Source: Bdellovibrionales bacterium CG10_big_fil_rev_8_21_14_0_10_45_34 (GTDB lineage: Bacteria > Bdellovibrionota > Bdellovibrionia > Bdellovibrionales > 1-14-0-10-45-34). Taken from it: a stretch of DNA of 64,000 nt. The position numbers and the translations under genes are program-made. The notes beneath the pieces were generated by a model that made no database searches, had not been told where the DNA came from, and saw nothing but the letters and a program-made list of their open reading frames with translations. Of the stretch, positions 1 through 64,000 are shown in pieces. The stretch is from assembly GCA_002778785.1 (NCBI GenBank), contig PEZS01000011.1:192995-256994 (forward strand). The letters are read 5' to 3'. How positions within the stretch are numbered: position 1 is the first letter of the stretch; each line of letters opens with the position of its first letter.

Positions 1-4
1 TCAT

Positions 5-790
5 ATGGGCGAGCTTGGACGCTCCCAATGGGAGACGGCTCGGCAATCAACTCTTTACAATTCGAATCTTCGAAGAGATTACGCATTGAACTCGCTTGCA
101 GAGTTAAATTCTTTGAGCCCAGAGGGTGCGGCAGCCATACTCAGCCATCGAGCCTCTAAAGGGACCGGTGTCGAAATTCAAGATGATCTTATGAAGGGTG
201 ACACACTTCAAACTCTCATTGTTCATGTGCCATCTAGCGGAGGCAATGCCGAGCTGTATGTATCTGCAGGTGAAGCCCCCGCCGCTAGCAGCAATTACCT
301 CAAGTTTTCACTTGAAGGCTTATTTGAATTGCAGTCGAGCAGCACTTTTGACAAGGTCGATCTTGTTAAGAGAAGCCCTTATGAAAGAGATTTTGAAGTT
401 CAACTTTCAAAGGCTATTGAAGAATGGCAGAGAGACCCAGATTCGCTACTCTCTGCTCCCAACTATTGGGGCGGCACCTCAATTGGCCGAGCCGTAGGAG
501 CCTACGTTTATAGCAAAATGGGTCCGCGAGCTTACCTGGATTGGCTATCGGCTAAAGAAGTCTTGGGACTTGCCGACTCTAACGACGGCAGTTTGATTTT
601 TATGAAAGTTATTTCGCTCTATCGATCAAGGATGCGTTCCGAATTTGAAGAGCTTGCTCACAAGTACTTGGCAAATGAAGATTCCAATAAAGAGTACAAA
701 GAGATCGTTCAAAATCTTTTGAATAATAGCGAAGAACTGTTGCCAGAAGAAATTGGCTTCAGCTTTTCATCGGGTGATTTAAGATACTAG
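5..790 (+). CDS. hypothetical protein (may continue past the left edge)
   Basis: 261-aa ORF. No stop lies between the window edge and the ATG at 5. No motif recognised. Confidence 0.4.
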   Translation: MGELGRSQWETARQSTLYNSNLRRDYALNSLAELNSLSPEGAAAILSHRASKGTGVEIQDDLMKGDTLQTLIVHVPSSGGNAELYVSAGEAPAASSNYLKFSLEGLFELQSSSTFDKVDLVKRSPYERDFEVQLSKAIEEWQRDPDSLLSAPNYWGGTSIGRAVGAYVYSKMGPRAYLDWLSAKEVLGLADSNDGSLIFMKVISLYRSRMRSEFEELAHKYLANEDSNKEYKEIVQNLLNNSEELLPEEIGFSFSSGDLRY

Positions 791-850
791 AGGAATTTCT
801 TTCACACTATTTCCTGCCTTAGTCGCACTCCTGAGATACTAACGAGATGC

Positions 851-1909
851 TCAGTTTGCGCCACTTGATTCGCGGCGAGGGCTTGATGCCTTCTCTATCG
901 AAAAATGCACCGCTTGAAATTGAGGAGACTCTGAAGAGCTTTGCATATACTTGCAGGAACTTTTAATGCGTTCGGAGTTTTCGGAGTTCAATTTTTGTGA
1001 TTCGATAGTTTCTAATAAACCAATGCAACTGGATTTTGCTATCACAATGACGGTCTCTACTGGGTGCTTGGTGCCCGCCGACCAGTTACCCCTAATCTTT
1101 GCCTCAACATTGGAGCGGTTGTGAGTTGCAGATATTTTGAGCAGTCTCTGAGCCTCATCATAACCCTCTTTTCCTGGCTTTATACAGCTCATTCTATTGA
1201 GTTGATCGACAATAGTGTCAGCGGTTGAATCATAAATTGCATGCGCACAGCGAGAACCCTTCATCGCGCTACAAGTTGCAAGCAGCACATCACCATACTC
1301 ATGTATGGTGCTCGAACCTTCTTTTAGCATTTTGAGAATCCTGGTATGTGGCTTGGGACACGAGGAAGGAATTTGCTCCCAAGCCCACTCAGCAATCCCA
1401 CCAATGAATGCTATAATGCCCCACTCATCGTCAGCCGCATGCGCCGATGGTAAAAGCATCTCAAACAACCTGACGGCTCGGCGTGATTTCAAAGCTGCCT
1501 CGATGGCAACGAGATGGCGCTCTAAGTCTCCGTTGTATTTAGCAATCAATCGGCCATTTATAAAAATCCGCTGAGCTTCACGCAGAAGCATAATCTTCGA
1601 ATCTGCAAGCTGAAGCGAGACTTCTTCGCTTTTATTTTTGAGTTGCTTCGTCGTCACACTTGACAGAGCGAGCTCAAATTTCTGGTTGCCAAACCTCTTT
1701 TGAAACTTTGGACTCATCCGTTCATAAGCCTCATCACCATAAGCAGAGGTGAGAATCTCTTTGAGAGTCTGTCCGTGAATCTCCGCGTAGTACTCCTTTA
1801 TCAGCACCTGCGTTGACTTTGTGCTCACAGTTTTGGCCATGGCGGGCACAAGAAGGAGAGCGAAAATAATTTGCACAGACAGTTTTATCGAAGATGTCGA
1901 GACTAGCAC
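851..1909 (-). CDS. hypothetical exported protein
   Basis: 352-aa ORF with an N-terminal hydrophobic signal-like segment (IIFALLLVPAMA). No catalytic motif recognised. Confidence 0.5.
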   Translation of the reverse strand: MLVSTSSIKLSVQIIFALLLVPAMAKTVSTKSTQVLIKEYYAEIHGQTLKEILTSAYGDEAYERMSPKFQKRFGNQKFELALSSVTTKQLKNKSEEVSLQLADSKIMLLREAQRIFINGRLIAKYNGDLERHLVAIEAALKSRRAVRLFEMLLPSAHAADDEWGIIAFIGGIAEWAWEQIPSSCPKPHTRILKMLKEGSSTIHEYGDVLLATCSAMKGSRCAHAIYDSTADTIVDQLNRMSCIKPGKEGYDEAQRLLKISATHNRSNVEAKIRGNWSAGTKHPVETVIVIAKSSCIGLLETIESQKLNSENSERIKSSCKYMQSSSESPQFQAVHFSIEKASSPRRESSGAN

Positions 1910-2181
1910 GAGTGCCTCCTTCTCAATATTTTCCTACTGTACTCCTGGGCAACCAACTCAAGAATCCGTATGTGGTTCAATCCAGCCCAAAGTCGATGGC
2001 ACCACGTTTGCTGACTTGGTGCGGCCCAGTAGGTGATATGTAAAAATATTTCAACAGGGGCAATATTGTTTTCGTCCTCCATCAGAATTATGAGAAAACC
2101 CTGGCCCTCTATCCGACCTGTAGAGGCCGAAGGGGGAAGGTCGACGCAGAATACTAATTATCGCTCGAATCAAGGAACCAT

Positions 2182-3456
2182 TTGAAGCCACTCAAACTAT
2201 TTTTTGACAAAATGGAGTTCAGTCCCGCAACAGGTGTTAATTGCCGTGTAAGCAGATTCATTCTTTGCCTAAGCAAGCATAAATCCAGCCACGGTTTGAT
2301 TTTGACTTGTTTCTTAACTCTATTTCTCTGCCAAGTCTCAAATGTTTCTGCCAATGAGAATCGTCTCATTGCCTGCGAAGTCTTACTTGGAAACCCCCTC
2401 AAAAATACTTTTACTGGCGGCTTGCGACTTCTCGACAAGTCGGCGATATCGAACATGAAAGTTGACGAAAAGGAGCGCATTTTTCTTCACTCTCAGAAAA
2501 GAGTCTACGCTGCAACCTTGGAAAGCCCACAATTAATAGAGAATTACTTGAATGAAGTCTTAGCTGTAGCTAAGACCACACGCCCACTTACTTTTGGTGA
2601 AAAGTACCTACGAGACGTTGTAGAAAGTGTCTCCGCCTTAACGGGCCTCGCCCATCTTGCGTTTACACCCAAGCTTCTTTTGAAAATTTTGAAGTGGCGA
2701 GATTCAGTGAACCTCAAAGACCCCAGAGCTAGTGATTCTTCGCCGTCACAAAAAACACCTCTCGAACCCGATTTTAAAAACCCATTGGCAAAAGAAAAGA
2801 TGATGACGTTTATCTCAAATAGCAAAAACTTAGAATTGATAACTCCAGCAGCACTTCTCGCCTGGGGTCTCGCGGAGTTTTTTTTCGACCCCTCTCTAGG
2901 TGCCTCTAAGATGATAGCGGGCACACTGCTATGGGCCAGCTCACTTTATGAACGACATTACAAGCCCAATCGCTCAGCAGAGAGTCCACTAATGAGATCA
3001 TTGACCGAGTCATTTGCTGGGCTCTCGTTATTTTTAGGTGCCGGCATTTCGCAAGGACTCGTAAATATTGGCCTTGTTGGTTTTTCGACAGGCGGAGCAG
3101 ACAGTCAGTGGGATTCTGCTAGTCAGTTGGCCGTCATTAACCAATCACTTGCCGGATTAATTATGCTTCACTCCGGACCAAGTAGATTGATTTCTCACTT
3201 CTTTGAAACGAAGACTTCAGAGCAAGTTCTTTCGAGTGAGCTAGCTAAACTAACACAGCAAGACCAATACAATTTGCAAATGGAATTTGCTACAACGAAA
3301 GCAAAAAGCAACAGGCTACTCGTTTCACTGGGCTTAGAAAGGCTGTTTGACGAACCCTTCGGCTATGAGGAAGATCTCGACCCAGTAAACTTTCAGCTTC
3401 GTTTGTTTGGCAATCAAGACAATTTAGAAATTCTGTTCATGGTGAGAGACTACTAA
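2182..3456 (+). CDS. hypothetical membrane or exported protein
   Basis: 424-aa ORF with hydrophobic segments near the N-terminus and mid-protein. No family recognised. Confidence 0.45.
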   Translation: MKPLKLFFDKMEFSPATGVNCRVSRFILCLSKHKSSHGLILTCFLTLFLCQVSNVSANENRLIACEVLLGNPLKNTFTGGLRLLDKSAISNMKVDEKERIFLHSQKRVYAATLESPQLIENYLNEVLAVAKTTRPLTFGEKYLRDVVESVSALTGLAHLAFTPKLLLKILKWRDSVNLKDPRASDSSPSQKTPLEPDFKNPLAKEKMMTFISNSKNLELITPAALLAWGLAEFFFDPSLGASKMIAGTLLWASSLYERHYKPNRSAESPLMRSLTESFAGLSLFLGAGISQGLVNIGLVGFSTGGADSQWDSASQLAVINQSLAGLIMLHSGPSRLISHFFETKTSEQVLSSELAKLTQQDQYNLQMEFATTKAKSNRLLVSLGLERLFDEPFGYEEDLDPVNFQLRLFGNQDNLEILFMVRDY

Positions 3457-3545
3457 GGCTTTCCCTTGTTTCTTAGCCGAGCACAGTTGACAAGGCGCAG
3501 AGAATGCGAGAGTTGTTCTAGCGAACTAAAGGAGACTGAAAGCCT

Positions 3546-4292
3546 ATGACAACAGATCAAATCGAAAAAGCCCTTGAGCCTGCTAAAGCCTCAAAAAACC
3601 TCATCATAAAATGGTTGGTGATGGGATTTCTGGGAACAGTAGCAATGGTTCTCGTCACGTTTCTCATTTTGATTTTCGGCTTCTCACCATTAATGTCAGT
3701 AGATGAAAGTAACGACAAAGTCTCTTTTTTGGGAGGCGCCATTGAGATCAATTCCTCTGACGGTAAGTTCAAAATCGGTGACTTTAGTTTTAATGACGAT
3801 TCAAGCTCCTTTGACTACTCCGGGGACAGAATGTTCAAAGGCAATCAGCCCAAGCAAATCCTCATCCATTTTACAAATGGCAAAGCCGATTTCTACACTT
3901 CTAGCTCAACCGAGCTTAGGTGGCAGTGCAAAGTAAAGTCAGCAAGCCAGAGAGACTTCCTCATCGAAAGCGAAGATTCCTTTGAACTTAATTTTTCTAA
4001 GTCTTCAGGCATTAAGTGCTCCTTTCACTTGCCTGAGGGCATTCCTGTGAACGTTTCTGGCAACAACGGAAAGATTGAGATTGATGAGCCACTAAGCCCG
4101 TTTACGGTAAACCTTAACAATGGAAAGGTCGAAGTTGAACCCAGTCGTTCTGCCGAATATAAGTACGACCTGAACGTAGGTAATGGCTTGGTAAATGAGT
4201 TCAAGTCTTCATCAAATCCTACAGCTATACCCATTACAATCAGCGTTGGTAACGGCTACATAAAAAATGGCCGGGATCATGACGACGACTAA
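3546..4292 (+). CDS. membrane-anchored protein with beta-helix-like NG(K) repeats (DUF4097-like, tentative)
   Basis: One N-terminal TM helix (WLVMGFLGTVAMVLVTFLILIF). The C-terminal half has repeated GNNGKIEI / NNGKVEV / GNGLV / GNGYI strands. GGAG-type RBS lies upstream. Confidence 0.5.
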   Translation: MTTDQIEKALEPAKASKNLIIKWLVMGFLGTVAMVLVTFLILIFGFSPLMSVDESNDKVSFLGGAIEINSSDGKFKIGDFSFNDDSSSFDYSGDRMFKGNQPKQILIHFTNGKADFYTSSSTELRWQCKVKSASQRDFLIESEDSFELNFSKSSGIKCSFHLPEGIPVNVSGNNGKIEIDEPLSPFTVNLNNGKVEVEPSRSAEYKYDLNVGNGLVNEFKSSSNPTAIPITISVGNGYIKNGRDHDDD

Positions 4293-4361
4293 ATACGAGC
4301 CCTTTCGAGTTCATCTAAAATCTCATGGAGGCAGTATTTGCGAATATCACCAATCACTAAA

Positions 4362-4469
4362 AACGAGAAAACACTTTCAACAACCTTAACTTCCATCGAG
4401 CATAGGGCGGATGCTAACGAGAAAACACTTTCAACAACCTTAACTTCCATCGAGCATAGGGCGGATGCT
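4362..4469. repeat. perfect 54-bp tandem duplication (2 copies) spanning the aldehyde dehydrogenase stop codon
   Basis: Copy 1 at 4362-4415 and copy 2 at 4416-4469 are identical (aacgagaaaacactttcaacaaccttaacttccatcgagcatagggcggatgct). Confidence 0.95.
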
Positions 4470-5841
4470 TCAGAGTAGGTTCAAACCAAAATCTTCTCTT
4501 AAGTACGCTCTTTTGATGAGTAAACGCTCGAAACCCGAACTCTCCGTGATAGCTGCCCATTCCGCTTGAACCCACGCCTCCGAAAGGCAAGTTAGCGCAG
4601 CTAACATGCATGAGAACATCATTAACGCAGCCACCGCCAAAAGGAATTCTGCGCAGAATCTTTTGGGCGAGATTTTTGTTAGAAGTGAACACGTAGAGAG
4701 CGAGAGGCTTTGAAAGCTTTAACACTTCACTCATAGCTGCTTCTTCATCATCGAACGCAATAACGGGCAGAATTGGTCCAAAAATCTCTTCGCTCATAAG
4801 TTCGTCATGAAAAGTGCAATCCCGAACAAGTGTTGGCGACATGTATCTCTTTTCAGCGTCTACGTTACCACCAGCAACAATACTCGTACCTGCTCCTATT
4901 CTTCCTTCAAGGATCGCCCCCTTTAACTTCTTTGAATGAGCAATGCCGTCGATCAGATTTTTCAGCCTTAAAAGATACGCCCCTGAAAGTATTTTTGTGT
5001 AACTAGCGCTCTCCTCGGGGTTTGTGCCAACTGCCCTCGGAATTTGTTGTTTTAAAAGCTCTACGAATTCTTCGTAAATCTTTTTTTCTACTAGTAGATA
5101 ATCAGGGGCGATGCAGGTCTGACCCGCATTTAAAAACTTCCCCCAAACTATTCTTTGAGCTGACATTTTGAGGTCTGCATCGGCAAATACAAAACAAGGG
5201 CTCTTTCCGCCAAGTTCAAGTGTTACTGGCGTCAGGTTCTTCGCTGCAGCCAGTGCGACAATTTTGCCCACTCTTTCGCTTCCTGTAAAAAAAATCTTGT
5301 CAAATCTCAGATCTAAAAGCTGCTGGGTGGTGTGGGCGCCGCCCTCGATGACGCACAAAAATCTTTTTTCAAAATTTTCGTTGATCAGGCGGGCAATGCA
5401 CCGGCTGGAGTGAGGGGTGATTTCACTTGGCTTTAAGATCGTCACATTACCCGCCGCTATTGAAGAAACAACTGGGCTAAGACTGAGCTGAAACGGATAG
5501 TTGGCCGCTCCTATCACAAGGGCCGCACCCAAAGGTTCAGGACATATGTAGGTTCGCGACGGAAAATTAAATAGCCCTGCTGAAACCCGCTTTACGCGAG
5601 CCCACCGCTTCACATTTTTGATAGCAAGATTCAGTTCGTTGTATACAAGTAGCAGCTCTGTCGAAAACGTTTCAAATTCTGATTTGCCAAAATCGTGTTC
5701 AATGGCTTTAAAAATTTCATTTTCATTTAAACGCAGAATATCGCGTAAACGCTTGAGCTGCGCGATGCGAAAAGCTATGTCTTTTGTTTTTTGAGATTCA
5801 AAGAACTGTTTCTGCCTCATGTGGATTTCTGTTAGTTCCAT
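4414..5841 (-). CDS. NAD(P)-dependent aldehyde dehydrogenase (class 3-like length)
   Basis: ALDH glutamate motif VTLELGGKSP, catalytic Cys motif GQTCIAPDY, and C-terminal FGGVGSSGMGSYHG. Confidence 0.9.
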   Translation of the reverse strand: MELTEIHMRQKQFFESQKTKDIAFRIAQLKRLRDILRLNENEIFKAIEHDFGKSEFETFSTELLLVYNELNLAIKNVKRWARVKRVSAGLFNFPSRTYICPEPLGAALVIGAANYPFQLSLSPVVSSIAAGNVTILKPSEITPHSSRCIARLINENFEKRFLCVIEGGAHTTQQLLDLRFDKIFFTGSERVGKIVALAAAKNLTPVTLELGGKSPCFVFADADLKMSAQRIVWGKFLNAGQTCIAPDYLLVEKKIYEEFVELLKQQIPRAVGTNPEESASYTKILSGAYLLRLKNLIDGIAHSKKLKGAILEGRIGAGTSIVAGGNVDAEKRYMSPTLVRDCTFHDELMSEEIFGPILPVIAFDDEEAAMSEVLKLSKPLALYVFTSNKNLAQKILRRIPFGGGCVNDVLMHVSCANLPFGGVGSSGMGSYHGEFGFRAFTHQKSVLKRRFWFEPTLKHPPYARWKLRLLKVFSR

Positions 5842-6110
5842 GAACGACCAGTCTAAGTACCGACCTGGCGCAAATCAAGCCTCCGGATACAGTAATTTTG
5901 AGGCGCCATCGTGTAAGTTATGACAGGGCCATTTGCGTCAAAAAGGCGACCACACAAGTAGAGCCGGCCTCAACTCTTGGACGTGAGCATTTTTTAACCC
6001 ACAAGCCCTCCGATAAAGGTAAAGGTTGTAAAAATATGGAAAATTGCATAAGCCTCAGAATCTATGTTTTAGGATCAAACTAGTAGATAGGTGCCGCGCG
6101 TGAGAGACCA

Positions 6111-6190
6111 GTTTTCGCACTTTTCTTTAAAAAGCAAAACTTCGCGCTTTTCTTTAAGAAGGGAAACGTTGCACTTTTCCTTAAAACAAC
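6111..6190. repeat. three imperfect direct repeats (period about 27-28 bp) upstream of the lipoprotein gene
   Basis: TTCGCACTTTTCTTTAAAAAG at 6114, TTCGCGCTTTTCTTTAAGAAG at 6141, TTGCACTTTTCCTTAAAACAA at 6169. Confidence 0.7.
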
Positions 6191-6238
6191 TAGAAATATC
6201 TACTTAGGTCTTCTGGGGCTTAAAAAGGGTTTACACAT

Positions 6239-6901
6239 ATGACTCATTTACGAACAAAGCAAATTATCGCATTTTTGTTTTTGGCCTCCGCAGTGTTGTT
6301 TTTGTTCTCATCTTGCACGACGCTTTCGCAAAAAGACTGTGAAAGTATGGATTGGTACAGCAAAGGCAAAAGTGATGGGGTGGCTGGCGATAGCGCCAAC
6401 AAGTTTGCAAAATACTCCTCGCGATGCGACGAACATGGCATTCAACCAGACAAACCGAAATACCAAGAGGGTTACGCTGCCGGGCTAGCAATTTTTTGCA
6501 CTTTTGATAGCGGAGAAAATTTCGGTTTATCGGGATCCTCGTACCAAGGCGTGTGCTCCGGCGATTCGGAAAAGGATTTTTTGAAAGGCTTTCACATAGG
6601 GCAAAAAGAGTTCAGATTGCAAACAAAAGAGGCTGAACTTGCTAATAGAGAAAAGGAACTCCGAAAGCAAAGTGCGGACCTTGATCGGAAGCAAGAATTT
6701 CTTAAAAAAATGCCCGAGAACAAATGCACTTTTGATTCCGACTGCGTCAGAGATGATGATTGTTCGTTTGGCAAATGTAGACTCACAGCTTCAAAGTGTT
6801 CGTTTGATTCCGACTGCAAGGTACGCGGCGAATGCAATGGCGAAAAATACTGCATAGGCTCTGACTGCCAAGAAATTCGCCAATGCCGCTACGACGACTG
6901 A
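6239..6901 (+). CDS. lipoprotein, DUF2799-like N-terminal half with a Cys-rich C-terminal repeat
   Basis: Lipobox LFSSC. CESMDWYSKGKSDGVAGD resembles DUF2799. Central coiled coil. The C-terminus repeats CxFDSDC twice. Confidence 0.6.
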   Translation: MTHLRTKQIIAFLFLASAVLFLFSSCTTLSQKDCESMDWYSKGKSDGVAGDSANKFAKYSSRCDEHGIQPDKPKYQEGYAAGLAIFCTFDSGENFGLSGSSYQGVCSGDSEKDFLKGFHIGQKEFRLQTKEAELANREKELRKQSADLDRKQEFLKKMPENKCTFDSDCVRDDDCSFGKCRLTASKCSFDSDCKVRGECNGEKYCIGSDCQEIRQCRYDD

Positions 6902-6994
6902 GGCGTATATTCAAAATTCGCTTCATCTCAAATACATCCTCTTCCGTCCTCGACGTTGCTCACGCCGAAGGAACGCTAAAGGTTAAAAAGGTTT

Positions 6995-9223
6995 TCAGAG
7001 TTTGATCGCCCTAAGTCTCAATGCGTTTGCCACGACAGAAACTGAACTAAAGCTCATGGCAACGCTTGCAATCATCGGACTCAACAAGACTCCGTAGAAT
7101 GGGTAGAGAAGGCCCGCTGCAATCGGAACTCCGGCAATATTATAGATAAACGCGAAAAAGAGGTTCTGCCTTATGTTTTTCATTGTGTGATGACTTAACC
7201 GATGGGCTTTAACAATTCCCAGTAAATCGCCCTTAACAAGAGTCACACCCGCACTTTCAATCGCAACGTCTGTTCCTGTACCCATTGCAATTCCTACATC
7301 GGCGTGAGCAAGAGCGGGAGCATCATTGATACCATCACCTGCCATTACAACGCGCTCGCCCTCTTTTTGAAATTGCTGGATTATCTGCCCCTTTCGCTCC
7401 GGTAGTACTTCTGCTTCAAAGCTTTCAATATCTACCTCTCGAGCTACAGCCGCTGCGGTTAAGCGATTGTCGCCAGTCAGCATCACCACTTTGATTCCCT
7501 TAGATTTAAAGTATTTAATCGCTTCCTTTGTTGTTTCCTTAATAGGGTCCTTCACAGCTAAAACACCTGCTGGAATCTTATCAATCGCAACAAGCATGAC
7601 ACCCTGACCCTCTTGCCGAAGGTCGTCCGCAATCGGCATCAGATCTGATGGGTCAACTTTGTGATTCCTAAGGAGTCGCTCATTGCCAACTATTACCTCT
7701 CTGCCCGCAACGGTGGCCCGAATACCGTGGCCAACAATAGATTCAAAATTTGTTGCTGTAGCTAAAGATAGGCCTTTCTTTTTAGCCCCATTTAACACAG
7801 CTTCAGCAAGCGGATGTTCGCTGGCCATCTCTACTGAAGCCGCCGAAGAAAGAACCTCGCTTTCAGTGAATCCGCCAATAACTTTGACTGCCATGAGCTT
7901 TGGCGCGCCGACAGTGAGCGTTCCGGTTTTGTCGACAACTAAGGTGGTTATCTTTTCGAGCCGTTCTAATGCCTCTGCGTTCTTAATTAGTATACCTTGC
8001 GTAGCACCCTTGCCAACACCGACCATTATCGACATAGGCGTAGCAAGACCAAGTGCGCAGGGGCACGCTATAATTAGCACGGCCACAGAGTTTACAATAG
8101 CATACGTCAGTGCGGGCTCTGGCCCAAACACAAACCAGGTAATCGCTGTCAAAATGGCCGCAATAACTACCATTGGTACGAAATATCCAGATACAGTGTC
8201 CGCCATTTTTTGAATCGGCGCGCGACTCCTTTGTGCTTGCGAAACCATTTTTACAATTTGAGACAAGAGAGTGTCTTTTCCTACTCGCGTAGCCGCCATA
8301 ACAAAACTACCAGATTTATTTAACGTGCCACCAATTACTTTGCTGCCTTTGAATTTTTCTAATGCAATAGGCTCTCCCGAAACCATGCTTTCATCGACCA
8401 AGCTTTTGCCCTCGAGAACATGACCATCAACAGGAACTTTCTCTCCGGGGCGAACGCGCAGCTTGTCGCCTGTTTGCACCTGTTCAATAAGTACATCGAT
8501 TTCTTGGCCATCGCTGCTCAACCTTCTAGCGGTTTTTGGAGCAAGGCCAATAAGAGATCGGATGGCATTTCCAGTTTGGCTACGAGCGCGAAGCTCCAAT
8601 ACCTGTCCTAATAAAACAAGTGTTGTGATTACAGCAGCTGATTCAAAGTAAAGGGGTATAACATTTCCGTGACCTCGAAAAGCATCCGGAAATAGGTGCG
8701 GGAAAAAGGTCACAACAGTACTGTAAAGATACGCCACGCCTGTTCCCAGTGCTATTAAGGTGAACATATTAAGCTTGCGAGTTACTATCGAAATCCAACC
8801 GCGCTCAAAAAAGGGCCATCCAGCCCAAATGACCACTGGTGTAGCAAGAATCATCTGAATTCCCGAATACAGCCACCAGCTCATATTCCTCTGCACAGGT
8901 TGCCCGGGAATTAAATCAGACATAGCTAGAACCAGTAGAGGAACCGACAACAATATGCTTATTTTAAGACGCTTCGAGAAATCTATAAGTTCTGGATTCT
9001 CAATATTCTCGACCGAGAGTTCTACTGGCTCAAGTGCCATGCCGCAGATGGGGCAGCTCCCCGGCCCCTTTTGCGTAACTTCAGGATGCATTGGGCAAGT
9101 GTATTGACTTTCACTGTCTCCACTCAAATCAGGTTTACGCGTGTCGCTCTTGTGCTTTTCGTGGCAGGAGCTGTGGTCGTGGTCTTTAAAATTGTCGTTT
9201 TTATCGTTATTATTTGGAATCAT
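6995..9223 (-). CDS. copA: copper-translocating P1B-type ATPase
   Basis: Motifs [27 protein letters not shown] and GDGINDAP. N-terminal CPMHPEV...CPICGMAL metal-binding domain and His-rich leader. Confidence 0.95.
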
Positions 9224-9255
9224 GTACGTTTCTCCTCAAATCCGCTTACTTGCCC

Positions 9256-9286
9256 ATCATCGACCTTCCAGCAGTTGGAAGGTCAA
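9256..9286 (-). promoter_or_regulatory. MerR/CueR-type promoter-operator for copA
   Basis: On the minus strand: TTGACC, a 19-bp spacer, then GATGAT. The spacer holds a perfect dyad GACCTTCCA-N5-TGGAAGGTC (9262-9284). Same layout as E. coli PcopA. Confidence 0.8.
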
Positions 9287-9366
9287 GGGTTTCTAACAAA
9301 TTGATTCAACTTGATCCAATTCAGCTTGATCCAATTCACCTAGTCTAATTGCGTAAGTATAAAACA

Positions 9367-9397
9367 TTGACCTTCCAATGGTTGGAGGGTTTAGACT
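9367..9397 (+). promoter_or_regulatory. second MerR/CueR-type promoter-operator, facing cueR and the multicopper oxidase
   Basis: TTGACC (9367-9372), 19-bp spacer, TAGACT (9392-9397). Dyad GACCTTCCA-N5-TGGAGGGTT has 2 mismatches. Confidence 0.7.
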
Positions 9398-9404
9398 GTG
9401 CCGT

Positions 9405-9797
9405 ATGACAATAGGACAAGCTGCTAAAACTTCAGGCGTGAATGCCAAACTCATTCGTCACTATGAATCAATTGGTATTGTTCCAAGAGCCGCAAGGACT
9501 GCGTCTGGCTACAGGATATACTCTGAAAGTGATGTTCATATTTTGACTTTTGTTAAACGCGCCAGAGGCCTAGGGTTTTCAATGAAGGAAATCAAAAAAC
9601 TTGTTAGTCTTTGGCGCAATAGAACTCGTGCAAGCTCGGACGTAAAAGCAATGACACTTGCGCACATACACACACTTGAAGAAAAGATAAGAGATTTACA
9701 GCAAATGCGGTCTACCCTAGTTGAGCTGACAAAAAACTGTCACGGAGATATCAGACCAAGCTGTCCAATCTTAGAAGATCTTTCTAGAAGGGATTAG
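9405..9797 (+). CDS. cueR: MerR-family Cu(I)-responsive regulator
   Basis: N-terminal HTH MTIGQAAKTSGVNAKLIRHYESIGI. C-terminal CHGDIRPSC has the C-x7-C spacing of CueR. The ATG at 9405 is preferred over the track start at 9378, which lies inside the operator. Confidence 0.85.
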   Translation: MTIGQAAKTSGVNAKLIRHYESIGIVPRAARTASGYRIYSESDVHILTFVKRARGLGFSMKEIKKLVSLWRNRTRASSDVKAMTLAHIHTLEEKIRDLQQMRSTLVELTKNCHGDIRPSCPILEDLSRRD

Positions 9798-9898
9798 TGC
9801 GCAGTTTGTACCTATCAAAAGCAAACTGAGTCTTCTTCTTTGGGACAACATAAACTGCTGAGTCGTTGAAACTGCACCCAGCGCAAGGAGGATACTAA

Positions 9899-12121
9899 AT
9901 GAAGCTAACACTGCTCTCTGTTTTACTTTTACTTCCTTGGATCTCCTTTGCCAAAACAGTTCACTATGAAATCACTATTAGAAATGAATCTGTAAATATG
10001 AGTGGCAAAAAGGAGGCTGATTTTGCACTCACTGTAAACGGGGGAATTCCGGCGCCAACTCTTGAATTTACCGAAGGCGACGATGCTGAGATCTTGGTAA
10101 ACAATGAGCTTACCAAAGAGGAAGTTTCAATTCATTGGCATGGCTTACTACTGCCCCCCGAAGAAGATGGAGTGGCTTATGTGAATACTCCTCCTATCTA
10201 TCCCGGAAGCTCAAGACTATTTAAGTTCAAAATCCGGCAAAGCGGTACATTTTGGTATCATTCACATACGTCTGTTCAAGAGCAAAAAGGGGTTTATGGC
10301 GCCTTTATAGTTCACCCCAAGAAAAAAATGTTTGTTTACGATAGGGATGCAGTTGTCGTTATCAGCGATTGGTCCGATGAAAACGCCGATATGATCATTC
10401 GTAATCTTCGAAAGGATGGCGACTATTACCTTTACAAAAAAGATTCCGTTCGTTCCTATTTTGGAGCGATTCAAGATGGTGGGTTAAGGAGTCATCTTTA
10501 CAATGAATGGACTCGAATGGGAGGGATGGATTTGTCTGACGTAGGCTATGATGCCTTTCTCATTAACGGTAAAATCGACTCACAACTTCTGACGGCTCGA
10601 CCTGGTGAAAAGTTGAGAATTCGCATAATCAATGCCGGCGCTTCCAGTTACTTTTATGTTTCGCTCGCTGATCAAGCAATGACAGTTATTTCTGCAGATG
10701 GTGTCGACATCAAACCTTTGCAAACGAAAGAACTTCTCATCGGCATGGCCGAAACCTACGACATTCTCTTCACAGTTCCTGAAGCCAAGAACTACGAACT
10801 GCGCGCTACAGTTCAGGATGTTACGGGATTTGCTTCAACATGGATTGGCAGCGGTCCAAAAGTTTCTGCATCTCTAAAGGAGAAGCCTAATCTATATGCA
10901 GCAATGGAGCATAGCTCCCACGCAGGCTCCACAGACCATTCGAAGCACGAAGAAATGAGTAATCACCAAGGTCACGCCCACAATGCCCACCGCGCCCACC
11001 ACCCGCACAATACGCACGGCAAACACAAAGCGTCCGCAGAAGAGCCGAGAGATGACGACAACACTGATTGGTCAAACCAATCTAGCGCAATGCTTAGTCA
11101 AAACACAGCTCCAAGAAAATTGGAACCTGATGAGCCTGTGATTCAATCGTTGACCGTGGATTCAATCAAGTCGCTACGGCCTACGACTTTGCCAAAAAAA
11201 GCGAAAGTTCATGATGTGAAGCTATCACTCGGCGGAGATATGGAGCGCTACATTTGGCATATCAACGGCAAAGCGATCCATGAAGATCGTCTTTTGCTAA
11301 TAAATGAAGGTGAGGTGGTTAGGTTCACTTTTGTAAATGAGACCATGATGCATCACCCAATGCACTTTCATGGTCACTTCTTTCGAGTCATTAATGATGC
11401 CGGCGATCACTCCCCCCTAAAACACACGGTGGACGTGCCGCCACACTCCTCCCGAACCATTGAGTTCTACGCAAATGAACCGGGTCAATGGATGCTCCAT
11501 TGTCACAATCTCTACCATATGAAAACCGGTATGGCGCGAGTCGTGCGCTACAACGACTATAAGCTAACACCGCAAATGCAAAAATATGACCGGCAAGACC
11601 CGCACCTTCACGATCATATCTACTATTACTCGATGCTCGAAGCCGCGACTAATCATGCGCAAGCAAACATAAAGTTGATGAGAACCTGGGATGAGCTTGA
11701 TATACGAATGGAAACAGCAGATATCGAAGGGAAACATTTTAACTTTGGAAACGATTGGGAAACCGAAGGTGATTTGCATTACCGCCGATGGTTTTCGAGA
11801 TTCGTCAACGTCTTCGCGGGCCCATCACTTTATCACGAGCAAGGATATGCGGTTGTCGGAGTCGGGTATATTCTACCAATGTTGATTGAAAGCGCTGTGT
11901 CTGTGAATCACAAAGGACGGTTCCGGTTTGACTTAGAAAAGCGCTTTCAATGGACGAAAAGTATTTTTACCGATGCCGATTTTTCGTGGCGACCAGGGTG
12001 GGGCGGTGAACGCGACTCTGAGTTCGAGGTTAGTTTGATGTACTCGCCTAGCTGGTCGTGGGCAGCAGGCCTTATGCTCACAGAAAAAAGCCTCGGTGCC
12101 GGATTGCAAATGCAGTTCTAG
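9899..12121 (+). CDS. multicopper oxidase (CopA/PcoA-like) fused to a C-terminal CopB/PcoB-like outer-membrane domain
   Basis: Signal peptide. Copper motifs HWHGLLLP, WYHSHT, HPMHFHGH, HCHNLYHMKTGM. His-rich insert at about 10900-11035. The last ~175 aa (from about 11597) follow PcoB-like beta-strand patterns and end in ...GLQMQF. Confidence 0.8.
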   Translation: MKLTLLSVLLLLPWISFAKTVHYEITIRNESVNMSGKKEADFALTVNGGIPAPTLEFTEGDDAEILVNNELTKEEVSIHWHGLLLPPEEDGVAYVNTPPIYPGSSRLFKFKIRQSGTFWYHSHTSVQEQKGVYGAFIVHPKKKMFVYDRDAVVVISDWSDENADMIIRNLRKDGDYYLYKKDSVRSYFGAIQDGGLRSHLYNEWTRMGGMDLSDVGYDAFLINGKIDSQLLTARPGEKLRIRIINAGASSYFYVSLADQAMTVISADGVDIKPLQTKELLIGMAETYDILFTVPEAKNYELRATVQDVTGFASTWIGSGPKVSASLKEKPNLYAAMEHSSHAGSTDHSKHEEMSNHQGHAHNAHRAHHPHNTHGKHKASAEEPRDDDNTDWSNQSSAMLSQNTAPRKLEPDEPVIQSLTVDSIKSLRPTTLPKKAKVHDVKLSLGGDMERYIWHINGKAIHEDRLLLINEGEVVRFTFVNETMMHHPMHFHGHFFRVINDAGDHSPLKHTVDVPPHSSRTIEFYANEPGQWMLHCHNLYHMKTGMARVVRYNDYKLTPQMQKYDRQDPHLHDHIYYYSMLEAATNHAQANIKLMRTWDELDIRMETADIEGKHFNFGNDWETEGDLHYRRWFSRFVNVFAGPSLYHEQGYAVVGVGYILPMLIESAVSVNHKGRFRFDLEKRFQWTKSIFTDADFSWRPGWGGERDSEFEVSLMYSPSWSWAAGLMLTEKSLGAGLQMQF

Positions 12122-12281
12122 CAACTGGTTAGCGCCGACCCCATAACTCGTCAGTGCAGTCTTCCTAGACAGACAGCTTTTTAGTCCGCATGCTTTTTCT
12201 ACCCTGTGGCCCATTTACATTTTGGGAATGAGCGACCAACTGTTCATTTACTTCTGACTCAGTCAGGGTTAACCTCGCGTT

Positions 12282-12773
12282 ATGAAAGCCGCTCTACTGA
12301 TAATCGATATGCAGAAGACTTTTCTCTCTCATGCTGAGGCACTGACGCCATCTCTCCGACATGTTTGTGAACATATAAATCACGTGGCTCAGCATTTCCG
12401 CAAACGATCTTTGCCAGTTTTTATTGTGCAAGACCAAGAGAGTTGCAAGCCAGGGCATCCTGAGTTTGAATTTGTCGACCTAATCGAGACGCACGAAACC
12501 GATGAAAAAATTCACAAATTACACGGCAATAGTTTTCGCGAAACATCTTTAGAAGCACGCCTCAAAGAGCTCAACGTCGACTTTATTCTCCTGACAGGAT
12601 TTAAGGCCGAGGGTTGTGTGCTTGCCACAATTCATGGAGCTCTTGATCGGGATATTCCGTTCGCAGTATTGCGAGACGGAATCTTGAGTACTACAGAGGA
12701 TGGCGCAAAATTTGTAGAAAAGACCTATCCTCTGATGAGCTATTCTGTCGCTGAAGCCCTACTAGAGGACTAA
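12282..12773 (+). CDS. isochorismatase-family cysteine hydrolase
   Basis: ALLIIDMQKTF start motif and catalytic-Cys motif GFKAEGCVLAT. Confidence 0.8.
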   Translation: MKAALLIIDMQKTFLSHAEALTPSLRHVCEHINHVAQHFRKRSLPVFIVQDQESCKPGHPEFEFVDLIETHETDEKIHKLHGNSFRETSLEARLKELNVDFILLTGFKAEGCVLATIHGALDRDIPFAVLRDGILSTTEDGAKFVEKTYPLMSYSVAEALLED

Positions 12774-12918
12774 CATGATTAACGAGACGACTCCCCAGAA
12801 GCAATCCGGGGAGTCAGTTGGTTGTTTAAATTTTGTTCGAACTAACCAATTTAAACTTTGTCGCTTAGCGAATCGCGGCCTTTTTGCCGAACATGCTTCA
12901 CCGAGCGAATCACTTTGC

Positions 12919-13521
12919 CTAGTATCTTTCGCTGAGCGAAGAATCCTTTCGGAGCGACGTTTGATTGGCAGAGGTTTGTTGAGCTGCGGAGCTCCTATCG
13001 GCTTTCACTTCTCCCGTAGAAGAAATGTCTTTTGCGCCAGTTTCTTTAAGACATTTCTTTGCCTTATCCACTTCATCAGAGTTAGTCGCGTGCACTGACA
13101 TTAAAATTCCGCCGTCCTTTACAAAGCCTTCATATCGTTTTGCTTCATACTCAGGAATGCCAAGTCCTATTAGGGCACCGCCGATACCGCCAATCGCTCC
13201 GCCTACACCCGCACCAGCCAACGCGGCCATAATTGGGCCGGCTGCGATGAATGGGCCAATGCCTGGAATGGCTAAGGCACCAATGCCGGCAAGCAATCCT
13301 AGTGTTCCGCCTATAGCCGCGCCTGTACTCGCTCCGGTTGCAGCACCTTCGGGTGCTTTAGTTCCTTTGGTATGTGCGAAATCTTGAGAACCTGCTTTAT
13401 CTTGCATCAACACCGAAATGTCACTGGTTGAAAATCCATCGGTCTTTAGAACCTCGACTGCTCGCTCCACTTCGCTCCGTGATTGATAAATTCCTAGAAC
13501 CACTTTGTTTTTGTCACTCAT
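12919..13521 (-). CDS. general-stress-type protein (YflT/GSP17M-like ends with a central glycine zipper)
   Basis: N-terminus VVLGIYQSRSEVERAVEVLKTDGFSTSDISVL. Long G/A-rich zipper GGAIGGIGGALIGLG. C-terminus YEGFVKDGGILMSVH. Confidence 0.6.
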   Translation of the reverse strand: MSDKNKVVLGIYQSRSEVERAVEVLKTDGFSTSDISVLMQDKAGSQDFAHTKGTKAPEGAATGASTGAAIGGTLGLLAGIGALAIPGIGPFIAAGPIMAALAGAGVGGAIGGIGGALIGLGIPEYEAKRYEGFVKDGGILMSVHATNSDEVDKAKKCLKETGAKDISSTGEVKADRSSAAQQTSANQTSLRKDSSLSERY

Positions 13522-13551
13522 AAAAATCTCCTTTAAGTTTTAAGTAAGGGT

Positions 13552-13950
13552 TTACTTCCTATCTGTTACTACCGACATTTCATTAGACACGTTTGATACG
13601 CCAGCGACTATTCGAGCATTGTTCATTATGGCATTTAGTTCTTGCTCCGATCGCACCGGCCCTTTCAGAGTCACTTTACCGTTGACGGTAATGATCTTCA
13701 CATTCTTTGCATACGTCGATAGGTTTTTCTCTTTCATTATATCTTGACGAATACGCCGTGTAATATTCATGTCACTTGAATTCGAAGGTTGCTCGTCAGC
13801 AGTTAGCTCTTGAGGAGCACTGTCACGCTGATTAATTTTGGTATTGTCGGTCCGGGTATTATCCGTGGCATTATTTGCATTTGTGAAAGATTGTACACTC
13901 GAAATAAGCGTGCCCAACATCACTATTTTCGCTATCATTTTCTGTTTCAT
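13552..13950 (-). CDS. exported BON-domain protein (OsmY-like)
   Basis: Signal peptide. C-terminal VKIITVNGKVTLKGPVRSEQELNAIMNNARIVAGVSNVSNEM matches the BON domain pattern. Confidence 0.7.
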   Translation of the reverse strand: MKQKMIAKIVMLGTLISSVQSFTNANNATDNTRTDNTKINQRDSAPQELTADEQPSNSSDMNITRRIRQDIMKEKNLSTYAKNVKIITVNGKVTLKGPVRSEQELNAIMNNARIVAGVSNVSNEMSVVTDRK

Positions 13951-13979
13951 AAACTTTCTCTAACTTTCTTTTTTTCAAT

Positions 13980-14023
13980 GGTTTCATACTTCACTTAGGT
14001 TTCATACTTCACTTACTTCACTT
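13980..14023. repeat. 18-bp tandem repeat (2 full copies plus a partial one) upstream of the BON gene
   Basis: GGTTTCATACTTCACTTA at 13980-13997 and at 13998-14015, then CTTCACTT. Confidence 0.9.
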
Positions 14024-14239
14024 TCTATTGTGTTCCACTTTGGCATGATTTTTTTCATACGATTTCCCAGATTCATTTCCTTCGGAAAAACCTCAAAATT
14101 CGGAAAAGAACTACTTGCTATAGTTGAAAAGTCCAAAAATTCTTCTCCATCTCTGCTTCATCTTCTAGGCCCATTCGGCAAAAGTGCTATCGTTGAGTAA
14201 AGGGGCTGCCACAAATGCAGCCAGCCCATTCAACAAAAA

Positions 14240-14659
14240 CTAGATGCGCTCGGATTTGTCGCTGTATTTTTTCTCATCTCTGTTGAATTCCTTTGGCCTT
14301 GCGACTTCCTGGCCGGGGCTACGTTCGGCATCTCTTCTATCTTCGTTGGTACGACTCCTGTCAGACTTCGGTTGGTTCACACCGGTGCCATGCTTTGTCT
14401 GATCTGACTTAGAATCATGCTTCGAATCATAAGGTTTATTCTGGGTGGTTCTATTTTGGTTTTGTTGTCCTTGACTGTAACCACCATTTTTGTGAGCCGA
14501 ATTCGAGCGCTCATCTTGCTGGCTCTGACCACCGCTGTACTTAGTTGACGATCTAGTGGTGTCTTGCTGACTTTGACCACCATAGCCGCCATATTGCGGC
14601 GAAGACTTCGACTCATCGTTATAATTATTGCTCATAGTTTTTTCTCTTTCGGGACTCAT
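14240..14659 (-). CDS. hydrophilic low-complexity (Q/S/G/K-rich) protein, hydrophilin-like
   Basis: 139-aa ORF with no hydrophobic core. Repeated GGQSQQD and GGYSQGQ units. The start may be the ATG at 14635. Confidence 0.45.
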   Translation of the reverse strand: MSPEREKTMSNNYNDESKSSPQYGGYGGQSQQDTTRSSTKYSGGQSQQDERSNSAHKNGGYSQGQQNQNRTTQNKPYDSKHDSKSDQTKHGTGVNQPKSDRSRTNEDRRDAERSPGQEVARPKEFNRDEKKYSDKSERI

Positions 14660-14956
14660 AAAAACTCCTTGTATTTGGTTGTGTGAATTTGCACTTCCAA
14701 AGTACTACACTGCAATAGCGAGACCACGGCGTAAACGGTGCTCCAAAGAATTGAAATGCAAGGGCGGGTCATTATGGGGAGTAATCAGGCATCTTGACAC
14801 GTATTTTTTAATATTTTCGCCCATCTGTGAACTCTGCCTCAGCTGTACTTGAGCGAGGACAATCTGATTTTGGCGCAGGCATTGCATTTAATTTAGATGT
14901 GTTAGTTTGAGGAAGTTCCAGTAGAAGTTCTAATATTTTTTTAATGCTTCAATGAA

Positions 14957-15604
14957 GTGCTAAAACCCGATAGCCACGTGGCAAGGAGTCCCGAAGTGAG
15001 AAAAGAATCATCCAAATCAAAAAATGGTACTAAATCAACAAAGCGAAGTGTTTCTAAAAAAAAAGCGAAGGATAACCACGAGAGTACGTCCAGTTTTGAG
15101 TCTGAGTCCGGCGACATCGCTACTTTGATCCTTAGAGATCATAAACCAATCAAAGAGTTGATTTCTATTTTAAAAGACTCTGATACCAGTTTTAAGAAAA
15201 AATATCCTGCATTTGCCGAATTTGAAGGCACGCTTACAAGCCACGCAAAGGCAGAAGAAGAGAGCCTCTATGTGCATCTCAAAGAAGTGGACGATTTACG
15301 TATCAACGCACTTGAGGGCGACACTGAGCACGCAATTGCGGAGCAACTTATTAAAGAAGTTAACGAAAGCGAGGGTGACGAAGACAGTTGGATGGCTAAA
15401 GTAAAGGTTCTAGCTGAAGTTGTTGAACACCATGTTAAAGAAGAAGAAAAAGAGTTGTTGAAACAGGTCCGAAATACTTTTGACTCAGAAGAGCGCCAAG
15501 AAATCGGCGAACTGTATTCTCAATTGCTAAACCAGTACCGAGAAGATGAGCGCAAACCGAAACAGTCTGCAGGAAAATACGACGTAGGGGCTGAATATGT
15601 ATAA
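14957..15604 (+). CDS. hemerythrin-like (HHE cation-binding) domain protein with a Lys-rich N-terminal tail
   Basis: Spaced His/Glu motifs RDHKPIKEL, SHAKAEEESLY, TEHAIAEQ and EHHVKEEEKELL. Confidence 0.6.
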   Translation: MLKPDSHVARSPEVRKESSKSKNGTKSTKRSVSKKKAKDNHESTSSFESESGDIATLILRDHKPIKELISILKDSDTSFKKKYPAFAEFEGTLTSHAKAEEESLYVHLKEVDDLRINALEGDTEHAIAEQLIKEVNESEGDEDSWMAKVKVLAEVVEHHVKEEEKELLKQVRNTFDSEERQEIGELYSQLLNQYREDERKPKQSAGKYDVGAEYV

Positions 15605-15791
15605 TCAGTTTAGGTACCAACAAAACGATCACAAAAATGGTTTCGAATGGTTTCTAATGCGGTTTAAAAATGCTTTAGTAGCCCAACGCGAGAATGCGAA
15701 AGGAGCGATCGCAATACCAATATTGTTATATGTTGTAGGCGTCCCAGGCATTCTCGTCTTATTGCTTTGGCTTTTGTTTTTTAGAGGCTAG
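15597..15791 (+). CDS. small hypothetical membrane protein
   Basis: 64 aa with a single C-terminal TM (AIPILLYVVGVPGILVLLLWLLFF). It overlaps the preceding stop by 8 nt. Confidence 0.3.
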   Translation: MYNQFRYQQNDHKNGFEWFLMRFKNALVAQRENAKGAIAIPILLYVVGVPGILVLLLWLLFFRG

Positions 15792-16062
15792 CAGTTTTCT
15801 CTCATGCTTCTCTCTATAGGCATAGACCTGCTTACATTTTTGAGAACGGTCTTCGCACTTGAAACTTGAAATTCGAAGATTTTGCGATGGTTTATAAGAT
15901 ATAAGAGAGGTTCCAGTGATTATCTGAGTGATTCTCTTGATGTTCAGCTGTTTTTGACAGCATGCATCTGAAAAGGTATTGGGCCTAGTATTGTGCACTG
16001 GGTGTTAACTTTTCAGTGGTGAGATCCTACAATCTATACAAACTCTAAAGGGGGAGACCAAA

Positions 16063-16365
16063 ATGAAAACTATTCTGTTGTTTGTTGCACTATCGTCACT
16101 TCTATTTTCGGCGAGTTGTTCACATGGACATGGACACAAAAAGGGAGAGCACAAGGGTCAGCATTGGGTAGAGATGGACGCCGATAAAGACGGCGCAATT
16201 TCTAAAGAGGAATTTGATAAATTTCATGTAGAGAAGTTTAAAGCCATGGATACCAACAACGATGGCAAGATCAGTGAAGACGAAAGAAACGCCTTTAAGT
16301 CGGAAGGTAAAATGTGCAGCAAAAAAAGCTGTAAGAAATGCGGTAACAAGAAATCCGCTGAATAG
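16063..16365 (+). CDS. exported EF-hand calcium-binding protein
   Basis: Lipobox-like LFSASC. Two canonical EF loops, DADKDGAISKEE and DTNNDGKISEDE. GGAG RBS. Confidence 0.75.
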   Translation: MKTILLFVALSSLLFSASCSHGHGHKKGEHKGQHWVEMDADKDGAISKEEFDKFHVEKFKAMDTNNDGKISEDERNAFKSEGKMCSKKSCKKCGNKKSAE

Positions 16366-16380
16366 TGTGATCTCTAAAAC

Positions 16381-16674
16381 ATGTTGATTGCGAATTCGAT
16401 ACTAATTGGCCTGGCTTTGTTCTGCTCTTTACCCGCGCTTGGTGCCGACCAAACGGGTAATCCAAGCGTTTCAAGCCTTGCCAAGGATACGCCCCCGAAG
16501 TTTGATTGTGAGACAGAGCAAGACTGCATCTTACGAAGTTGTTCGGGGTGCTTATCTGCGGAATACATACGAATTTATAATCCTCCGGAACCTCCCTGTT
16601 TTCAGTATCCCAGCACAGGTTTCAAATGCGTTTGTAAGTCTAATAAATGCGTAGCCCAATCAACACGACTATAA
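16381..16674 (+). CDS. small exported Cys-rich protein
   Basis: Signal peptide followed by 8 Cys in about 60 aa. No family recognised. Confidence 0.4.
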   Translation: MLIANSILIGLALFCSLPALGADQTGNPSVSSLAKDTPPKFDCETEQDCILRSCSGCLSAEYIRIYNPPEPPCFQYPSTGFKCVCKSNKCVAQSTRL

Positions 16675-16826
16675 CTACGACATCTTTCCGAAGATGCCTG
16701 TCGTAGAATATGAAACCATCGAGTTTAAACTAAATGCAGCCTAACTGTGCTTTAATCGCACCCCTAATTTCTAATGTTAGACTTGGAGCTAGTGGTGCAC
16801 AAGCTGGGACCTGGGTTTTGCGAGAA

Positions 16827-18395
16827 TTACTTTAGTTCAAATTCGATGAGGGCTACTGATCGCTGCTGAATACCCAAAAGAGCCAAAGCAATGTGGGTAG
16901 CTGATTTCGGGCTCCTACTCTGCGGGCGACCATCTTCACTATACGGAACTTGTACCCATGGTATTGTCTCTGTAGCATTGCTTGGGTTAAAGGGGGCAAA
17001 TGTCGGCTCCCCTGCAATCTGCTGAGTGGCCTTATTGTCTACCGGCAGAAATATGACTTCGCCGTTGTCATAACCTGGAAGAATCACGACTGATTTTTCA
17101 CCAAAATTAACCACCTGTAGATTTTGAGGGTGGTTGTCATAAGCAGTTTGATTCAAAATCTCATTCCATTGGCCATCTTGATTTTGATAAACAAGAAGGT
17201 GGCCCGCCATATCAATAAAAGGAGTGGCATCTGTTACATAAATACGTCGGTAGGCCTCACCATCAACCTTAGGTCCAATAGCTATGGTACGGTTGGTGAC
17301 ACCCACGATTCCTGTATCAGTGACGTGAAGAGTATGCCCCTGCGGACCATTAATAAACTTGATGATTTGTATATTGTCGAGCCTCACAATAAGCTCTTCT
17401 GTTCCATCGTTGTCCACATCTGAAAACTGCATGGCTTGAAATGAAGGGTATTCTCCTTGGTTACTTAGGACCACGCCTTTTCCCAAAACCGCTCCCGTCG
17501 AGTCCAGATGAATCACTCGCAATTGACCATTAGCTGAATGCACATATGTAAAAACTGATACGACTCCTTCGCCAAACTTGTCTCTCACGACAGCTATAGA
17601 TGTAACACTCTCCCCAAATCTGTCTTCAACCCCAGGAATTGTCGTTGCAACACCTTCGGAGGATCCCGTTTCAGTCGTGGTGCCGGTATTGCTTTGAGCG
17701 GAGAGCTCAGTCGGCACGTGCTGAGCGAGCCCCATCTTTCCATTTTTGATTGGTATAAAAAAAAGTCGATTATAGTGATTCACCAAGACAGCCGCTTCGT
17801 TGTCCTGCGATTTAAACCCTATATATTCAATGTTCTCAAAGAGATGATAGTGAGCATGACCACTTGTATCCGTCGGCAACTGCACTTCAGAAATGAAACT
17901 GATTTTTTTCAAATTGTTCTTATAAGTTCTGAACTGTTTCAAAACCAACTCAGAGACATGATAATTGTCACTGGGATTTACCCTATAGCTACGGCTACCA
18001 CCAACAAAAATGTCATACCAGGACCCACGGTCAATAATCTTCACATTGCGAGCGGCCCATCCCGGTTCAAAAAGCGGATCGTATTTAATGACTCTTTTTA
18101 CAGAAACGGTCGGTTCTTTTGATGTTGCTTTCTTAGATCGACTTGATTTGGTTGCCGGTTTTTTAGCCTTTTTGGCTTTGGCGTCTGCAATGGGTTCAGA
18201 GGGAGAAGAAAAAAAGGACCAACAGTTTAGTTCTTTAGAGGAAGTACCAGAGTTTTTTTCTCCGCCGGCAAAGCCTTTAAAGCCATACAATGCGATAAGA
18301 AGGATAGTGCTCGTCTGAATCACAAAGCGATTTAGGGATTGAAGTCTTTGAACTTGAAAAATCTGTAACTCAAATCTCCTATGTGTTTTTACCAT
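16827..18395 (-). CDS. hypothetical exported protein with a Lys-rich linker and an FG-GAP/beta-propeller-like motif
   Basis: N-terminal TM or signal segment, KAKKAKKPATKSSRSKKATSK linker, and DVDNDGTEELIV calcium-loop-like motif. Confidence 0.5.
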   Translation of the reverse strand: MVKTHRRFELQIFQVQRLQSLNRFVIQTSTILLIALYGFKGFAGGEKNSGTSSKELNCWSFFSSPSEPIADAKAKKAKKPATKSSRSKKATSKEPTVSVKRVIKYDPLFEPGWAARNVKIIDRGSWYDIFVGGSRSYRVNPSDNYHVSELVLKQFRTYKNNLKKISFISEVQLPTDTSGHAHYHLFENIEYIGFKSQDNEAAVLVNHYNRLFFIPIKNGKMGLAQHVPTELSAQSNTGTTTETGSSEGVATTIPGVEDRFGESVTSIAVVRDKFGEGVVSVFTYVHSANGQLRVIHLDSTGAVLGKGVVLSNQGEYPSFQAMQFSDVDNDGTEELIVRLDNIQIIKFINGPQGHTLHVTDTGIVGVTNRTIAIGPKVDGEAYRRIYVTDATPFIDMAGHLLVYQNQDGQWNEILNQTAYDNHPQNLQVVNFGEKSVVILPGYDNGEVIFLPVDNKATQQIAGEPTFAPFNPSNATETIPWVQVPYSEDGRPQSRSPKSATHIALALLGIQQRSVALIEFELK

Positions 18396-18830
18396 ACATC
18401 ATCCCTTCGTATTTACCTTTTTGCCTCTAAGAGGCCGTGTGAAGATAGTAGAACAAGTAACACTCGGATATTTGAAGTGCTAGTATAACGTGAACTTGAG
18501 GACATTCATAAATACAAACACCTTAAGTGTAAAGACTACCTAGCTGCCCCCTCAGTCACAGTCGAGAGTGCCTTGGCCTCGTGCCTTCGACCACTGGAGT
18601 TTACCGAAACACGCTTGCCTTTCGAGACGCCGCCCACGCAGGCAAAAGAATTTCGAAGAATACCCCAGCTGGGGGCTTCTCTAAGACTTCCTTGGCAACT
18701 CGAGAATTGGAATGAAGAAGTTCATAACATTGTACCTTGGGCTAACAGGTTAAGGATACGTAAGCGCTCTGACTGTCCTTTTTAAACAGGATGCTAAGCT
18801 GAGCAAACTAAGAAATTGTCAAAGGCAGAA

Positions 18831-18858
18831 TGAACCTTCTAAATAAACAGAAGGTTCA
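18831..18858 (-). terminator. hairpin terminator downstream of the DUF1275 gene
   Basis: Perfect 10-bp stem TGAACCTTCT / AGAAGGTTCA with an 8-nt loop, 8 nt past the stop. Followed on the minus strand by TTCTGCCTTT. Confidence 0.55.
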
Positions 18859-18865
18859 GATCAAG

Positions 18866-19660
18866 CTAACTCCTAAGCTGTATCATGTTTGGAGAAGCAT
18901 CAACGCCGTCAAGGTTTGGAGAAAATCGGTGGTCCAAAACTTTGCTAATCAACCTCACAGCAAGGAAAACAACAACAGATGTCGCCAGCGGAATTGCAAG
19001 CGACGAATAGCCCCATCGCCCACTGAAATGAACGGATACGATCGAACCCATCGCGAAGAAAACAAAAGTTGCGATTCGAGAAAAGTTGGTTCGCTGAGTG
19101 ACACCTCGCTCTTTATTGTCTAGATTTCCAAACCATAGCCGAGCCAAATCTGTTCCGATGTCTGTGCTAATACCCGTGAGGTGAGTGGTTCGAATCTGCC
19201 CCTTCGTCATGACGGCAAAGCAACCATTCTGAGTTCCACAGATAAACGAGAGTAAGAAGAGAAGAAAAAAATCTCGTGCAAGCAAAAGCTCCTCGCCAAA
19301 GGCCCCAAACCAACCCAAAAAACCAAAAACGTAAAGGCAAAGAAGCAGCAATGGAATCGAAGCGGTCACAAAACCAAACCAAGGCTTCAAACCCCTCTCA
19401 ATGCGGGCCGCGGTAACAATAGCTCCGCAAAATGATCCAAGAATAAAAAAGATTGGAAACCCTAAAAGTTCAATTGCAAAGGTAATACTCCTTGTGCCAA
19501 GCGCAATGCCAATCTGGGTTCCAAAACCAGTCACATGAGAGACGTATCTTCCGCATGCCAGAAATCCGAAGGCGTTAATGTAGCCCGCTTGGAAGCCAAG
19601 CAAAGACCATAGCGCAATGTAAGGAGATTTAACGAACTCCTCTCTTTCAAGACGATACAT
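18866..19660 (-). CDS. YoaK/DUF1275-family membrane protein
   Basis: Polytopic protein. N-terminal GFQAGYINAFGFLACGRYVSHVTGF matches the DUF1275 signature. Confidence 0.6.
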   Translation of the reverse strand: MYRLEREEFVKSPYIALWSLLGFQAGYINAFGFLACGRYVSHVTGFGTQIGIALGTRSITFAIELLGFPIFFILGSFCGAIVTAARIERGLKPWFGFVTASIPLLLLCLYVFGFLGWFGAFGEELLLARDFFLLFLLSFICGTQNGCFAVMTKGQIRTTHLTGISTDIGTDLARLWFGNLDNKERGVTQRTNFSRIATFVFFAMGSIVSVHFSGRWGYSSLAIPLATSVVVFLAVRLISKVLDHRFSPNLDGVDASPNMIQLRS

Positions 19661-19669
19661 TTCTTCTCC

Positions 19670-20302
19670 TTAGTGGACTTCTAAAAATCTGACAGAACCT
19701 GTTGAGATATCCAGAATCGCGGGCTCAACCGAGAGTTTTCCTTCCGAAACTAACGAGCTGACAATCTTGCTCTGCTCCAAAATTAATTCTCGACTCCTGA
19801 GGATATTTGCCACGATAGCCGCGTCCATGAGGTTCGGTGCCGAGGCGCCCTTTTTATGGACCACAGAGTCAACCGCCGGTCGAATTCTAGAGATTAACTC
19901 TTCCAGATGCGCTGATGGAAGAGGCGTCTCAGGATGCCTGAACTGCTGAAGAGCTGCATTCACAGCACCGCACTGCGTATGCCCCAGGACGACTACTGTT
20001 GCAGAGCCGAAGTTTGCAGCAGCAAATTCGATGCTTGCAAGCAAACTGGGCGCAACAACGTTGCCCGCGACACGAACGACAAAGATATCCCCTAGACCTT
20101 GGTCAAAGATCATCTCAACTGGGCTCCTTGAGTCAGAGCAAGTCAGTACGATCGCAAAGGGGCGTTGCCCTTTCTGTGCAAGCTCAGACATTTTTGACTT
20201 CGATAAAAGGGTTTCGACGGATACCAAGCCCGTGGTAAAACGACGATTTCCTTCAACCAGCTTCTCTATTGCTTCTTTAGGTGTTGTGTTTTTCATGAAC
20301 AA
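19670..20302 (-). CDS. beta-class carbonic anhydrase
   Basis: Zinc ligand motifs CSDSR and GHTQCGA. Confidence 0.85.
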   Translation of the reverse strand: MFMKNTTPKEAIEKLVEGNRRFTTGLVSVETLLSKSKMSELAQKGQRPFAIVLTCSDSRSPVEMIFDQGLGDIFVVRVAGNVVAPSLLASIEFAAANFGSATVVVLGHTQCGAVNAALQQFRHPETPLPSAHLEELISRIRPAVDSVVHKKGASAPNLMDAAIVANILRSRELILEQSKIVSSLVSEGKLSVEPAILDISTGSVRFLEVH

Positions 20303-20370
20303 ATATTCGGTTAAAAAAAAATATTAATAAATTTCATAAAATAGTTCGTTTACTTTGATATAATCAAACC

Positions 20371-21306
20371 ATGAAAATTGTGATCGACGGAAAAGCGACC
20401 TGGATTAACTATCACCATTTATATTGCTTTCACACGATTGTGCTGCAAGGAGGTCTCACCAAGGCCTCAGAATTTCTGGGCATCGGGCAATCTGCGCTTT
20501 CAATACAGATGAAACAATTTGAAGCCCAACTCGGATTTTCTCTCTTCGAACGCAGCCACCGGAAAATGAAAGTCAATGAGCGTGGCCAGGTGGTTCTTTC
20601 ATATGCAAAAGAGATTTTTCGTCTTGGAGACGAAATGGTGCAAACACTGAACGATCGGCCCGCGTCCGATCGAGTTCACGTTCAAATCGGAGCACTGGAT
20701 ACGATCCCAAAACATCTCACGGTGGAATTAGTTAGCCAGGCCCTGAGCCGAAAGAGCTCTGTCACCGTCATGGAAGGAAAGCCACTCGAGCTACTTAACG
20801 ATCTGATGGATCATCGGATCGACCTCTTACTGACCAACGCCCTTCCACAAGTTCGTCCCGGACAAATATTTGCAAAGAGAATTGCTCGACTTCCCCTTTG
20901 GGTCGTTGGATCTAAGGCCTTTTTAAAACTAAAAGACAATTTTCCTGAGTCGATAAAATCGCAGCCCTTTATCTTACCCACGGCCGACAGCAACGTCAGG
21001 CATGAGTTTGAAAACTTCCGCCAGCTTCATCAACTCCCATTGGATTTCTTGGTAGAGACACAAGACATCATGGTTCAGAAGCTTCTCGCAATCAAAGGCC
21101 TTGGACTATCGATCATGCCAGAGTTTGCTGTGAAAGAGTTCCTCATTAAGAGAGAATTGTTTCTTATCGGAAAAATTCCGAGGGCATTTGAAGAAATATT
21201 TCTTATATCGGCCGCACGAAAAATCGAAAATCCCAGCGCGGCGGCAATTATGCGAACCTTCAAAATTCAGTCTCATTCGACTCAGACGAGAGATGCCCCT
21301 TCTTGA
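20371..21306 (+). CDS. LysR-family transcriptional regulator (NhaR-like N-terminus)
   Basis: HTH GGLTKASEFLGIGQSALSIQMKQFEAQLGFSLFER. Divergent from the carbonic anhydrase gene. Confidence 0.85.
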   Translation: MKIVIDGKATWINYHHLYCFHTIVLQGGLTKASEFLGIGQSALSIQMKQFEAQLGFSLFERSHRKMKVNERGQVVLSYAKEIFRLGDEMVQTLNDRPASDRVHVQIGALDTIPKHLTVELVSQALSRKSSVTVMEGKPLELLNDLMDHRIDLLLTNALPQVRPGQIFAKRIARLPLWVVGSKAFLKLKDNFPESIKSQPFILPTADSNVRHEFENFRQLHQLPLDFLVETQDIMVQKLLAIKGLGLSIMPEFAVKEFLIKRELFLIGKIPRAFEEIFLISAARKIENPSAAAIMRTFKIQSHSTQTRDAPS

Positions 21307-21383
21307 ATCAAACGAAGCATAGCAACAAAAGCCGAGGCGAAAGCACTTCCCGAATCGCTTCTGGCGTCAACGACATGGAGGGT

Positions 21384-22078
21384 CTAACTTATGCGAGAGA
21401 TCCTAAAAATTTTTCTATCTTTATTAAGACTTCCATAGAGAGCTAATCTTTCTGCAATTAATTTATGTGCATCCGCTGGCTGTAGTACAGGCTTCCCAGG
21501 TCGCGATTTTGTCAAATACGCAAAGGCATCAGCATAAGCCAAGAGATGTGCCTCATGCGGAATCCGGTTAGCTAAAAGTTGCGCGGGAAACCCGCTTCCA
21601 TTAGATCTTTCGTGGTGCTTTTCAATAATGTCAGCAATAGTCTGGGTTACTGTAACTCTCTTTTCTTTCAATAAGTTTAAAGAGCGACGAGGATGTTGTT
21701 TGTACTGCTCCTGCTCGTCGGCGCTCAGTATGTCGAGATCAAAAATAGATATGTCATCACGGCTACCGTAAACCCCGATGTCGTGAAAAAGACCTGCAAT
21801 AGCAAGATCCTCTGGCTGTCCGATTTCCGTTGCCATGCTAAGGAGACACGCAATTGTTGAAACAACTTGAGCGTGGGAGTACGAGTCTCCGACCTCGCCA
21901 GTGATTTCTTTAAGTTTATGGCCTTTGACAACTCTTTCGATCTCAATGAACCTAGCATCGGCTTGATAATATCCATATAAGCTTTATCAAACCCTACCAA
22001 TCGAACGTCAAAGGTCGAGATATCGCTCATCGTCTGCAACTTTAAGCCGCGCGCTGCTTTTGAGGATCGTATGTACAA
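21384..22078 (-). pseudogene. HD-GYP domain protein, apparently frameshifted
   Basis: HD-GYP motifs (SHAQVV, GLFHDIG, HHERSNGSGFP) read in one frame. That frame has no ATG/GTG/TTG between the stop at 21984-21986 and 21836. The N-terminal part (22078 downward) is in another frame. The shift lies between about 21955 and 21984. Confidence 0.6.
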
Positions 22079-22106
22079 ACATAAAGCTACGACATAGTCT
22101 AAACTG

Positions 22107-22646
22107 ATGAAGAATCATTTTTGGGCTACGTTCATTGTTGCACTTGCAGTGGTCATCGTGGTTCACGGTTTTAATTTTAAAGGGAGTGTTCCACACTTCC
22201 TAGAGAACACGGGCAACCAAGTTTTGTTAGATATAAAGCCCTCGTTTAACCTTGATGATACCTATAAGCGTTTGGAAGATTTTGGTGTCGAGGGCCGTGA
22301 CCTTTATAAGTATCGCATTCTTACTGTCGATGTTATTTTACCATTGAGTGTATTTTGGTTTCTAATAATTTTTATGTCTAAGGCGATTGAAAAGATCACG
22401 CTTCGAAGGCAACTCAGATGGACGCTGCTTGCCCTGCCCTTCGGCTTCTTGATATTTGATTTTGCTGAAAATATCGCGCTTTACGTAATGATCTCTCACT
22501 ATCCCGAAAGAATGCCTTTACTAGCAACTATCCTACCCTACTTTACTGTTGTTAAACGCGCGTCCTCACTTGTGGCAATCTTCTTACCTTTAGTGTTAAT
22601 CATTTATTTTAGGTTTATACAAAGAGGTCGCGGTGAATTGATTTGA
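22107..22646 (+). CDS. hypothetical polytopic membrane protein
   Basis: 179 aa with 4-5 hydrophobic helices. No family recognised. Confidence 0.45.
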   Translation: MKNHFWATFIVALAVVIVVHGFNFKGSVPHFLENTGNQVLLDIKPSFNLDDTYKRLEDFGVEGRDLYKYRILTVDVILPLSVFWFLIIFMSKAIEKITLRRQLRWTLLALPFGFLIFDFAENIALYVMISHYPERMPLLATILPYFTVVKRASSLVAIFLPLVLIIYFRFIQRGRGELI

Positions 22647-22757
22647 TATTGGTTGAGAGAAGTCGCCGAATGCATGGTCTGGGCTTCATGAATTTAAGCA
22701 TTTAGTCTATGGGCATGGTGTGAACAATGATCAACCAGCTCTTTTTAGAGTGACAGT

Positions 22758-23378
22758 TTAGTCAGTCTGAATTTGGAAGTTGCGGTATGAGTTTCTGATT
22801 TCACCCCGCGCCTTGGGCTCTCCCCACAATGGAATCCATTTAGATAAATAATGAGACTTAACTTTCTTTCTAAAGTACAATTCATGATCCCACTCAATCT
22901 CAGCGAAATGTAAAAGCTCATCAATGATACTTAGCTCTCCAGAAAAAAAAGCTAATCGAGCCGCAACTTCATACTCACCTATGTTTGCCCTCTCAAGCCG
23001 CCCAGCGCCGTACATTGGTATAAGCCAAGTTCCAAAAAAACTAAGTACCGCAACGAATGCTCCAACCAACCACATCTGAATTTCACGTGTCATTCTTGGT
23101 TTTGAGTTTAGTTGATGCAAAAACTCTCTTAACCTATCTCGGTGATGCAATTCATCTTTATATATTTTTAAAATTTCGAGCATTTCACTTTCGTCTCTCA
23201 CGAAAAGGGAGTGCGCATGGCCAAAAAATGCATTTGCGGCGGCTTTTTCGCCAGCATGGGCGTCCTGTAGAAGCTTTATCAACGCCGCTTTTGCATCCGA
23301 ACCTTTTCCGAATTTATGAAAACTGAACTTATCCACTTCCACTTTTGCGAAGCTATCAGTGTAAAACGAGTCGATCAA
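22758..23378 (-). CDS. ferritin-like di-iron carboxylate protein with a central TM segment
   Basis: E...ExxH duplicated: GEKAA, DELHH, GEYEVA and EIEWDH. Hydrophobic segment WLVGAFVAVLSFFGTWLIPMY. Confidence 0.5.
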   Translation of the reverse strand: MIDSFYTDSFAKVEVDKFSFHKFGKGSDAKAALIKLLQDAHAGEKAAANAFFGHAHSLFVRDESEMLEILKIYKDELHHRDRLREFLHQLNSKPRMTREIQMWLVGAFVAVLSFFGTWLIPMYGAGRLERANIGEYEVAARLAFFSGELSIIDELLHFAEIEWDHELYFRKKVKSHYLSKWIPLWGEPKARGEIRNSYRNFQIQTD

Positions 23379-23519
23379 CGTCTATTCGCTTTGTCAGACT
23401 CTCTTACCGCTCACCTGCTTGAGCCGCATCTATTAACGGGCCCCAAAGGTCCGGGTTGGTAAATTCATGACATGTATACTTCGAAAGTCGAAATCGCTAT
23501 AATCTTTCTTGAGGGGCCA

Positions 23520-23797
23520 ATGTCTGTTGAAACTGAATCGCAATTTGAAGGAATGAAGGCAATTGGTGCAATTGTCGCATAGACAAGAGGCTATTTAAGA
23601 AGAATAGCGTTGTTGCTATTGAACCAATAATCTCGACCGGCGCTGATATCCTTATAGATAAGGGGGACGGCTGGACCCTTCATCATCCCGGTTTCTTCAC
23701 TGCTCAGTTTGAACATACCGTGATGGTAACCAATCATCAGCCTTATATATTTACTAGGCCAACGCACTATCAAAGTGGCAAAGCATATTGGCGCTAG
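23520..23797 (+). pseudogene. map: methionine aminopeptidase (type I) remnant with an internal deletion
   Basis: ATG at 23520 encodes MSVETESQFEGMKAIGAIVA then TAG. From 23609, in another frame: VVAIEPIISTGADILIDKGDGWTLHHPGFFTAQFEHTVMVTNHQPYIFT. This matches the MAP C-terminus (IEP...DGWT...AQFEHTV.VT). The central catalytic core is absent. Confidence 0.7.
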
Positions 23798-23843
23798 CCA
23801 GGCCTTTGTTTGGTCGAAGCTCCAAAAATGAAAGGCCTGCTGC

Positions 23844-24071
23844 CTAAGCGCGTTTGCGCTTAGGCTTTTTATGATCAATCCAATCTGCTAATATGTCGCG
23901 AATAAGGACCTGATACTTCCCTCCATGCTGCTCGGTCAGGCTAAGTCTTTTGAGATCCTTGACCATATTCAGAGGCAGCATCATCGAAACGCGAATAAGT
24001 GCATTAGCGTCATCGAATGATTCATCCGACAATTCAACTTTACCGTACTTAATCTTCTTCATGATATTCAA
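23844..24071 (-). CDS. CopG/RHH BrnA-like antitoxin-family protein
   Basis: C-terminal IRVSMMLPLNMVKDLKRLSLTEQHGGKYQVLIRDILADWI follows the ribbon-helix-helix pattern of BrnA/CopG antitoxins. It overlaps the upstream gene by 23 nt. Confidence 0.55.
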   Translation of the reverse strand: MNIMKKIKYGKVELSDESFDDANALIRVSMMLPLNMVKDLKRLSLTEQHGGKYQVLIRDILADWIDHKKPKRKRA

Positions 24072-24306
24072 CCCACTTTTCTAAAAGTTCTTCTTTGTGT
24101 TCCGCAATGTAGGTCACAATTTTTCCGACCGTAGTTTTCGAGAAATCCGTGCTGTCGTCCATTATTTCCAAAGTCAGTAGATTCACTCTCACCGTCGCTC
24201 CGCCACCTTCGACGTGAACGTGAGGGGGATTATGATCCCTCTTATTCACTTTGGATTTTAACTGCCCAACCCTCAATACTGTAACTACCAATATAGTATA
24301 TATCAT
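24049..24306 (-). CDS. DUF4160-family protein
   Basis: TVLRVGQ...DHNPPHVHVEGGG is the DUF4160 signature (xHxPPHxHV). The start is uncertain: the track ORF begins at 24402, the internal ATG at 24306 is used here, and a TTG slightly downstream is possible. Confidence 0.6.
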   Translation of the reverse strand: MIYTILVVTVLRVGQLKSKVNKRDHNPPHVHVEGGGATVRVNLLTLEIMDDSTDFSKTTVGKIVTYIAEHKEELLEKWVEYHEED

Positions 24307-24474
24307 ATATATGCGGTTCACAAGATTGAATTGTGCATTGAGCAGTTCGTGTACTATCAAACCCGATGCTGACCTAAGATACTGAAAAGATTCTGTTTTC
24401 AAACCTGGCGGTTGGTCGGCAGTTGTGTGATTTCATGGGGTTAAGTCAGATCCCAGGCAAAAACCAGGGAGTTG

Positions 24475-25371
24475 CTACGGCAAAACCTCTCGCTTAAATC
24501 TTTCTTCGAGGTACTGTTCGTCACAGGATTCATGCCACAGTCCGTTCGTTTGACCTTTATCTTTAGCAATTTCACCAATTCGTCCTGGATTAAAAGGGAA
24601 GAACGCTTGTGTTTCATAGTTGGCGATTTCATCAGTATACGCATTTTCTGTAGAAATTATCTGCCATCCGTTTTTGCGTAAAGCCTCAATGAGGTCGCCT
24701 ATAAACAATGCTGAAATGTCCATTTCATGAAGTAGTAATACGTGCTTGGGTGAGCGTCCAAGATGCTCAACAGCCATTTTATCATAGTATTCAACGCTTT
24801 CGACTAAGACGTTTACGTAAAAATCTCTCATTTTATCAAAATTGAAATTGGGACTTTTGACTGCACGTTGAAATATGGTTTCGATATACCAGTCATAATT
24901 ATTGAGCGTAATGTAAGCATTTCGATAGCTCATGTCGCGGAGAGCACTTCTCATACCATCGCGCTTTTCTTTGGTGTTGCCTTCTCTCAAGTATGGAAAT
25001 CGAAACCACTTTTTGAATGTGCTGAACTCCTTCAACACATTATGGGCTTTTTCAAAGTTGTCTTTATATTCCGACGGAGCAGTTTCGTTGAAGTTAGGAT
25101 GAGTCGCGGTGTGATTGGCAATAGTGTGCCCAGCATCCGCATATTTTTGAAGTCTTTCTCTGCCTTCCTTATCGATTTGCCCAGATACAGAGAAAAATAC
25201 CACATCGCCAGCATTATGTTTTTTCAAATTTTTGATAAGTTTTTTTGCTCTTGTTCGACCGTCAAAATGACCTTTCGCATGCCTAGGAGAGTCGTCGAAA
25301 GTAATGGCCAATTTTTTTGCAAAAGCGGAATGACTAATTAGCAATATAACAATCAAGATCGAACGAAACAC
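24475..25371 (-). CDS. exported polysaccharide or peptidoglycan deacetylase (NodB homology domain)
   Basis: Signal peptide, TFDDSP motif and HTIANHTATHP His-His motif. Confidence 0.85.
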   Translation of the reverse strand: MFRSILIVILLISHSAFAKKLAITFDDSPRHAKGHFDGRTRAKKLIKNLKKHNAGDVVFFSVSGQIDKEGRERLQKYADAGHTIANHTATHPNFNETAPSEYKDNFEKAHNVLKEFSTFKKWFRFPYLREGNTKEKRDGMRSALRDMSYRNAYITLNNYDWYIETIFQRAVKSPNFNFDKMRDFYVNVLVESVEYYDKMAVEHLGRSPKHVLLLHEMDISALFIGDLIEALRKNGWQIISTENAYTDEIANYETQAFFPFNPGRIGEIAKDKGQTNGLWHESCDEQYLEERFKREVLP

Positions 25372-25427
25372 TGGGCCCCCAGAGCATTTTCAAAAACCAA
25401 TTAGAAGATAGAAGTTAAGCCGAAAAT

Positions 25428-25517
25428 TGGCGGAGAGGGCGAGATTCGAACTCGCGAGACCCTTACGAGCCTACTTGCGTTCCAGGCAAGCGGATTCAAC
25501 CACTCTCCCACCTCTCC
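25428..25517 (-). tRNA. tRNA-Ser (anticodon GGA), CCA encoded
   Basis: Acceptor stem GGAGAGG/CCTCTCC. Anticodon arm CTTGC-CTGGAAC-GCAAG. Long variable arm. T arm GCGAG-TTCGAAT-CTCGC. Confidence 0.9.
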
Positions 25518-25727
25518 AAAAAGGCCTTCCTAACACAAACTGAAATGACCAAACTAACCGGATATCATTCAGTCAGCCGAGTCGCAAGCCTCGAGAGCCG
25601 TAAACCACAAATTTGTACTTCGATGCACAAGGCCAAATGAAATCTTAACCAAAACCCAATTTACTTCGAGGTGATAAGTCCGTTTTAATTGTATCTGAGA
25701 GAAGAAAGCATTTTTGGGGGGTTAGAA

Positions 25728-26213
25728 ATGTATTTTATCTCAGTTCGGGCATCTTTGTATTTACTGTCGGCATTCATGATTTTCGTCAGTGCCATCGGGC
25801 ATGCGCACGTTGTTCCCAGGCGCCCAGATCCAAGTCTAACAACCGGTAGTCTATGTGATGAGGCCAATCCTGATTACATCGGACGCCACTACCCTGGCCG
25901 TGTCGCCAAATGCAATCGCAATGTGACTTATGAGCTAAAGACTCAAATATACAATGCGTACAACATACCCCAGAAATGCCGGCGCAGTTACACGATCGAT
26001 CATCTGATTCCACTTTCAATAGGTGGCACCAATCATATCGACAATCTTTGGCCCGAACATGTTGATATTAAAAAAACCAGATTCGAACTTGAGTTTGAAG
26101 TTTATAAAGAGTTAAGGGACGGACAAATCAACCAACGAAGTGCCGTTTTCGAAATTCTAGACGCAAAAAAGAACCCAGATTTATCTGGCGTCCAATTTAA
26201 GCCCTGTGAATAA
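25728..26213 (+). CDS. exported HNH-family nuclease
   Basis: Signal peptide (LYLLSAFMIFVSAIGHA). HNH core YTIDHLIPLSIGGTNHIDNLWPE. ATG at 25728 is preferred over the track start at 25689. Confidence 0.65.
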   Translation: MYFISVRASLYLLSAFMIFVSAIGHAHVVPRRPDPSLTTGSLCDEANPDYIGRHYPGRVAKCNRNVTYELKTQIYNAYNIPQKCRRSYTIDHLIPLSIGGTNHIDNLWPEHVDIKKTRFELEFEVYKELRDGQINQRSAVFEILDAKKNPDLSGVQFKPCE

Positions 26214-26230
26214 TCAGGTTTATTAGCTTT

Positions 26231-27208
26231 TCAATGCTCTGAAGGACTTGCCAGAGCTCTTCTGAGCTCCTGAAATTCACTCATTGTGCGATTGATAAGC
26301 TCTTCGATGTTCGGTAGGTCCTTAATGGCGCCCACTCCATGACCTGCCGAAAAAAACTTACTGTAAGAACCCTTCTCCCCAGTCCCAAACAGCGCTTTGG
26401 CCGCCCGATAAAGGGCCAATCCGCGCGCAAACCTGTCACTCTGTTTTAGCACAGTCTCCACTGCTCCGGACTCCACTCCAAACTTCTTAAGTTCTGGCGT
26501 TAAGATAAAATTACCAGCAAAACCGTCCACTCGATCGGTACTAACTATATCTTCTGGTTTACCACTTAAAATTGCCTGCTTATAATCTTGCGTAGCAGGC
26601 GATTCTTTGGTGGCGATCATCCTTGTTCCCATATACACGGCATCTGCGCCCAGAACCATAGCGGCCAACATCGTTCGACCATCTACAATACTACCAGCAG
26701 CAATGAGCGGTAAGCCCACTTCTTTCTTTAAGTAAGGAATCAACGCAAACGGAGATATCGTTCCGGCGTGCCCACCCGCTCCGCCTGCAACAGCAATAAG
26801 GCCATCTGCACCTAGGTCGGCTACTTTCTTCGCATGATCCTTGCCTATGACGTCGCAAAACACTTTCGTATTTGTACCTTTCACCCTTGATAAAACATTC
26901 TTAGGGCTTCCAAGAGAGGTAATAATCAAATCAATTTCATATTTTAGGGCGAGTTCAATGTGAGCATCTTGATGACGATTGCTTTTCTGAACGATGATGT
27001 TCATGCCAATCGGCTTTCGAGTGCGCGATCGCATTCTTTTGATGGCTGCTTCTAGATTTTCTGTCGGACGGTAGTTCAACGCCGGGAAAGTGCCAATTCC
27101 GCCAGCTTCAGAAGTGGCCACAACCATTTCTTCGTTTGAAACTAAAAACATAGGCGCGGCCACAATTGGGTATTTTACAGCAAACAGTTCAGTGATTTGG
27201 GTCTTCAT
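26231..27208 (-). CDS. nitronate monooxygenase / FabK-like FMN oxidoreductase
   Basis: YPIVAAPMFLVS N-terminal motif and GADGLIAVAGGAGGHAG. Confidence 0.8.
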   Translation of the reverse strand: MKTQITELFAVKYPIVAAPMFLVSNEEMVVATSEAGGIGTFPALNYRPTENLEAAIKRMRSRTRKPIGMNIIVQKSNRHQDAHIELALKYEIDLIITSLGSPKNVLSRVKGTNTKVFCDVIGKDHAKKVADLGADGLIAVAGGAGGHAGTISPFALIPYLKKEVGLPLIAAGSIVDGRTMLAAMVLGADAVYMGTRMIATKESPATQDYKQAILSGKPEDIVSTDRVDGFAGNFILTPELKKFGVESGAVETVLKQSDRFARGLALYRAAKALFGTGEKGSYSKFFSAGHGVGAIKDLPNIEELINRTMSEFQELRRALASPSEH

Positions 27209-27399
27209 ATATATAACTAGGCTAACTCAAAAGAAAAAGAGCTCCTATGAAAATCTCCTTTACTGCAAACCACTCTCAAAAGTAAAAAATGAAGCTTCCT
27301 CGACCAGTATAAAGGGCAGACAGATAACTTGACCCCTTCTTGCTCACGGACGAGCATCAATAGAGAAAAGATTTCGTTTAAGTTTTATTGAGGCAAATC

Positions 27400-27900
27400 A
27401 TGAAACTTCCGTTTCCTTTAAACCCAGATTTTGAACAAATCAAACAAACGCTAAGACTGAATGCCTTCTCTATTTGGAAGATTCCGCTGATCTTTATCAC
27501 CCAACCAAGAGTAATTGAACTGAGCGAGTCCGCTTGCAAACTAAAAATGCCTCTTAACTATTGGACAAAAAATCACTTAGGAAGCATGTACTTTGGAGCA
27601 CTTTCGATTGGGGCCGACTGTGCCGCTGGGCTGTTCGCTCTTCATATTGCTGAAAAAAGGAAGATTAAAATTTCTTTCGTATTCGCAAGCTTCATGGCCA
27701 CATTTCATAAAAGGCCCGAAGGACCCGTCGTTTTTGTATGCGAAGACTCAATTGCTATTAATAGGCTTTTCGATAAAGCAGTGCAAACCAAAGAGCGGCA
27801 AACTGAGCTCATCGAAATCAGGGCCTATTTGGAAGGCCAAGAGAATAAAGAACCAGTTGCTTCATTTAGTTTAGGATTATCAATCAAGGTTAAAAATTAA
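27400..27900 (+). CDS. hotdog-fold DUF4442-like (PaaI/thioesterase-like) protein
   Basis: KNHLGSMYFGALSIGADCAAGL motif and typical length. ATG at 27400 is preferred. Confidence 0.5.
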   Translation: MKLPFPLNPDFEQIKQTLRLNAFSIWKIPLIFITQPRVIELSESACKLKMPLNYWTKNHLGSMYFGALSIGADCAAGLFALHIAEKRKIKISFVFASFMATFHKRPEGPVVFVCEDSIAINRLFDKAVQTKERQTELIEIRAYLEGQENKEPVASFSLGLSIKVKN

Positions 27901-27970
27901 GGTTTCACCTAAAAACATTAAATCGACCGATCTAACTGGCGATCGCTTTGCATTTTTTCAAATACAGCGC

Positions 27971-28888
27971 TCATCGTAAGAAAAAGGTCATTCGTCCCAG
28001 AATTGAAGACTCTCTTACGGCTTCGCAATCAAGTTGTAACTTCTCGTCACGAAAATTATTGTCGACTCCTAGGTCTTTGTACCACTTACCGCGGCAGTTC
28101 ATCTTAAATCGAATAGCAAGCTTGGGAAGACTGTTATGTTCGAAAAATCCAAGTAGCTCCGATGAGTTGTTGTTATAGTCTTTTTTGAAAATAGCTAACT
28201 CTGTGGGCACATAATTTTCGTAAAAAAGTTGATCCGCACCTTTTCGTTGAATGTTCGAATCCGCACCGTCGTCTATGTTTCTCAAGATTGCTACTCGCAT
28301 GTGTGCCACATAATCAGAGACTTCTGCGCAGTGACCGCTCAGTCTTAACCCTTCCCAGTGTTTTCGAATTGGGTTTTTAAAGTAGACAGCACCTAACTCT
28401 GTGTTTTGGGTGACAATCAAAGAGGTATCGCTTAACAACCTTCCTGTAGGAACATCTTCTTTAAATGCTACGCTCAACCAGTTCTGCCTATCGCCGGATA
28501 ACTTAATCTCGTCGGGCGACATAGTTACGGGATTTTCACCCCCTAGTGTCTCATTTGTTGAACCCAAATATGCTCTCATATCTCGCCAGTTGTGACAGGC
28601 AAGTTTATTATTAGCTCCACTAAGCCCCATCTTATACAACTCATCGCTCTTCAAATGGCTTAAGTCGAAGTCCATCGACTCTGGAACAAATTTTCGTTTT
28701 GTAATATCCACCCAAATAGAATTCGAACCATGAATCGAATATCCATTTGCGACCCTTCCTTGTCTTGTCTGCTGAGCTTCTATCGGATGGAACTTAAGAT
28801 AAAGCTCACTTGCGAGCGAGATCTGCGCGGCGAACACGGTACAGAATAAGGCAATCATCGTTTTAAAAGTTTTCGCAAATAATGCCAT
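27971..28888 (-). CDS. hypothetical exported protein
   Basis: 305 aa with signal peptide MIALFCTVFAAQISLA. No family recognised. Confidence 0.5.
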   Translation of the reverse strand: MALFAKTFKTMIALFCTVFAAQISLASELYLKFHPIEAQQTRQGRVANGYSIHGSNSIWVDITKRKFVPESMDFDLSHLKSDELYKMGLSGANNKLACHNWRDMRAYLGSTNETLGGENPVTMSPDEIKLSGDRQNWLSVAFKEDVPTGRLLSDTSLIVTQNTELGAVYFKNPIRKHWEGLRLSGHCAEVSDYVAHMRVAILRNIDDGADSNIQRKGADQLFYENYVPTELAIFKKDYNNNSSELLGFFEHNSLPKLAIRFKMNCRGKWYKDLGVDNNFRDEKLQLDCEAVRESSILGRMTFFLR

Positions 28889-29187
28889 TTTTTTACCTAT
28901 CCTCTGGTTTATATGTAGTATCTAATTCGTCCGCCGAAACTTCGCGAGCCACAAAACCACCTCGCACGGTTCCTTTGAAGCCCTGACAAATATTGAAGTT
29001 GAGTAAGGATTATACTCCGAATTCACCAACATGAGTGACTGAAAAGATTGCATTTTCGAGGGCCCAAATTTGACTCCGAGCTATCGTGTGCCCGCTGCAA
29101 GTCGCCACCTGATCGACTTGCATGTGTGACGACCCTCGAAGGTTCGGAGAGCCTCGCATTTAAACTAACTCGTAATTTAGAAAAAGC

Positions 29188-30168
29188 TTATTCCAGTTTG
29201 GGGGCGAAGTATTTTTCGTAAACGTCATGATCGAGCTCGCGCAGCTCTTGAAGTGAGGGTTTCTCGGGCTTCTCAGGGGCCTTATCGAGCAGATTTGCGA
29301 CCACAGCAGATTGAATTTCATCTAGAGTTTTGGCACCTTTGGCCTTCTCTGCCAACTTCGGATCGTAGCGTTTGATGTCGGCAATGGTGACCGCCTTGGC
29401 CTTAGCATCGAGTTGCTCAATTTCCTTTTTCACTTCTGGTGAGACTTTTTGACTCTTCTGAGCCTCTAGCCCTAAAATAAAGGTTTCTAGTTGAATCTTG
29501 AGAAGCTCCTGCTTAGAACTTTTATCAATTTTTAGCGTCGGCTCCTTATGGATTCCTGGTTTGATGGCAGCTTTATAAGAAGACTCCACGATGATTGGGG
29601 GAGCTGAGTCGCTAGAGCTTAGTGGTTTTACTTCCACTTGCCCCCTCATCACGGCCACGTCGGTTTCATCAGCATTGGGTCTATAATGTATAAAGAAATC
29701 TGTCCCTCTCACACCCGAAACAACGCTTTTGGTTTTAACCTTTAGACCCTTCATCGGACCCTGAGGATTTACGACACTTCGTATCTGACCGTAGATAAGA
29801 TTCATAATCATTGTCTTAGCATCCTTTGAACCACTGCTACTTTCCCAGTTGATAGAAAAGGCCGAATTGGTGCCGACGGTCATTTGATCTCCAGTCGGGA
29901 AAATAATTCTGACATGGCCGTCTGTGCCGGTGCTCACAACATCGCCCAAGAAAACTTTCAGCCCTGCTTTTGCCTTTTTCATTTGGTAAAACTGTTCTTC
30001 GAACTTCACGTGGGGCCCAGACCCAACCTTCGTCTGGCTTGGGTTTGAGTAAATTTCTACACGCCCTCTCGATGCGACTACGACCCCGTTGCCGGCGGCA
30101 AAGGCAAATAACGGAAGTATCAACACTCCTGACAACATCAGAAACATATGCTTAAGCGTAGACAACAT
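29188..30168 (-). CDS. exported FecR-domain protein
   Basis: Signal peptide. GDVVSTGTDGHVRIIFPTGDQMTVGTNSAFSI fits the FecR domain. Lys/Glu-rich C-terminus. Confidence 0.6.
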   Translation of the reverse strand: MLSTLKHMFLMLSGVLILPLFAFAAGNGVVVASRGRVEIYSNPSQTKVGSGPHVKFEEQFYQMKKAKAGLKVFLGDVVSTGTDGHVRIIFPTGDQMTVGTNSAFSINWESSSGSKDAKTMIMNLIYGQIRSVVNPQGPMKGLKVKTKSVVSGVRGTDFFIHYRPNADETDVAVMRGQVEVKPLSSSDSAPPIIVESSYKAAIKPGIHKEPTLKIDKSSKQELLKIQLETFILGLEAQKSQKVSPEVKKEIEQLDAKAKAVTIADIKRYDPKLAEKAKGAKTLDEIQSAVVANLLDKAPEKPEKPSLQELRELDHDVYEKYFAPKLE

Positions 30169-30238
30169 AGTACAGATCTCCCTATTCTGTTTTTGATAGA
30201 TTTTCTTATTGCAACACTAAACGGAGCGCGAACCAAAC

Positions 30239-31027
30239 ATGTATTTGAAGAATATTTTTATCAAAAATATCTTATCAGCATTGATCGCTCTACTGCTTAT
30301 TATAGTTGGAGATCCTGCTGAAGCACTTGCTCAGGCCGCAAGCGAGAAACCTACAGAGCCCAAAGACGCTTTATTGTACCCAGAGCTGAATGTAAACCCA
30401 TCGGCCAGCGATCGCTTGCTACGAGCCGCAAAAGACGAGCAATCGAATCGATGGATCACTCACTGGCCCATCCAGGTTTCTGCATTGGCTACGCTGTATT
30501 CTGGATTAACCATAGGTCAGCACCCGAAGAAGGCCACCGAAACAGACAGAGAAACGAGCGAGTGGGCAAAGAATGTCGCCTACGGTGTTGGAGGGGGCTG
30601 GATTTTAGCAACGATCGTTCTCAGTGCTGCACATCAGCCCTATCTCGAAGGCTATAACGAAGTGAAGAGGCTTTCTGAAAAGACAATGTCAGAAAAATTA
30701 ACCAAGGAGCGAATTGCTGAAGAACACTTACGAAAACCAGCTGAGCTTGGCCATAAAATTATGTACATCAGTATCGCTACTAACCTCGGAGCTTCACTCT
30801 TTGCCGCGTCCGCCGGGGAGCGTCCAGCAGAGATTATGGGCATTGTTTCTGCTGTTCTATCTTTGACTCCATTGATTTTTCGGTCGAACTGGATCGAGGA
30901 ATACGACACGCATTTAGATTATAAAAAGAAGATTTACGGCCCCGTAGCTTACTTCGGATTTATTCCTTCTTTTGATTCGCAGGGAGTCGATTTGGCACCT
31001 TCGACAAATCTTTCTTGGCGCTTTTAG
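30239..31027 (+). CDS. hypothetical membrane protein
   Basis: 262 aa with a signal or TM segment plus several hydrophobic segments. Ends ...NLSWRF. Confidence 0.45.
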   Translation: MYLKNIFIKNILSALIALLLIIVGDPAEALAQAASEKPTEPKDALLYPELNVNPSASDRLLRAAKDEQSNRWITHWPIQVSALATLYSGLTIGQHPKKATETDRETSEWAKNVAYGVGGGWILATIVLSAAHQPYLEGYNEVKRLSEKTMSEKLTKERIAEEHLRKPAELGHKIMYISIATNLGASLFAASAGERPAEIMGIVSAVLSLTPLIFRSNWIEEYDTHLDYKKKIYGPVAYFGFIPSFDSQGVDLAPSTNLSWRF

Positions 31028-32072
31028 TAGTTTGCCTCGGAGTTTTTTGGGCTAAACTATTAGTCCCTTCGACTTTTGGATTCTTCAGTCTCATTTCAGA
31101 ATCTTGCGCGGCTTGGGTCGTGCCGCCTACAGACGCATCATCATTCTTAGCAGGGTTTTTTAAAGCGGTTTTAATTTTAGATTGAATTGACTTAGCAGAT
31201 TCGTCAGCTCGTTTTGCTAAACTAATCTGTTCAGGGTTTGTAAGTCCTGCCAGTTTTAGCCCCATGTTTACGGCTGTTTCTTTAGTTCCAGCAAGCCCAT
31301 CTTGCTTGAGAGCATAGACATAGGCGGTGCGAAAATTCTCCTCGGCATCTGGGTGATAGCTAAGAACCTCGTGAGTTAAAGTAAGAGATTTAGCGAGTGT
31401 AAAACCAGCTTCTTGGTGATCGATAAGAAAGTGAAATAGTCTTTCAAATGAGCCAAAAACATCCCGCTGGAACTTTTCAGCCACGGCCAACCACTTGGAC
31501 GACCATTCAGCACACTGGGGCTTCGAATATTCGACCTCGCCAGAATCTAAGCAAAAAGCAACGAACTGGTTGTAAGTGGCAGAAATGACTTCCGGTGGCG
31601 CTGCGGTATCAAGGCTCCACCTTTGCGCAAGCCTGAGAGATGTCCACAAATCCAAATCGAGTCTTTCTTTTGAATAGGCATTTTCAAACAAAGTCACAAA
31701 CGAGTGTAAGTAGCCATCACTCTTTTGACTCAATTTCACCGCGAGCGGAATGGAATTAGCTGGAGTGACTCCGACTTTAGCCATCATTTCAAAAGCGCGT
31801 ACAAAGCGAGCCGCTGCACCTGTGCACCCCTCAGCAACCTGCAAGGCTATATTTTGCGATGAGGCATCTAAGAGTGGAGTTTGATCCCAAGAGCGCAAGA
31901 ACTCGAGCGTTGTGACGAACTCTTTGCTAGAGCTGCACCCTTGCCCGCTTAAGACTTTCCAATCTGGATTTTTTTGAGGTGCAGGGTCGGTTACGTTCAC
32001 CTCTGAATGTGCACAAAATGGTAACAAGACAGCGAGCAGCAAAAAATACGGTAAACTTTTGTTTTGAATCAT
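30960..32072 (-). CDS. hypothetical exported protein with a Lys-rich tail
   Basis: 370 aa with signal peptide LLLAVLLPFCAHS. Its 3' end overlaps the convergent gene by 68 bp. Confidence 0.5.
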   Translation of the reverse strand: MIQNKSLPYFLLLAVLLPFCAHSEVNVTDPAPQKNPDWKVLSGQGCSSSKEFVTTLEFLRSWDQTPLLDASSQNIALQVAEGCTGAAARFVRAFEMMAKVGVTPANSIPLAVKLSQKSDGYLHSFVTLFENAYSKERLDLDLWTSLRLAQRWSLDTAAPPEVISATYNQFVAFCLDSGEVEYSKPQCAEWSSKWLAVAEKFQRDVFGSFERLFHFLIDHQEAGFTLAKSLTLTHEVLSYHPDAEENFRTAYVYALKQDGLAGTKETAVNMGLKLAGLTNPEQISLAKRADESAKSIQSKIKTALKNPAKNDDASVGGTTQAAQDSEMRLKNPKVEGTNSLAQKTPRQTTKSAKKDLSKVPNRLPANQKKE

Positions 32073-32140
32073 TATGAGATTTATCGGAGATTTAGTGTCG
32101 GCAGATAAGCCTTCTTTCAGTCAAAAGTTGGGGCACCGTA

Positions 32141-35100
32141 ATGAATCCTGTAATTGATCCTGTTGATGATCCTATTAATGGTCCTGTTGCTGATACAGCA
32201 ATCGACTTTTTTGTTGAACCAGCAATCGACCTTGTTGTTGATTTAGTAATTGATCCCGTTGACGAGCCAGTTACCCGTCCACTGTTAAAAAGTCCTTGCT
32301 TGGTCTCGTTACGCCGTCACGTCCCCGTTTATTTAGCTCGCTCTGTGAAGTGCTTTCGCAAATCTGCCAACCTGCTCTTGTGTATTACGCTTCTGGTCTG
32401 TTTTTACTCGCTCAGGGCTCGAACCCAGGTTTCCCTGACAGACCAAAGTCCGGCTTCAATAGACTGGAAGTTTATCGAGACGGATTCGGTAAAGATTGTG
32501 TATCCATCACGTTTAAGAAAAAAGGCTGCGCAGATTGCCGAACTTATCGGTCATTATTCTCAGTATGTGGGCCGATCTTACGATCAGCAGAAACCACGCA
32601 AGTTCACACTTATATTGCGACCCGAGATGGCCTCGCCAAACGGATTCGTCACGCGGTCGCCGTTTAGGTCGGAGTGGTATTCATCTACCACTATAAACCC
32701 ATTTATCGGAGGCTTAGACTGGTACCAGGCGCTATCTATTCATGAGTATCGCCATGTTGTTCAGCTCGATTATTTTGATCAAGGCCTCGCCTCTACATTG
32801 AACTATCTATTTGGTGATACTGGTCTCGATCTTGCGCAAGTCTTCGCACTTCAGCCCTGGTTCCACGAAGGAGACGCCGTTTGGGCGGAGACCAAGTACA
32901 GCGATGCAGGTCGTGGCCGATCGCCGCGTTTTTTGGCAAGGCTGAAAGCATTGATGCTGGCCGGAGAGACTCCCTCTTACGATCAGTTTATCAGTGGTAC
33001 CTATAGCAATGAACTCGTTAATCACTATGTTTTTGGCTACATTCTAGTTTCTCAGGGATACAAAAAGTTTGGTGCCGATTTTTGGAAGAGTGTACTCGAG
33101 AGAAGCGCAGACTTTCCGTACCCTACCCGCATCACGCAGGCTTTTGAGCGGGTTTCTGGCCAAGACTTTTTTGATTTCTACGAAGAAACGTTTAACGATC
33201 TCAAACAAGTATGGTCAAAAGATCGCTTTAGCAATCTTGAGCCAACTGAATTCTCTGAAAAAATGAACCCTCAGTACGCTGGGGGGAGTTTGTATTTTGT
33301 AGAAAAAGATCTAAATTCATTTTCTGCTATCTTTCGCATGACGAAAAAAGGCAAAGAAAAAATTCGTGATATTCCCTACTCCGATATGTTTTCACGTTTA
33401 GACTTTCGGGGCAGCCACGCCATCTTCGTGGAGCAGCTTCCACATTGGAGATACGGGTTTAAGAGTTTTTCTGATCTCGTGCTTGTCGACTTAAAAGAGA
33501 GATCTCTCAAATATATCACATCGGGCGAACGACTTTACAATCCTCACTTCAACATATCGGGCGATAGGATTGTCGCGAGCGAATTTTTTGACGAGGCTCA
33601 TTCGAAAATTCAGGAGTTTGAAATTTCTGGCGAGCGCGCAAGAGCGCTTGCCATACCTGGGCTCGATCTTATTGAAGCTGTTCCCACTTCAGAAAACAGA
33701 GTTGTTGTGATTGCTGTCGACCGCTGGGGTTTCAAATCGATCATTCTTGCTGAGTTTGGGAATCAAAACTTTCGCACGCTTATACCAAAGACGAGGAACA
33801 ATATTTTTTGGCTCCAACATAGTGCCGGTGCGGTTCTTTTTGAAGCTCAGTACAAGGGATACAGCGAGGTATTTAAACTCGACATAAAATCGAATACGGT
33901 TTTTAGATGCACCCACAGTAAAATTGCCTCATATGCGCCGGCCTTTGCGAACAATTCTTTTGTTTTCTCGGAGCAAACACCCTATGGCTCTCGGCTAAAA
34001 AAACGCCCTCTTGCCGATTGCAAAAAAATCGAGCTTGGTGATCTTACAGACTACAATTACCTTAGCGATCAACCTAGCGACAATTATAACAATTTTGAAA
34101 CCAACCGAAGCTATGACCTTGTCAATTTTTCGCAAAATACGCTAGAGACCCAGAACAAAGAAAACAGTAAGAATTCTGATTTCGAAAAATCTGCCGATAC
34201 CACAACCCAGTTTAACGAGGGAGACTACGGTAGCTTTGACTCAAGAGCCTTCATCCCGCATTCATGGGGATTTTTTGTTGGCAATGGCTTTGGCCTTAGC
34301 TTACTGACTGACAATTACCTAGGTGATTTTGGCTCTGAGATTGCCCTTGGATCAAGCGCCGAAGAAAATCAGCCTTTTGCTTCAGCTAAGTTTAACTTCA
34401 AGAAGTATTGGCCCATATTCTCTCTCGTCGGCGAAGCACGTAAGCGCTCAACCGATGAGATGAGATCTGAGGCCGAGGTCTCATGGCGCGAATTCTACTA
34501 TGGTTTAGATATAACTTTGCCCTATGTTTTTCAAAATCATCTCTATAGCGGCGAGTTTGAGCTGAACTACTCTATCGGAGAAACATTAACTGACGAGTTG
34601 AGTTTAAGTGGCTTATCTTTAGGCAGTCGATCTGATACCAAGTATTTACGCCAAACCATAGGTGGCGCATTTTCTTATGCAAAGTCACTCACACCGAGGT
34701 CTTTGATTTCTCCTCTGAGTCTTGAAGCCTCAATGACTTATGAAGATGTACAAGCTCAACAACTCGAGCTGGGGAGGCCCGGCAGTTACAGAATTTTCGG
34801 TAAAAAAACGATCACATTGCCTGGCCCTTTTCTGAACGACGGATTTAAAATGGAATTCTCGGGGCAAAAGACAAGAGAGGGCGCGGGCAACTACCAGTTC
34901 TTGCCTCCGCAATTAAATCCTTTGAGCTACGTTCTGTCGCGGGGATACACTTATCAAGAAAACGAACAGTTCGTTAAAGCTAGCGGTAACTACGTCTTTT
35001 CGCTCTGGTATCCTGACATCAACTTAGGAGCCTGGTTTTACACGAACCGGATTTTTATGAATTTGTATTACGATCACACACAACTGAAGGCACTTCTTAA

Positions 35101-35257
35101 AAATTCTACGTTAAACAGCGCCGGCGGCGAACTCGAGTTTGAATCAAAAATCCTGCGTTTTCTGCCCATTAATCTGGGAATCCGCTATATTCATCGCTTC
35201 GAAGACTCCGCAGAAGGTGGCGAGATGTATTTGGCCACGCAAATCGACCTCGACTAA
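32141..35257 (+). CDS. large exported protein: gluzincin-like HExxH domain, probable beta-propeller region and a C-terminal beta-rich domain
   Basis: SIHEYRHVVQ (HExxH) with downstream WFHEGDAVWAE. Signal-like LLLCITLLVCFYSLRA follows residue 69, so the real start may be GTG at 32345. Confidence 0.55.
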   Translation: MNPVIDPVDDPINGPVADTAIDFFVEPAIDLVVDLVIDPVDEPVTRPLLKSPCLVSLRRHVPVYLARSVKCFRKSANLLLCITLLVCFYSLRARTQVSLTDQSPASIDWKFIETDSVKIVYPSRLRKKAAQIAELIGHYSQYVGRSYDQQKPRKFTLILRPEMASPNGFVTRSPFRSEWYSSTTINPFIGGLDWYQALSIHEYRHVVQLDYFDQGLASTLNYLFGDTGLDLAQVFALQPWFHEGDAVWAETKYSDAGRGRSPRFLARLKALMLAGETPSYDQFISGTYSNELVNHYVFGYILVSQGYKKFGADFWKSVLERSADFPYPTRITQAFERVSGQDFFDFYEETFNDLKQVWSKDRFSNLEPTEFSEKMNPQYAGGSLYFVEKDLNSFSAIFRMTKKGKEKIRDIPYSDMFSRLDFRGSHAIFVEQLPHWRYGFKSFSDLVLVDLKERSLKYITSGERLYNPHFNISGDRIVASEFFDEAHSKIQEFEISGERARALAIPGLDLIEAVPTSENRVVVIAVDRWGFKSIILAEFGNQNFRTLIPKTRNNIFWLQHSAGAVLFEAQYKGYSEVFKLDIKSNTVFRCTHSKIASYAPAFANNSFVFSEQTPYGSRLKKRPLADCKKIELGDLTDYNYLSDQPSDNYNNFETNRSYDLVNFSQNTLETQNKENSKNSDFEKSADTTTQFNEGDYGSFDSRAFIPHSWGFFVGNGFGLSLLTDNYLGDFGSEIALGSSAEENQPFASAKFNFKKYWPIFSLVGEARKRSTDEMRSEAEVSWREFYYGLDITLPYVFQNHLYSGEFELNYSIGETLTDELSLSGLSLGSRSDTKYLRQTIGGAFSYAKSLTPRSLISPLSLEASMTYEDVQAQQLELGRPGSYRIFGKKTITLPGPFLNDGFKMEFSGQKTREGAGNYQFLPPQLNPLSYVLSRGYTYQENEQFVKASGNYVFSLWYPDINLGAWFYTNRIFMNLYYDHTQLKALLKNSTLNSAGGELEFESKILRFLPINLGIRYIHRFEDSAEGGEMYLATQIDLD

Positions 35258-35351
35258 ACGTGCCTAGCTACTGAATTTCTCTCACTTAAACACACAATTG
35301 TTGGAACTCGCCGAGATCTCGGCCAGCTGGCCACTTTAGCGCTAAGAATTT

Positions 35352-35831
35352 CTACTTAGAGGCTCGAGTTCTTAGCTTTTTGAAGAACTCACTCAGCAGT
35401 TGCGCCGCCTCACTGGCAAGCAATCCTTCGTGAATAAGTACACGGTGATTTGTGCGAGGATCTGTAAGGGTTTCGTAAAGGCTCACGACCGCGCCAAATT
35501 TAGCGTCCCGTGTTCCAAAAAAGACTCTCGGGATTCGAGCTTGCAGTATTGCGCCGCAGCACATCAGGCAGGGCTCCAGGGTCACATACAATGTTGTGTC
35601 AAGGAGTCTCCAAGCCCCAAGAGTTTTTGTGGCCTCTAAAATTGCCAAACACTCGGCGTGAGCAAGCGGTGATTTGTCTGCCTCTTTACGATTAAATCCC
35701 TCAGAAACGACCTGGCCGTTTTTTACCAAAACAGCACCAACGGGTACTTCGCCCAACCTAGATGCTTCTGCTGCCATTTCTAAGGCTCTTTTCATAAATC
35801 GAGTATCTTCTAGATTGAATTCGGCTGACAC
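35352..35831 (-). CDS. tadA: tRNA adenosine(34) deaminase
   Basis: HAECLAI and PCLMCCGA zinc motifs. 159 aa. Confidence 0.9.
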   Translation of the reverse strand: MSAEFNLEDTRFMKRALEMAAEASRLGEVPVGAVLVKNGQVVSEGFNRKEADKSPLAHAECLAILEATKTLGAWRLLDTTLYVTLEPCLMCCGAILQARIPRVFFGTRDAKFGAVVSLYETLTDPRTNHRVLIHEGLLASEAAQLLSEFFKKLRTRASK

Positions 35832-36063
35832 GGGTACCTTCTCGCTTGGGCGCGCTCTTTCGAAGGCGATTCTAGTTAGCGCAAGTCATGCCCGTCTACC
35901 TTTTGTGCAATCAAAATGAGTTTTTCATGGGTTTGGGGTGTCTTGCAATTTTCCCTTCAGGCTCTTTGGTTAAATCCCTCTATTCGCCGGAGCCAATCCC
36001 TTTGACTCGGTGATTCCAGGCTGATAGACCTTGCGGATTGTATCTTGGAAGGTGGTGAATGTT

Positions 36064-36261
36064 TTGGCTCTGGTAAAAATACGTGACAATGAAAGCTTTG
36101 AGCAAGCTTTGAGACGCTTTAAAAAACAGTGTGAAAAAGCTGGCATCCTTTCTGAAGTCAAAAAGCGAGAGCACTACGAAAAAAAGAGCGTCAGGCTTAA
36201 GAAGAAGTCTATCGCCGCTCGTAAGCGTCTATTGAAAAAGCTAAAAAAGAGCTACGAGTAA
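36064..36261 (+). CDS. rpsU: 30S ribosomal protein S21
   Basis: [44 protein letters not shown] at 36064 is preceded by GGAAGGTGGTGA. The track start at 36031 is less likely. Confidence 0.9.
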
Positions 36262-36320
36262 ACCAGTAAATTATTTTTAGGCTCACCGAAACGACGCTAA
36301 ATCTTTCGGTCGAAAAATCG

Positions 36321-36353
36321 GGCCACCATTGATTTCTCTTGGTGGCCTTTTTT
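36321..36353 (+). terminator. rho-independent terminator or attenuator between rpsU and yqeY-dnaG-rpoD
   Basis: GGCCACCA, an 11-nt loop, TGGTGGCC, then TTTTTT. Confidence 0.8.
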
Positions 36354-36365
36354 CTTGGAGAAACT

Positions 36366-36815
36366 ATGAATCTAAAAGCACTCCTTACAGAAGATATGAA
36401 AACGGCTATGAAAGAGAAGAATTCGCTTCGTTTAGGCGCAATTCGCTTTTTGCAGTCTGCACTTAAAAACCGCGAAATTGAGCTCCGCCCAGAGCCGATG
36501 TCTGACGACGAAGCCTTTATCGTACTCAAAAAACTCGCAAAGCAACGAAAAGAATCCATCGACCAATATCAGCAAGCTGGACGTCAGGACCTCGTAGAAA
36601 AAGAGCAGGCGGAACTTGCGGTGCTCGAAGAGTATCTTCCGAAAATGCTGTCGGAAGAAGAAACCCAAAAGCTTGTAGCTTCTGTGGTTTCAGAGACTGG
36701 CGCTACTTCGGTAAAAGAGATGGGCCGAGTTATGAAAGAAGTGCTCGCTCAAGCTGGCGGTCGCGCTGATAACAAACTCGTCAGCGATCTCGTAAAGAAA
36801 CAACTTGGCCAGTAG
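36366..36815 (+). CDS. yqeY: GatB/YqeY domain protein
   Basis: LKALLTEDMKTAMKEKNSLRLGAIRFLQSALKNREIE. ATG at 36366 has a GGAG RBS. The track start at 36339 lies inside the terminator stem. Confidence 0.85.
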   Translation: MNLKALLTEDMKTAMKEKNSLRLGAIRFLQSALKNREIELRPEPMSDDEAFIVLKKLAKQRKESIDQYQQAGRQDLVEKEQAELAVLEEYLPKMLSEEETQKLVASVVSETGATSVKEMGRVMKEVLAQAGGRADNKLVSDLVKKQLGQ

Positions 36816-36829
36816 GCGACTAAAATTCT

Positions 36830-38704
36830 ATGCGTTTTAGTGACGACTTCATTGAAAGAGCGCGAAGCAGCGCCGATCTTGTGGATATTATCAGCAAGAC
36901 CACTCAGCTCAAGAAGTCAGGTGCCGAATGGACAGGCCTTTGTCCGTTTCCGGATCATAAAGAAAAAACACCTAGTTTTAGAGTTAATGAAGTCAAACAG
37001 GCTTTCTATTGTTTTGGCTGTGGAAAGTCTGGCAACGTGTTTTCGTTTTATCAAAAGTACTACGGCCTTGGGTTTGTTGAAACCGTGGAGCTTTTAGCAA
37101 AAAAAGCCGGAATAGAACTTCCGAAGGCTACATCGCGTAGCATTGAAAACCGCTCAGAAAATCAAGATAGCATCAACTCACTCAAGGAGATCAACAGAGT
37201 TGCGGCCACTTGGTTTCACAATAATCTTATGGCACTTCCGAAGACCTCTTTCATCTGGAAGTACCTTCAGGGCCGAGGAATTTCTGAAGAAACCATAACG
37301 GCTTTTCAGTTGGGTTATGCGCCCGAAGGCTGGGATGGTCTAACCAATGAACTCACTAAGCGTCGCCTTTCTTTAAATTTCGCCTCTCAGCTCGGACTTG
37401 TTCGGGCCAGAAAATCTGGAAGTGGATACTTTGATATGTTTCGGCACAGGCTCATGTTCCCCATTACAAGCCCCACACAAGATGTCGTCGGCTTTGGTGG
37501 TCGAACCTTGGGGGATGACAAGCCCAAATACATCAACAGTCCCGAAAGCCCCCTTTTTCACAAGGGGCAAATTCTCTACGGATTGCATGAAGCCGCCAAA
37601 CATATTCGAGTCTCTGGCAGCGCCATTGTTGTTGAAGGGTATATGGATACTATCGCTCTGGCGAAAGAGGGCATTGGCAATGTTGTCGCAGTTCTGGGCA
37701 CAGCCCTTTCGGGCCATCATGTAAAAACACTCAAGAGACAGGCCTCGCAAATCATCGTGCTCTTCGATGGAGACCAAGCCGGGCAACGAGCGTCAGACCA
37801 CGCACTGCAAATTTTTTTACAAGAAGGCGTACCGGCGAAGTCACTCACTCTCCCCGACAAGCTTGATCCTGATGATTACGTTAAGGCCTTTGGCGCCGAT
37901 ACCTTGAGACAGCAGATTACTGGCGCGAGCGACTTGTTTATTGAGTTTCTATCGAGGCAAATGACAGGCTTTCATCCGGTACCGGCAGATCAAATTCGCG
38001 TGATGAAAACACTCAAACCGTTGTTGGCTTCGATATCAGACGGAGCGTTGCTCTCTCTTTACATCGATGAAGTGACTGGCAGATTGAATGTCACAAGGTC
38101 ATGGGTGGAGGGATTTTTAAAATCACCCGCCAACGACTCGCATAGCACGGTCAATAAGTATGCCAAGGAACCTCGGGACCATCGCGTTTCAGAAACTTTA
38201 TCTCAATCATTGACCGAAAAACCCGTTGGCTGGGTCGAAAGTGGTATGTCGGACACTTCGCAAGTATTAAAAGCAGACATCTCAAAATCAAAAAAACTAG
38301 AACTGATGGCACTCGCACTTTGCGTCTCTTCACAAGATTTGTTGGAGCAGTTTTTGCAGTCAGATGGTGTGAATGAAATTGTTGACCCAGCAATCAGTTT
38401 TTTATTTGAAAAATTGATAACTCGTTATAGACATGCTCCTACCCAGTTTGATAGTTTGGAGGCTTACCTCACAACCTATGTTGTAGAGGCAGAACCATTA
38501 TTTAGGATGCTTCGAATGAATCGATATGAATCCGTCGAAGCAGGTAATCAGTTAATGGCCGACTGCATATCGAGATTAAAGGAGAGGCGATTGAAGGTTC
38601 AATCCGATCGGATGACCCGCGAGCTCAGATCCAGCAGCGACCCTCTTCAGTTGGAACAATTCATGAATATTCAAAGGGCGAAGCAAAGGCTTAAAGATAG
38701 CTAA
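36830..38704 (+). CDS. dnaG: DNA primase
   Basis: Zinc ribbon CPFPDHKEKTPSF...CFGCGKSGNVFSF. TOPRIM motifs VVEGYMD and DGDQAG. Confidence 0.95.
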   Translation: MRFSDDFIERARSSADLVDIISKTTQLKKSGAEWTGLCPFPDHKEKTPSFRVNEVKQAFYCFGCGKSGNVFSFYQKYYGLGFVETVELLAKKAGIELPKATSRSIENRSENQDSINSLKEINRVAATWFHNNLMALPKTSFIWKYLQGRGISEETITAFQLGYAPEGWDGLTNELTKRRLSLNFASQLGLVRARKSGSGYFDMFRHRLMFPITSPTQDVVGFGGRTLGDDKPKYINSPESPLFHKGQILYGLHEAAKHIRVSGSAIVVEGYMDTIALAKEGIGNVVAVLGTALSGHHVKTLKRQASQIIVLFDGDQAGQRASDHALQIFLQEGVPAKSLTLPDKLDPDDYVKAFGADTLRQQITGASDLFIEFLSRQMTGFHPVPADQIRVMKTLKPLLASISDGALLSLYIDEVTGRLNVTRSWVEGFLKSPANDSHSTVNKYAKEPRDHRVSETLSQSLTEKPVGWVESGMSDTSQVLKADISKSKKLELMALALCVSSQDLLEQFLQSDGVNEIVDPAISFLFEKLITRYRHAPTQFDSLEAYLTTYVVEAEPLFRMLRMNRYESVEAGNQLMADCISRLKERRLKVQSDRMTRELRSSSDPLQLEQFMNIQRAKQRLKDS

Positions 38705-38738
38705 CCCATTGAAAAGACTTATTTTGGGAGCACGTTAA

Positions 38739-40553
38739 ATGGCAAAGAAAGAGACAAAAATGGACACAGTGACCAGCGTTAAAGTGATTTCCTTAGAAGA
38801 CCAACGAAAAATGGTCTTAGACGAAATACAGCGGTTTACAGCCGTTGCCCTTCAAAAGGGAGCCCTCTCAATTGAAGAGATCAATGAACAGCTGCCTGGC
38901 GAGATCTTAGCCGCCGAGGCTTTAGATGCTCTGATGCAAGGGCTTGATCGTAACAATGTCAAAATTATCGACAATGAAGAAGAGCCAGAAGAAGCAGAAG
39001 GCTCAGATCAGTTCCTTGCAAGCGCCGAAGAAGAGGAAGAAGAGGAAGCTGCTGAAGCTGAAGATCTAAAAGGCACTGACCCTGTAAGACTCTATTTAAG
39101 AAAGATGGGAAGCGTTTCTCTTTTAACCCGAGAGGGAGAGGTAGAGATTGCCCGTAAGATCGAACACGGAGAAAGACAGATTGTCCGAGCGATGTTGCTT
39201 TCGCCAGTGGGAACAAACGAGATCGTGCAGCTAGGCCAAAGGCTGGATGCTGGGCGCATTAAGGTAAAAGCTATTTTTAGGGGTCTTGAAGATGAAGAGA
39301 CCAAATACGATGAAAAAGAATATGTCGAAAAGATTCACACTCTCATTGATGAAGTAAAAAGATATCAGAAAAAGGCAGAGAAAAACTTTAAAGTACTTCG
39401 CGACGAGAATGCGAGCGAGGAGCAGATTCAAGAGGCTCAGGCTGCTTTAGATACAGTCATGAACGACCTTATGATTTCTTTTGAAGATATTAACTTCAAC
39501 CGAAAGACTATTGATCGCATTGTGATCAAGTTCAGAAATCTTGTTGGTCGTATAAATGACCTCAGAGGCCGCATAAAGGTTGGAGTAGAGCGAACCTTCT
39601 CCAAAAATGTTGAAGTTCTCCATGACAGATTTGAAGTCATTAAGAACGACGACAAAGAACTCGCCAAAATGACCCGAGAGACAGGCCTTTCTTACGAAGT
39701 CTTTAAAAACTATGCAGTTCGAGCGACCGCTGCCCAAGTACGATTGGGCCGAATTGCCAAAGAAACACAGATGAATTTTAGATGGATTCGCGACACCCAC
39801 ACTTCTATTTGGAAGGGTGAGAAAGCCGCTGATGCGGCTAAGGCTGAGCTCGTTGAAGCCAACCTTAGGCTTGTGGTTTCTATTGCAAAAAAATACACAA
39901 ACCGTGGGCTTCAGTTCTTGGATTTAATTCAAGAAGGAAACATTGGATTGATGAAGGCTGTTGATAAATTTGAATACCGACGTGGTTACAAGTTTTCAAC
40001 TTATGCCACTTGGTGGATCAGACAGGCCATTACACGCGCTATTGCAGATCAAGCACGAACAATTCGTATTCCTGTACATATGATCGAAACCATTAACAAG
40101 CTTGTTAGAACGTCTCGTTATTTGGTTCAGGAGTTGGGCAGAGAACCCACTCCAGAAGAAATCGCTGAGAAAATGGAAATGCCAGTTGATAAGGTCAGAA
40201 AGGTTCTTAAGATTGCTAAAGAGCCGATCAGCCTTGAGACTCCCGTGGGTGAAGAAGAAGACTCACATCTGGGTGATTTTATTGAAGACAAAAAGGTCAT
40301 TAATCCTTCAGAGGCCATTACAAATATGCACTTAGCCGAGCAGACAAGACGCGTGCTTGCGACTCTGACCCAACGAGAAGAAAAAGTGCTACGCATGCGC
40401 TTCGGAATTGGTGAAGAGAGTGATCACACTCTTGAAGAGGTTGGTCAGGACTTCAACGTCACTCGTGAGCGTATTCGGCAGATTGAGGCGAAAGCTCTTA
40501 GAAAGCTTCGTCACCCTAGCCGTTCAAAAAAGCTGAAGCTCTTTATCGAGTAG
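38739..40553 (+). CDS. rpoD: primary RNA polymerase sigma factor
   Basis: Acidic region 1. Region 2 [41 protein letters not shown]. Region 4 [28 protein letters not shown]. Confidence 0.97.
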
Positions 40554-40683
40554 ACACCAATGCTCTGGTGGGTACGAAGCCCCTGAGTAATGCGTGGTGG
40601 CGGAAGAGCTTTTAGACAAAGCCGCCCACTCCGAATTATAAGTAGATCTCTCAGCTAGATCTGTGAAATTGTAATTTCTCAAC

Positions 40684-40760
40684 GGGCCGTTAGCTTAGTT
40701 GGTTAAAGCATCCGGCTCATAACCGGAGGATCCGGGGTTCGAGTCCCTGACGGCCTACCA
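40684..40760 (+). tRNA. tRNA with CAT anticodon (elongator Met, or Ile2 if lysidine-modified), CCA encoded
   Basis: Acceptor stem GGGCCGT/ACGGCCT. Anticodon arm TCCGG-CTCATAA-CCGGA. T loop TTCGAGT. Confidence 0.85.
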
Positions 40761-40763
40761 CTC

Positions 40764-41096
40764 TTATTTTGCACAAACCCCAGAGAAATAAACGGCTCCT
40801 AGTGCTGACCCCAAATTAATCAGTATGAGTGCGATGAACAAATAGATCTGCCTTCGTGAGCGGAAGTTGATGGTCCAGCCAAAACCGTAGGTCTTAGGCA
40901 CCCAACCACGAGGGTCGCTTGGGTTACTGTAAAACGACTTCCAGACCAAGAATTTCTTCATTTGCTCTTTGTCGGGGATGATCTCACCCCTATTTGGCCG
41001 TTTTGAGGTTCGCCCAACAACCATAGTAAAAAGCACCAGAACGAACGTGCTTAATATCGTAAGACTAATAAACACAACAAAGGAAGGTTCTAACAT
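40764..41096 (-). CDS. small membrane protein (DUF5808-like)
   Basis: Two TM segments flank WKSFYSNPSDPRGWVPKTYGFGWTINF. Confidence 0.45.
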   Translation of the reverse strand: MLEPSFVVFISLTILSTFVLVLFTMVVGRTSKRPNRGEIIPDKEQMKKFLVWKSFYSNPSDPRGWVPKTYGFGWTINFRSRRQIYLFIALILINLGSALGAVYFSGVCAK

Positions 41097-41200
41097 ATCG
41101 CCCCAGTCTGACTATTAAACATCAAATGATAATCTCCAAAAAAGAGGTAACTATTCAACAATGTTATATTATGGTCGAGACTTATACTCGGAGGAAAAGC

Positions 41201-41629
41201 ATGAACAATGAAGAGATTATAGTAGCGCTTAACGAAATTTTGGAGCACGAACTTGCAGGTGTTGTAAGATACAGCCACTACGCATTAATGGTCTTTGGTC
41301 ATAATCGAATACCTATATGCGGTTGGCTAAGAGGTCATGCATCTGAGTCTCTTACCCATGCAAATGAAGTTGGCGAATTGATTACGCGCTTTGGCGGGCA
41401 CCCCTCACTAAAAATAGGAAAGCTGCTGGAGACTCACAAACACTCAATCAACGATATTCTCAATGAAAGCCTAGATCACGAAAAGCATCAAGTGCGCACT
41501 TATGAGAAGCTACTGAAACTGACAGAGGGCAAATCAGTAAGTCTTGAAGAGTATGCGAGAAAAATGATTGCCGAGGAAGAGCTTCATATATCTGAAGTCG
41601 AAAAAATGCTCCGTACTTCAAATTCCTAA
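41201..41629 (+). CDS. bacterioferritin-like / ferritin-like four-helix-bundle protein
   Basis: IVALNEILEHELAGVVRYSHYALMV...ASESLTHANEVGELI...ESLDHEKHQ...AEEELHISEVEKML. ATG at 41201 has a GGAGGA RBS. Confidence 0.7.
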   Translation: MNNEEIIVALNEILEHELAGVVRYSHYALMVFGHNRIPICGWLRGHASESLTHANEVGELITRFGGHPSLKIGKLLETHKHSINDILNESLDHEKHQVRTYEKLLKLTEGKSVSLEEYARKMIAEEELHISEVEKMLRTSNS

Positions 41630-41775
41630 AAAGTGCACGTGCGATGACCACAAACTAGGTAGGGCAACGATGAGTTAGTAGCCACGACTGGCTAACGGGT
41701 AAACGGCAACTTAACGTTGCCGTAATGTTACTACTCGTCGGGCCAACGATAACTTAATGTTGTTATTATGTATTC

Positions 41776-42672
41776 CTAATCGTCAAGCCATTGGTAAACA
41801 ATCACGCCAACACCGGCGCCGATAGCTGCAATAAAAATTCCTGGGGCGATTTTGTGTATGACAGTATCGCCAATTTCAGAATGCCTTGTCCATTCGGCAA
41901 TTCTATTGCCGTTTCTGCCAACTAAGCTATGTTCCGGGAAGCGACTTTTCACCTGCGCTTTAATGTAGTCCCAATGTCTCTGACTCATTTGTGATAAAGC
42001 CGCCCCGGTGGCGATCGAGGCGACACCAGCTAGCGACAATGCCGCTGATGCCGCTGTGAAGTCACCTCCGAGCACTCCGTTGTATGGTCCCGTGCCGCTG
42101 AGAAAAAGAAAGCACGCTCCAGCGGCCAATCCACCGCGGACGGCTCCTTGCGCTGTCGCCTTTGAAGCCTTCTCCAGAGTTTGCCAGAATCTGTGGCCTG
42201 ACTTTGTTTCGATCGGTCTTCCGAATAGCCAAGAACCTGACCCGCGAATCACTAAGCCAAGCACCGCTCCACCAATTATCGACATACCAAGAGCCTCAAA
42301 TTCGTTGGTGTCTGGCCCATCGATGAAACTGGATTTGAATCCGTGGATACTACCGTCCGGTATTCCTACCCAGCTGAGCGATTTCCAGAAGTAACCCTCT
42401 TTGTCGTAATCGACGGGCGCGAAAACTCCCCGCCTTGGTGCCGATTCCACATTCATCACGGCAAGATTCTCTTCCTTTGCGGAGCCACGCGAATTTGTAT
42501 CTGCTGCAGGAGTCGCAGGTACAGTTGGTGGTAGGGGCTGTTCAATAGCGGGTGGAGCTGGAGAGGCCTTGTCTTCATGCGGGACGGGTTCTCCATAATC
42601 TTGAGTTCCGCAGCGAACAGAAATCACCAAAATGACAAAACTAAAAAGCACAAGAGCACTACGCGAGGTCAT
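41776..42672 (-). CDS. hypothetical lipoprotein or membrane protein with a Pro-rich linker and Gly/Ala-rich TM segments
   Basis: Signal sequence plus Cys (VISVRCG), PAPPAIEQPLPPTVPATP linker, and several G/A-rich hydrophobic helices. Confidence 0.5.
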   Translation of the reverse strand: MTSRSALVLFSFVILVISVRCGTQDYGEPVPHEDKASPAPPAIEQPLPPTVPATPAADTNSRGSAKEENLAVMNVESAPRRGVFAPVDYDKEGYFWKSLSWVGIPDGSIHGFKSSFIDGPDTNEFEALGMSIIGGAVLGLVIRGSGSWLFGRPIETKSGHRFWQTLEKASKATAQGAVRGGLAAGACFLFLSGTGPYNGVLGGDFTAASAALSLAGVASIATGAALSQMSQRHWDYIKAQVKSRFPEHSLVGRNGNRIAEWTRHSEIGDTVIHKIAPGIFIAAIGAGVGVIVYQWLDD

Positions 42673-42784
42673 AAAATCCTCCTGAAAAAGAGATTCGGGA
42701 CAAAAAACTGCACGACTCTATCCAGATGTCTACTGGTGAATGTTCCCCTGAGGGGATGCCTGCTTTCTTACGTTGTTTCATACT

Positions 42785-43435
42785 TTATTGCCCATTCGGG
42801 GTTTCTTCTCTGCCGGTACTTCTTGGAGGTAAATTTTCGTCTTTCTGCGTTTCTATAAAATACCGAGGGTTTCTGGACCGCGTGACAAAACTGCCCGGCC
42901 TTATGATTTGCCAAATATATCGAGAAGAAGTGACTTCATTGTCATTCTGATCCGGGAGCAAGTAGCGTTTTCGAAAGACTGGATATACCCACTTTGTGCT
43001 GTCATCGAGTGAGATTGCGGAGCTTCCGATCTCTTTCCCAGAGATTTTACAGGTAGTCCCGGTTTCGGTATCGCCAAGATTTAACCTCCTGGCCAAATCT
43101 GGATCCATATCCTTAGGATCACACAACCTGTATCTTGCATACCTGCCAGAGATTTCAGTTTGTTGATACTCCAACTGGCGGTAGTGCCATGCAAGTACTC
43201 CGCCTGTAGCTACCGAGAAAATCGCAGCCGTTATGATAGTGTTTTGGGTTTCAAATTGCTTCTGCTGCCCGTGATGAACAAACTGATTGCCTACGGCAGC
43301 TCCTACCACCGCGCCCGCTAGCATTCCTAGAGCAATGTTTTTACCAGAAGTTGCACATCCAGCAAAAGACAAACCCATTAGCAGAACAAATAGAAACTTT
43401 AAGTTATTCATCGCTTTCTCCTTGGGAAATTTCAT
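42785..43435 (-). CDS. lipoprotein, last gene of the T4SS-like cluster (VirB7/TraV-position, tentative)
   Basis: Lipobox LSFAGC followed by glycine zipper GMLAGAVVGAAVG. It overlaps the VirB10-like gene end (start 43435 or 43411). Confidence 0.5.
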   Translation of the reverse strand: MKFPKEKAMNNLKFLFVLLMGLSFAGCATSGKNIALGMLAGAVVGAAVGNQFVHHGQQKQFETQNTIITAAIFSVATGGVLAWHYRQLEYQQTEISGRYARYRLCDPKDMDPDLARRLNLGDTETGTTCKISGKEIGSSAISLDDSTKWVYPVFRKRYLLPDQNDNEVTSSRYIWQIIRPGSFVTRSRNPRYFIETQKDENLPPRSTGREETPNGQ

Positions 43436-44390
43436 ATCGCCGAGTCAATGCAACAAAAATGGCTTCACCAGCTGGCACAACAACGTACTCGACGGCGCTG
43501 TTGCGGATATCTCGAAGAATATCCTCTGCCACTTGAAACGAAGCTGTGCTTAGGCCGGCCAAAACTTGATTTTCAAGACTCACTTCCGGAACTGATCCAA
43601 AGGCACTCCCCGTTCTCTGCTGAGCCGCACCAGCAAATCCACTCAAAAAACCAAAGGCAAGAGCCGTTCCATACGTTTCTAGTTTGTTTGAGAAAAAGAG
43701 ACCATCAATCTCTGGCAAGGCGTTTCTTGAAAGCGCAAGACTGCTAATACGAGTTTCTTTTCCATTAGGCAATACAAGCGTATCAAACTCTACGATGACT
43801 CCCTTGAGGACTGGATTCAGTCTTGACCTGCCGATAAGGCGAGAGCCTTTGGGTATTTTCCTCACCGTATCCATTCGAAATTCATTTGTCGTTTCCGCCA
43901 TTGTGAAGGATCGCTGCACAGATGTTTTAATTGGCGTGATCAACTGCGCCTGAAAAACCGCTCCCGTCGGAACGTAAGCGTCAGAATCTGTAAAGGACGT
44001 TTCCGAAAAGCCACCCTGGGAGCTATCGTTGAGAATTATTTGGGTTGACGACGAATCTGCTAAAAATACCTTTCTCGTCTTCGGCTGGACGCTGGCTACG
44101 GTCCTTCGCCGGCTCACCTTCTGCTTTCTCAATAGTTTAACTTCTCTATGAAGCGCCTTGGTTTCCTGCTGGAGTTCCATGAGTTCCGCGACAGCCCTCA
44201 CGTCAGCGTCTTGGTCTGCGGTGGCGGCAGCTACTTGTTCTTTCTTCGCCGGATTCAAAAATAGGATCACTGCGACTCCAAGGCTAACTAATACAATGAC
44301 TGCGCCAACGAGAAAGCGGATCAACTTGCGCTTTTGATTTCTCCATGCGGCGGTGTCTTCTTTGTCTTTGATCAATTCGTCAATTCTCAC
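43404..44390 (-). CDS. VirB10/TrbI/TraB-like bitopic protein
   Basis: N-terminal TM LIRFLVGAVIVLVSLGVAVILFL and a coiled coil. C-terminal VPTGAVFQAQLITPIKT...IPKGSRLIGRS...VIVEFDTLVLPNGKE matches the VirB10 core pattern. Confidence 0.6.
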   Translation of the reverse strand: MRIDELIKDKEDTAAWRNQKRKLIRFLVGAVIVLVSLGVAVILFLNPAKKEQVAAATADQDADVRAVAELMELQQETKALHREVKLLRKQKVSRRRTVASVQPKTRKVFLADSSSTQIILNDSSQGGFSETSFTDSDAYVPTGAVFQAQLITPIKTSVQRSFTMAETTNEFRMDTVRKIPKGSRLIGRSRLNPVLKGVIVEFDTLVLPNGKETRISSLALSRNALPEIDGLFFSNKLETYGTALAFGFLSGFAGAAQQRTGSAFGSVPEVSLENQVLAGLSTASFQVAEDILRDIRNSAVEYVVVPAGEAIFVALTRRYEISQGESDE

Positions 44391-44839
44391 AACACACAGT
44401 CCTCATTAAAAACTTGGGTTATCTTTACGATGTAGTCTGCCTTCTCCTTTTCTACGAAACGCAAATCGAACATCAATTGAGCGTTTCCTTCAAAAAAAAC
44501 GAAAAGATTCGTATGAAAACTTTTATCCAATCCTTGAGCAAAATGCCCTTTAGTAGTGGATCTCAGAGATTCGATTTCTCTCATTTTTATATCTGGAATG
44601 ATTGCTAAACTTCGCTTCGACACTTTGTTTGTACTAATTTTAAAATGAATTTTGTCGGCGTAGAGAGTCAGTTTTGGTGTCTGATCAAATACCAACTGCG
44701 TCGTCATACCCAGCGCCAAGTTTACTTTAATTGGCTTACATGACGTCTCCGATACGATACGCATTCTATCCAAAGACCAGACACTTTGGGCAACCGTAAG
44801 GGCGAGTAGTAATTTTATTGCTTGCTTGAACATCAGCAT
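44387..44839 (-). CDS. small exported VirB9/TrbG/TraK-like protein (N-domain only)
   Basis: Signal peptide. KVNLALGMTTQLVFDQ...HFKIS...SLAIIP...TNLFVFFEGNAQLMFDLRF resembles the VirB9/TraK N-terminal beta domain. Confidence 0.45.
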   Translation of the reverse strand: MLMFKQAIKLLLALTVAQSVWSLDRMRIVSETSCKPIKVNLALGMTTQLVFDQTPKLTLYADKIHFKISTNKVSKRSLAIIPDIKMREIESLRSTTKGHFAQGLDKSFHTNLFVFFEGNAQLMFDLRFVEKEKADYIVKITQVFNEDCVL

Positions 44840-45984
44840 TCCCTTCTCAAAATTTCACTCTTAGCCCTTCGAGAAAGAGCTACGAGCCCGTCTTTCTTGT
44901 TCGAAGACCTGTTAGTGACGCTACGCCACCCACTTCTCACCGATCGATCGGCAGATAGGCTCTCGCTTTCAATGGTGTCATGCTCCTCTGTGCCATGACT
45001 TGCCTCTTTCGCCCGCACAGATTGCTTACGCATTCTTCTTTCTGCTTCTGCTTTTTTATCGTGAAGGTCTTCTACTTGATGGGTCAGCTCGTGAGTTCTT
45101 TTGAACTCTCGACCCGAAAGAAAATCATGCTTTATGATTTGAAATCTCTGACCAATGCTAGCGCGTGTCACTCCCGCCGCCCATAACCCTCCTCCGGCAA
45201 CCTTGCCGAGCGCTGTGAGACCTAAAAATGCCATGCCCCAACCTGCCTCAGATGGAAATATACTGCTACCCAAGTGATTGCCGAATTTCCTGGTTATTGG
45301 CGGCACGAAGAGCATTGAAATTCCTAGGACTAAAGACAAAAAATAATAATTTGAATCGGGGTGGTTCGGAAAGGGCTCTCCACTCACAATCGCTGGAAGA
45401 ATAAAGGCCACTAATACAATAATTGTCGTCTGCCAGAGAAAAAGTATAACAAGCTCTCGAGTGACCTCAAATAGCGCCTCTACTTCGTTGAAGAGTATGC
45501 CCTTCGTGAGGACAAATGGTCCTAGAACCGCAAGTAGGAAAAACTGAACCATAAAGAATGCGTAGAGTACCCAGTAGGCTAAGTTTGGTATGAATCTCGC
45601 CACCGTCTCGGCAGACCATCCAAATATTCTTGATGGACTATCAAGACTTGGAAATCCGAAACCCCTCCAGGAAATTCCAAAAACATCTACAACAAGATAT
45701 GTGTTGAACGTATCTATGAGGTTTTTCAAGGAAAGTACAAACACTGGCCAAAAGATGATTGCGATGACAATGACCGCAAAATTCCAAACTTTTTCTTCCA
45801 TTCTTGCGTCTTCAAACCTTCTCAGAGCAAGTATTCCGATCGAAGCAATAAGAGTGAGGGTTATTAACAGGGAGGCCGGTTCCGAAAATTGAACAACAAC
45901 CCTTTCAAACCAACCCGGTGGAAGCGAAAAAGCGGTTGCACGAACCGGAAACACATTGACCTGAGGGTATCCAAAATCATTCAC
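44833..45984 (-). CDS. polytopic membrane protein in the VirB6/TrbL position
   Basis: At least 6 hydrophobic helices and a charged C-terminal tail. Start overlaps the upstream stop by 4 nt. Confidence 0.45.
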   Translation of the reverse strand: MNDFGYPQVNVFPVRATAFSLPPGWFERVVVQFSEPASLLITLTLIASIGILALRRFEDARMEEKVWNFAVIVIAIIFWPVFVLSLKNLIDTFNTYLVVDVFGISWRGFGFPSLDSPSRIFGWSAETVARFIPNLAYWVLYAFFMVQFFLLAVLGPFVLTKGILFNEVEALFEVTRELVILFLWQTTIIVLVAFILPAIVSGEPFPNHPDSNYYFLSLVLGISMLFVPPITRKFGNHLGSSIFPSEAGWGMAFLGLTALGKVAGGGLWAAGVTRASIGQRFQIIKHDFLSGREFKRTHELTHQVEDLHDKKAEAERRMRKQSVRAKEASHGTEEHDTIESESLSADRSVRSGWRSVTNRSSNKKDGLVALSRRAKSEILRREC

Positions 45985-46682
45985 TTTTCTCGCCTCTCCT
46001 TCTGCAGTTCATTTTGCCGAGAGGCCCCCTCAAAAATGGCCGATCCGCCTGACCGAGCGCTTTGAGTTCTGAGAAGCCTTAGCTCTTCTCGAATAGCTTG
46101 CATCGTCGCGAGCATCTGAATGAGTTGACTTGATACTCGAACATTTGCTCGCCAGTTTCCTATTTGTGACTCTGCAATTACTTTGGGTACGAAGCCCGGT
46201 TCCGCCGAATTCAGTGCCTGCTCAAGCATTTTCTGCCTTGCAAGATCGTCCTGATTGGCTAGTACTCCGCTTTTCTGAAAGTTTATAAAGTCACCAGTTT
46301 TCATCTGTGCCTCGTCATCTCTTCCACGAGGATCCGCATCAATTACCTCTTTAAGTTGTTTGGCTTCAGTGAAGGTATTCTTGAAGCTATTGTTGGATTG
46401 AACCTCCAACATCGCCTTTTCATAGAGGGCGGTGCCTTGAACTTTCTCTAAAGACCTATCGACTCCGCTAGATAAGCGACCCAGTGATCGGTCGATACCA
46501 TCCAACTGACTACTTGATAACTTTGAAGTTTCTAGCGACTGCTTCAGGAGTTCAATTTGTTCCCTTGTTTGGAGCACTAGTTGCCTCAGTTGCATTGAAT
46601 CTGCAGATAATAGATTTGAAGATGCACGATTCGAAACAAAGCACAAACCCAACACAAAAAGAGCCACCTTAAGTTGATTCAT
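45981..46682 (-). CDS. exported coiled-coil protein in the VirB5/TrbJ position
   Basis: Signal peptide. All-helical and Q/L-rich, with C-terminal SSQLIQMLATMQAIREELRLLRTQ reminiscent of TrbJ. Confidence 0.45.
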   Translation of the reverse strand: MNQLKVALFVLGLCFVSNRASSNLLSADSMQLRQLVLQTREQIELLKQSLETSKLSSSQLDGIDRSLGRLSSGVDRSLEKVQGTALYEKAMLEVQSNNSFKNTFTEAKQLKEVIDADPRGRDDEAQMKTGDFINFQKSGVLANQDDLARQKMLEQALNSAEPGFVPKVIAESQIGNWRANVRVSSQLIQMLATMQAIREELRLLRTQSARSGGSAIFEGASRQNELQKERREK

Positions 46683-48982
46683 CTCACTTCGCTCCTTTGC
46701 TCTTTTGAAAACTGCAGCAACTTTCTTTGAAAGCTTCCGCTATTTTTACTAAGGGCACTCTCAAGATAAGAAATATCTTCAGGGGAAGTGGTCGAAAGCC
46801 AATATTCCAGTTTGTTTGGTTCATATCGCAAAATCGTTCTATCATGATCTCGCATAAGGTAGATTTCTGAAAAAGACCCTTTTTCTCTTTGAAGTGAATC
46901 AATTGCCATTTGGTCAACTTCAGTAAGAGACAAGATTTGTGAGTAGTTCCTTGGGTCACCCCTTTGTTGAAGGATCGCCTTAGAATGAGTGTTTTGTAGA
47001 ATGCTAGAGCCTGCGAGGTTAGAGGTAACCTTTTCTAGATCTTGAACGATGATGATCACTCCGCTGTAGTACTTTCGTAGCGTTGAAACAAGTTCATCAA
47101 CAAACATGGATTGAGTTTTCAGTAGCGAGAAAGCAACTTCATCGAGTACTAACCATGAAAATCTTTGCCTTTTAGTATCTCGGACCCTGGCCCAAACCGT
47201 CGCGCACACGATGAGCTGGACGACTCTTGCAAGGTCCTCAAACTCAGTAAGTCCCTTAAGATCAAATGTCATAATGTCTTGATCGAGGGGGATGCTAGCA
47301 TCGGTATCTAGGAACTGTGCAAAGAAACTTCCTTTACCCCATGGCTCGAGCAGCATGGCCAACTTCTTCTCTTCTTCGCTTCGAGGACCTGATAACTCGT
47401 CAATGAGGTAGCTGATTGGTCTACGCGGCAACTCCTTCATTTCAAACAGGTCCGTTAGTTTTTCCCACAACAAATGCCGAATCTCTACAGATGACGACTT
47501 TCCGTCGAATCTAATCATCTCCAAGAAAATCTGAAAAATGTGCTGACGCCTTATGGTCTCTTCTTTGGAGTTATCAGATTTAGCCAAGAAGAATGGCCCC
47601 ATTTGAAAGCCTGTATCTATATCAAAGCCCATAACCTTTCCGCCCAAGAACTTTGTTAACTTGTTATAGGACCCTCCAATATCGACGATAAAAATATTCG
47701 GATTCAAACTCATGCTTTGAGCAATGAGTGAATTGACAAAGAAACTCTTTCCAGCTCCGCTGGTTCCGCTAACTAGCCAGTTGTAATTTGCGACGGCTGG
47801 ATCGATGGGATCAATTGAGTATATGCTACCGCTTCTGGTGTGAAAGGTTACAACCGGCCTCGCATCTCCTTTAGACGGTCTGAAGAAGGGCAAAAAATGT
47901 ATCGCGTTAGAACTTAAGACTGTATGCAGTTTTTGGTTTTTTCCTCTGAAAGTAGGGATGCACTCCAAATAAGAATCGAATGTACCGATTGCACTCTCTT
48001 CGAATTCACAAAAATTCATTTTGGCGGCAGCTTGCACGATATGCCCGAGAGCTCGACTCTGAAAGACGCCCAAAGACTCCGGCATTCTTAAGCCGACATT
48101 TGCCTGGATGGCTACGATGTTCTCAGAGTTCTCTGCTAAAATTCTGAGTATTTCATCGATTTGGCGAATCTGACTTTCGATCTTTTGAAGATCTTTGTTC
48201 CCTCTTTTTGACGCCAGCAAATTTCTCTTCTTTTCAAGACTCTTACTGACCGGCTGTGTTTGTTTAATCTTTAACCTTATTGATAAATCTATGGGATATG
48301 GCAGCGACGTAATCGCCTCTATCATACCCAAATGAGTTTCCGCTTCTGGCAGCTTAGTGAGTTCTACCGAGCGAAAGACGTCTCCATCTATTTTGAGATG
48401 GCCGGGGCGGATTTCGATGTGGGGCCACTCATTCTGAAGATCTTCGGACTTTTGCAGCGACTGAGCGCTCGAGTTAATCTCTTTTAGAACTTCCTCTTTA
48501 CCAAGAACTCTGGCGTTAAGACCCATGGCCCTAAGGGCCGACAACATCAGAAGCCGTTTTTCATTGCCCCCTTGCCGGCCCGAATTACCCGGACTCCAGT
48601 AACAAACAATTATCTTCTGAGAGGAGACTTGAGGCAAATCTTCACTCATCTCACTTAGCTCACTCGCTAGCTTTGAAAGCAAAAGCTGGCGTCCGTATTT
48701 GTTCTCCGACAAGAGAGAGTTTTCTAGCTGAGACTCCACCCAATCAGAAAAATGCACTCTCTTTCTGTAGATTATTTGAATCTCTTCGCCAGCTTCAAAA
48801 TGAAAAGCTGTTCTCCAAAGGTTGTGAAGCTGATTTATCTTTTGATCAGTGAAAAATGACGTATCTATACCGTCTACGGAGTATAGCCATCCGCTACATT
48901 TTTTTGCCCCAAGTGTTCCGTCTTCTGCTACTTCATTAACGGGCCAAAAATCTTTCAATGAAAAGGCCTTAGGCTCGAGCAT
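46679..48982 (-). CDS. VirB4/TrbE/TraC-family type IV secretion ATPase
   Basis: 767 aa. Walker A VSGTSGAGKSFF, Walker B WLVLDEVAF, and overall VirB4 length and layout. Confidence 0.8.
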   Translation of the reverse strand: MLEPKAFSLKDFWPVNEVAEDGTLGAKKCSGWLYSVDGIDTSFFTDQKINQLHNLWRTAFHFEAGEEIQIIYRKRVHFSDWVESQLENSLLSENKYGRQLLLSKLASELSEMSEDLPQVSSQKIIVCYWSPGNSGRQGGNEKRLLMLSALRAMGLNARVLGKEEVLKEINSSAQSLQKSEDLQNEWPHIEIRPGHLKIDGDVFRSVELTKLPEAETHLGMIEAITSLPYPIDLSIRLKIKQTQPVSKSLEKKRNLLASKRGNKDLQKIESQIRQIDEILRILAENSENIVAIQANVGLRMPESLGVFQSRALGHIVQAAAKMNFCEFEESAIGTFDSYLECIPTFRGKNQKLHTVLSSNAIHFLPFFRPSKGDARPVVTFHTRSGSIYSIDPIDPAVANYNWLVSGTSGAGKSFFVNSLIAQSMSLNPNIFIVDIGGSYNKLTKFLGGKVMGFDIDTGFQMGPFFLAKSDNSKEETIRRQHIFQIFLEMIRFDGKSSSVEIRHLLWEKLTDLFEMKELPRRPISYLIDELSGPRSEEEKKLAMLLEPWGKGSFFAQFLDTDASIPLDQDIMTFDLKGLTEFEDLARVVQLIVCATVWARVRDTKRQRFSWLVLDEVAFSLLKTQSMFVDELVSTLRKYYSGVIIIVQDLEKVTSNLAGSSILQNTHSKAILQQRGDPRNYSQILSLTEVDQMAIDSLQREKGSFSEIYLMRDHDRTILRYEPNKLEYWLSTTSPEDISYLESALSKNSGSFQRKLLQFSKEQRSEVR

Positions 48983-49343
48983 CTGTACTCCCTTCAGAAA
49001 TCAAATGGCAAGCCAACCTTTTTGGTAAACTGAGGAATCTCAGTAGCCTGAGAAAAAGCAATCCGCCCAATGAGGCTCGGACTAACACTGCAAATAGTCC
49101 CACTAAAGCCGCAAGCAGAAATGCCCATGCACGCGGGATATGAAGGAACTGCGCCAGCTCACCACCAAAAACGACAAGAACACAAAGAACTACGAGCTCG
49201 CGAACGCTCACGCCAAATATGTAAAAGTTTGAATCGAGATTTCGGTAAACAGGGGTACTCATGCTAGGCCTTCTTTCATTCTTACGAAAGAGACGCCAAC
49301 CACTTAAAAGGAGCCAAGAGATCTTTTCTTGGCTGATGATCAC
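48969..49343 (-). CDS. VirB3/TrbD/TraL-like small membrane protein
   Basis: PVYRNLDSNFYIFGVSVRELVVL followed by two TM helices. GTGA start/stop overlap with the pilin-like gene. Confidence 0.5.
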   Translation of the reverse strand: MIISQEKISWLLLSGWRLFRKNERRPSMSTPVYRNLDSNFYIFGVSVRELVVLCVLVVFGGELAQFLHIPRAWAFLLAALVGLFAVLVRASLGGLLFLRLLRFLSLPKRLACHLISEGSTDARA

Positions 49344-49636
49344 ATAAAATAATCTATGATCATCTGGGCTGCATTAACCACTACTAATCCGATGACCCCA
49401 TAAACCAGACGAGTAAGACCCGATGATTCGCCTTTAGCGATCAAAAGGCCAGCCCAAGCAATAAATCCAATGATTACAACGTTCATTAATCTTACCAAAT
49501 CTGCGATCAACTCACCGATTCGACCTTCTAGCCCGCTCTGCGCAATCAAAAGTTGCGGCAAAAACGCCACCACTATCAAAGGCAAAACAAACGAACGCAA
49601 TTTCAAGGGTTTATGTTTATGTCGACTGTCTCTCAT
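49340..49636 (-). CDS. VirB2/TrbC-like pilin subunit
   Basis: 98 aa: long signal peptide, two hydrophobic helices separated by the KGESSG loop, and first position in the operon. Confidence 0.6.
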   Translation of the reverse strand: MRDSRHKHKPLKLRSFVLPLIVVAFLPQLLIAQSGLEGRIGELIADLVRLMNVVIIGFIAWAGLLIAKGESSGLTRLVYGVIGLVVVNAAQMIIDYFM

Positions 49637-49954
49637 TAGTGTTTTTTAAACCCCAGAATATTTAAGTCAAAGAGACAACGAATTTGAGTGAAAGCAGGTC
49701 ATTCCTACAATTCTCGAGAGAGTGAAACAAATACATCGCCATTTTTAAATTCATATAAGTCAAACTTGCGGGGCTTTATTGGATGCTATGTTGCCATTTT
49801 AAAAGTGAAGTCTTTACAAGCCTTTGCGGCAAGATCCTACAGGAAAGAACTTATAAACTGCCAGAAAAGCGCACGAAATTAACGAAGAACATCCATTAAG
49901 AAGAACGTCAGCTAAGTTGAAACAGTTAAAGCAGCTAACCCTTAAAAGACTAAC

Positions 49955-50431
49955 TTATAAAATTTCTTCGGAAACCTGAGGTAAAAACTTGTTTTGTTGC
50001 TCTAACAAGTCAAGGTGAGCGCCTACCAGTGCCTTTAGATTCACCTCGAAGTTTGTTTTTGTTCTGTTGAGATCTGAAATCTCTCTATAGACTCTCTTAA
50101 GAGAATCACGAGCTTCTCGCACAATAACGTCGGATTTATGTTGAGCATCACTGAGAATTAATTTTGCTTCTTTCTCTGCTTCCTCTTTGATTTTCTCAGA
50201 CATTCGTTGAGCAGTAGTGATGGTGTCTTTAAGAACTTTGTCTCTTTCGCGGTACTCCATAATGCTGAGCTCTTTTTCGCGAAGAGCCTCTTTGAGTGCA
50301 TTGCGCTCTTGAATTACTGATTCAAGTTCGTCCGCTACCATCTTTAAAAAATCTTCCACTTGCTCGGGGCTTAGGCCCACCACTTTTCGATCAAATGTTT
50401 TGTGCACGATCTCAATCGGAGTAATTTTCAC
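49955..50431 (-). CDS. divIVA: DivIVA-domain protein
   Basis: MKITPIEIVHKTFDRKVVGLSPEQVEDFLKMVADELE followed by a coiled coil. Confidence 0.9.
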   Translation of the reverse strand: MKITPIEIVHKTFDRKVVGLSPEQVEDFLKMVADELESVIQERNALKEALREKELSIMEYRERDKVLKDTITTAQRMSEKIKEEAEKEAKLILSDAQHKSDVIVREARDSLKRVYREISDLNRTKTNFEVNLKALVGAHLDLLEQQNKFLPQVSEEIL

Positions 50432-50609
50432 GCTCGCTGCCTCCCTGCCTTGCTTTCAGGTTAAAGTGCTTCGTCCGTTTTGTTCAAGCAAAGTTTGTCA
50501 ATTCGGCCATAAGATTAAGAAAGCAGGATTCAGCCATAATTCTTTAGGTCCTATCGTACTGTCTCGTACGATCGCCCATCAGCGACTAAAAGCATTGCGA
50601 TCTAGATAA

Positions 50610-51434
50610 CTATTCTAACTTCCCAAGTTCGGTTGCTTTTAACATGGCCTTCTCAAAACCTATTCTCAAAATTCTTTCCATTTGATTTTCTCGAATAGAC
50701 CAAAGGCCAGCTGCCGTCATGCCCTTCTTAGATGCGACCTGATTTTGTAGTTCTTCGAACGTCAAACTAGATTTCTTTGCTAGCTCCGCAGCTCCAGCTG
50801 TCGTTTCGATGATCATATCTCGTGCCTGCTCCGCCTCGAATCCATAGTCCTCCAGCCAATCTTGCATATAGCTCATTATCTCAAAAAGAAAGCCCACTCC
50901 ACTCGACGTTGCGACCGTAAGCGAGTTGAGCTCATCACCTTCTTGAACTTTTATGACTTTGCCCAAAGGACTAAGAAGATCTTCAACAAACTGCTCTTGG
51001 CCGAAATCCACTCTGTCCACACAGTAGCCCACAACGCCAGTGCCAAAACGCACAGTCAAATTGGGAGCCAGCCGCACAATCGATTGCGCCGAAGGTATCA
51101 AATTGCGCAGGGTTTGCAGATTCACGCCAGCGAGCAAACTGAAAACTCGGTGATACGCCTCAAATGAAAGACCTATAGGTTCAATTGCCGCGACAAGATC
51201 CTGTGGCTTCATGCAAAGAAACACCACATCCACCTTGTCAATGAGCTCTTCGTTAGACCTACAAGGCTGAACTCCCAAGTCGGCCACGATCCGGTCTTGC
51301 TTGCCAGCAGATCTGTTAGAGACAAAAATTTTCTTTGGGTCCCACTTACCTACATCTATCAAACCATGAATAATAGATTGGGACATATTGCCCGTACCAA
51401 TGAATCCAAATTTGAGTGCCCTCGTAAGATTCAT
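50610..51434 (-). CDS. proC: pyrroline-5-carboxylate reductase
   Basis: FGFIGTGNMSQSII Rossmann motif and a P5CR C-terminal domain. ATG at 51434 sits 10 nt after the yggS stop. The track start at 51566 would overlap yggS. Confidence 0.9.
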   Translation of the reverse strand: MNLTRALKFGFIGTGNMSQSIIHGLIDVGKWDPKKIFVSNRSAGKQDRIVADLGVQPCRSNEELIDKVDVVFLCMKPQDLVAAIEPIGLSFEAYHRVFSLLAGVNLQTLRNLIPSAQSIVRLAPNLTVRFGTGVVGYCVDRVDFGQEQFVEDLLSPLGKVIKVQEGDELNSLTVATSSGVGFLFEIMSYMQDWLEDYGFEAEQARDMIIETTAGAAELAKKSSLTFEELQNQVASKKGMTAAGLWSIRENQMERILRIGFEKAMLKATELGKLE

Positions 51435-51444
51435 GCTCCGTACC

Positions 51445-52152
51445 TCATAATGATGACTTTCTCTCTCCGAGAATTTGAGCCCCAACCCTAACCATAGTCG
51501 CACCTTCTTCGATAGCAACTTGAAAGTCTTGACTTGTACCCATAGAAAGCTCGAATGCGCTTTCAAAGAATCCGCAGCTCACAATTTCGTCGCCTATTTC
51601 GCGCAATCGGCGAAAAAAGGGTCTAGAGTTTTCAGGGTTATCAGAAAATGGCGGCATGGTCATAAGACCACTGAGTCGAACATTCCTGAAAGTTTTAAAA
51701 CGGAGGAAAAGCGACTTAACCTCTTCCGGCGAGCATCCCGCTTTGGAAAGCTCTCCAGAAAGATTCACTTGAATAAGCACTCTTTGTACGACGTCTTTCT
51801 TAGAGGCCTGAGCATTGACTGCTTCTAACTCTTCAACTGTGCTTATCGAATGAATTAGATCAACTTCACCAACTATGTATTTGAGGTTTTTCTTTTGTAT
51901 TCGTCCAATAAAGTGCCAGCTTATATCTGGGGGCAAACAAGACTTTTTCTCTCTTAGCTCTTGCGGGTAGTTTTCTGCGAAGACTCTTAAACCCAGATCG
52001 TAGGCCTGTTGAATTTTCTCGGCGGGTTGTAACTTGCTCACCGCGATTAAAATCGGCGTCTTGCTTCTCAGTGAATTTTCAGAGGCAAATCTCAGTTGAT
52101 TCTCTACCCATAGAATGCGCTCTTTAATTGAATTTCCATCCATTTTCGTCAA
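51445..52152 (-). CDS. yggS: YggS-family pyridoxal-phosphate homeostasis protein
   Basis: LIAVSKLQP with the PLP lysine, FAENYPQEL, WHFIGRIQKKN and MGTSQDF. Confidence 0.9.
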   Translation of the reverse strand: MTKMDGNSIKERILWVENQLRFASENSLRSKTPILIAVSKLQPAEKIQQAYDLGLRVFAENYPQELREKKSCLPPDISWHFIGRIQKKNLKYIVGEVDLIHSISTVEELEAVNAQASKKDVVQRVLIQVNLSGELSKAGCSPEEVKSLFLRFKTFRNVRLSGLMTMPPFSDNPENSRPFFRRLREIGDEIVSCGFFESAFELSMGTSQDFQVAIEEGATMVRVGAQILGERKSSL

Positions 52153-52714
52153 ATACCTTTAAAATCTTGTAAACCGGGAGGCCCATCACATTGTCGACGG
52201 CACCTTCAACGCTCGAAATGAAGTTACCTCCAGCGTCCTGAATTCCGTAGGCGCCAGCCTTATCCATTGGACTTCCGGTCGCCACATAGGCTTCTATCTC
52301 GCACTTTGTAAGCGGACAAAACTTAACCTTCGAAGTATCACTCGACTCCACCCAACTGTTCGTCACAGAATCAAAAATGGCGAATCCTGTAACAACTCTG
52401 TGTACCCTGCCCGAAAGTCGAGCGAGGTAATCTATTGCTTCTTCTTTAGACTTTGGTTTACCCAAGATGCTCCCGTCCAATTCGACAACGGTATCGGCAC
52501 CGACCACGGTAGCTGCGCTGGCTTTCTGAGCTCGACTTGTAGCTAGCACTGCCTCGATCTTTTGCCTAGCCAGAGCTGTCACAGCTTTCTCAAGAGTCAG
52601 GTTTTTATCAATAATTTCCGATACTTTAAGTGTGATTACAGAAAACTTGAGTCCAGCTTTTTTAAGTAACTCAAGTCGACGCGGAGACTGTGATGCCAAG
52701 ATGAGGCTTCGCAT
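52124..52714 (-). CDS. maf: Maf-family nucleoside triphosphate pyrophosphatase
   Basis: LILASQSPRRLELL, GADTVV and KAGAYGIQ. Confidence 0.9.
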   Translation of the reverse strand: MRSLILASQSPRRLELLKKAGLKFSVITLKVSEIIDKNLTLEKAVTALARQKIEAVLATSRAQKASAATVVGADTVVELDGSILGKPKSKEEAIDYLARLSGRVHRVVTGFAIFDSVTNSWVESSDTSKVKFCPLTKCEIEAYVATGSPMDKAGAYGIQDAGGNFISSVEGAVDNVMGLPVYKILKVFDENGWKFN

Positions 52715-52743
52715 AATTCGATGAAACCACGGAAAGGACCGAA

Positions 52744-53640
52744 ATGGGAGAGTTATTGCTAGTCATCGCGCTGCTCATGCTCGGTCTATCTGTGTTTCTA
52801 TTTGTCAATTCGCTCATTTCAAAAAACATCAACGACCAAGCGCTTTCGTGGGCTTCCGGAGAAGAGCCGACTAAATCGAAAAGTCCGTTCCTAGAATTAT
52901 CAAGACCCCTTGTTCACCGCTTTGCCATTGGACTTGCGCAAAAGGTGAAATCTACTAACTACCGTAAATCCATTGAACTCAAAATCAACAACTCCGGCCT
53001 GATGGCTGAGCTCAACGTGGATGAGTTTATTGGCCTGCAAATTCTTTGGGGCGTACTCTTTCCGTTTTTGGTTCTTTTTCTCAATGTCACGCTGGAACTG
53101 GGCTACCCGCCCTTGGCTGTTGTCACATTCGGCGCCTTCGGCTTGTACTTTCCCAATCTTCACACGAATACTCAGAGAGCCCAAAGAGTCTCTTCGATTC
53201 AGGCAGACTTACCTTTTTTCATTGATCTTCTGGCTTTGTCGACAGAGGCAGGACTCGACTTCATTGGAGCCATCCAGCGTGTGGTTGAAAAAGCGGAAGG
53301 TTCTGTGCTTGGTCAAGAGCTTCAAACAACATTGAATGATATTAAACTGGGAGCTTCGCGCGCTGAGGCTCTTAAAAGATTTGCCGAGAGAGTTGATCTA
53401 AAAGAAGTTACAAGTTTTGTAACAGTGCTTGTGGATGCAGACCAAACCGGCGCAAGTATCGGCAAGGTCCTTAAGGATCAAGCCATCCAAATGCGTCTGG
53501 AGCGCTTTGCTCGCGCCGAAAAAGCGGGAGCCAGGGCCAATCAACTCATTTTGCTGCCGCTACTAATTTTCATTTTGCCAGCCGTCTTCATTATAGTTTT
53601 TGGTCCAATTGCACTTCAATTTACCGGTCAAGGGGGATAG
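52744..53640 (+). CDS. type II secretion system F-domain protein, TadC/TadB-like platform protein
   Basis: N-terminal TM plus a single T2SSF domain: LPFFIDLLALSTEAGLDFIGAIQRV...LGASRAEALKRFAERV...ADQTGASIGKVLKDQA...LLPLLIFILPAVFIIVFGP. Confidence 0.8.
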   Translation: MGELLLVIALLMLGLSVFLFVNSLISKNINDQALSWASGEEPTKSKSPFLELSRPLVHRFAIGLAQKVKSTNYRKSIELKINNSGLMAELNVDEFIGLQILWGVLFPFLVLFLNVTLELGYPPLAVVTFGAFGLYFPNLHTNTQRAQRVSSIQADLPFFIDLLALSTEAGLDFIGAIQRVVEKAEGSVLGQELQTTLNDIKLGASRAEALKRFAERVDLKEVTSFVTVLVDADQTGASIGKVLKDQAIQMRLERFARAEKAGARANQLILLPLLIFILPAVFIIVFGPIALQFTGQGG

Positions 53641-53641
53641 G

Positions 53642-54010
53642 TTGTCTTATAGAGATCTTCCCCACATTCAGATACTCAAACGGGCTTCTCAAAAGCCCCC
53701 TTTTGAGACTGTTTACGAAGCCCGTGGAACACTCGCTCGACTGCGCGGCCTACTTTTTGAGTCACAAATTCCAGATGGACACGCTCTTTGGATTTCAAAC
53801 TGTAACAGCGTGCATACATTTGGCATGACGTATCCGATATACGTCGCATTTCTCAACAGAGACCTGCGAATCATCAAACTGTTTGAGGGTCTCAAGCCTA
53901 ACCGAATCTCACCGGTAGTTTGGGGAGCCAAAAGTGTATTAGAGTTCATTCGGCCAAAGAGCGGAGTTCTCCCGATACAAGAAGGGGAGGAGCTTTATGT
54001 GGTCAGCTAA
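53642..54010 (+). CDS. DUF192 (COG1430)-like protein
   Basis: ARLRGLLFES...GHALWISNCNSVHTFGMTYPIYVAFLNRDLRII. TTG at 53642 follows AAGGGGGA. The track start at 53600 overlaps the tadC-like gene. Confidence 0.55.
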   Translation: MSYRDLPHIQILKRASQKPPFETVYEARGTLARLRGLLFESQIPDGHALWISNCNSVHTFGMTYPIYVAFLNRDLRIIKLFEGLKPNRISPVVWGAKSVLEFIRPKSGVLPIQEGEELYVVS

Positions 54011-55580
54011 AGTTCTTCTCGGTCCAGATCAAGGAAAGGCCTTTGCCTTAACAGAGGGCGTACATACTTTCGGACGAGGTTCAGATTGCAGTGTTGTCAT
54101 CAACAGCAAAGGAATCTCAAAGCGACATTTCCAAATAAAAGTAAGCGGATCATCACTTGCTATTCAAGATCTTGGCTCGTCAAACGGCACATTCGTAAAT
54201 GGAGTAAAGATAAAATCCGCTCGGTTAAAACTAGGAGATCAGATTCAAATCTTCGACACGATTCTGGGAATCTCAGCTCTCCTCCATGCCGTGGAGCAAC
54301 CGAAACGCACTCATCAGATTGGCTCAAGCACAATTCCATTTGGCGCCCCTCCTAACCTGGAGCCAAATACTCAGGAAGCGGGGAGCTCGCAATTGAATTG
54401 GGATGCGTCAAGCTTTTCTACGAAAGTAAACAACTGGATAGAGCATTACATTATGCCAGCTGTTTACGAAATCTCTCAAAAAAATGATTTCAAATGGGTG
54501 CTTGCCGGTTTTATCGGAAGCTTGGCACTTCTCATCACTGTCTTCTCTTTAGCCCCGATGATACAAATTACTAAAGAGAGCGTCGACAAGGAAAGTGGAA
54601 GAAGGGCTCTATCGATTGCACAAATGCTTGCCGAAAGATACGAGATTGCAAATCGGCAAGGAGTTGCAAATCAGTTTGACACCAGACGTGCGGAAGTAGA
54701 AGAAGGTGTTGAGGCTGCTTATATTATCAAGGCCATTGACGGCTCCACGTTGGCGCCGGCGAGACTGGCAGGAGAACACATCAACCTACCCTTCGTGCAC
54801 ACTGCTCGAAGAAGCGACCAAAAAATGATGGAGCTTATAGACTCCGATCGTATTGGCGCCAGTGTCCCCATTATGGCTTACAGCTCAGAAATGGGCGCCT
54901 ATGCACCTGTAGCTTACTCGGTAATTATATATAACAAAGGATCTTTAGCTGTTGATAACGGTAGAGTTCTGGCTTTGTTTGTAAAAGTGCTTATGCTTTC
55001 GTTCATTCTAGGCGCAATCTGTTTTGTTCTTCTATACAGAGTTATTAAGAAGCCTATTAAGGCACTCAAAGATCAAGTACATCAATCTCTCTCAGAAAAG
55101 ATAGATATGGTAAACGAGGAGTTTGCGCTAGACGAATTTAGCGATCTGGTAATCAATATTAAAGCAGCCATTCAAAAAGCAAACCTCCTTACAGATTCCA
55201 GCGACTCATTGGCTTCTGCGACGGTTGATCACTCTCTTGAGGCCGAAAATCTATCTCGTTTGATTGCACAGCCGTGTATGGCAATATCGTCTGACAAAAA
55301 GATTTTGGCAATCAATCAGGCATTTGAAGACATCTCTGGCCTACGATCATTGCAGCTCAACCAATGCGAGATATCTCAGATACCAGATCAATCGTTACTC
55401 CTGTCGCTTGAAGAGCTTCTGGGTAACGCCACCCAAAATCCTACGCAAGTACAAAGTCAAACTTTGGACTTCAATGGAATTCCCTATAGCCTAGATGTTC
55501 AAGCCATTCAATCGAACCGAGGGGTCGAATACTATCTTGTAGTCGCCACCGACTCAACAGGAGCCCAAAATGTCATCTAA
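53997..55580 (+). CDS. FHA-domain transmembrane sensor-like protein (FHA, TM, periplasmic region, TM, HAMP-like, PAS-like)
   Basis: FHA motifs FGRGSDCSVVINSKGISKRHF...SSNGTFVNG. TM segments at about residues 165-190 and 320-345. C-terminal AISSDKKILAINQAFEDISG is PAS-like. Confidence 0.65.
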   Translation: MWSAKVLLGPDQGKAFALTEGVHTFGRGSDCSVVINSKGISKRHFQIKVSGSSLAIQDLGSSNGTFVNGVKIKSARLKLGDQIQIFDTILGISALLHAVEQPKRTHQIGSSTIPFGAPPNLEPNTQEAGSSQLNWDASSFSTKVNNWIEHYIMPAVYEISQKNDFKWVLAGFIGSLALLITVFSLAPMIQITKESVDKESGRRALSIAQMLAERYEIANRQGVANQFDTRRAEVEEGVEAAYIIKAIDGSTLAPARLAGEHINLPFVHTARRSDQKMMELIDSDRIGASVPIMAYSSEMGAYAPVAYSVIIYNKGSLAVDNGRVLALFVKVLMLSFILGAICFVLLYRVIKKPIKALKDQVHQSLSEKIDMVNEEFALDEFSDLVINIKAAIQKANLLTDSSDSLASATVDHSLEAENLSRLIAQPCMAISSDKKILAINQAFEDISGLRSLQLNQCEISQIPDQSLLLSLEELLGNATQNPTQVQSQTLDFNGIPYSLDVQAIQSNRGVEYYLVVATDSTGAQNVI

Positions 55581-56517
55581 GGCTCTTGCTCCCAAGGATG
55601 TGTCGAACCAAGCCGTAATATTAATTGGGGTTGATCAGGGTAAAGTTTTCGATCTGAAAGAAGGGTTGAACTTTGCGGGGCGTTCTCTTGACAACGACAT
55701 TGTTATCAATGATCCAAAAACGAGTCGCAAGCACTTTGTATTGAATGTCAGCGTCGGACAAGTTCACTTCAAGAATCTCAGTCCACAAAATGAAATCCTC
55801 ATCAATGGGAAGTTTCTCCTTGAAGGGCGTCTCGAACCAGGCACCTTGATCCTTCTCGGCGATACGCAAATTAAAATTCAAACCTCTAACCTGATGAAGG
55901 CAATCCCTTTTGGCGGACTCCCGGTAGAGAAGCCAAAAAACCAACGAGTATCTCTTTCGACTCCTCCCAAGCAGGTATCAAAGCAATCGCCCGCAAACCC
56001 AATCAAGTACGCAATATACGCGGCAATACTTATCGGAGTTGGCTATCTTGTTTTGAATTCACCCAGTACGATTCCGCAGACTTCCAATCCTGGGGCAGAA
56101 ACCGAAGCAATTTCTCCTTCAGAAGATGCCTCGTCGACACTTCTTCGAGAACTGTCGGCATCCGGAAAAGACACACAGAACTACACAGAGGCGCAGGCCG
56201 CTTTTATAAGAGGATTTAGGGATTATCGCGAGGGCAATTACAGAAGAGCCGCAGATTCTTTTGGCGCAGCTTTAAGTTTGTATCCCACCCATCAACTTGC
56301 TCAGAAATACCTGGCGCTAGCGCAAAGAAAACACGACGAGTTGATTCAAAATACGATGGTCGAGGCCAGAAGACTTTTTGAGCAGGGTTCGCTGCGAAAG
56401 TCACAAGCTAAATATAAGCTTGTTGTGATTTTATTGCAGGACCCAAATCATTCGCTCTACAAAGAGGCGCATGATAAGTTTAACGAAATCGAACTTTTGT
56501 TGAAGAGTGAATTTTAA
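55570..56517 (+). CDS. FHA-domain, TM and TPR-like protein
   Basis: FAGRSLDNDIVINDPKTSRKHF, TM segment YAIYAAILIGVGYLVL, and C-terminal TPR-like helices (YREGNYRRAADSFGAALSLYP). Confidence 0.65.
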   Translation: MSSKALAPKDVSNQAVILIGVDQGKVFDLKEGLNFAGRSLDNDIVINDPKTSRKHFVLNVSVGQVHFKNLSPQNEILINGKFLLEGRLEPGTLILLGDTQIKIQTSNLMKAIPFGGLPVEKPKNQRVSLSTPPKQVSKQSPANPIKYAIYAAILIGVGYLVLNSPSTIPQTSNPGAETEAISPSEDASSTLLRELSASGKDTQNYTEAQAAFIRGFRDYREGNYRRAADSFGAALSLYPTHQLAQKYLALAQRKHDELIQNTMVEARRLFEQGSLRKSQAKYKLVVILLQDPNHSLYKEAHDKFNEIELLLKSEF

Positions 56518-56519
56518 AA

Positions 56520-58466
56520 ATGTTGGTGATTCGCATACTTCTTGATTCAAATGAATTTAAGATTCTACCGCTCGATGGGGATCGGCAGTTTACTATAGGA
56601 AGAGATGCTTCGGTAGATGTGATTCTACCCGATCCGACAGTCTCTAGAAAACATGTTGTCGTCAAGAAGGTCGACACTGAATGGGTTATTCAGAAAACCT
56701 CCCGATTTGGAACTCTCACGCAGTCTGGTCGACCCGTCGAATCTGCAAAGATAAAAGCAGGCGATGTATTTGAGATCCCACCATTTACGTTTATGGTAGA
56801 GGAACTTGACGAAGAGAAAAGCAAGGTCCTTGCAGAAACGCGACTATTAAAGCAAGAGGCTACAAGCTCTCTAGTTTGGCAGGACCCACTAGAGTCTGAA
56901 TTGTTGGGCTCCCAACCCGAAATTCAGAACTCCAATGGCAGTCTCGCTACATCTGATGAGGAAGAGGGCGCCAGCACTTTTGTTGGCGACAATCCCCTAG
57001 GCCTTCAAAAGGATCTGGTCCCCTGCCTGAGAATTACATCCCCAACCGATCCCGAACAAATTTACTTACTCAAAAGCGGGCCCTGGATTATTGGGCGGGC
57101 CCAATCCTGTGATATCGTTATTAACGACCCGAAATCTTCACGTACACACATTGAAATCAGTGTCTCCGGAGATAAGTACTACGCCAAAGATCTTCATAGC
57201 TCAAATGGCACACTCTTCGGTGAAGCTGCCCTTTCGACATCAAAAACTCTCATTCAAAGCGGCGATTATTTGGTCGTGGGCGAAACCAAAATTTACTTCG
57301 AGATATTAGATCCTGCCGCTCAGTCTTTGAGCCTAGAGTTGCAACAAAGTCCAATAACACACACCTCGATGGGCTCCACACGCTTGCCACGGAATCGATT
57401 TGCTACACTGCCGCATCTACAGGGGATTGATAAGAAGCATTACCTTCGAGGTGCAGCGGTTTTCATTGTGATTTTGGCTGTATGGCTCGGAAATCAAAAG
57501 AAAGATACAGTTAAGATTACACAAAGCCATAACAATCCCATCGATCTTCTTACCCCTGAGCAGAAGACGGCTGTTGAAACAACCTATCAGTTGGCAAAAA
57601 ATCTTTACATTCGCGGTAGCTACGAATCAGCATCTCTCGAACTTGAAAAGCTCCATCAAATAATCCCATCCTATAAAGACTCCACAGAATTGGCTAAGTT
57701 TTGTTATGAAGCAATTCAGCTGCAGAGTGAGCATCAGAGAATAGAAGAAGAAGAGTCGAGAGTAAAAGAAGTACAGCAGAAGGTAGGCGATATCATTGAA
57801 CGATGTGAACAAAACTGGTTGAAAACTCGACGATCTATCGAAGTTGAAAGTTGTCTGGCACCCGCCCTGGAGCTAGATCCTGCAAATTCGAAGGCCGCCA
57901 ATCTTGTACAGATGGCGTCTTCGTGGGAGAGAGACGTCGACAATAAAGAGGCCGAAAAACACAGATACCAACAATTGGTAGCGCTTGGAGTAAAAAAATT
58001 CCAGACTGCCCAAAACGCCCACAAAGCAGGCGAGCTACTAAAAGCTAAGTCACTTTACGAAGAACATCTTTCTTCAAGCTATCCTGATCCAAAGGATCTC
58101 AAAGATCGTTCCCGAGAAGGGTTGTCGAGGCTTGAGCAACAAGTTTTAAAAAGAACGAAGGGTTTAAAAGAGGCGGCTCGAAATGAGTATAATAAAGAGA
58201 ATATTAAACAGGCGCTCCTGCTACTGAGAGAATGCCTCAAGATTTCGCCCACGGACCCCGAGGCCAAGGACCTAGAACAGAACTGGAGTCAGGAGCTTTT
58301 TAGAAACATGAAGCGCCTGTACACCGATGCGATCCTTGAAGAGAATCTCGGCCAACTCGAGGCGGCTAAAGCCAAATGGAAGAAAATCATAGCGTCCGAT
58401 CTCAATGGAAATGAGTATTACGAAAAAGCGCGCAGTAAACTCAAAAGAATCGGGGAAAGCTTTTGA
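56520..58466 (+). CDS. tandem-FHA, TM and TPR-repeat protein
   Basis: Two FHA cores (TIGRDASVDVILPDPTVSRKH; IIGRAQSCDIVINDPKSSRTH...SSNGTLFG), TM segment AAVFIVILAVWLG, and a long helical-repeat C-terminus. Confidence 0.65.
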   Translation: MLVIRILLDSNEFKILPLDGDRQFTIGRDASVDVILPDPTVSRKHVVVKKVDTEWVIQKTSRFGTLTQSGRPVESAKIKAGDVFEIPPFTFMVEELDEEKSKVLAETRLLKQEATSSLVWQDPLESELLGSQPEIQNSNGSLATSDEEEGASTFVGDNPLGLQKDLVPCLRITSPTDPEQIYLLKSGPWIIGRAQSCDIVINDPKSSRTHIEISVSGDKYYAKDLHSSNGTLFGEAALSTSKTLIQSGDYLVVGETKIYFEILDPAAQSLSLELQQSPITHTSMGSTRLPRNRFATLPHLQGIDKKHYLRGAAVFIVILAVWLGNQKKDTVKITQSHNNPIDLLTPEQKTAVETTYQLAKNLYIRGSYESASLELEKLHQIIPSYKDSTELAKFCYEAIQLQSEHQRIEEEESRVKEVQQKVGDIIERCEQNWLKTRRSIEVESCLAPALELDPANSKAANLVQMASSWERDVDNKEAEKHRYQQLVALGVKKFQTAQNAHKAGELLKAKSLYEEHLSSSYPDPKDLKDRSREGLSRLEQQVLKRTKGLKEAARNEYNKENIKQALLLLRECLKISPTDPEAKDLEQNWSQELFRNMKRLYTDAILEENLGQLEAAKAKWKKIIASDLNGNEYYEKARSKLKRIGESF

Positions 58467-58504
58467 CAGGCTCAAGATCGAATCCCCACAAGGAACTTTA
58501 AATC

Positions 58505-59179
58505 ATGAATCCTGGTGAACTGATCATATTTCGGGGAGACGAGTCCAAGTATCCGACCCCAGCGTTTCACTACTTCTCAAATTTAGATTTGTTTGTGGTA
58601 TGCACTCCCTGGGGCCAACATTCTGAAGCAAACTATGTAATTGAGCGTACTGCCGAGTTTTTTGAAAAGTTTCAAACAGACTTAGAACTTACGTCTCCGG
58701 TACCCATCGACACCTCATACACTTCTGAAGAAAATAGAATACGAAACACACTGTACCAACTGAATGCCGAGACTTTGGAGCGCTATAACCAAAAGGAATT
58801 CGATTGGGGCTGTGAAATTTTATTGGCCTTCGAGTGCCGTCATCAAGTTGTCATAGGAAGAGTCGGGCAAATTAATGTTTTCCATTTTTCAGCCGGTAAT
58901 CTAGTTCAACCGATTTTAGGTTCGTCAGGGTTCAATCGGTGGAATTCTAGCGGTGAGCGTGCACCCTTTCCGAGACAAGTTTTGGGCATGGAGTCCTCTT
59001 TCGCCAGCGATATCACGACCTTTTCTAAAATACCGTCTTCAACAGTTCTTTTTTCGCAAAGCCCTTGGTATGCACACGAAACATTTAAACCCGCAATACC
59101 TGATCAAGCAGAAGAAACTTGGAGGTTAAACACCTCAATCTCGCAGAAACCGTACTGGCAAGTTTCCCTGAGCTTTTAG
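58505..59179 (+). CDS. PP2C-fold-like protein lacking catalytic aspartates (putative pseudophosphatase)
   Basis: Aligns by eye to PP2C blocks with acidic residues replaced: VVCTPWGQH for ADGMGGH, IGRVGQINVF for GDSR, LFSQSPW for LCSDGL. Confidence 0.4.
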   Translation: MNPGELIIFRGDESKYPTPAFHYFSNLDLFVVCTPWGQHSEANYVIERTAEFFEKFQTDLELTSPVPIDTSYTSEENRIRNTLYQLNAETLERYNQKEFDWGCEILLAFECRHQVVIGRVGQINVFHFSAGNLVQPILGSSGFNRWNSSGERAPFPRQVLGMESSFASDITTFSKIPSSTVLFSQSPWYAHETFKPAIPDQAEETWRLNTSISQKPYWQVSLSF

Positions 59180-59886
59180 TCGAAAGCACTTTCGTCGAAT
59201 TCGCTATATCCCCCATCATCAGAGGGCGTCTCTTCCTTTTCCTTTTCACTTGAAACTTCTTGGCGTTGAGGCTGCCCGAGATTTCTCTGTTCGTATCGAG
59301 TTGCTTTTCGAACTCTCCTCACTTTCCGCACCGGTCTCGCCTTCTTTTTGCCTACCACCTTGTCGCTAGAACCAAAGTAATAAGCCACGCCTATCATGCC
59401 AATAATGCCGGCGGTGGTGCGTCCCGTGAAATACAAAGCCGGCCCCACCTCCCCTTTCAGGCTCCAAGGACCCCCGCTAAATAGATATTCAAATCCCCCG
59501 AAGCCCCTCACTCCCAGACGAAATTTATCATTTGTGTCTACAGTTCCAAGACCCAGACCTGACAATAGGCCAGCCCCAGCGTAGAACAAGAATGTATTCC
59601 AGTTACGCCGACTGCGTTTCCATAAATCATCAACATCATAAAAATAATATGCGTGGCTTACGCCCGCTATGGCCACTTGTTCAAAATCGTAGCCAACGTC
59701 AAAGTTCCAGTTTTGTCTCCAGTTAGCCCAGGTCGTGTACCTAACTACTGAGGGCTTTCCCACCAGTAAGGCAACACCAGACTCGCCGCTGTCAAAACCG
59801 ACAAACCTTTGTGCGTATGAGTTCGAGGTAAAAATCGTTACAAAAACAAAGCATAACAACAACAAACGTCTTGTATTACATAGCAT
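59176..59886 (-). CDS. small outer-membrane beta-barrel protein with a highly charged C-terminal tail
   Basis: Signal peptide ...NSYAQ. Alternating aromatic and Gly strands (GVAYYF). The tail has KKKARPVRKVRRVRK followed by an acidic stretch. Confidence 0.55.
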   Translation of the reverse strand: MLCNTRRLLLLCFVFVTIFTSNSYAQRFVGFDSGESGVALLVGKPSVVRYTTWANWRQNWNFDVGYDFEQVAIAGVSHAYYFYDVDDLWKRSRRNWNTFLFYAGAGLLSGLGLGTVDTNDKFRLGVRGFGGFEYLFSGGPWSLKGEVGPALYFTGRTTAGIIGMIGVAYYFGSSDKVVGKKKARPVRKVRRVRKATRYEQRNLGQPQRQEVSSEKEKEETPSDDGGYSEFDESAFD

Positions 59887-59939
59887 ACGTTGATTGTAAC
59901 TTTCAGCCGGTTAGAATATCAATACATAGAGGAAATATT

Positions 59940-60743
59940 TTGACCGCGCTGAGAAAGAACACCTTCACCGAATTACCGCGCTTTTTTGCCGAGTCACCTG
60001 TTTATGGTCCTTTTAATAGCCGACGCTACGGACCTTCCTTGGGAATCAACTTATCAAGTCTTAAAGAGAAGGCCTGTTCGATGAACTGCGTCTTTTGTGA
60101 AGCTGGGCCTACAAATATCCGACTAAAAGAGATGAAGGCCTCTTCTCTACCAACCCCCGAAAATATTGTTGAAAAGTTAAGGATTAAAATTGAGCACAGT
60201 TTACGGACGGAAAAGGTCCAACTTCCAATACATTTTTCTGGAGCTGGCGAACCCACGCTACATCCTTATTTTGATGAAATTGTCGATGCCGTCATAAACT
60301 TACGAAATACCGTGACTCCAGATTCACCAATAAGAGTCTTTACCAACGGTACATTCTTCGACCAAAGAAAAGTAATTTCATCGCTAAACAGGGTTGATGA
60401 AAGGATAGTTAAGGTCGACTGTGGTCGCGATTCGACAATGAAGAGTCTCAATCGACCTCTGAAGCGTTTCACGACGGCCAAATTGTCATCCGGCTGCAGA
60501 CTGTTGAAAAATTGCATCACACAATCTCTATTCGTAAAAGGCCCCGCATCAAACCTCAGCGACGATGAGATCGAATTGTGGATTGAACTCATAGGCATTA
60601 TAAAACCACTTTATTCGCAAATTTATTCGATAGAGAGACAACCGAGTGAACCCTTCGTTGTCGAGGCTACCGAAGATGAGCTTGAAATGGTTGCCGCGAA
60701 ACTTCGAAAACGCACTGGCATTGAATGCCGAGTATTTATTTGA
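59940..60743 (+). CDS. radical SAM protein (COG0731-like)
   Basis: VYGPFNSRRYGPSLGINL followed by CSMNCVFC (CxxxCxxC) and GAGEPTL. TTG at 59940 after AGAGGA is preferred. The track start at 59871 overlaps the divergent gene. Confidence 0.7.
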   Translation: MTALRKNTFTELPRFFAESPVYGPFNSRRYGPSLGINLSSLKEKACSMNCVFCEAGPTNIRLKEMKASSLPTPENIVEKLRIKIEHSLRTEKVQLPIHFSGAGEPTLHPYFDEIVDAVINLRNTVTPDSPIRVFTNGTFFDQRKVISSLNRVDERIVKVDCGRDSTMKSLNRPLKRFTTAKLSSGCRLLKNCITQSLFVKGPASNLSDDEIELWIELIGIIKPLYSQIYSIERQPSEPFVVEATEDELEMVAAKLRKRTGIECRVFI

Positions 60744-60752
60744 CGGAGCAAA

Positions 60753-62543
60753 CTACCATTTAGGGGCAGGAATTTTTTTACGGAAATAAGGTAGAGCAAG
60801 GAGCAGGTCTAGCGAAGTGGGATACCCACCCAGCTTGTCAAGCGGACCCCACTCTTGATAGAGTCTTTCGTTTTCAAGCCAAATCATTCGATCTAAAATC
60901 CGGTAGCGGTAACTCCTCATAAACCTATCCCGATACTCATCCGTCTCTTCAGATTTTGACTCCATTGCAAAATACCACGCCAGTAGTTCAAGCGCCGACA
61001 TTTCTTTGCAGGTTCGGTACTGCGATAGCACCTCTTTAGGACTAACGTTGGAGTTCAAAACTGCGAAGCAGGCGGATGGAGGCTCATGAATCTCCTTGAA
61101 ATTCGGAAGATTAGACCGGGCAACATATGTCCACTCTTGGTTTTGAGTGGTCCTTCCAAGAGTAAGTAAGTAATCCCAATCCTCCAGTAAAATCGCCCAG
61201 ATTGCCAGAAGGTCCGCAGACACAGTACCCGGCTTCATAGCCTTTGCTCTCTTCCAGGCAGACGCCCTATCTTCCGTCTTCGCTAGCAAACTTCTTATTT
61301 CGATCTCAAAGCTGTTTTTTGACTTGGTGTATGAATCATATCCAGCACTTTCCAAATACTTCGCAAAATCTGCGATATACTTTTGAGTAGTGGGCTCTCT
61401 ACCCAAGAGGGGACTCACTTGGAATCGATCGATCAAGTCGTTGAAGAGCCGTGGAGTTTCACCACATTCGAACGTGATATTGTCGATCCTCGCCGAACAG
61501 GAAATACTCTCTGGCCAGTACCCGGATTCACCAAATATAATGCTTTGCTTATTTACGACATTTCTATTCGAGCGAAAAAGAGCGACTAAACTTTGACCTA
61601 CCTCTGACGAGGTTTGCAGCCCAAAGTCATCTGTTAGTAAATCAAAAATTGTTGCACCAGCATCGATTAAACTCACATTAAAATCTACAGCCCAATTGAT
61701 TCCTTCATCTCGTTTCTTTTGCGCCGGCTTTAAAAGAAACACGATCTGTGATCGTTCATTTAAAAGGTTTGTCATTGGGAACCGATACTCGTTAAAACCT
61801 TTCAAAGGACCGTTCAGACCCACTAAGAAGATATTTGTAGAATCAAAACGATCCATCTCATCGAGATTTTCAAAAAGCAAACTCAATTGCTCATCGAAAT
61901 TTTCAATTCGAGCGGTGTGAAGAACATCTTGAGCGCTTTTGCCAGCCTTCAGAAGAGTTTCCTGCGTGTACATCAAATCTGAGACGTGAATTATAGCAAA
62001 GAAAGCATCCTGCGGATCAACATCTGACTTTAGCCAGGCTTGGAACAAGGGATTTGTTTCTTCAAAAAGTCGAAAAAAACCCTTTTCGGTGACAGATATG
62101 TTGTCATCGAAAATCTCAAAGCCCTGATTGATGCCTGAACGCCTCCAAACAGGAGGTCCGCCACTGAAGAACGCTGTTCGAAATCCCCTAGAGACTGCAA
62201 CTTCTGCAGAAGTTACCTGCTCTTCTGATAGCCAACCCATTCGATTGTTTCGTACTTGCGTCTGAGGGGGAATTTTGCTGGTCAAAAGCGATGCAAGAGC
62301 CGGCACGGTGAGAACACTTGGAGTAAAGGCGTGGGTGAATCGAAGTCCAGTCTGGCAAAGTCGCTGAAATCCCGATTTTTCGGCGCTCATATCTGACCCA
62401 CACGATACGAAATTGTTCGAGAGTCGATCTACAGCAATGACAAGTATGGAGTCTTGCGGCCTGTGCTGAGCCTGACAACCCAAAAGACCAGCAAAAACTG
62501 ACACCATAATTGCCAGCTTCGAAGGTAAACACAATTTCAACAT
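60753..62543 (-). CDS. sulfatase-fold (alkaline phosphatase superfamily) lipoprotein with non-canonical active-site residues
   Basis: Lipobox FAGLLGC. ILVIAVDRLS and HAFTPSVLTVPALASLLT align to the sulfatase DD and CxPSRxxxLTG blocks, with Thr, Ala and Leu in place of Cys, Ser and Arg. ATG at 62543 is preferred. Confidence 0.55.
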   Translation of the reverse strand: MLKLCLPSKLAIMVSVFAGLLGCQAQHRPQDSILVIAVDRLSNNFVSCGSDMSAEKSGFQRLCQTGLRFTHAFTPSVLTVPALASLLTSKIPPQTQVRNNRMGWLSEEQVTSAEVAVSRGFRTAFFSGGPPVWRRSGINQGFEIFDDNISVTEKGFFRLFEETNPLFQAWLKSDVDPQDAFFAIIHVSDLMYTQETLLKAGKSAQDVLHTARIENFDEQLSLLFENLDEMDRFDSTNIFLVGLNGPLKGFNEYRFPMTNLLNERSQIVFLLKPAQKKRDEGINWAVDFNVSLIDAGATIFDLLTDDFGLQTSSEVGQSLVALFRSNRNVVNKQSIIFGESGYWPESISCSARIDNITFECGETPRLFNDLIDRFQVSPLLGREPTTQKYIADFAKYLESAGYDSYTKSKNSFEIEIRSLLAKTEDRASAWKRAKAMKPGTVSADLLAIWAILLEDWDYLLTLGRTTQNQEWTYVARSNLPNFKEIHEPPSACFAVLNSNVSPKEVLSQYRTCKEMSALELLAWYFAMESKSEETDEYRDRFMRSYRYRILDRMIWLENERLYQEWGPLDKLGGYPTSLDLLLALPYFRKKIPAPKW

Positions 62544-62607
62544 AGCAATTATCATAACTTGACCACTATTGATCGTCACAAAGATAATAGAGCTCAGGAG
62601 TGCAATA

Positions 62608-63264
62608 ATGCTTACACAACAAATCTTTTCAAGTGCACAGAACGGCGCAGAGTTTATTTTGTGGTTTTTACTTCTATTGAGCGTCGTTAGCTTAACATTT
62701 ATCATAGAAAGAGCCATATCGCTAAGATCGGCAAGGCAGTCATCGTTAAGGTTTCGAAAGAGAGTCGAGGAAATACTTCAAGCCAATCAGCTCAAAGATC
62801 TTGAAGAACTCTCTCGCGACAGAGAGTCTCTTGAGGGGCGAGCGCTGGCTTATGCGATCAGACATATGGAGAGCAGCAATCCTGCTTCCAATGAAAATGG
62901 AATCGAAGAAGTTTTTAATTCCTTTATACTAAGCCAACGACCATATCTTGAGAGATACCTCGGTTTTTTGGCAACTGTTGGTTCGAATGCTCCTTTTTTA
63001 GGTTTGCTAGGTACCGTTCTTGGAATTATGCGGGCTTTTCATGATTTAGGCCTAAGCCAAGGGGACGCGAGCCTGGTGATGGCAGGCATCGCAGAAGCTC
63101 TTGTAGCAACCGCTGTAGGTTTGTTTGTCGCGATCCCCGCTGTTGTTGCCTACAACATATTTCAAAAGCAAGTAAGGCAAATCATCTCAGGAATTGAGAG
63201 TTTAAGGGAATTGTGCGTGGCGTATGCGAAACAAAAAAATGGCCAAGTTTTAAAGGCAAACTAA
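62608..63264 (+). CDS. MotA/TolQ/ExbB-family proton channel
   Basis: LGLLGTVLGIMRAF and AEALVATAVGLFVAIPAVVAYN. ATG at 62608 has an AGGAG RBS. Confidence 0.85.
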   Translation: MLTQQIFSSAQNGAEFILWFLLLLSVVSLTFIIERAISLRSARQSSLRFRKRVEEILQANQLKDLEELSRDRESLEGRALAYAIRHMESSNPASNENGIEEVFNSFILSQRPYLERYLGFLATVGSNAPFLGLLGTVLGIMRAFHDLGLSQGDASLVMAGIAEALVATAVGLFVAIPAVVAYNIFQKQVRQIISGIESLRELCVAYAKQKNGQVLKAN

Positions 63265-63282
63265 TCAGTAACGAGGATAACA

Positions 63283-63690
63283 TTGGGCGCTTCAACTCAG
63301 AATGATGATCAGGAACCGATTTCACAGATTAACGTTGTGCCATTTGTAGACATTGTTCTTGTTGTTCTTATCATATTCATGGTCACGACTCCCATTATAA
63401 TGAAACCAAGTTTAAACATTGAACTTCCAAAAGCCGGAAACTCAGAGAGTTCCGAGGCTGGCTCATTTGTCATATCGATAGATGCTGCCGGACAAGTACA
63501 GCTCAATGGCTCGCCTACAAACGAAGCGGCAATAGCAGCTCAAGCTCAATCACTTTCCTCGAACAATCCATTGGCACAGGCAACTATCTCGGCTGACAAG
63601 GATGTGCCTCACGGGCGCGTCATAGCCATCATGGATGCTATTAAATCCGGTGGAATTAAGAAATTTGCAATCTCCACCGACAGAAAGTGA
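63283..63690 (+). CDS. ExbD/TolR-family protein
   Basis: INVVPFVDIVLVVLIIFMV and a C-terminal periplasmic domain. TTG start. Confidence 0.85.
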   Translation: MGASTQNDDQEPISQINVVPFVDIVLVVLIIFMVTTPIIMKPSLNIELPKAGNSESSEAGSFVISIDAAGQVQLNGSPTNEAAIAAQAQSLSSNNPLAQATISADKDVPHGRVIAIMDAIKSGGIKKFAISTDRK

Positions 63691-63884
63691 AAGAGCTGTT
63701 CGTGTGACAGTGGGTCTTGTTTCGAAAATGAGAATTCAGAGTCGCTTCAGTAGATAATCGACATTTCTTAAAAATTAAATTTTTTTGCGTGATCTTTATT
63801 TTTATTTATATAAACAATATAATTTGATATGAGACTTTGTCTTATGCCAACTTTCCGTTGTATTCTGCGCACTGGAGACCGCCT

Positions 63885-64000
63885 ATGCCGAGAGGTCAGC
63901 GAACAGTTTTAATTGTAGATGATGAAAGTGAAATGTGCGACGTTATCAACGATTGTATTGGTCAGAACCATAGAGTTTTTTTGGCAACAAGTGGCAAAGA
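63885..64000 (+). CDS. response regulator receiver domain (5' part only, runs off the window)
   Basis: MPRGQRTVLIVDDESEMCDVINDCI... has the typical receiver N-terminus. An AT-rich promoter region lies upstream. Confidence 0.6.
   Translation, partial: MPRGQRTVLIVDDESEMCDVINDCIGQNHRVFLATSGK

Follow-up and report, generated by a model that had tools for sequence, protein, structure and literature searches.

Type IV secretion systems (T4SSs) without a coupling protein (T4CP) are a recognised class whose members include Ptl, Brucella VirB, Helicobacter ComB and Bartonella Trw (PMC12857230). These systems, and the locus described here, were presumably co-opted from conjugation. All four are of the VirB/Trw type (MPF_T) and have VirB8, full-length VirB9 and VirB7; VirB11 is encoded in the locus in Bartonella Trw, Ptl and Brucella VirB, and not in ComB. 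A relaxase-less chromosomal T4SS is also widespread in epibiotic Patescibacteria, bacteria living on other bacteria, where epibiotic growth in the class Saccharimonadia requires T4SS genes and the authors read the system as co-opted from conjugation (PMC12102498). Here, a T4SS operon of eight tightly packed minus-strand genes is described at 42785-49636 of a 64,000-nucleotide stretch of DNA, which we call the window. The host is an uncultured relative of the predatory Bdellovibrio. An earlier inspection of the letters (the sequence-only reading) had considered the layout non-standard; chromosomal T4SSs without a T4CP are, on the contrary, an established class (PMC12857230).

The operon and its products

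All eight ORFs named by the sequence-only reading are present, and the same ORFs were called independently by gene callers in five further assemblies of this organism. A ninth, co-conserved minus-strand gene (g298) is part of the unit, which consists of nine genes (Table 1); the earlier reading had not counted it in. As had been proposed, the unit is a genuine T4SS core. The operon is intact, and identity is established for six of the nine parts.

Table 1. Features of the T4SS locus, in window positions, and the related Group III elements
Feature	Position	Strand	Basis
VirB2/TrbC-type pilin, 98 aa	49340..49636	-	Pfam TrbC; signal peptide and two hydrophobic helices
Stem-loop with T-rich tail	49312..49334	-	Terminator-like site by scan, also read in the sequence; inside the 77-nt gap after the pilin gene
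VirB3/TraL-like two-TM protein, 97 aa	48969..49262	-	Topology, position, weak Pfam matches
VirB4/TraC-family ATPase, 767 aa	46679..48982	-	Pfam/NCBIfam profiles, Walker motifs
Exported or membrane-anchored, apparently helical protein, 233 aa	45981..46682	-	VirB5/TrbJ position only
VirB6-like polytopic inner-membrane protein, 383 aa	44833..45984	-	Five TM segments, charged C-terminal tail; fold match
VirB9 N-terminal-domain-only periplasmic protein, 148-150 aa	44387..44839	-	AlphaFold fold match
VirB10/TrbI-like bitopic protein, 328 aa	43404..44390	-	Pfam TrbI
Lipoprotein 1, 208 aa (216 aa from upstream ATG 43435)	42785..43411	-	Lipobox Cys, glycine-zipper segment, C-terminal domain
Lipoprotein 2 (g298), 298 aa	41776..42672	-	Lipobox and co-linear conservation
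Group III Bdellovibrionota elements L013, L015, L017, L024, L035, L040			

Three of the four start/stop overlaps reported earlier (46679-46682, 45981-45984 and 44387-44390) hold. The fourth, a GTGA at 49340-49343, is an ORF-calling artefact produced by an over-extended 124-aa ORF. The true start of the VirB3-like gene is ATG 49262 and not GTG 49343: the motif MRxPIYRxLD begins 18 of 18 homologues, and gene callers give 97 aa. The pilin and VirB3-like genes lie 77 nt apart in the window versus only 7-20 nt in other loci, and the stem-loop in this gap is possibly a partial terminator that would set the ratio of pilin to machinery.

The operon lies, as the sequence-only reading had it, among housekeeping genes, with rpoD, tRNA-Met(CAT) and a ferritin gene on one side and divIVA, proC, yggS and maf on the other. 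Its composition, which had been described as like the rest of the window, is native (GC 0.43-0.49 versus 0.447 for the window; tetranucleotide r = 0.937 versus 0.957 for a control). With no att repeats flanking it and no integrase, the locus is not a recent insertion.

Profile searches on the nine proteins returned TrbC, VirB4/TraC and TrbI matches, whereas the 233-aa protein and g298 had none in Pfam or NCBIfam. Among the original gene assignments, those of VirB2, VirB4, the VirB9-like protein, VirB10 and the lipoprotein are firm, those of VirB6 and VirB3 are weaker, and the VirB5/TrbJ label of the 233-aa protein had been given by position alone. The pilin matches Pfam TrbC (E 9.5e-8; 32.6 bits versus a gathering cut-off of 27.9), its ORF has three hydrophobic segments in a hydropathy scan, and its gene heads the operon in all related loci. 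The 97-aa protein has two TM segments in the same scan. Its family shows weak Pfam matches to the VirB3-equivalent families TraL (2/19 members), PrgI (2/19) and TcpE (1/19), and the family HMM matches the ORF directly upstream of VirB4 on the Bdellovibrio plasmid pBdHAGR1 (E 1e-5).

The 767-aa protein is the sole ATPase of the locus. It matches P-loop_TraG (E 1e-31), NCBIfam TraC-F-type (E 1e-58) and VirB4_CagE (E 5e-34), the family profile matches the VirB4 structure 4AG5 (E 1.4e-11), and neither Walker A (SGTSGAGKS) nor Walker B (VLDE) varies across 17 homologues. The Trb (P-type) label given by the sequence-only reading fits the gene order but not this protein, for which TraC-F-type (TIGR02746) is the best model at 198.9 bits, below the cut-off of 567. 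TrbE (PRK13873) scores 39 bits versus a cut-off of 1020 and VirB4_CagE 118 versus 643; the nearest named plasmid homologues, among the relatives listed, are all TraC, at 22%-25% identity. On these scores the ATPase is TraC-like rather than TrbE-like. VirB11 is not known to be used by F-type (TraC) T4SSs; its absence here is therefore expected and not, as had been thought, a sign of a stripped-down system.

The helical character of the 233-aa protein was judged by eye from the sequence, and its N-terminal hydrophobic segment falls below the TM threshold of the hydropathy scan. The family is conserved at 14%-40% identity, and PDB-profile searches also gave no match. In two Group II loci (see below) its member is short or was not detected, and in two lineages 56% identical to each other it is fused to the C terminus of VirB4 with the hydrophobic linker retained.

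The next two proteins were assigned by fold, in Foldseek comparisons. For the AlphaFold model of the 383-aa protein (pLDDT 76), the top five PDB matches are all chains of R388 TrwJ/VirB5-TrwI/VirB6 stalk entries, which we take from the entry title and chain length (260-272) to be TrwI/VirB6. The best match is weak (E 0.02; prob 0.99; TM 0.43) and profile searches gave no sequence-level link to TrbL/VirB6; the protein is predicted to be VirB6-like on weaker evidence, as is also the case for VirB3, than that for VirB2, VirB4, the VirB9-like protein and VirB10. The VirB9-like model (pLDDT 89.7) has VirB9-family chains as all nine of its best PDB matches. The R388 TrwF/VirB9 N-domain comes first (E 2.8e-8; rmsd 2.5 A), and the others include matches in the periplasmic rings of Cag (CagX/CagY) and Dot/Icm, in the Xanthomonas core complex, and in two conjugative OMCC entries, one of them that of the F plasmid. 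The TrwF N terminus is also the best PDB sequence match of the family profile (E 0.12), and the C-terminal O-layer domain of VirB9 is missing from the 150-aa protein.

The 328-aa protein matches Pfam TrbI above the gathering score (E 4.5e-16), has a single N-terminal TM segment (residues 27-45), and finds DotG/IcmE as its best PDB sequence match (E 0.02). Lipoprotein 1 comes after VirB10 in every locus that extends that far. Its lipobox Cys is invariant, a block LDDxTKWVYPxFRKR...W(E/Q)IxRPGxF is conserved, and its Pfam glycine-zipper matches are below threshold. Comparison with TraV by hhalign gives P = 0.0025, uncorrected, and the protein is a candidate VirB7/TraV analogue.

In g298, an invariant CGT(R/Q)DY after the lipobox is followed by a Pro/Ser-rich linker and Gly-rich hydrophobic segments. 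The gene is co-linear in six Group I loci (30%-36% identity), has remote Group II homologues in the corresponding place (HMM E about 1e-5), and was not found by HMM in Group III loci; it is restricted to coupling-protein-less versions of the operon. An exported protein of this kind, which evolves faster than the core (dN 0.62), would suit Ptl- or Brucella-like two-step secretion, in which a pilus-like piston would drive a Sec-exported periplasmic substrate across the outer-membrane core; the substrate might be g298 itself, or else a toxin or hydrolase from an unlinked gene. T4CP-less T4SSs that export periplasmic cargo are known (PMC12857230). We nevertheless consider this quite unlikely here. 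The invariant lipobox makes g298 more likely a structural lipoprotein, no conserved cargo gene adjoins the operon across loci, and Ptl and Brucella VirB, which are known to work in two steps, keep a VirB11 ATPase.

Pfam annotation of the whole 64-kb window agrees with the sequence-only reading that VirB11, VirD4/T4CP, relaxase, integrase, VirB1 and VirB8 are missing from it; a T2SSE/VirB11 domain was found nowhere in the window, and no replication genes are linked to the channel genes within it. Pfam annotation gave none of the F-type proteins TraE, TraW, TraU, TrbC, TraN, TraF, TraH and TraG in either the window or the related loci, and the T4CP HMM of the family had no match in the window or in Group I/II loci. 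Neither the nine proteins nor the rest of the window gave a Pfam or NCBIfam match to VirB8/TraE, and the machine may thus be incomplete or of a different design. Other parts of the genome may encode a T4CP, a relaxase or an additional subunit; Helicobacter ComB11, long held absent, is located far from the comB operons (PMC13395361).

Related loci and the pattern of conservation

A genome scan found the operon, with its genes collinear, in 16 species-level Bdellovibrionota MAGs, and it recurs in further metagenome contigs; the carriers are all uncultured MAGs. In the VirB4 phylogeny, the family forms a clade of its own; the nearest relatives are Bdellovibrio and Myxococcus plasmids, followed by F-type TraC. 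The next-closest VirB4s are those of pBdHAGR1 (Bdellovibrio sp. HAGR004) and pYRE (Myxococcus stipitatus). Both plasmids have recognisable lipoprotein, VirB3-like and VirB10 relatives and are typed 'non-mobilizable' by MOB-suite, and pYRE carries ParA/ParB, ArdC and TopA. Unlike the window, they have a T4CP-like ATPase and no g298.

Three groups of loci make up the family. In Group III, VirB10 and the lipoprotein are separated by an inserted 505-aa ATPase, whose best named matches are SXT TraD (E 1.5e-8), TrwB_AAD_bind, the TcpA coupling protein in the PDB, and T4CP genes of Providencia and Myxococcus plasmids. Group III loci further carry a MobC-like protein and, in 2/2 loci with enough flank, a tyrosine integrase; from its gene content, this subclade looks like an ICE. 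The literature searched held no description of the Group III elements, pBdHAGR1 or pYRE. Groups I and II, in contrast, have no T4CP-like ATPase, MobC-like protein or integrase within 10 kb in 5/5 annotated loci, and they are flanked by ordinary chromosomal genes, which are not the same from genome to genome. An NJ tree of VirB4 without support values nests Group III inside the clade as (I,(II,III)), which makes any direction or number of T4CP losses tentative. The relatives with a T4CP-like ATPase and an integrase had been missed by the sequence-only reading.

The same aquifer community also contains a Group III element that carries a T4CP of its own (L017, the same as L037). Its GC and tetranucleotide usage (r = 0.92) are similar to those of the window, as might be expected if the locus were still conjugative, with T4CP, relaxase and oriT acting in trans from elsewhere in the genome or from a co-resident Group III ICE or plasmid; ComB11 offers a precedent for a distant partner (PMC13395361). 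Group III elements, however, own a complete channel and have no need of the window's. The close metagenome homologues of the T4CP-like ATPase all lie inside Group III operons, with no stand-alone genes, and the lack of mobility genes within 10 kb in 5/5 annotated T4CP-less loci and the ameliorated composition also make conjugation in trans distinctly improbable.

The loss of integrase, T4CP and candidate relaxase could be expected of an inert remnant of a decayed ICE in which disabling mutations have not yet accumulated. In the T4CP-less loci, however, core genes are intact and collinear in all cases where the contig covers the operon, with VirB4 only 40%-59% identical between lineages. Catalytic motifs are invariant, dS is saturated, and dN is 0.21-0.40 for VirB4, VirB10 and the VirB6-like protein. 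A remnant is therefore hardly credible, this pattern having effectively refuted it already, and the operon of the window's subclade is under purifying selection.

A possible role at the cell surface

We favor, with middling confidence, the view that the locus is an exapted ('domesticated') mating-pair-formation module, in which a VirB4-powered pilus or envelope channel serves contact or adhesion and not conjugation. Kept by selection in many related species, the module is probably re-used for another cell-surface job, and its close relatives with a T4CP-like ATPase and an integrase point to ICE ancestry. It would have arisen from an ICE lineage specific to Bdellovibrionota, lost the coupling ATPase, candidate DNA-processing genes and integrase, gained the second lipoprotein, and afterward been retained in the chromosome by purifying selection. 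The inner-membrane platform would consist of the VirB3-like protein, VirB4 and the VirB6-like protein; a reduced outer-membrane core would be built from VirB10, the VirB9 N-domain protein and at least one of the two lipoproteins. VirB4, as the sole ATPase, would pull VirB2 pilin out of the membrane into a pilus or pseudopilus, with the 233-aa helical protein at its base or tip. Pilus assembly needs T4SS subunits and not VirD4, and deletion of the T4CP leaves F and pKM101 hyperpiliated (PMC13463995); a machine without a coupling protein may likewise remain in a default pilus-producing mode. The surface function would most likely be contact with, or adhesion to, other cells (prey or kin), without DNA export. 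That a pilus is made, what the 233-aa protein and both lipoproteins contribute, and what the machine does for the cell are what we infer.

The same VirB4-driven pilus or pseudopilus might instead retract and bring extracellular (e.g., prey) dsDNA into the periplasm, with a ComEC-type channel across the inner membrane, as in ComB-like competence. The part list is close to that of ComB (VirB2-4 and VirB6-10, no VirD4), VirB4 is the sole ATPase in the locus, and it is TraC-like, the F system being the only T4SS so far shown to retract its pilus (PMC12857230). Such a role seems somewhat unlikely, as no sequence relationship to ComB is seen (TraC-F-type 199 versus VirB4_CagE 118 bits). ComB has VirB8 and no VirB5, whereas the locus has an extra helical protein and no VirB8; a VirB11, which ComB proved to require (PMC13395361), is not seen in the window. 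Competence genes are not linked in the five annotated loci.

Comparison with known systems

The locus has VirB4 with Walker A and B, a VirB2/TrbC pilin and a VirB10/TrbI and VirB9-family core, as expected of a T4SS; its VirB6- and VirB3-type proteins are candidates by weak fold and profile matches, and VirB8/TraE gave no match. Within 64 kb it has the makeup of neither an ICE nor a conjugative plasmid. Like ComB (DNA uptake), Bartonella Trw (variable adhesive pili) and Ptl and Brucella VirB (two-step export), it is a chromosomal core with no coupling protein or relaxase in the 64 kb, and like ComB as classically described it encodes VirB4 as the only ATPase; the VirB11 of ComB is encoded at a distance (PMC13395361). 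Unlike those four, it has a TraC-like VirB4, an N-domain-only VirB9 and two unrelated lipoproteins, with no VirB8 or VirB11 seen, and it does not join any of them at the sequence level. It falls outside MPF_T (VirB/Trb, P-type), given TrbE/VirB4 scores below cut-offs and no VirB11/TrbB or VirB8/TrbF; gene order alone is collinear.

With F-type systems (MPF_F) the locus shares the TraC-F-type best model for VirB4, a TraL-like gene after the pilin gene, the lack of VirB11, and a VirB9-like protein that has a structural match in the F-plasmid outer-membrane core complex. It differs in its VirB/Trb-like gene order, its VirB4 score (199 versus the 567-bit cut-off) and the lack of TraE, TraW/U/N/F/H/G/TrbC, TraD and TraI; with the TraC threshold missed and the F-specific accessory set missing, it lies outside MPF_F. 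Group III shares protein families, gene order and one VirB4 clade with the window, and differs in having a T4CP-like ATPase, a candidate relaxation protein and an integrase, and no g298.

A bolder and somewhat unlikely extension is that uncultured predatory Bdellovibrionota co-opted this phylum-specific T4SS as a prey-contact organelle, a VirB4-only reduced-core pilus that would attach to, sense or breach prey. The T4SS of Patescibacteria is monoderm, MPF_FATA-derived and evolutionarily unrelated to the locus, and it is for Saccharimonadia that essentiality has been shown. Both are chromosomally fixed and lack a relaxase, within 64 kb in the case of the locus, and both have a phylum-specific VirB4 clade (PMC12102498). 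If the extension is true, the ICE-borne ancestor would still be extant in sister lineages, making the whole path of co-option reconstructible, and the locus would parallel, in diderm cells, the T4SS that epibiotic Patescibacteria rely on.

The operon and its chromosomal setting

The eight minus-strand genes that were read from the sequence alone as a stripped-down, Trb-order type IV secretion system (T4SS)-like operon are all present at 42785-49636, and gene callers found the same eight independently on five other assemblies of the organism, in contigs of up to 876 kb. A ninth gene, encoding the lipoprotein g298, is part of the unit. Three of the four start/stop overlaps that had been described are real, the fourth, at 49340-49343, being an artefact produced by calling maximal ORFs. 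The start of the second gene is instead an ATG at 49262, as supported by 18 of 18 homologues and by the gene callers, giving a product of 97 aa. Downstream of the pilin gene lies a 77-nt gap containing a terminator-like stem-loop (49334-49312), which is not conserved at other loci. Because a sigma-54 activator adjoins related loci that carry a type IV coupling protein (T4CP; VirD4/TraD), a sigma-54 promoter was sought upstream of the pilin genes. The idea was rejected because four of the 21 upstream regions gave a match and that of the window did not. A scan for sigma-70 promoters scored no higher than the shuffled expectation.

The sequence-only reading placed the operon among core genes, with window-like composition and no DNA-transfer partners, and this picture holds. 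Pfam annotation of the whole 64 kb turned up no gene for a relaxase, coupling protein, VirB11 or integrase and none for replication or partition, and within this window the locus does not qualify as a conjugative element. The locus is bordered by rpoD, dnaG, tRNA-Met and ferritin genes at one end and by divIVA, proC, yggS and maf at the other. In GC content and tetranucleotide usage, the operon is in line with the rest of the window (r = 0.937 versus 0.957 for the within-window control), and no att-like tRNA-Met repeat was found around the locus. An exact 14-nt repeat, TGGGTACGAAGCCC, occurs at 40569-40582 (just past rpoD) and 46184-46197 (within the gene for the 233-aa protein), probably by chance.

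Several other regions of the window were annotated. The stretch adjoining maf (52744-59179) encodes a T2SSF (TadB/C-like) protein, a DUF192 protein and three successive FHA/Yop-YscD_cpl-domain proteins (527, 315 and 648 aa). These genes, which have no sequence relationship to the T4SS operon, may belong to a Tad-type pilus or to a signaling module. A copper-resistance cluster (6995-12121) comprises a heavy-metal P-type ATPase with an HMBD domain, a MerR-family regulator and a three-domain multicopper oxidase. Three large ORFs, at 32141-35257, 16827-18395 and 30960-32072 (1038, 522 and 370 aa), gave zero Pfam matches.

Coordinates of the operon genes, the T4CP-bearing (Group III) loci and the remotely related plasmid gene sets
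Feature	Sequence	Position	Strand	Basis
TrbC/VirB2 pilin, 98 aa	window	49340-49636	-	Pfam, above threshold
VirB3/TraL-like protein, 97 aa	window	48969-49262	-	two-TM hairpin and position
VirB4 ATPase, 767 aa	window	46679-48982	-	P-loop_TraG, E 1e-31
233-aa protein in VirB5/TrbJ position, apparently helical (by eye)	window	45981-46682	-	position
VirB6-like protein, 383 aa, five TM segments	window	44833-45984	-	AlphaFold model, pLDDT 76
VirB9-family protein, 150 aa, N-terminal domain only	window	44387-44839	-	AlphaFold model, pLDDT 89.7
Bitopic TrbI/VirB10, 328 aa	window	43404-44390	-	E 4.5e-16
Lipoprotein 1, 208 aa from likelier start (216 aa from upstream ATG at 43435)	window	42785-43411	-	invariant lipobox Cys
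g298 lipoprotein, 298 aa	window	41776-42672	-	invariant lipobox Cys
Group III locus	L024	15824-22340		
Group III locus	L040	15860-22334		
Further Group III loci	L013, L015, L017 (= L037), L035			
Compact, remotely related T4SS gene set and T4CP-like ATPases	pBdHAGR1, Bdellovibrio sp. HAGR004 (L028, AP029177.1)	1730-13404		
Compact, remotely related T4SS gene set and T4CP-like ATPases	pYRE, Myxococcus stipitatus (L027, NZ_CP102771.1)	6946-17365		

Identity of the parts

The defining parts of a T4SS are present, and the Walker A and B motifs of VirB4 are invariant in 17 homologues. AlphaFold models cover two proteins, the VirB9-like and the VirB6-like. The 150-aa protein had no sequence-family match. 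The best nine PDB matches to its model are all VirB9-family chains of T4SS outer-membrane complexes, headed by the N-domain of R388 TrwF (E 2.8e-8, rmsd 2.5 Å), which is also the best PDB sequence match of the family profile. The Cag periplasmic-ring entry (CagX/CagY), the Dot/Icm periplasmic ring, the Xanthomonas core complex, the F-plasmid OMCC and a second conjugative OMCC entry were matched as well. Judged by its predicted structure, the protein is unambiguously a VirB9 N-terminal domain only. For the 383-aa model, the best five PDB matches are all chains of the R388 TrwJ/VirB5-TrwI/VirB6 stalk entries, with weak scores (E 0.02, prob 0.99); from their lengths (260-272), these chains are presumably TrwI/VirB6. 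A profile search with the VirB6-like family matched the same clade alone, with no Pfam-labeled distant relatives.

Some members of the 97-aa family weakly match the VirB3-equivalent families TraL, PrgI and TcpE. Profiles of the 233-aa, VirB3-like and lipoprotein 1 families gave nothing meaningful against PDB sequences, and no match was found in a large protein collection when the four unassigned proteins were searched as one concatenated query. No equivalent of VirB8/TraE, VirB1 or VirB11 was found, and VirB10 had no tblastn match among plasmids. In hhalign comparisons with four F-type reference sets (TraL/E/K/B/V/G), lipoprotein-TraV reached P = 0.0025 and VirB3-like-TraL P = 0.02, both uncorrected and at low power, the expected homologue pair VirB10-TraB (TrbI domain in both) attaining only P = 0.03.

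No relative of the 233-aa protein was detected outside its own family. In two lineages (L007:9875-12946, protein P0014; and protein P0020), a member of this family is fused in frame to the VirB4 C-terminus. The two lineages share only 56% identity, and the hydrophobic segment of the 233-aa part is retained as a linker. We know of no such fusion in described systems. These fusions argue for direct association of the 233-aa protein with the ATPase platform.

Related loci and their three architectures

Homologues of VirB4 (39%–59% identity) form ∼74 clusters in a large protein collection, all named ones being Bdellovibrionota MAGs, and a one-genome-per-species scan found 16 loci, again all in Bdellovibrionota MAGs. 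Gene order is identical at every locus as far as the contig extends, with the small VirB3-like and 233-aa genes of more distant loci recognized by position only. Group I (the window and nine others) encodes the pilin, VirB3, VirB4, the 233-aa protein, VirB6, the VirB9 N-domain, VirB10, the lipoprotein and g298. Group II, also T4CP-less, keeps this order, but its VirB6-like protein is long and His-rich and its g298 homologue remote; at two of its loci the member of the 233-aa family is short or went undetected. The Group II VirB6-like proteins (L018:12528-14396, L019:10367-12121, L023:12851-14620) carry long histidine-rich tracts with H/D/G/E repeats and a conserved ∼90-aa C-terminal domain absent from Group I. 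In Group III, the VirB6-like protein is split in two, g298 is absent and a 505-aa ATPase lies between VirB10 and the lipoprotein. A neighbor-joining tree of VirB4 (no support values) unites the three groups in one clade, followed by the plasmids pBdHAGR1 and pYRE with a few metagenomic sequences, and then by F-type TraC.

All of the top named matches to the Group III ATPase are coupling proteins. They include SXT TraD (E 1.5e-8), TrwB_AAD_bind, the PDB entry for TcpA ("DNA translocase coupling protein") and a pYRE gene annotated "TraM recognition domain-containing protein." An ORF at the start of a Providencia plasmid record (not in its annotation table) was also matched, and we take it to be the TraD-type T4CP of that plasmid. 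Group III loci further carry a weakly MobC-like (replication-relaxation) protein of 320-390 aa and a conserved unknown of 500-520 aa. A tyrosine integrase ends the locus in both cases with enough flank; HTH_17 occurs in L024 only. The coupling-type ATPase, MobC-like protein and integrase thus make Group III look like an ICE, apparently of an undescribed Bdellovibrionota family. Most T4SS genes of pBdHAGR1 and pYRE, including every one on pBdHAGR1, are labeled hypothetical proteins, and MOB-suite types both plasmids as "non-mobilizable." They may be conjugative plasmids missed by current typing schemes.

The window locus could serve conjugation with its partners encoded in trans. ComB11 is a precedent for "missing" T4SS parts encoded far away (PMC13395361), and a Group III element found in the same aquifer resembles the window in composition (L017 = L037, r = 0.92). 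In the metagenome scan, close homologues of the T4CP-like family were found inside Group III operons only, never stand-alone. We consider such conjugation improbable.

The five annotated loci of Groups I and II are flanked by ordinary chromosomal genes that vary by genome, with no mobility gene within 10 kb. Core genes are intact at every T4CP-less locus where covered by the contig. Synonymous sites are saturated, and dN is 0.21-0.40 for VirB4, VirB10 and the VirB6-like gene; g298 is less constrained, at 0.62. This combination excludes a decaying remnant, and that the locus is inert is very hard to credit.

Proposed function and comparison with known systems

Most likely, the locus assembles a reduced, envelope-spanning T4SS with VirB4 as its sole power source. 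Pilus biogenesis requires T4SS subunits but not VirD4, and removal of the T4CP from F or pKM101 results in hyperpiliation (PMC13463995). A derivative without a T4CP should thus make pili constitutively, and for this reason a pilus or contact organelle is favored, with about an even chance of being correct. The stem-loop downstream of the pilin gene, though not conserved at other loci, would suit a machine that needs surplus pilin. The biology of the phylum and the precedents of Bartonella Trw and Patescibacteria T4SSs suggest that such an organelle may mediate adhesion to or contact with other cells (PMC12857230, PMC12102498). ComB-like DNA uptake is unlikely, and Ptl-like two-step export more doubtful still.

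Within one VirB4 clade, these loci provide an unusually clean natural series for the conversion of a conjugation machine. ICE-like loci that encode a coupling ATPase and an integrase stand at one end, and at the other are chromosomal versions that lack both, have gained an extra lipoprotein and are under selection across deeply diverged species. With one ATPase, a VirB9 reduced to its N-domain and no recognizable VirB8, this is a very small diderm T4SS, whose parts list tests ideas on which components pilus biogenesis really needs. The lineage, including the "non-mobilizable" Bdellovibrio and Myxococcus plasmids, seems invisible to current MPF classification, so that counts of conjugative elements in these phyla are probably too low. 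If the function proves to be prey contact or DNA uptake, the locus would bring an unknown organelle into the biology of predatory bacteria.

TraC of MPF_F is the best model for this VirB4, yet it scores far below threshold and the F-specific genes are absent, so the system is not a member. The P-type assignment made from the sequence alone survives as collinear gene order; membership of MPF_T does not, given negligible TrbE/VirB4 equivalog scores and the lack of VirB11 and VirB8. No such T4SS is described for Bdellovibrio, Bacteriovorax or Bdellovibrionota in the literature searched. The original observation is confirmed and its interpretation supported in part. The locus is best read as a co-opted, coupling-protein-less T4SS of an undescribed Bdellovibrionota MPF lineage with extant ICE-borne relatives. 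Its layout, which had been called non-standard, falls functionally among the recognized T4CP-less T4SSs, but none of these shares its lineage or its reduced set of parts.

Follow-up and report, generated by a model that had tools for sequence, protein, structure and literature searches.

A conserved tadC operon of Bdellovibrionales encodes FHA-domain membrane proteins and a PP2C-fold pseudophosphatase

The tadC locus of Bdellovibrio bacteriovorus is known to be needed for prey invasion. Its genes, Bd0470-Bd0475, have already been termed an operon, in which a Bd0470::tn mutant neither attaches to nor kills prey, and a Bd0474::tn mutant attaches, but its prey are neither killed nor rounded (Duncan et al. 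2019, PMC6561027). Expression is specific to attack phase (PMC6561027, PMC12034629). The tadC gene is essential and separate from tad locus 1, with tadZA-tadB, rcpA, flp and others located away from Bd0470, and at the invasive pole TadC-mCherry shares its position with the secretin RcpA and with RomR (bioRxiv 10.64898/2026.07.08.737194). With respect to the neighbouring products, a BACTH assay detects binding of Bd0474 to Bd0075, a TPR protein of the periplasm, and AF-Multimer predicts Bd0473 with Bd0475 at an ipTM of 0.604 (PMC12034629). FHA proteins adjoining Tad/Kil genes have likewise been flagged as likely signalling parts in published operon work.

A related system is the Kil machine of Myxococcus xanthus, a Tad-derived, FHA-rich predator machine encoded at two loci (PMC8460266), whose KilH is the listed ortholog of Bd0470 (Seef et al. 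2021, PMC8460266). Immediately ahead of kilH lie MXAN_4648, with FHA and TPR, and MXAN_4649, with FHA; KilD also combines FHA and TPR, and the ATPase KilF bears an FHA domain of its own. By published description of the MXAN genes, the Kil clusters list no DUF192 or PP2C-like gene.

The window analysed here, a stretch of 64,000 nucleotides from a divergent uncultured Bdellovibrionales MAG, holds a tadC gene followed by five accessory genes (Table 1), one fewer in all than the seven plus-strand genes counted in an earlier sequence-only reading. The junctions given in that reading are correct, comprising a 14-nt overlap (53997/54010), an 11-nt overlap (55570/55580) and a 2-nt gap (56517/56520), and P5 and P6 are separated by 38 nt. 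The DUF192 gene has an uncertain start, either the TTG at 53642 chosen by gene callers or the TTG at 53600. Upstream of tadC, the promoter-like site matches its consensus at 9 of 12 positions and is a candidate only, since such sites are no more numerous in the region than shuffled expectation.

Table 1. Features of the tadC operon in window coordinates (aa, amino acids; TM, transmembrane segment).
Feature	Nucleotides	Strand	Residues (aa)	Remarks
Promoter-like site	52587..52615	+		Upstream of tadC, inside 5' end of divergent maf; weak consensus match
tadC	52744..53640	+	298	Tad/Flp pilus inner-membrane platform protein
TadC T2SSF domain	53218-53601		159-286	
DUF192 gene	53642 (or 53600)..54010	+	~115-122	
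P3	53997..55580	+	527	Bd0472 ortholog
P3 FHA	54009-54266		5-90	Cytoplasmic; Pfam FHA 1.5e-19
P3 membrane part			TM1 168-186; TM2 327-345	Periplasmic domain of ~140 aa; TM scan
P3 C-terminal part	55275-55553 (PAS-like)		427-519 (PAS-like)	Cytoplasmic; HAMP-like linker, then PAS-like domain
P4	55570..56517	+	315	Bd0473 ortholog
P4 FHA	55618-55881		17-104	Cytoplasmic; Pfam FHA 1.2e-10
P4 remainder			TM 144-162; TPR-like ~200-315	Pro/Ser/Lys-rich linker; one TM (TM scan); periplasmic TPR-like domain
P5	56520..58466	+	648	Bd0474 ortholog
P5 FHA1	56532-56804		5-95	
P5 Thr153	56970-56987		153	Sole invariant Thr in disordered linker between FHA1 and FHA2
P5 FHA2	57027-57299		170-260	
P5 TM	57450-57491		311-324	
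P5 TPR domain			~345-648	Long; periplasmic
P6	58505..59179	+	224	Bd0475 ortholog; cytoplasmic PP2C-fold pseudophosphatase
P6 loop motif	58679-58702		59-66	D59-x-E-x-T63-S-P-[FY]66; most conserved motif of Bd0475 family

Each of the six products aligns along its whole length with a single Bdellovibrio counterpart, and the set is the Bdellovibrionales tadC operon, the colinear ortholog of Bd0470-Bd0475. Gene order is identical to that of B. bacteriovorus HD100 and product sizes are nearly so, although the accessory proteins are far more diverged than TadC: full-length similarity stands at 61% for TadC (as identity to the Bdellovibrio copy, related locus L010), 38% for the DUF192 product (also identity), 27-31% for the FHA proteins and 27% for the last gene. 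Both genomes have the divergent maf-yggS-proC-divIVA genes and a downstream sulfatase-exbB-exbD group, whereas two additional genes, encoding a radical SAM protein and a protein of 236 aa, lie between operon and sulfatase in the window, which also has a T4SS-like insertion upstream of divIVA.

The arrangement is conserved far beyond chance. Of the 81 Bdellovibrionales loci examined, 59 have all six genes in this order, and most of the other 22 are on contigs whose end falls within the operon. Junction spacing is conserved across related genomes as well, the median gaps being -1, -14, -4, -1 and -1 nt. A DUF192 gene comes after tadC in 78 of these 81 loci, and its product, a small cytoplasmic protein confirmed by Pfam as the DUF192 protein first named (E 7.3e-9), lacks a signal peptide, a hydrophobic leader being absent from the N-termini. 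Synteny also takes in the housekeeping neighbours maf-yggS-proC-divIVA, the sulfatase gene and exbBD in a slowly rearranging region, and linkage is for this reason weaker evidence of shared function.

The platform call of the sequence-only reading, a T2SSF-domain protein like TadB/TadC, holds in profile search (Pfam T2SSF, E 5.9e-17), and the protein is a genuine TadC, with three hydrophobic segments in a TM scan and 58-67% identity to Bdellovibrionota TadC proteins, that of B. bacteriovorus included. In each of 80 related loci tadC is the sole T2SSF gene detected within +/-10 kb, a solitary position that differs from that of kilH, which adjoins kilG (TadB), kilB and pilins. Precomputed Pfam matches to the window's called genes include no T2SSE/TadA, secretin, prepilin peptidase or Pkinase, and six-frame motif scans of the window found neither a Flp-type signature nor a Hanks catalytic loop, in agreement with the earlier statement that the window lacks a TadA/CpaF ATPase, secretin, prepilin peptidase, Flp pilin and Ser/Thr kinase. 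The suggestion of a platform for an apparatus encoded elsewhere is borne out by Bd0470, which serves a Tad machine with its other parts at other loci. On the strength of orthology, the ATPase, TadB, secretin and pilins of this MAG's machine would likewise be encoded elsewhere in the genome, and TadC would be the second inner-membrane platform subunit of a predation-essential Tad (Kil-like) pilus machine. The parallel already drawn with Kil is apt, FHA+TPR and FHA genes flanking kilH as well.

In terms of the three membrane proteins, Pfam confirms the four FHA domains that had been read from the sequence, one each in P3 and P4 and two stretches in P5 (1.3e-27). Matches to TPR and PAS families score weakly in the window copies but hold up across orthologs. 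For P3, PAS_9 scores 0.013 in the window copy, PAS families match several of 31 orthologs (best 6e-8), and residues 177-401 match the NCBIfam ArsS-family sensor region (2.4e-5); its topology is that of a sensor kinase from which the kinase is absent. TPR_2 matches P4 at 3.4e-4 and is found in 20 of 30 P5 orthologs. Full-length identity to orthologs is 31-35% for P3, 28-33% for P4 and 27-31% for P5, and within these divergent proteins each of the four FHA domains keeps an invariant Gly-Arg and Ser, the pThr-contacting residues, across 60-69 species. The Asn-Gly pair is invariant in two of the four over the same species, and the conserved Asn has been lost from P5-FHA1. Such retention is compatible with a putative phosphothreonine gating of assembly.

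The riskiest of the earlier claims was that of a dead PP2C-like protein, since P6 of the window has no Pfam match. Here, several approaches confirm it. The AF2 model built from a 110-sequence alignment has a pLDDT of 89.4, and its top 50 Foldseek matches in the PDB are all PPM/PP2C phosphatases, the best being tPphA (E 5e-13, TM 0.60-0.68); the family profile also finds PDB sequences of this fold (E 1.2e-4). At the four catalytic Asp positions, 0-6 of the 110 family members carry an acidic residue, and P6 itself has none of the four metal-binding aspartates. Modelling and alignment together identify Bd0475-family proteins as PP2C pseudophosphatases. Among the nearest structural neighbours of P6 is PppA of the P. 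aeruginosa H1-T6SS (Foldseek E 1.7e-10), and the PpkA/PppA/Fha1 threonine-phosphorylation pathway is similar in placing an FHA scaffold and a PP2C-fold protein on a contact-firing envelope nanomachine. Unlike PppA, P6 would be unable to reset a switch, because it lacks all of the metal-binding Asp residues; the operon and window also differ from H1-T6SS in having no kinase, and the operon's FHA proteins are membrane-anchored with periplasmic domains.

The loop motif of P6 is a candidate phosphorylation site: of the 110 sequences, 109 have the Thr and 98 have F/Y at +3. Together with the E-K-T153 motif of P5 (Thr in 59 of 60 sequences), it resembles E-T-T-S-V-F of GarA. The P6 form, E-x-T-S-P-F, and the P5 form, E-K-T, are also reminiscent of the DgcB tail E-K-pT14-S-I-V17 (PMC6733907), and GarA/OdhI and Bdellovibrio DgcB are self-ligand switches with FHA domains of P3's sequence type. 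Whereas DgcB and GarA carry their motif on an N-terminal tail, the putative sites here lie in a loop of a folded pseudophosphatase and in an inter-FHA linker. By our own estimate such a short likeness has a chance of ~6% per 224-aa protein, and P5 mostly has Gly at +3 of its motif, a residue atypical of FHA ligands in that position.

Taken together, these observations make it probable that the FHA proteins and pseudophosphatase form a pThr-reading scaffold and signalling complex that licenses the Tad machine. The five accessory proteins, co-translated with TadC, would most likely assemble as a transmembrane complex at the invasive pole, with FHA domains on the cytoplasmic side and, in the periplasm, the sensor-like domain of P3 and the TPR arrays of P4 and P5. 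Periplasmic or prey-contact cues may be read by the TPR and sensor domains, and phosphothreonine marks, placed by a Hanks-type kinase from another locus, by the four FHA domains, and the machine would thereby be licensed for the stage following prey attachment. The complex may itself supply the pThr ligands, in its pseudophosphatase and in the P5 linker; if so, FHA-pThr contacts would hold or rearrange a complex whose dead PP2C could not erase them.

A different and rather unlikely account is that the FHA proteins are phospho-independent elements from which the Tad basal body is built, much as SctD/YscD/PrgH builds the inner-membrane ring in type III secretion, and that they oligomerise around the TadB/TadC platform and use their FHA domains only as protein-protein modules. 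Pfam Yop-YscD_cpl does match all four FHA domains, the TM scan gives the SctD topology of N-terminal cytoplasmic FHA, one TM and periplasmic domain, and the FHA gene adjoining kilH was labelled PrgH-like by HHpred (Seef et al., PMC8460266). In a word-indexed search, P5 moreover has as its best non-self matches two-FHA SctD proteins of chlamydial type, with a similar tandem-FHA layout (29% identity, 39% query coverage, E 1e-13). Nonetheless, on the periplasmic side the proteins carry TPR or sensor-like regions in place of ring-building motifs, and the canonical pThr-contacting Arg and Ser are invariant. The P3 FHA is also much closer in profile to pThr-binding domains (FhaA 3e-17, GarA 3.5e-14, Bdellovibrio DgcB (6hbz) 9e-14) than to YscD (3e-3). 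Finally, the Bd0474 mutant still attaches and the tadC mutant does not, a difference that favours a regulatory or late role over a core structural one.

We consider it improbable that the FHA and pseudo-PP2C genes regulate envelope growth or division, as do actinobacterial FhaA/FhaB/PstP, and have only a transcript and a conserved neighbourhood beside maf-yggS-proC-divIVA in common with tadC. The order-wide synteny of the region from divIVA to exbBD, NCBIfam FhaB/FipA matches (8e-15 and 2e-19) and the widespread generic occurrence of FHA followed by PP2C (as at locus L093) are in its favour, but overlaps at the codon level with tadC and with DUF192 persist in 78-80 genomes, the Bd0474 mutant has a specific post-attachment predation defect, expression is confined to attack phase, and FHA and FHA+TPR genes adjoin the TadC ortholog in the kil cluster despite its different neighbourhood. 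Least probable is that the FHA-TM-periplasmic proteins channel proton-motive work into the Tad machine or envelope from the conserved orphan ExbB-ExbD pair encoded two genes downstream, and so act like GltG in the gliding machine of Myxococcus (FHA, TM, Pro-rich linker and periplasmic domain; binds the TolQ/ExbB-like AglR; PMC3169522): NCBIfam GltG matches P3 (1.7e-9), P4 (8e-5) and P5 (7e-11), in each case no further than the FHA and the linker next to it, P4 has a Pro/Ser/Lys-rich stretch before its TM, and ExbB-ExbD lies downstream in nearly all related genomes whose contig extends there, with no TonB gene called nearby, yet domain searches find no TonB_C in P3, P4 or P5, exbBD is a separate transcription unit past a convergent sulfatase gene, and its adjacency is weak evidence because synteny is conserved across the whole region.

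The find is real, but earlier work has already described the operon, the position of tadC apart from the main tad locus, and the FHA, TPR and PAS proteins encoded beside it (PMC6561027, PMC12034629, bioRxiv 10.64898/2026.07.08.737194), and the reading of pThr readers serving a machine encoded elsewhere, although reasonable, is already the field's working hypothesis. What the present analysis adds to the pThr-reading scaffold that we favour is the pseudophosphatase identity of the Bd0475 family, its D-x-E-x-T-S-P-F motif resembling known FHA-binding pThr tails, and the invariance of the pThr-contacting residues of the FHA domains.

The plus-strand genes at 52744-59179 number six, one fewer than the seven claimed in the sequence-only reading, and are listed below together with other features of the window. 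In all other points the original observation is confirmed. Their junctions measure, in order, +1, -14, -11, +2 and +38 nt, and a promoter and terminator scan, in which the number of sites was not greater than the shuffled expectation, returned no convincing terminator inside the operon. The divergent start codons of maf and tadC lie 29 nt apart (52714-52744), such that each promoter must overlap the coding sequence of its neighbor; this head-to-head layout is also found in relatives. At 53997-54010 the stop of the DUF192 gene and the start of the P3 gene overlap by 14 nt, and because 78 genomes share this overlap (median -14, range -125 to -10; related loci L010-L091), translational coupling of the two genes is suggested.

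Features of the tadC operon and its surroundings
Feature	Position	Strand	Product	Remarks
Copper-handling module	6995-12121			P-type ATPase with heavy-metal-binding domain, MerR-family regulator, three-domain multicopper oxidase
Long ORF	32141-35257		1038 aa	No Pfam match even at E 0.1; adjoins a FecR-domain gene and unannotated ORFs
T4SS-like gene set	41776-49636	-		Between ferritin/rpoD and divIVA; also holds several ORFs without family match
TrbI/VirB10-like gene	43404-44390	-		
VirB4/TraG-type P-loop ATPase	46679-48982	-		
TrbC/VirB2-like gene	49340-49636	-		
TadC (Bd0470 ortholog)	52744-53640	+	298 aa	
DUF192	53642-54010	+	122 aa	Length per gene callers; alternative TTG start at 53600
P3 (Bd0472 ortholog)	53997-55580	+	527 aa	
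P4 (Bd0473 ortholog)	55570-56517	+	315 aa	
P5 (Bd0474 ortholog)	56520-58466	+	648 aa	
P6 (Bd0475 ortholog)	58505-59179	+	224 aa	
Unassigned protein	59176-59886	-	236 aa	Signal peptide, Lys/Arg/Glu-rich tail, no family match; stop end convergent with the P6 stop (4-nt overlap); found in some relatives only
Radical-SAM gene	59871-60743	+		In about a third of relatives
Sulfatase/LTA-synthase-like membrane protein (- strand), then ExbB-ExbD	60753-63690			No TonB gene called nearby

The TadC-like assignment of the first gene held against the Pfam T2SSF profile, with a score of 62.2 bits, above the gathering cut-off of 25.2 (E 5.9e-17), over profile positions 1-124 of 125. The protein carries this single domain and hydrophobic segments at aa 3-21, 95-113 and 268-286. 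At 61% identity to the Bdellovibrio copy, and with conserved synteny, it is an ortholog of the experimentally studied TadC. Specifically, the Bdellovibrio CP169237.1 locus (L010) is recognizable as Bd0470-Bd0475 by its product sizes (384/675/228 aa, compared with 386/674/228 aa in PMC12034629), and the window locus is a further member of this described, partly characterized locus, with no new system involved. The second gene scores 36.1 bits against DUF192 (COG1430; Pfam cut-off 27, E 7.3e-9), and a literature search returned no paper linking DUF192 to Tad pili.

With respect to function, Bd0470-0475 has been reported as one operon (PMC12034629), Bd0470 and Bd0474 having already been placed in one operon by Duncan et al. 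2019 (PMC6561027). Mutation of Bd0470 (tadC) abolishes both attachment and killing, whereas mutants in Bd0474, termed an 'uncharacterized FHA domain protein', attach without killing or rounding prey (PMC6561027). Bd0474 has two cytoplasmic FHA domains and an extracytoplasmic TPR domain and binds the TPR protein Bd0075 in a two-hybrid assay; a contact between Bd0473 and Bd0475, the latter labeled hypothetical, has been predicted with an ipTM of 0.604 (PMC12034629). A 2026 preprint (bioRxiv 10.64898/2026.07.08.737194) finds the Tad machine essential for invasion, localizes TadC-mCherry to the invasive pole, where the secretin and RomR also sit, and describes tadC as not deletable and as uniquely apart from tadB and the main locus, with other Tad partner genes in B. 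bacteriovorus at separate loci; it also observes that the neighbors of tadC encode FHA/TPR/PAS proteins, the link to which it explicitly leaves open. In the 64-kb window, Pfam searches of called genes bore out the claimed absence of TadA/T2SSE, secretin, prepilin peptidase and protein kinase, and six-frame motif scans detected neither a Flp signature nor a Hanks catalytic loop (HRDLKxxN). The proposal that the operon serves a Tad machine encoded elsewhere, under phosphothreonine gating, is partly supported: the first part has support by way of the ortholog, and the second is plausible. As a whole it is sound and coincides with the field's existing hypothesis.

The operon proved to be a stable unit. 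A one-genome-per-species scan yielded 80 loci, every one from Bdellovibrionales, whose ORFs were searched with HMMs made from three known copies per gene; with the window, 59 of 81 loci hold the complete colinear six-gene set, and the remaining 22 are mostly contigs that end within the operon. Median junctions over the loci are -1, -14, -4, -1 and -1 nt, and at each locus tadC was the only T2SSF gene detected within 10 kb. The sequence-only reading would have been refuted if the FHA genes of relatives never co-occurred with T2SSF genes; within Bdellovibrionales they always do. The window proteins are identical to entries of the MAG 'Bdellovibrionales bacterium CG10_big_fil_rev'. TadC matches of 58-67% identity are very numerous across Bdellovibrionota, including B. 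bacteriovorus. Two TadC relatives share the gene order TadC-DUF192-FHA-FHA-2xFHA-~228 aa, with maf-yggS-proC-divIVA divergent on the other side, and give full-length, one-to-one blastp matches for TadC (61-64%), DUF192 (38%), P3 (31-35%), P4 (28-33%), P5 (27-31%) and P6 (25-27%). The FHA proteins and P6 had drawn almost no matches in a word-indexed search, P5 and P6 essentially self only; this near-blank is a sensitivity artifact, given the shared gene order and the blastp matches. The view of P5 and P6 as orphans was likewise rejected, as orthologs of both were recovered via the conserved TadC neighbor and a full phmmer scan. Identity across the order is very uneven within the operon (TadC 55-65%, DUF192 ~38%, FHA proteins 23-36%, P6 16-25%). 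In these alignments TadC is slow-evolving and its partners fast-evolving, yet the phosphothreonine-binding residues of the FHA domains are kept.

The T4SS-like gene set upstream is absent at this position in both L010 and the MAG locus L011, and is therefore probably an insertion in this lineage. A tie between it and the operon was considered and rejected, four housekeeping genes lying between them and the cluster being absent at this position in L010 and L011, the two relatives whose upstream neighbors were inspected. Pfam searches of ten unannotated ORFs nearby gave no useful match. Among related Bdellovibrionales genomes with a long enough contig, nearly all have the sulfatase-ExbB-ExbD trio downstream of the tadC operon, which could reflect plain synteny or a functional link (cf. 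GltG-AglRQS). An improbable alternative for the FHA proteins, suggested only by architecture and adjacency, is a role as GltG-like coupler to this conserved orphan ExbB-ExbD pair.

Pfam places one FHA domain in P3, one in P4 and two in P5, in agreement with the four originally claimed. Hydropathy indicates two TM segments around a ~140-aa periplasmic stretch in P3 and one TM segment each in P4 and P5, which places the FHA domains in the cytoplasm and the TPR-like C-terminal parts in the periplasm. P3 is laid out like a sensor kinase, with TM, periplasmic domain, TM, HAMP-like linker and PAS in succession, but has an FHA domain in place of the kinase; for P5, 20 of 30 orthologs lend support to its TPR character. 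Across 60-69 aligned orthologs, the Gly-Arg of the beta3-4 loop and the Ser of the S-x-x-H beta4-5 loop are 100% conserved in all four FHA domains, and the His of the latter loop is present in 50-100% of sequences. The Asn-Gly of the beta6-7 loop is invariant in P3-FHA and P5-FHA2; P4 has it in 53/65 sequences, and P5-FHA1 carries F/Y instead. Against structures, the P3 family profile matches the phosphothreonine-binding FHA domains of FhaA (3e-17), GarA/OdhI (~4e-14) and Bdellovibrio DgcB (9e-14) far more closely than YscD (3e-3). Taken together, the invariant binding residues and these profile affinities make the four domains look like working phosphopeptide readers rather than degenerate SctD-type modules.

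This bears on the alternative that the FHA-TM-periplasmic proteins build a structural ring of the SctD kind. Topology, Yop-YscD_cpl matches and a tandem FHA layout like that of SctD support such a ring, and it is weakened by the intact phosphothreonine pockets, by the milder phenotype of Bd0474 mutants and by the periplasmic parts. Specifically, a search of P3-P5 for the periplasmic families of the SctD/YscD type III inner-membrane ring, with their ring-building-motif domains after the TM, detected none; these proteins instead contain TPR (P4/P5) and a sensor-like domain plus PAS (P3). Weaker still is the explanation that the FHA and PP2C-like genes form an envelope or division regulator that is a mere neighbor of tadC, given that the codon overlaps are conserved, that the phenotype is one of predation, and that FHA genes are linked independently in Kil, the Tad-derived prey-killing machine of Myxococcus.

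The boldest claim of the sequence-only reading, a dead PP2C-like protein, concerns P6, which has no Pfam or NCBIfam match. A full phmmer scan recovered 122 stand-alone proteins as representatives, almost all of them ~210-250 aa long. The AF2 model built with a 110-sequence alignment reached a pLDDT of 89.4 and a pTM of 0.89 (single-sequence pLDDT 42.8), and its top 50 Foldseek matches in the PDB are all PPM/PP2C: tPphA (E 5e-13, TM up to 0.68), T6SS PppA (1.7e-10), PstP (~1e-9), Stp1, RsbX and SpoIIE. The family profile searched against PDB sequences also matches tPphA (E 1.2e-4), with 13 of 14 weak matches being PP2Cs; hhalign against PstP gave the right register at a weak E of 0.095, and hmmsearch against one genuine PP2C a weak 7.9 bits. 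The case for a PP2C fold rests on the AF2 model, the Foldseek matches and the profile match to tPphA. In the catalytic columns, T-P-W-G stands for D-G-x-G, G-[QHS]-P for G-D-S, S-[RS]-S for S-D-G and P-F-W for D-N, such that all four metal-binding aspartates are gone; D/E occurs at these positions in 0-6 among 110 sequences. With the PP2C beta-sandwich kept in the predicted structure and the metal-binding aspartates replaced, P6 is, on model and alignment, a PP2C pseudophosphatase outside the active enzyme family, and the original call survives.

On an unrelated metagenome contig (L093:10001-12033), the gene immediately after a two-FHA gene encodes a PP2C with DGMGG, GDSR, SDGL and DN intact, and this arrangement likely represents the active state ancestral to P5-P6. 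The surroundings of two distant FHA matches were uninformative for Tad: P0013 has no Tad genes nearby, and P0021 adjoins genes for a histidine kinase and a genuine PP2C.

The best-conserved feature of P6 is the loop between helices 1 and 2, D59-x-E61-x-T63-S-P-[FY]66, which lies away from the old active site; its Thr is kept in 109 of 110 sequences, and position +3 is aromatic in 98 of 110. The loop motif matches the GarA/OdhI tail E-T-T-S-V-F, and the same pattern recurs in the DgcB phospho-tail E12-K13-pT14-S15-I16-V17, which is bound by the DgcB FHA domain. In P5, exactly one Thr outside the FHA cores is invariant (T153, within [ED]-K-T-x-[VI]-G of the gap-rich inter-FHA linker). These residues make a thin case for the P6 T63 loop and P5 T153 as candidate phosphothreonine marks for the operon's FHA domains, which a kinase encoded elsewhere would write, the motif being short and the +3 residue of P5 an atypical Gly. 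A TadC motif, E-[IV]-T-S-F-V, was dropped as a possible FHA ligand, being buried in the helical core of the T2SSF domain and having a Thr that is <90% conserved in a 75-sequence alignment. The published AF-Multimer prediction for Bd0473-Bd0475 is compatible with P6 as an FHA ligand.

Building from these candidates, the five accessory genes might encode a latch on the predatory Tad machine that is self-contained and works through phosphothreonine, a proposal that we regard as on balance improbable. A prey-contact kinase encoded elsewhere would phosphorylate P6 T63 and P5 T153; Bd3148, a kinase for which the DgcB paper suggests several substrates and a role at prey encounter (PMC6733907), offers a candidate type. 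The operon's own FHA domains would then bind these marks, with P6, a PP2C fold without catalysis, acting as a phosphothreonine-presenting or -shielding adaptor and hence not as an eraser. Once the predator is attached, the latch would fix both TadC and the Tad platform in an invasion-competent state. The T6SS PpkA/PppA/Fha1 pathway differs, in that its combination of a Hanks kinase and an active PP2C with an FHA gene is not present in the window. For Kil, Seef et al. 2021 report Bd0470 as the reciprocal-BLAST ortholog of KilH (3e-45) and stress an excess of FHA proteins in kil clusters; in their table the immediate neighbors of kilH include one gene with FHA and TPR and another with FHA (PMC8460266). 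FHA genes adjoin the platform gene in both systems: three follow tadC here, and MXAN_4648 and MXAN_4649 precede kilH.

The way in which predators activate their Tad/Kil machines on meeting prey is acknowledged to be an open question, for which FHA proteins near Tad/Kil genes have repeatedly been named as candidates without a proposed mechanism (PMC8460266, PMC12428579 and the 2026 preprint); a 2025 review again calls them 'promising candidates'. Our analysis sharpens this question, as the six-gene tadC operon keeps its gene order throughout the sampled Bdellovibrionales genomes and its 'hypothetical' last gene emerges as a predicted PP2C pseudophosphatase with an invariant Thr motif like that of known FHA ligands. 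As far as the literature searched shows, the pseudophosphatase assignment and the candidate phosphothreonine motifs seem not to have been described before; they are modest additions. Specific residues can now be named for mutation in B. bacteriovorus. If true, the latch would show a dead PP2C in a new role, serving a type IV filament machine as FHA ligand and adaptor, and would give the question of FHA proteins in Kil/Tad systems a concrete circuit.
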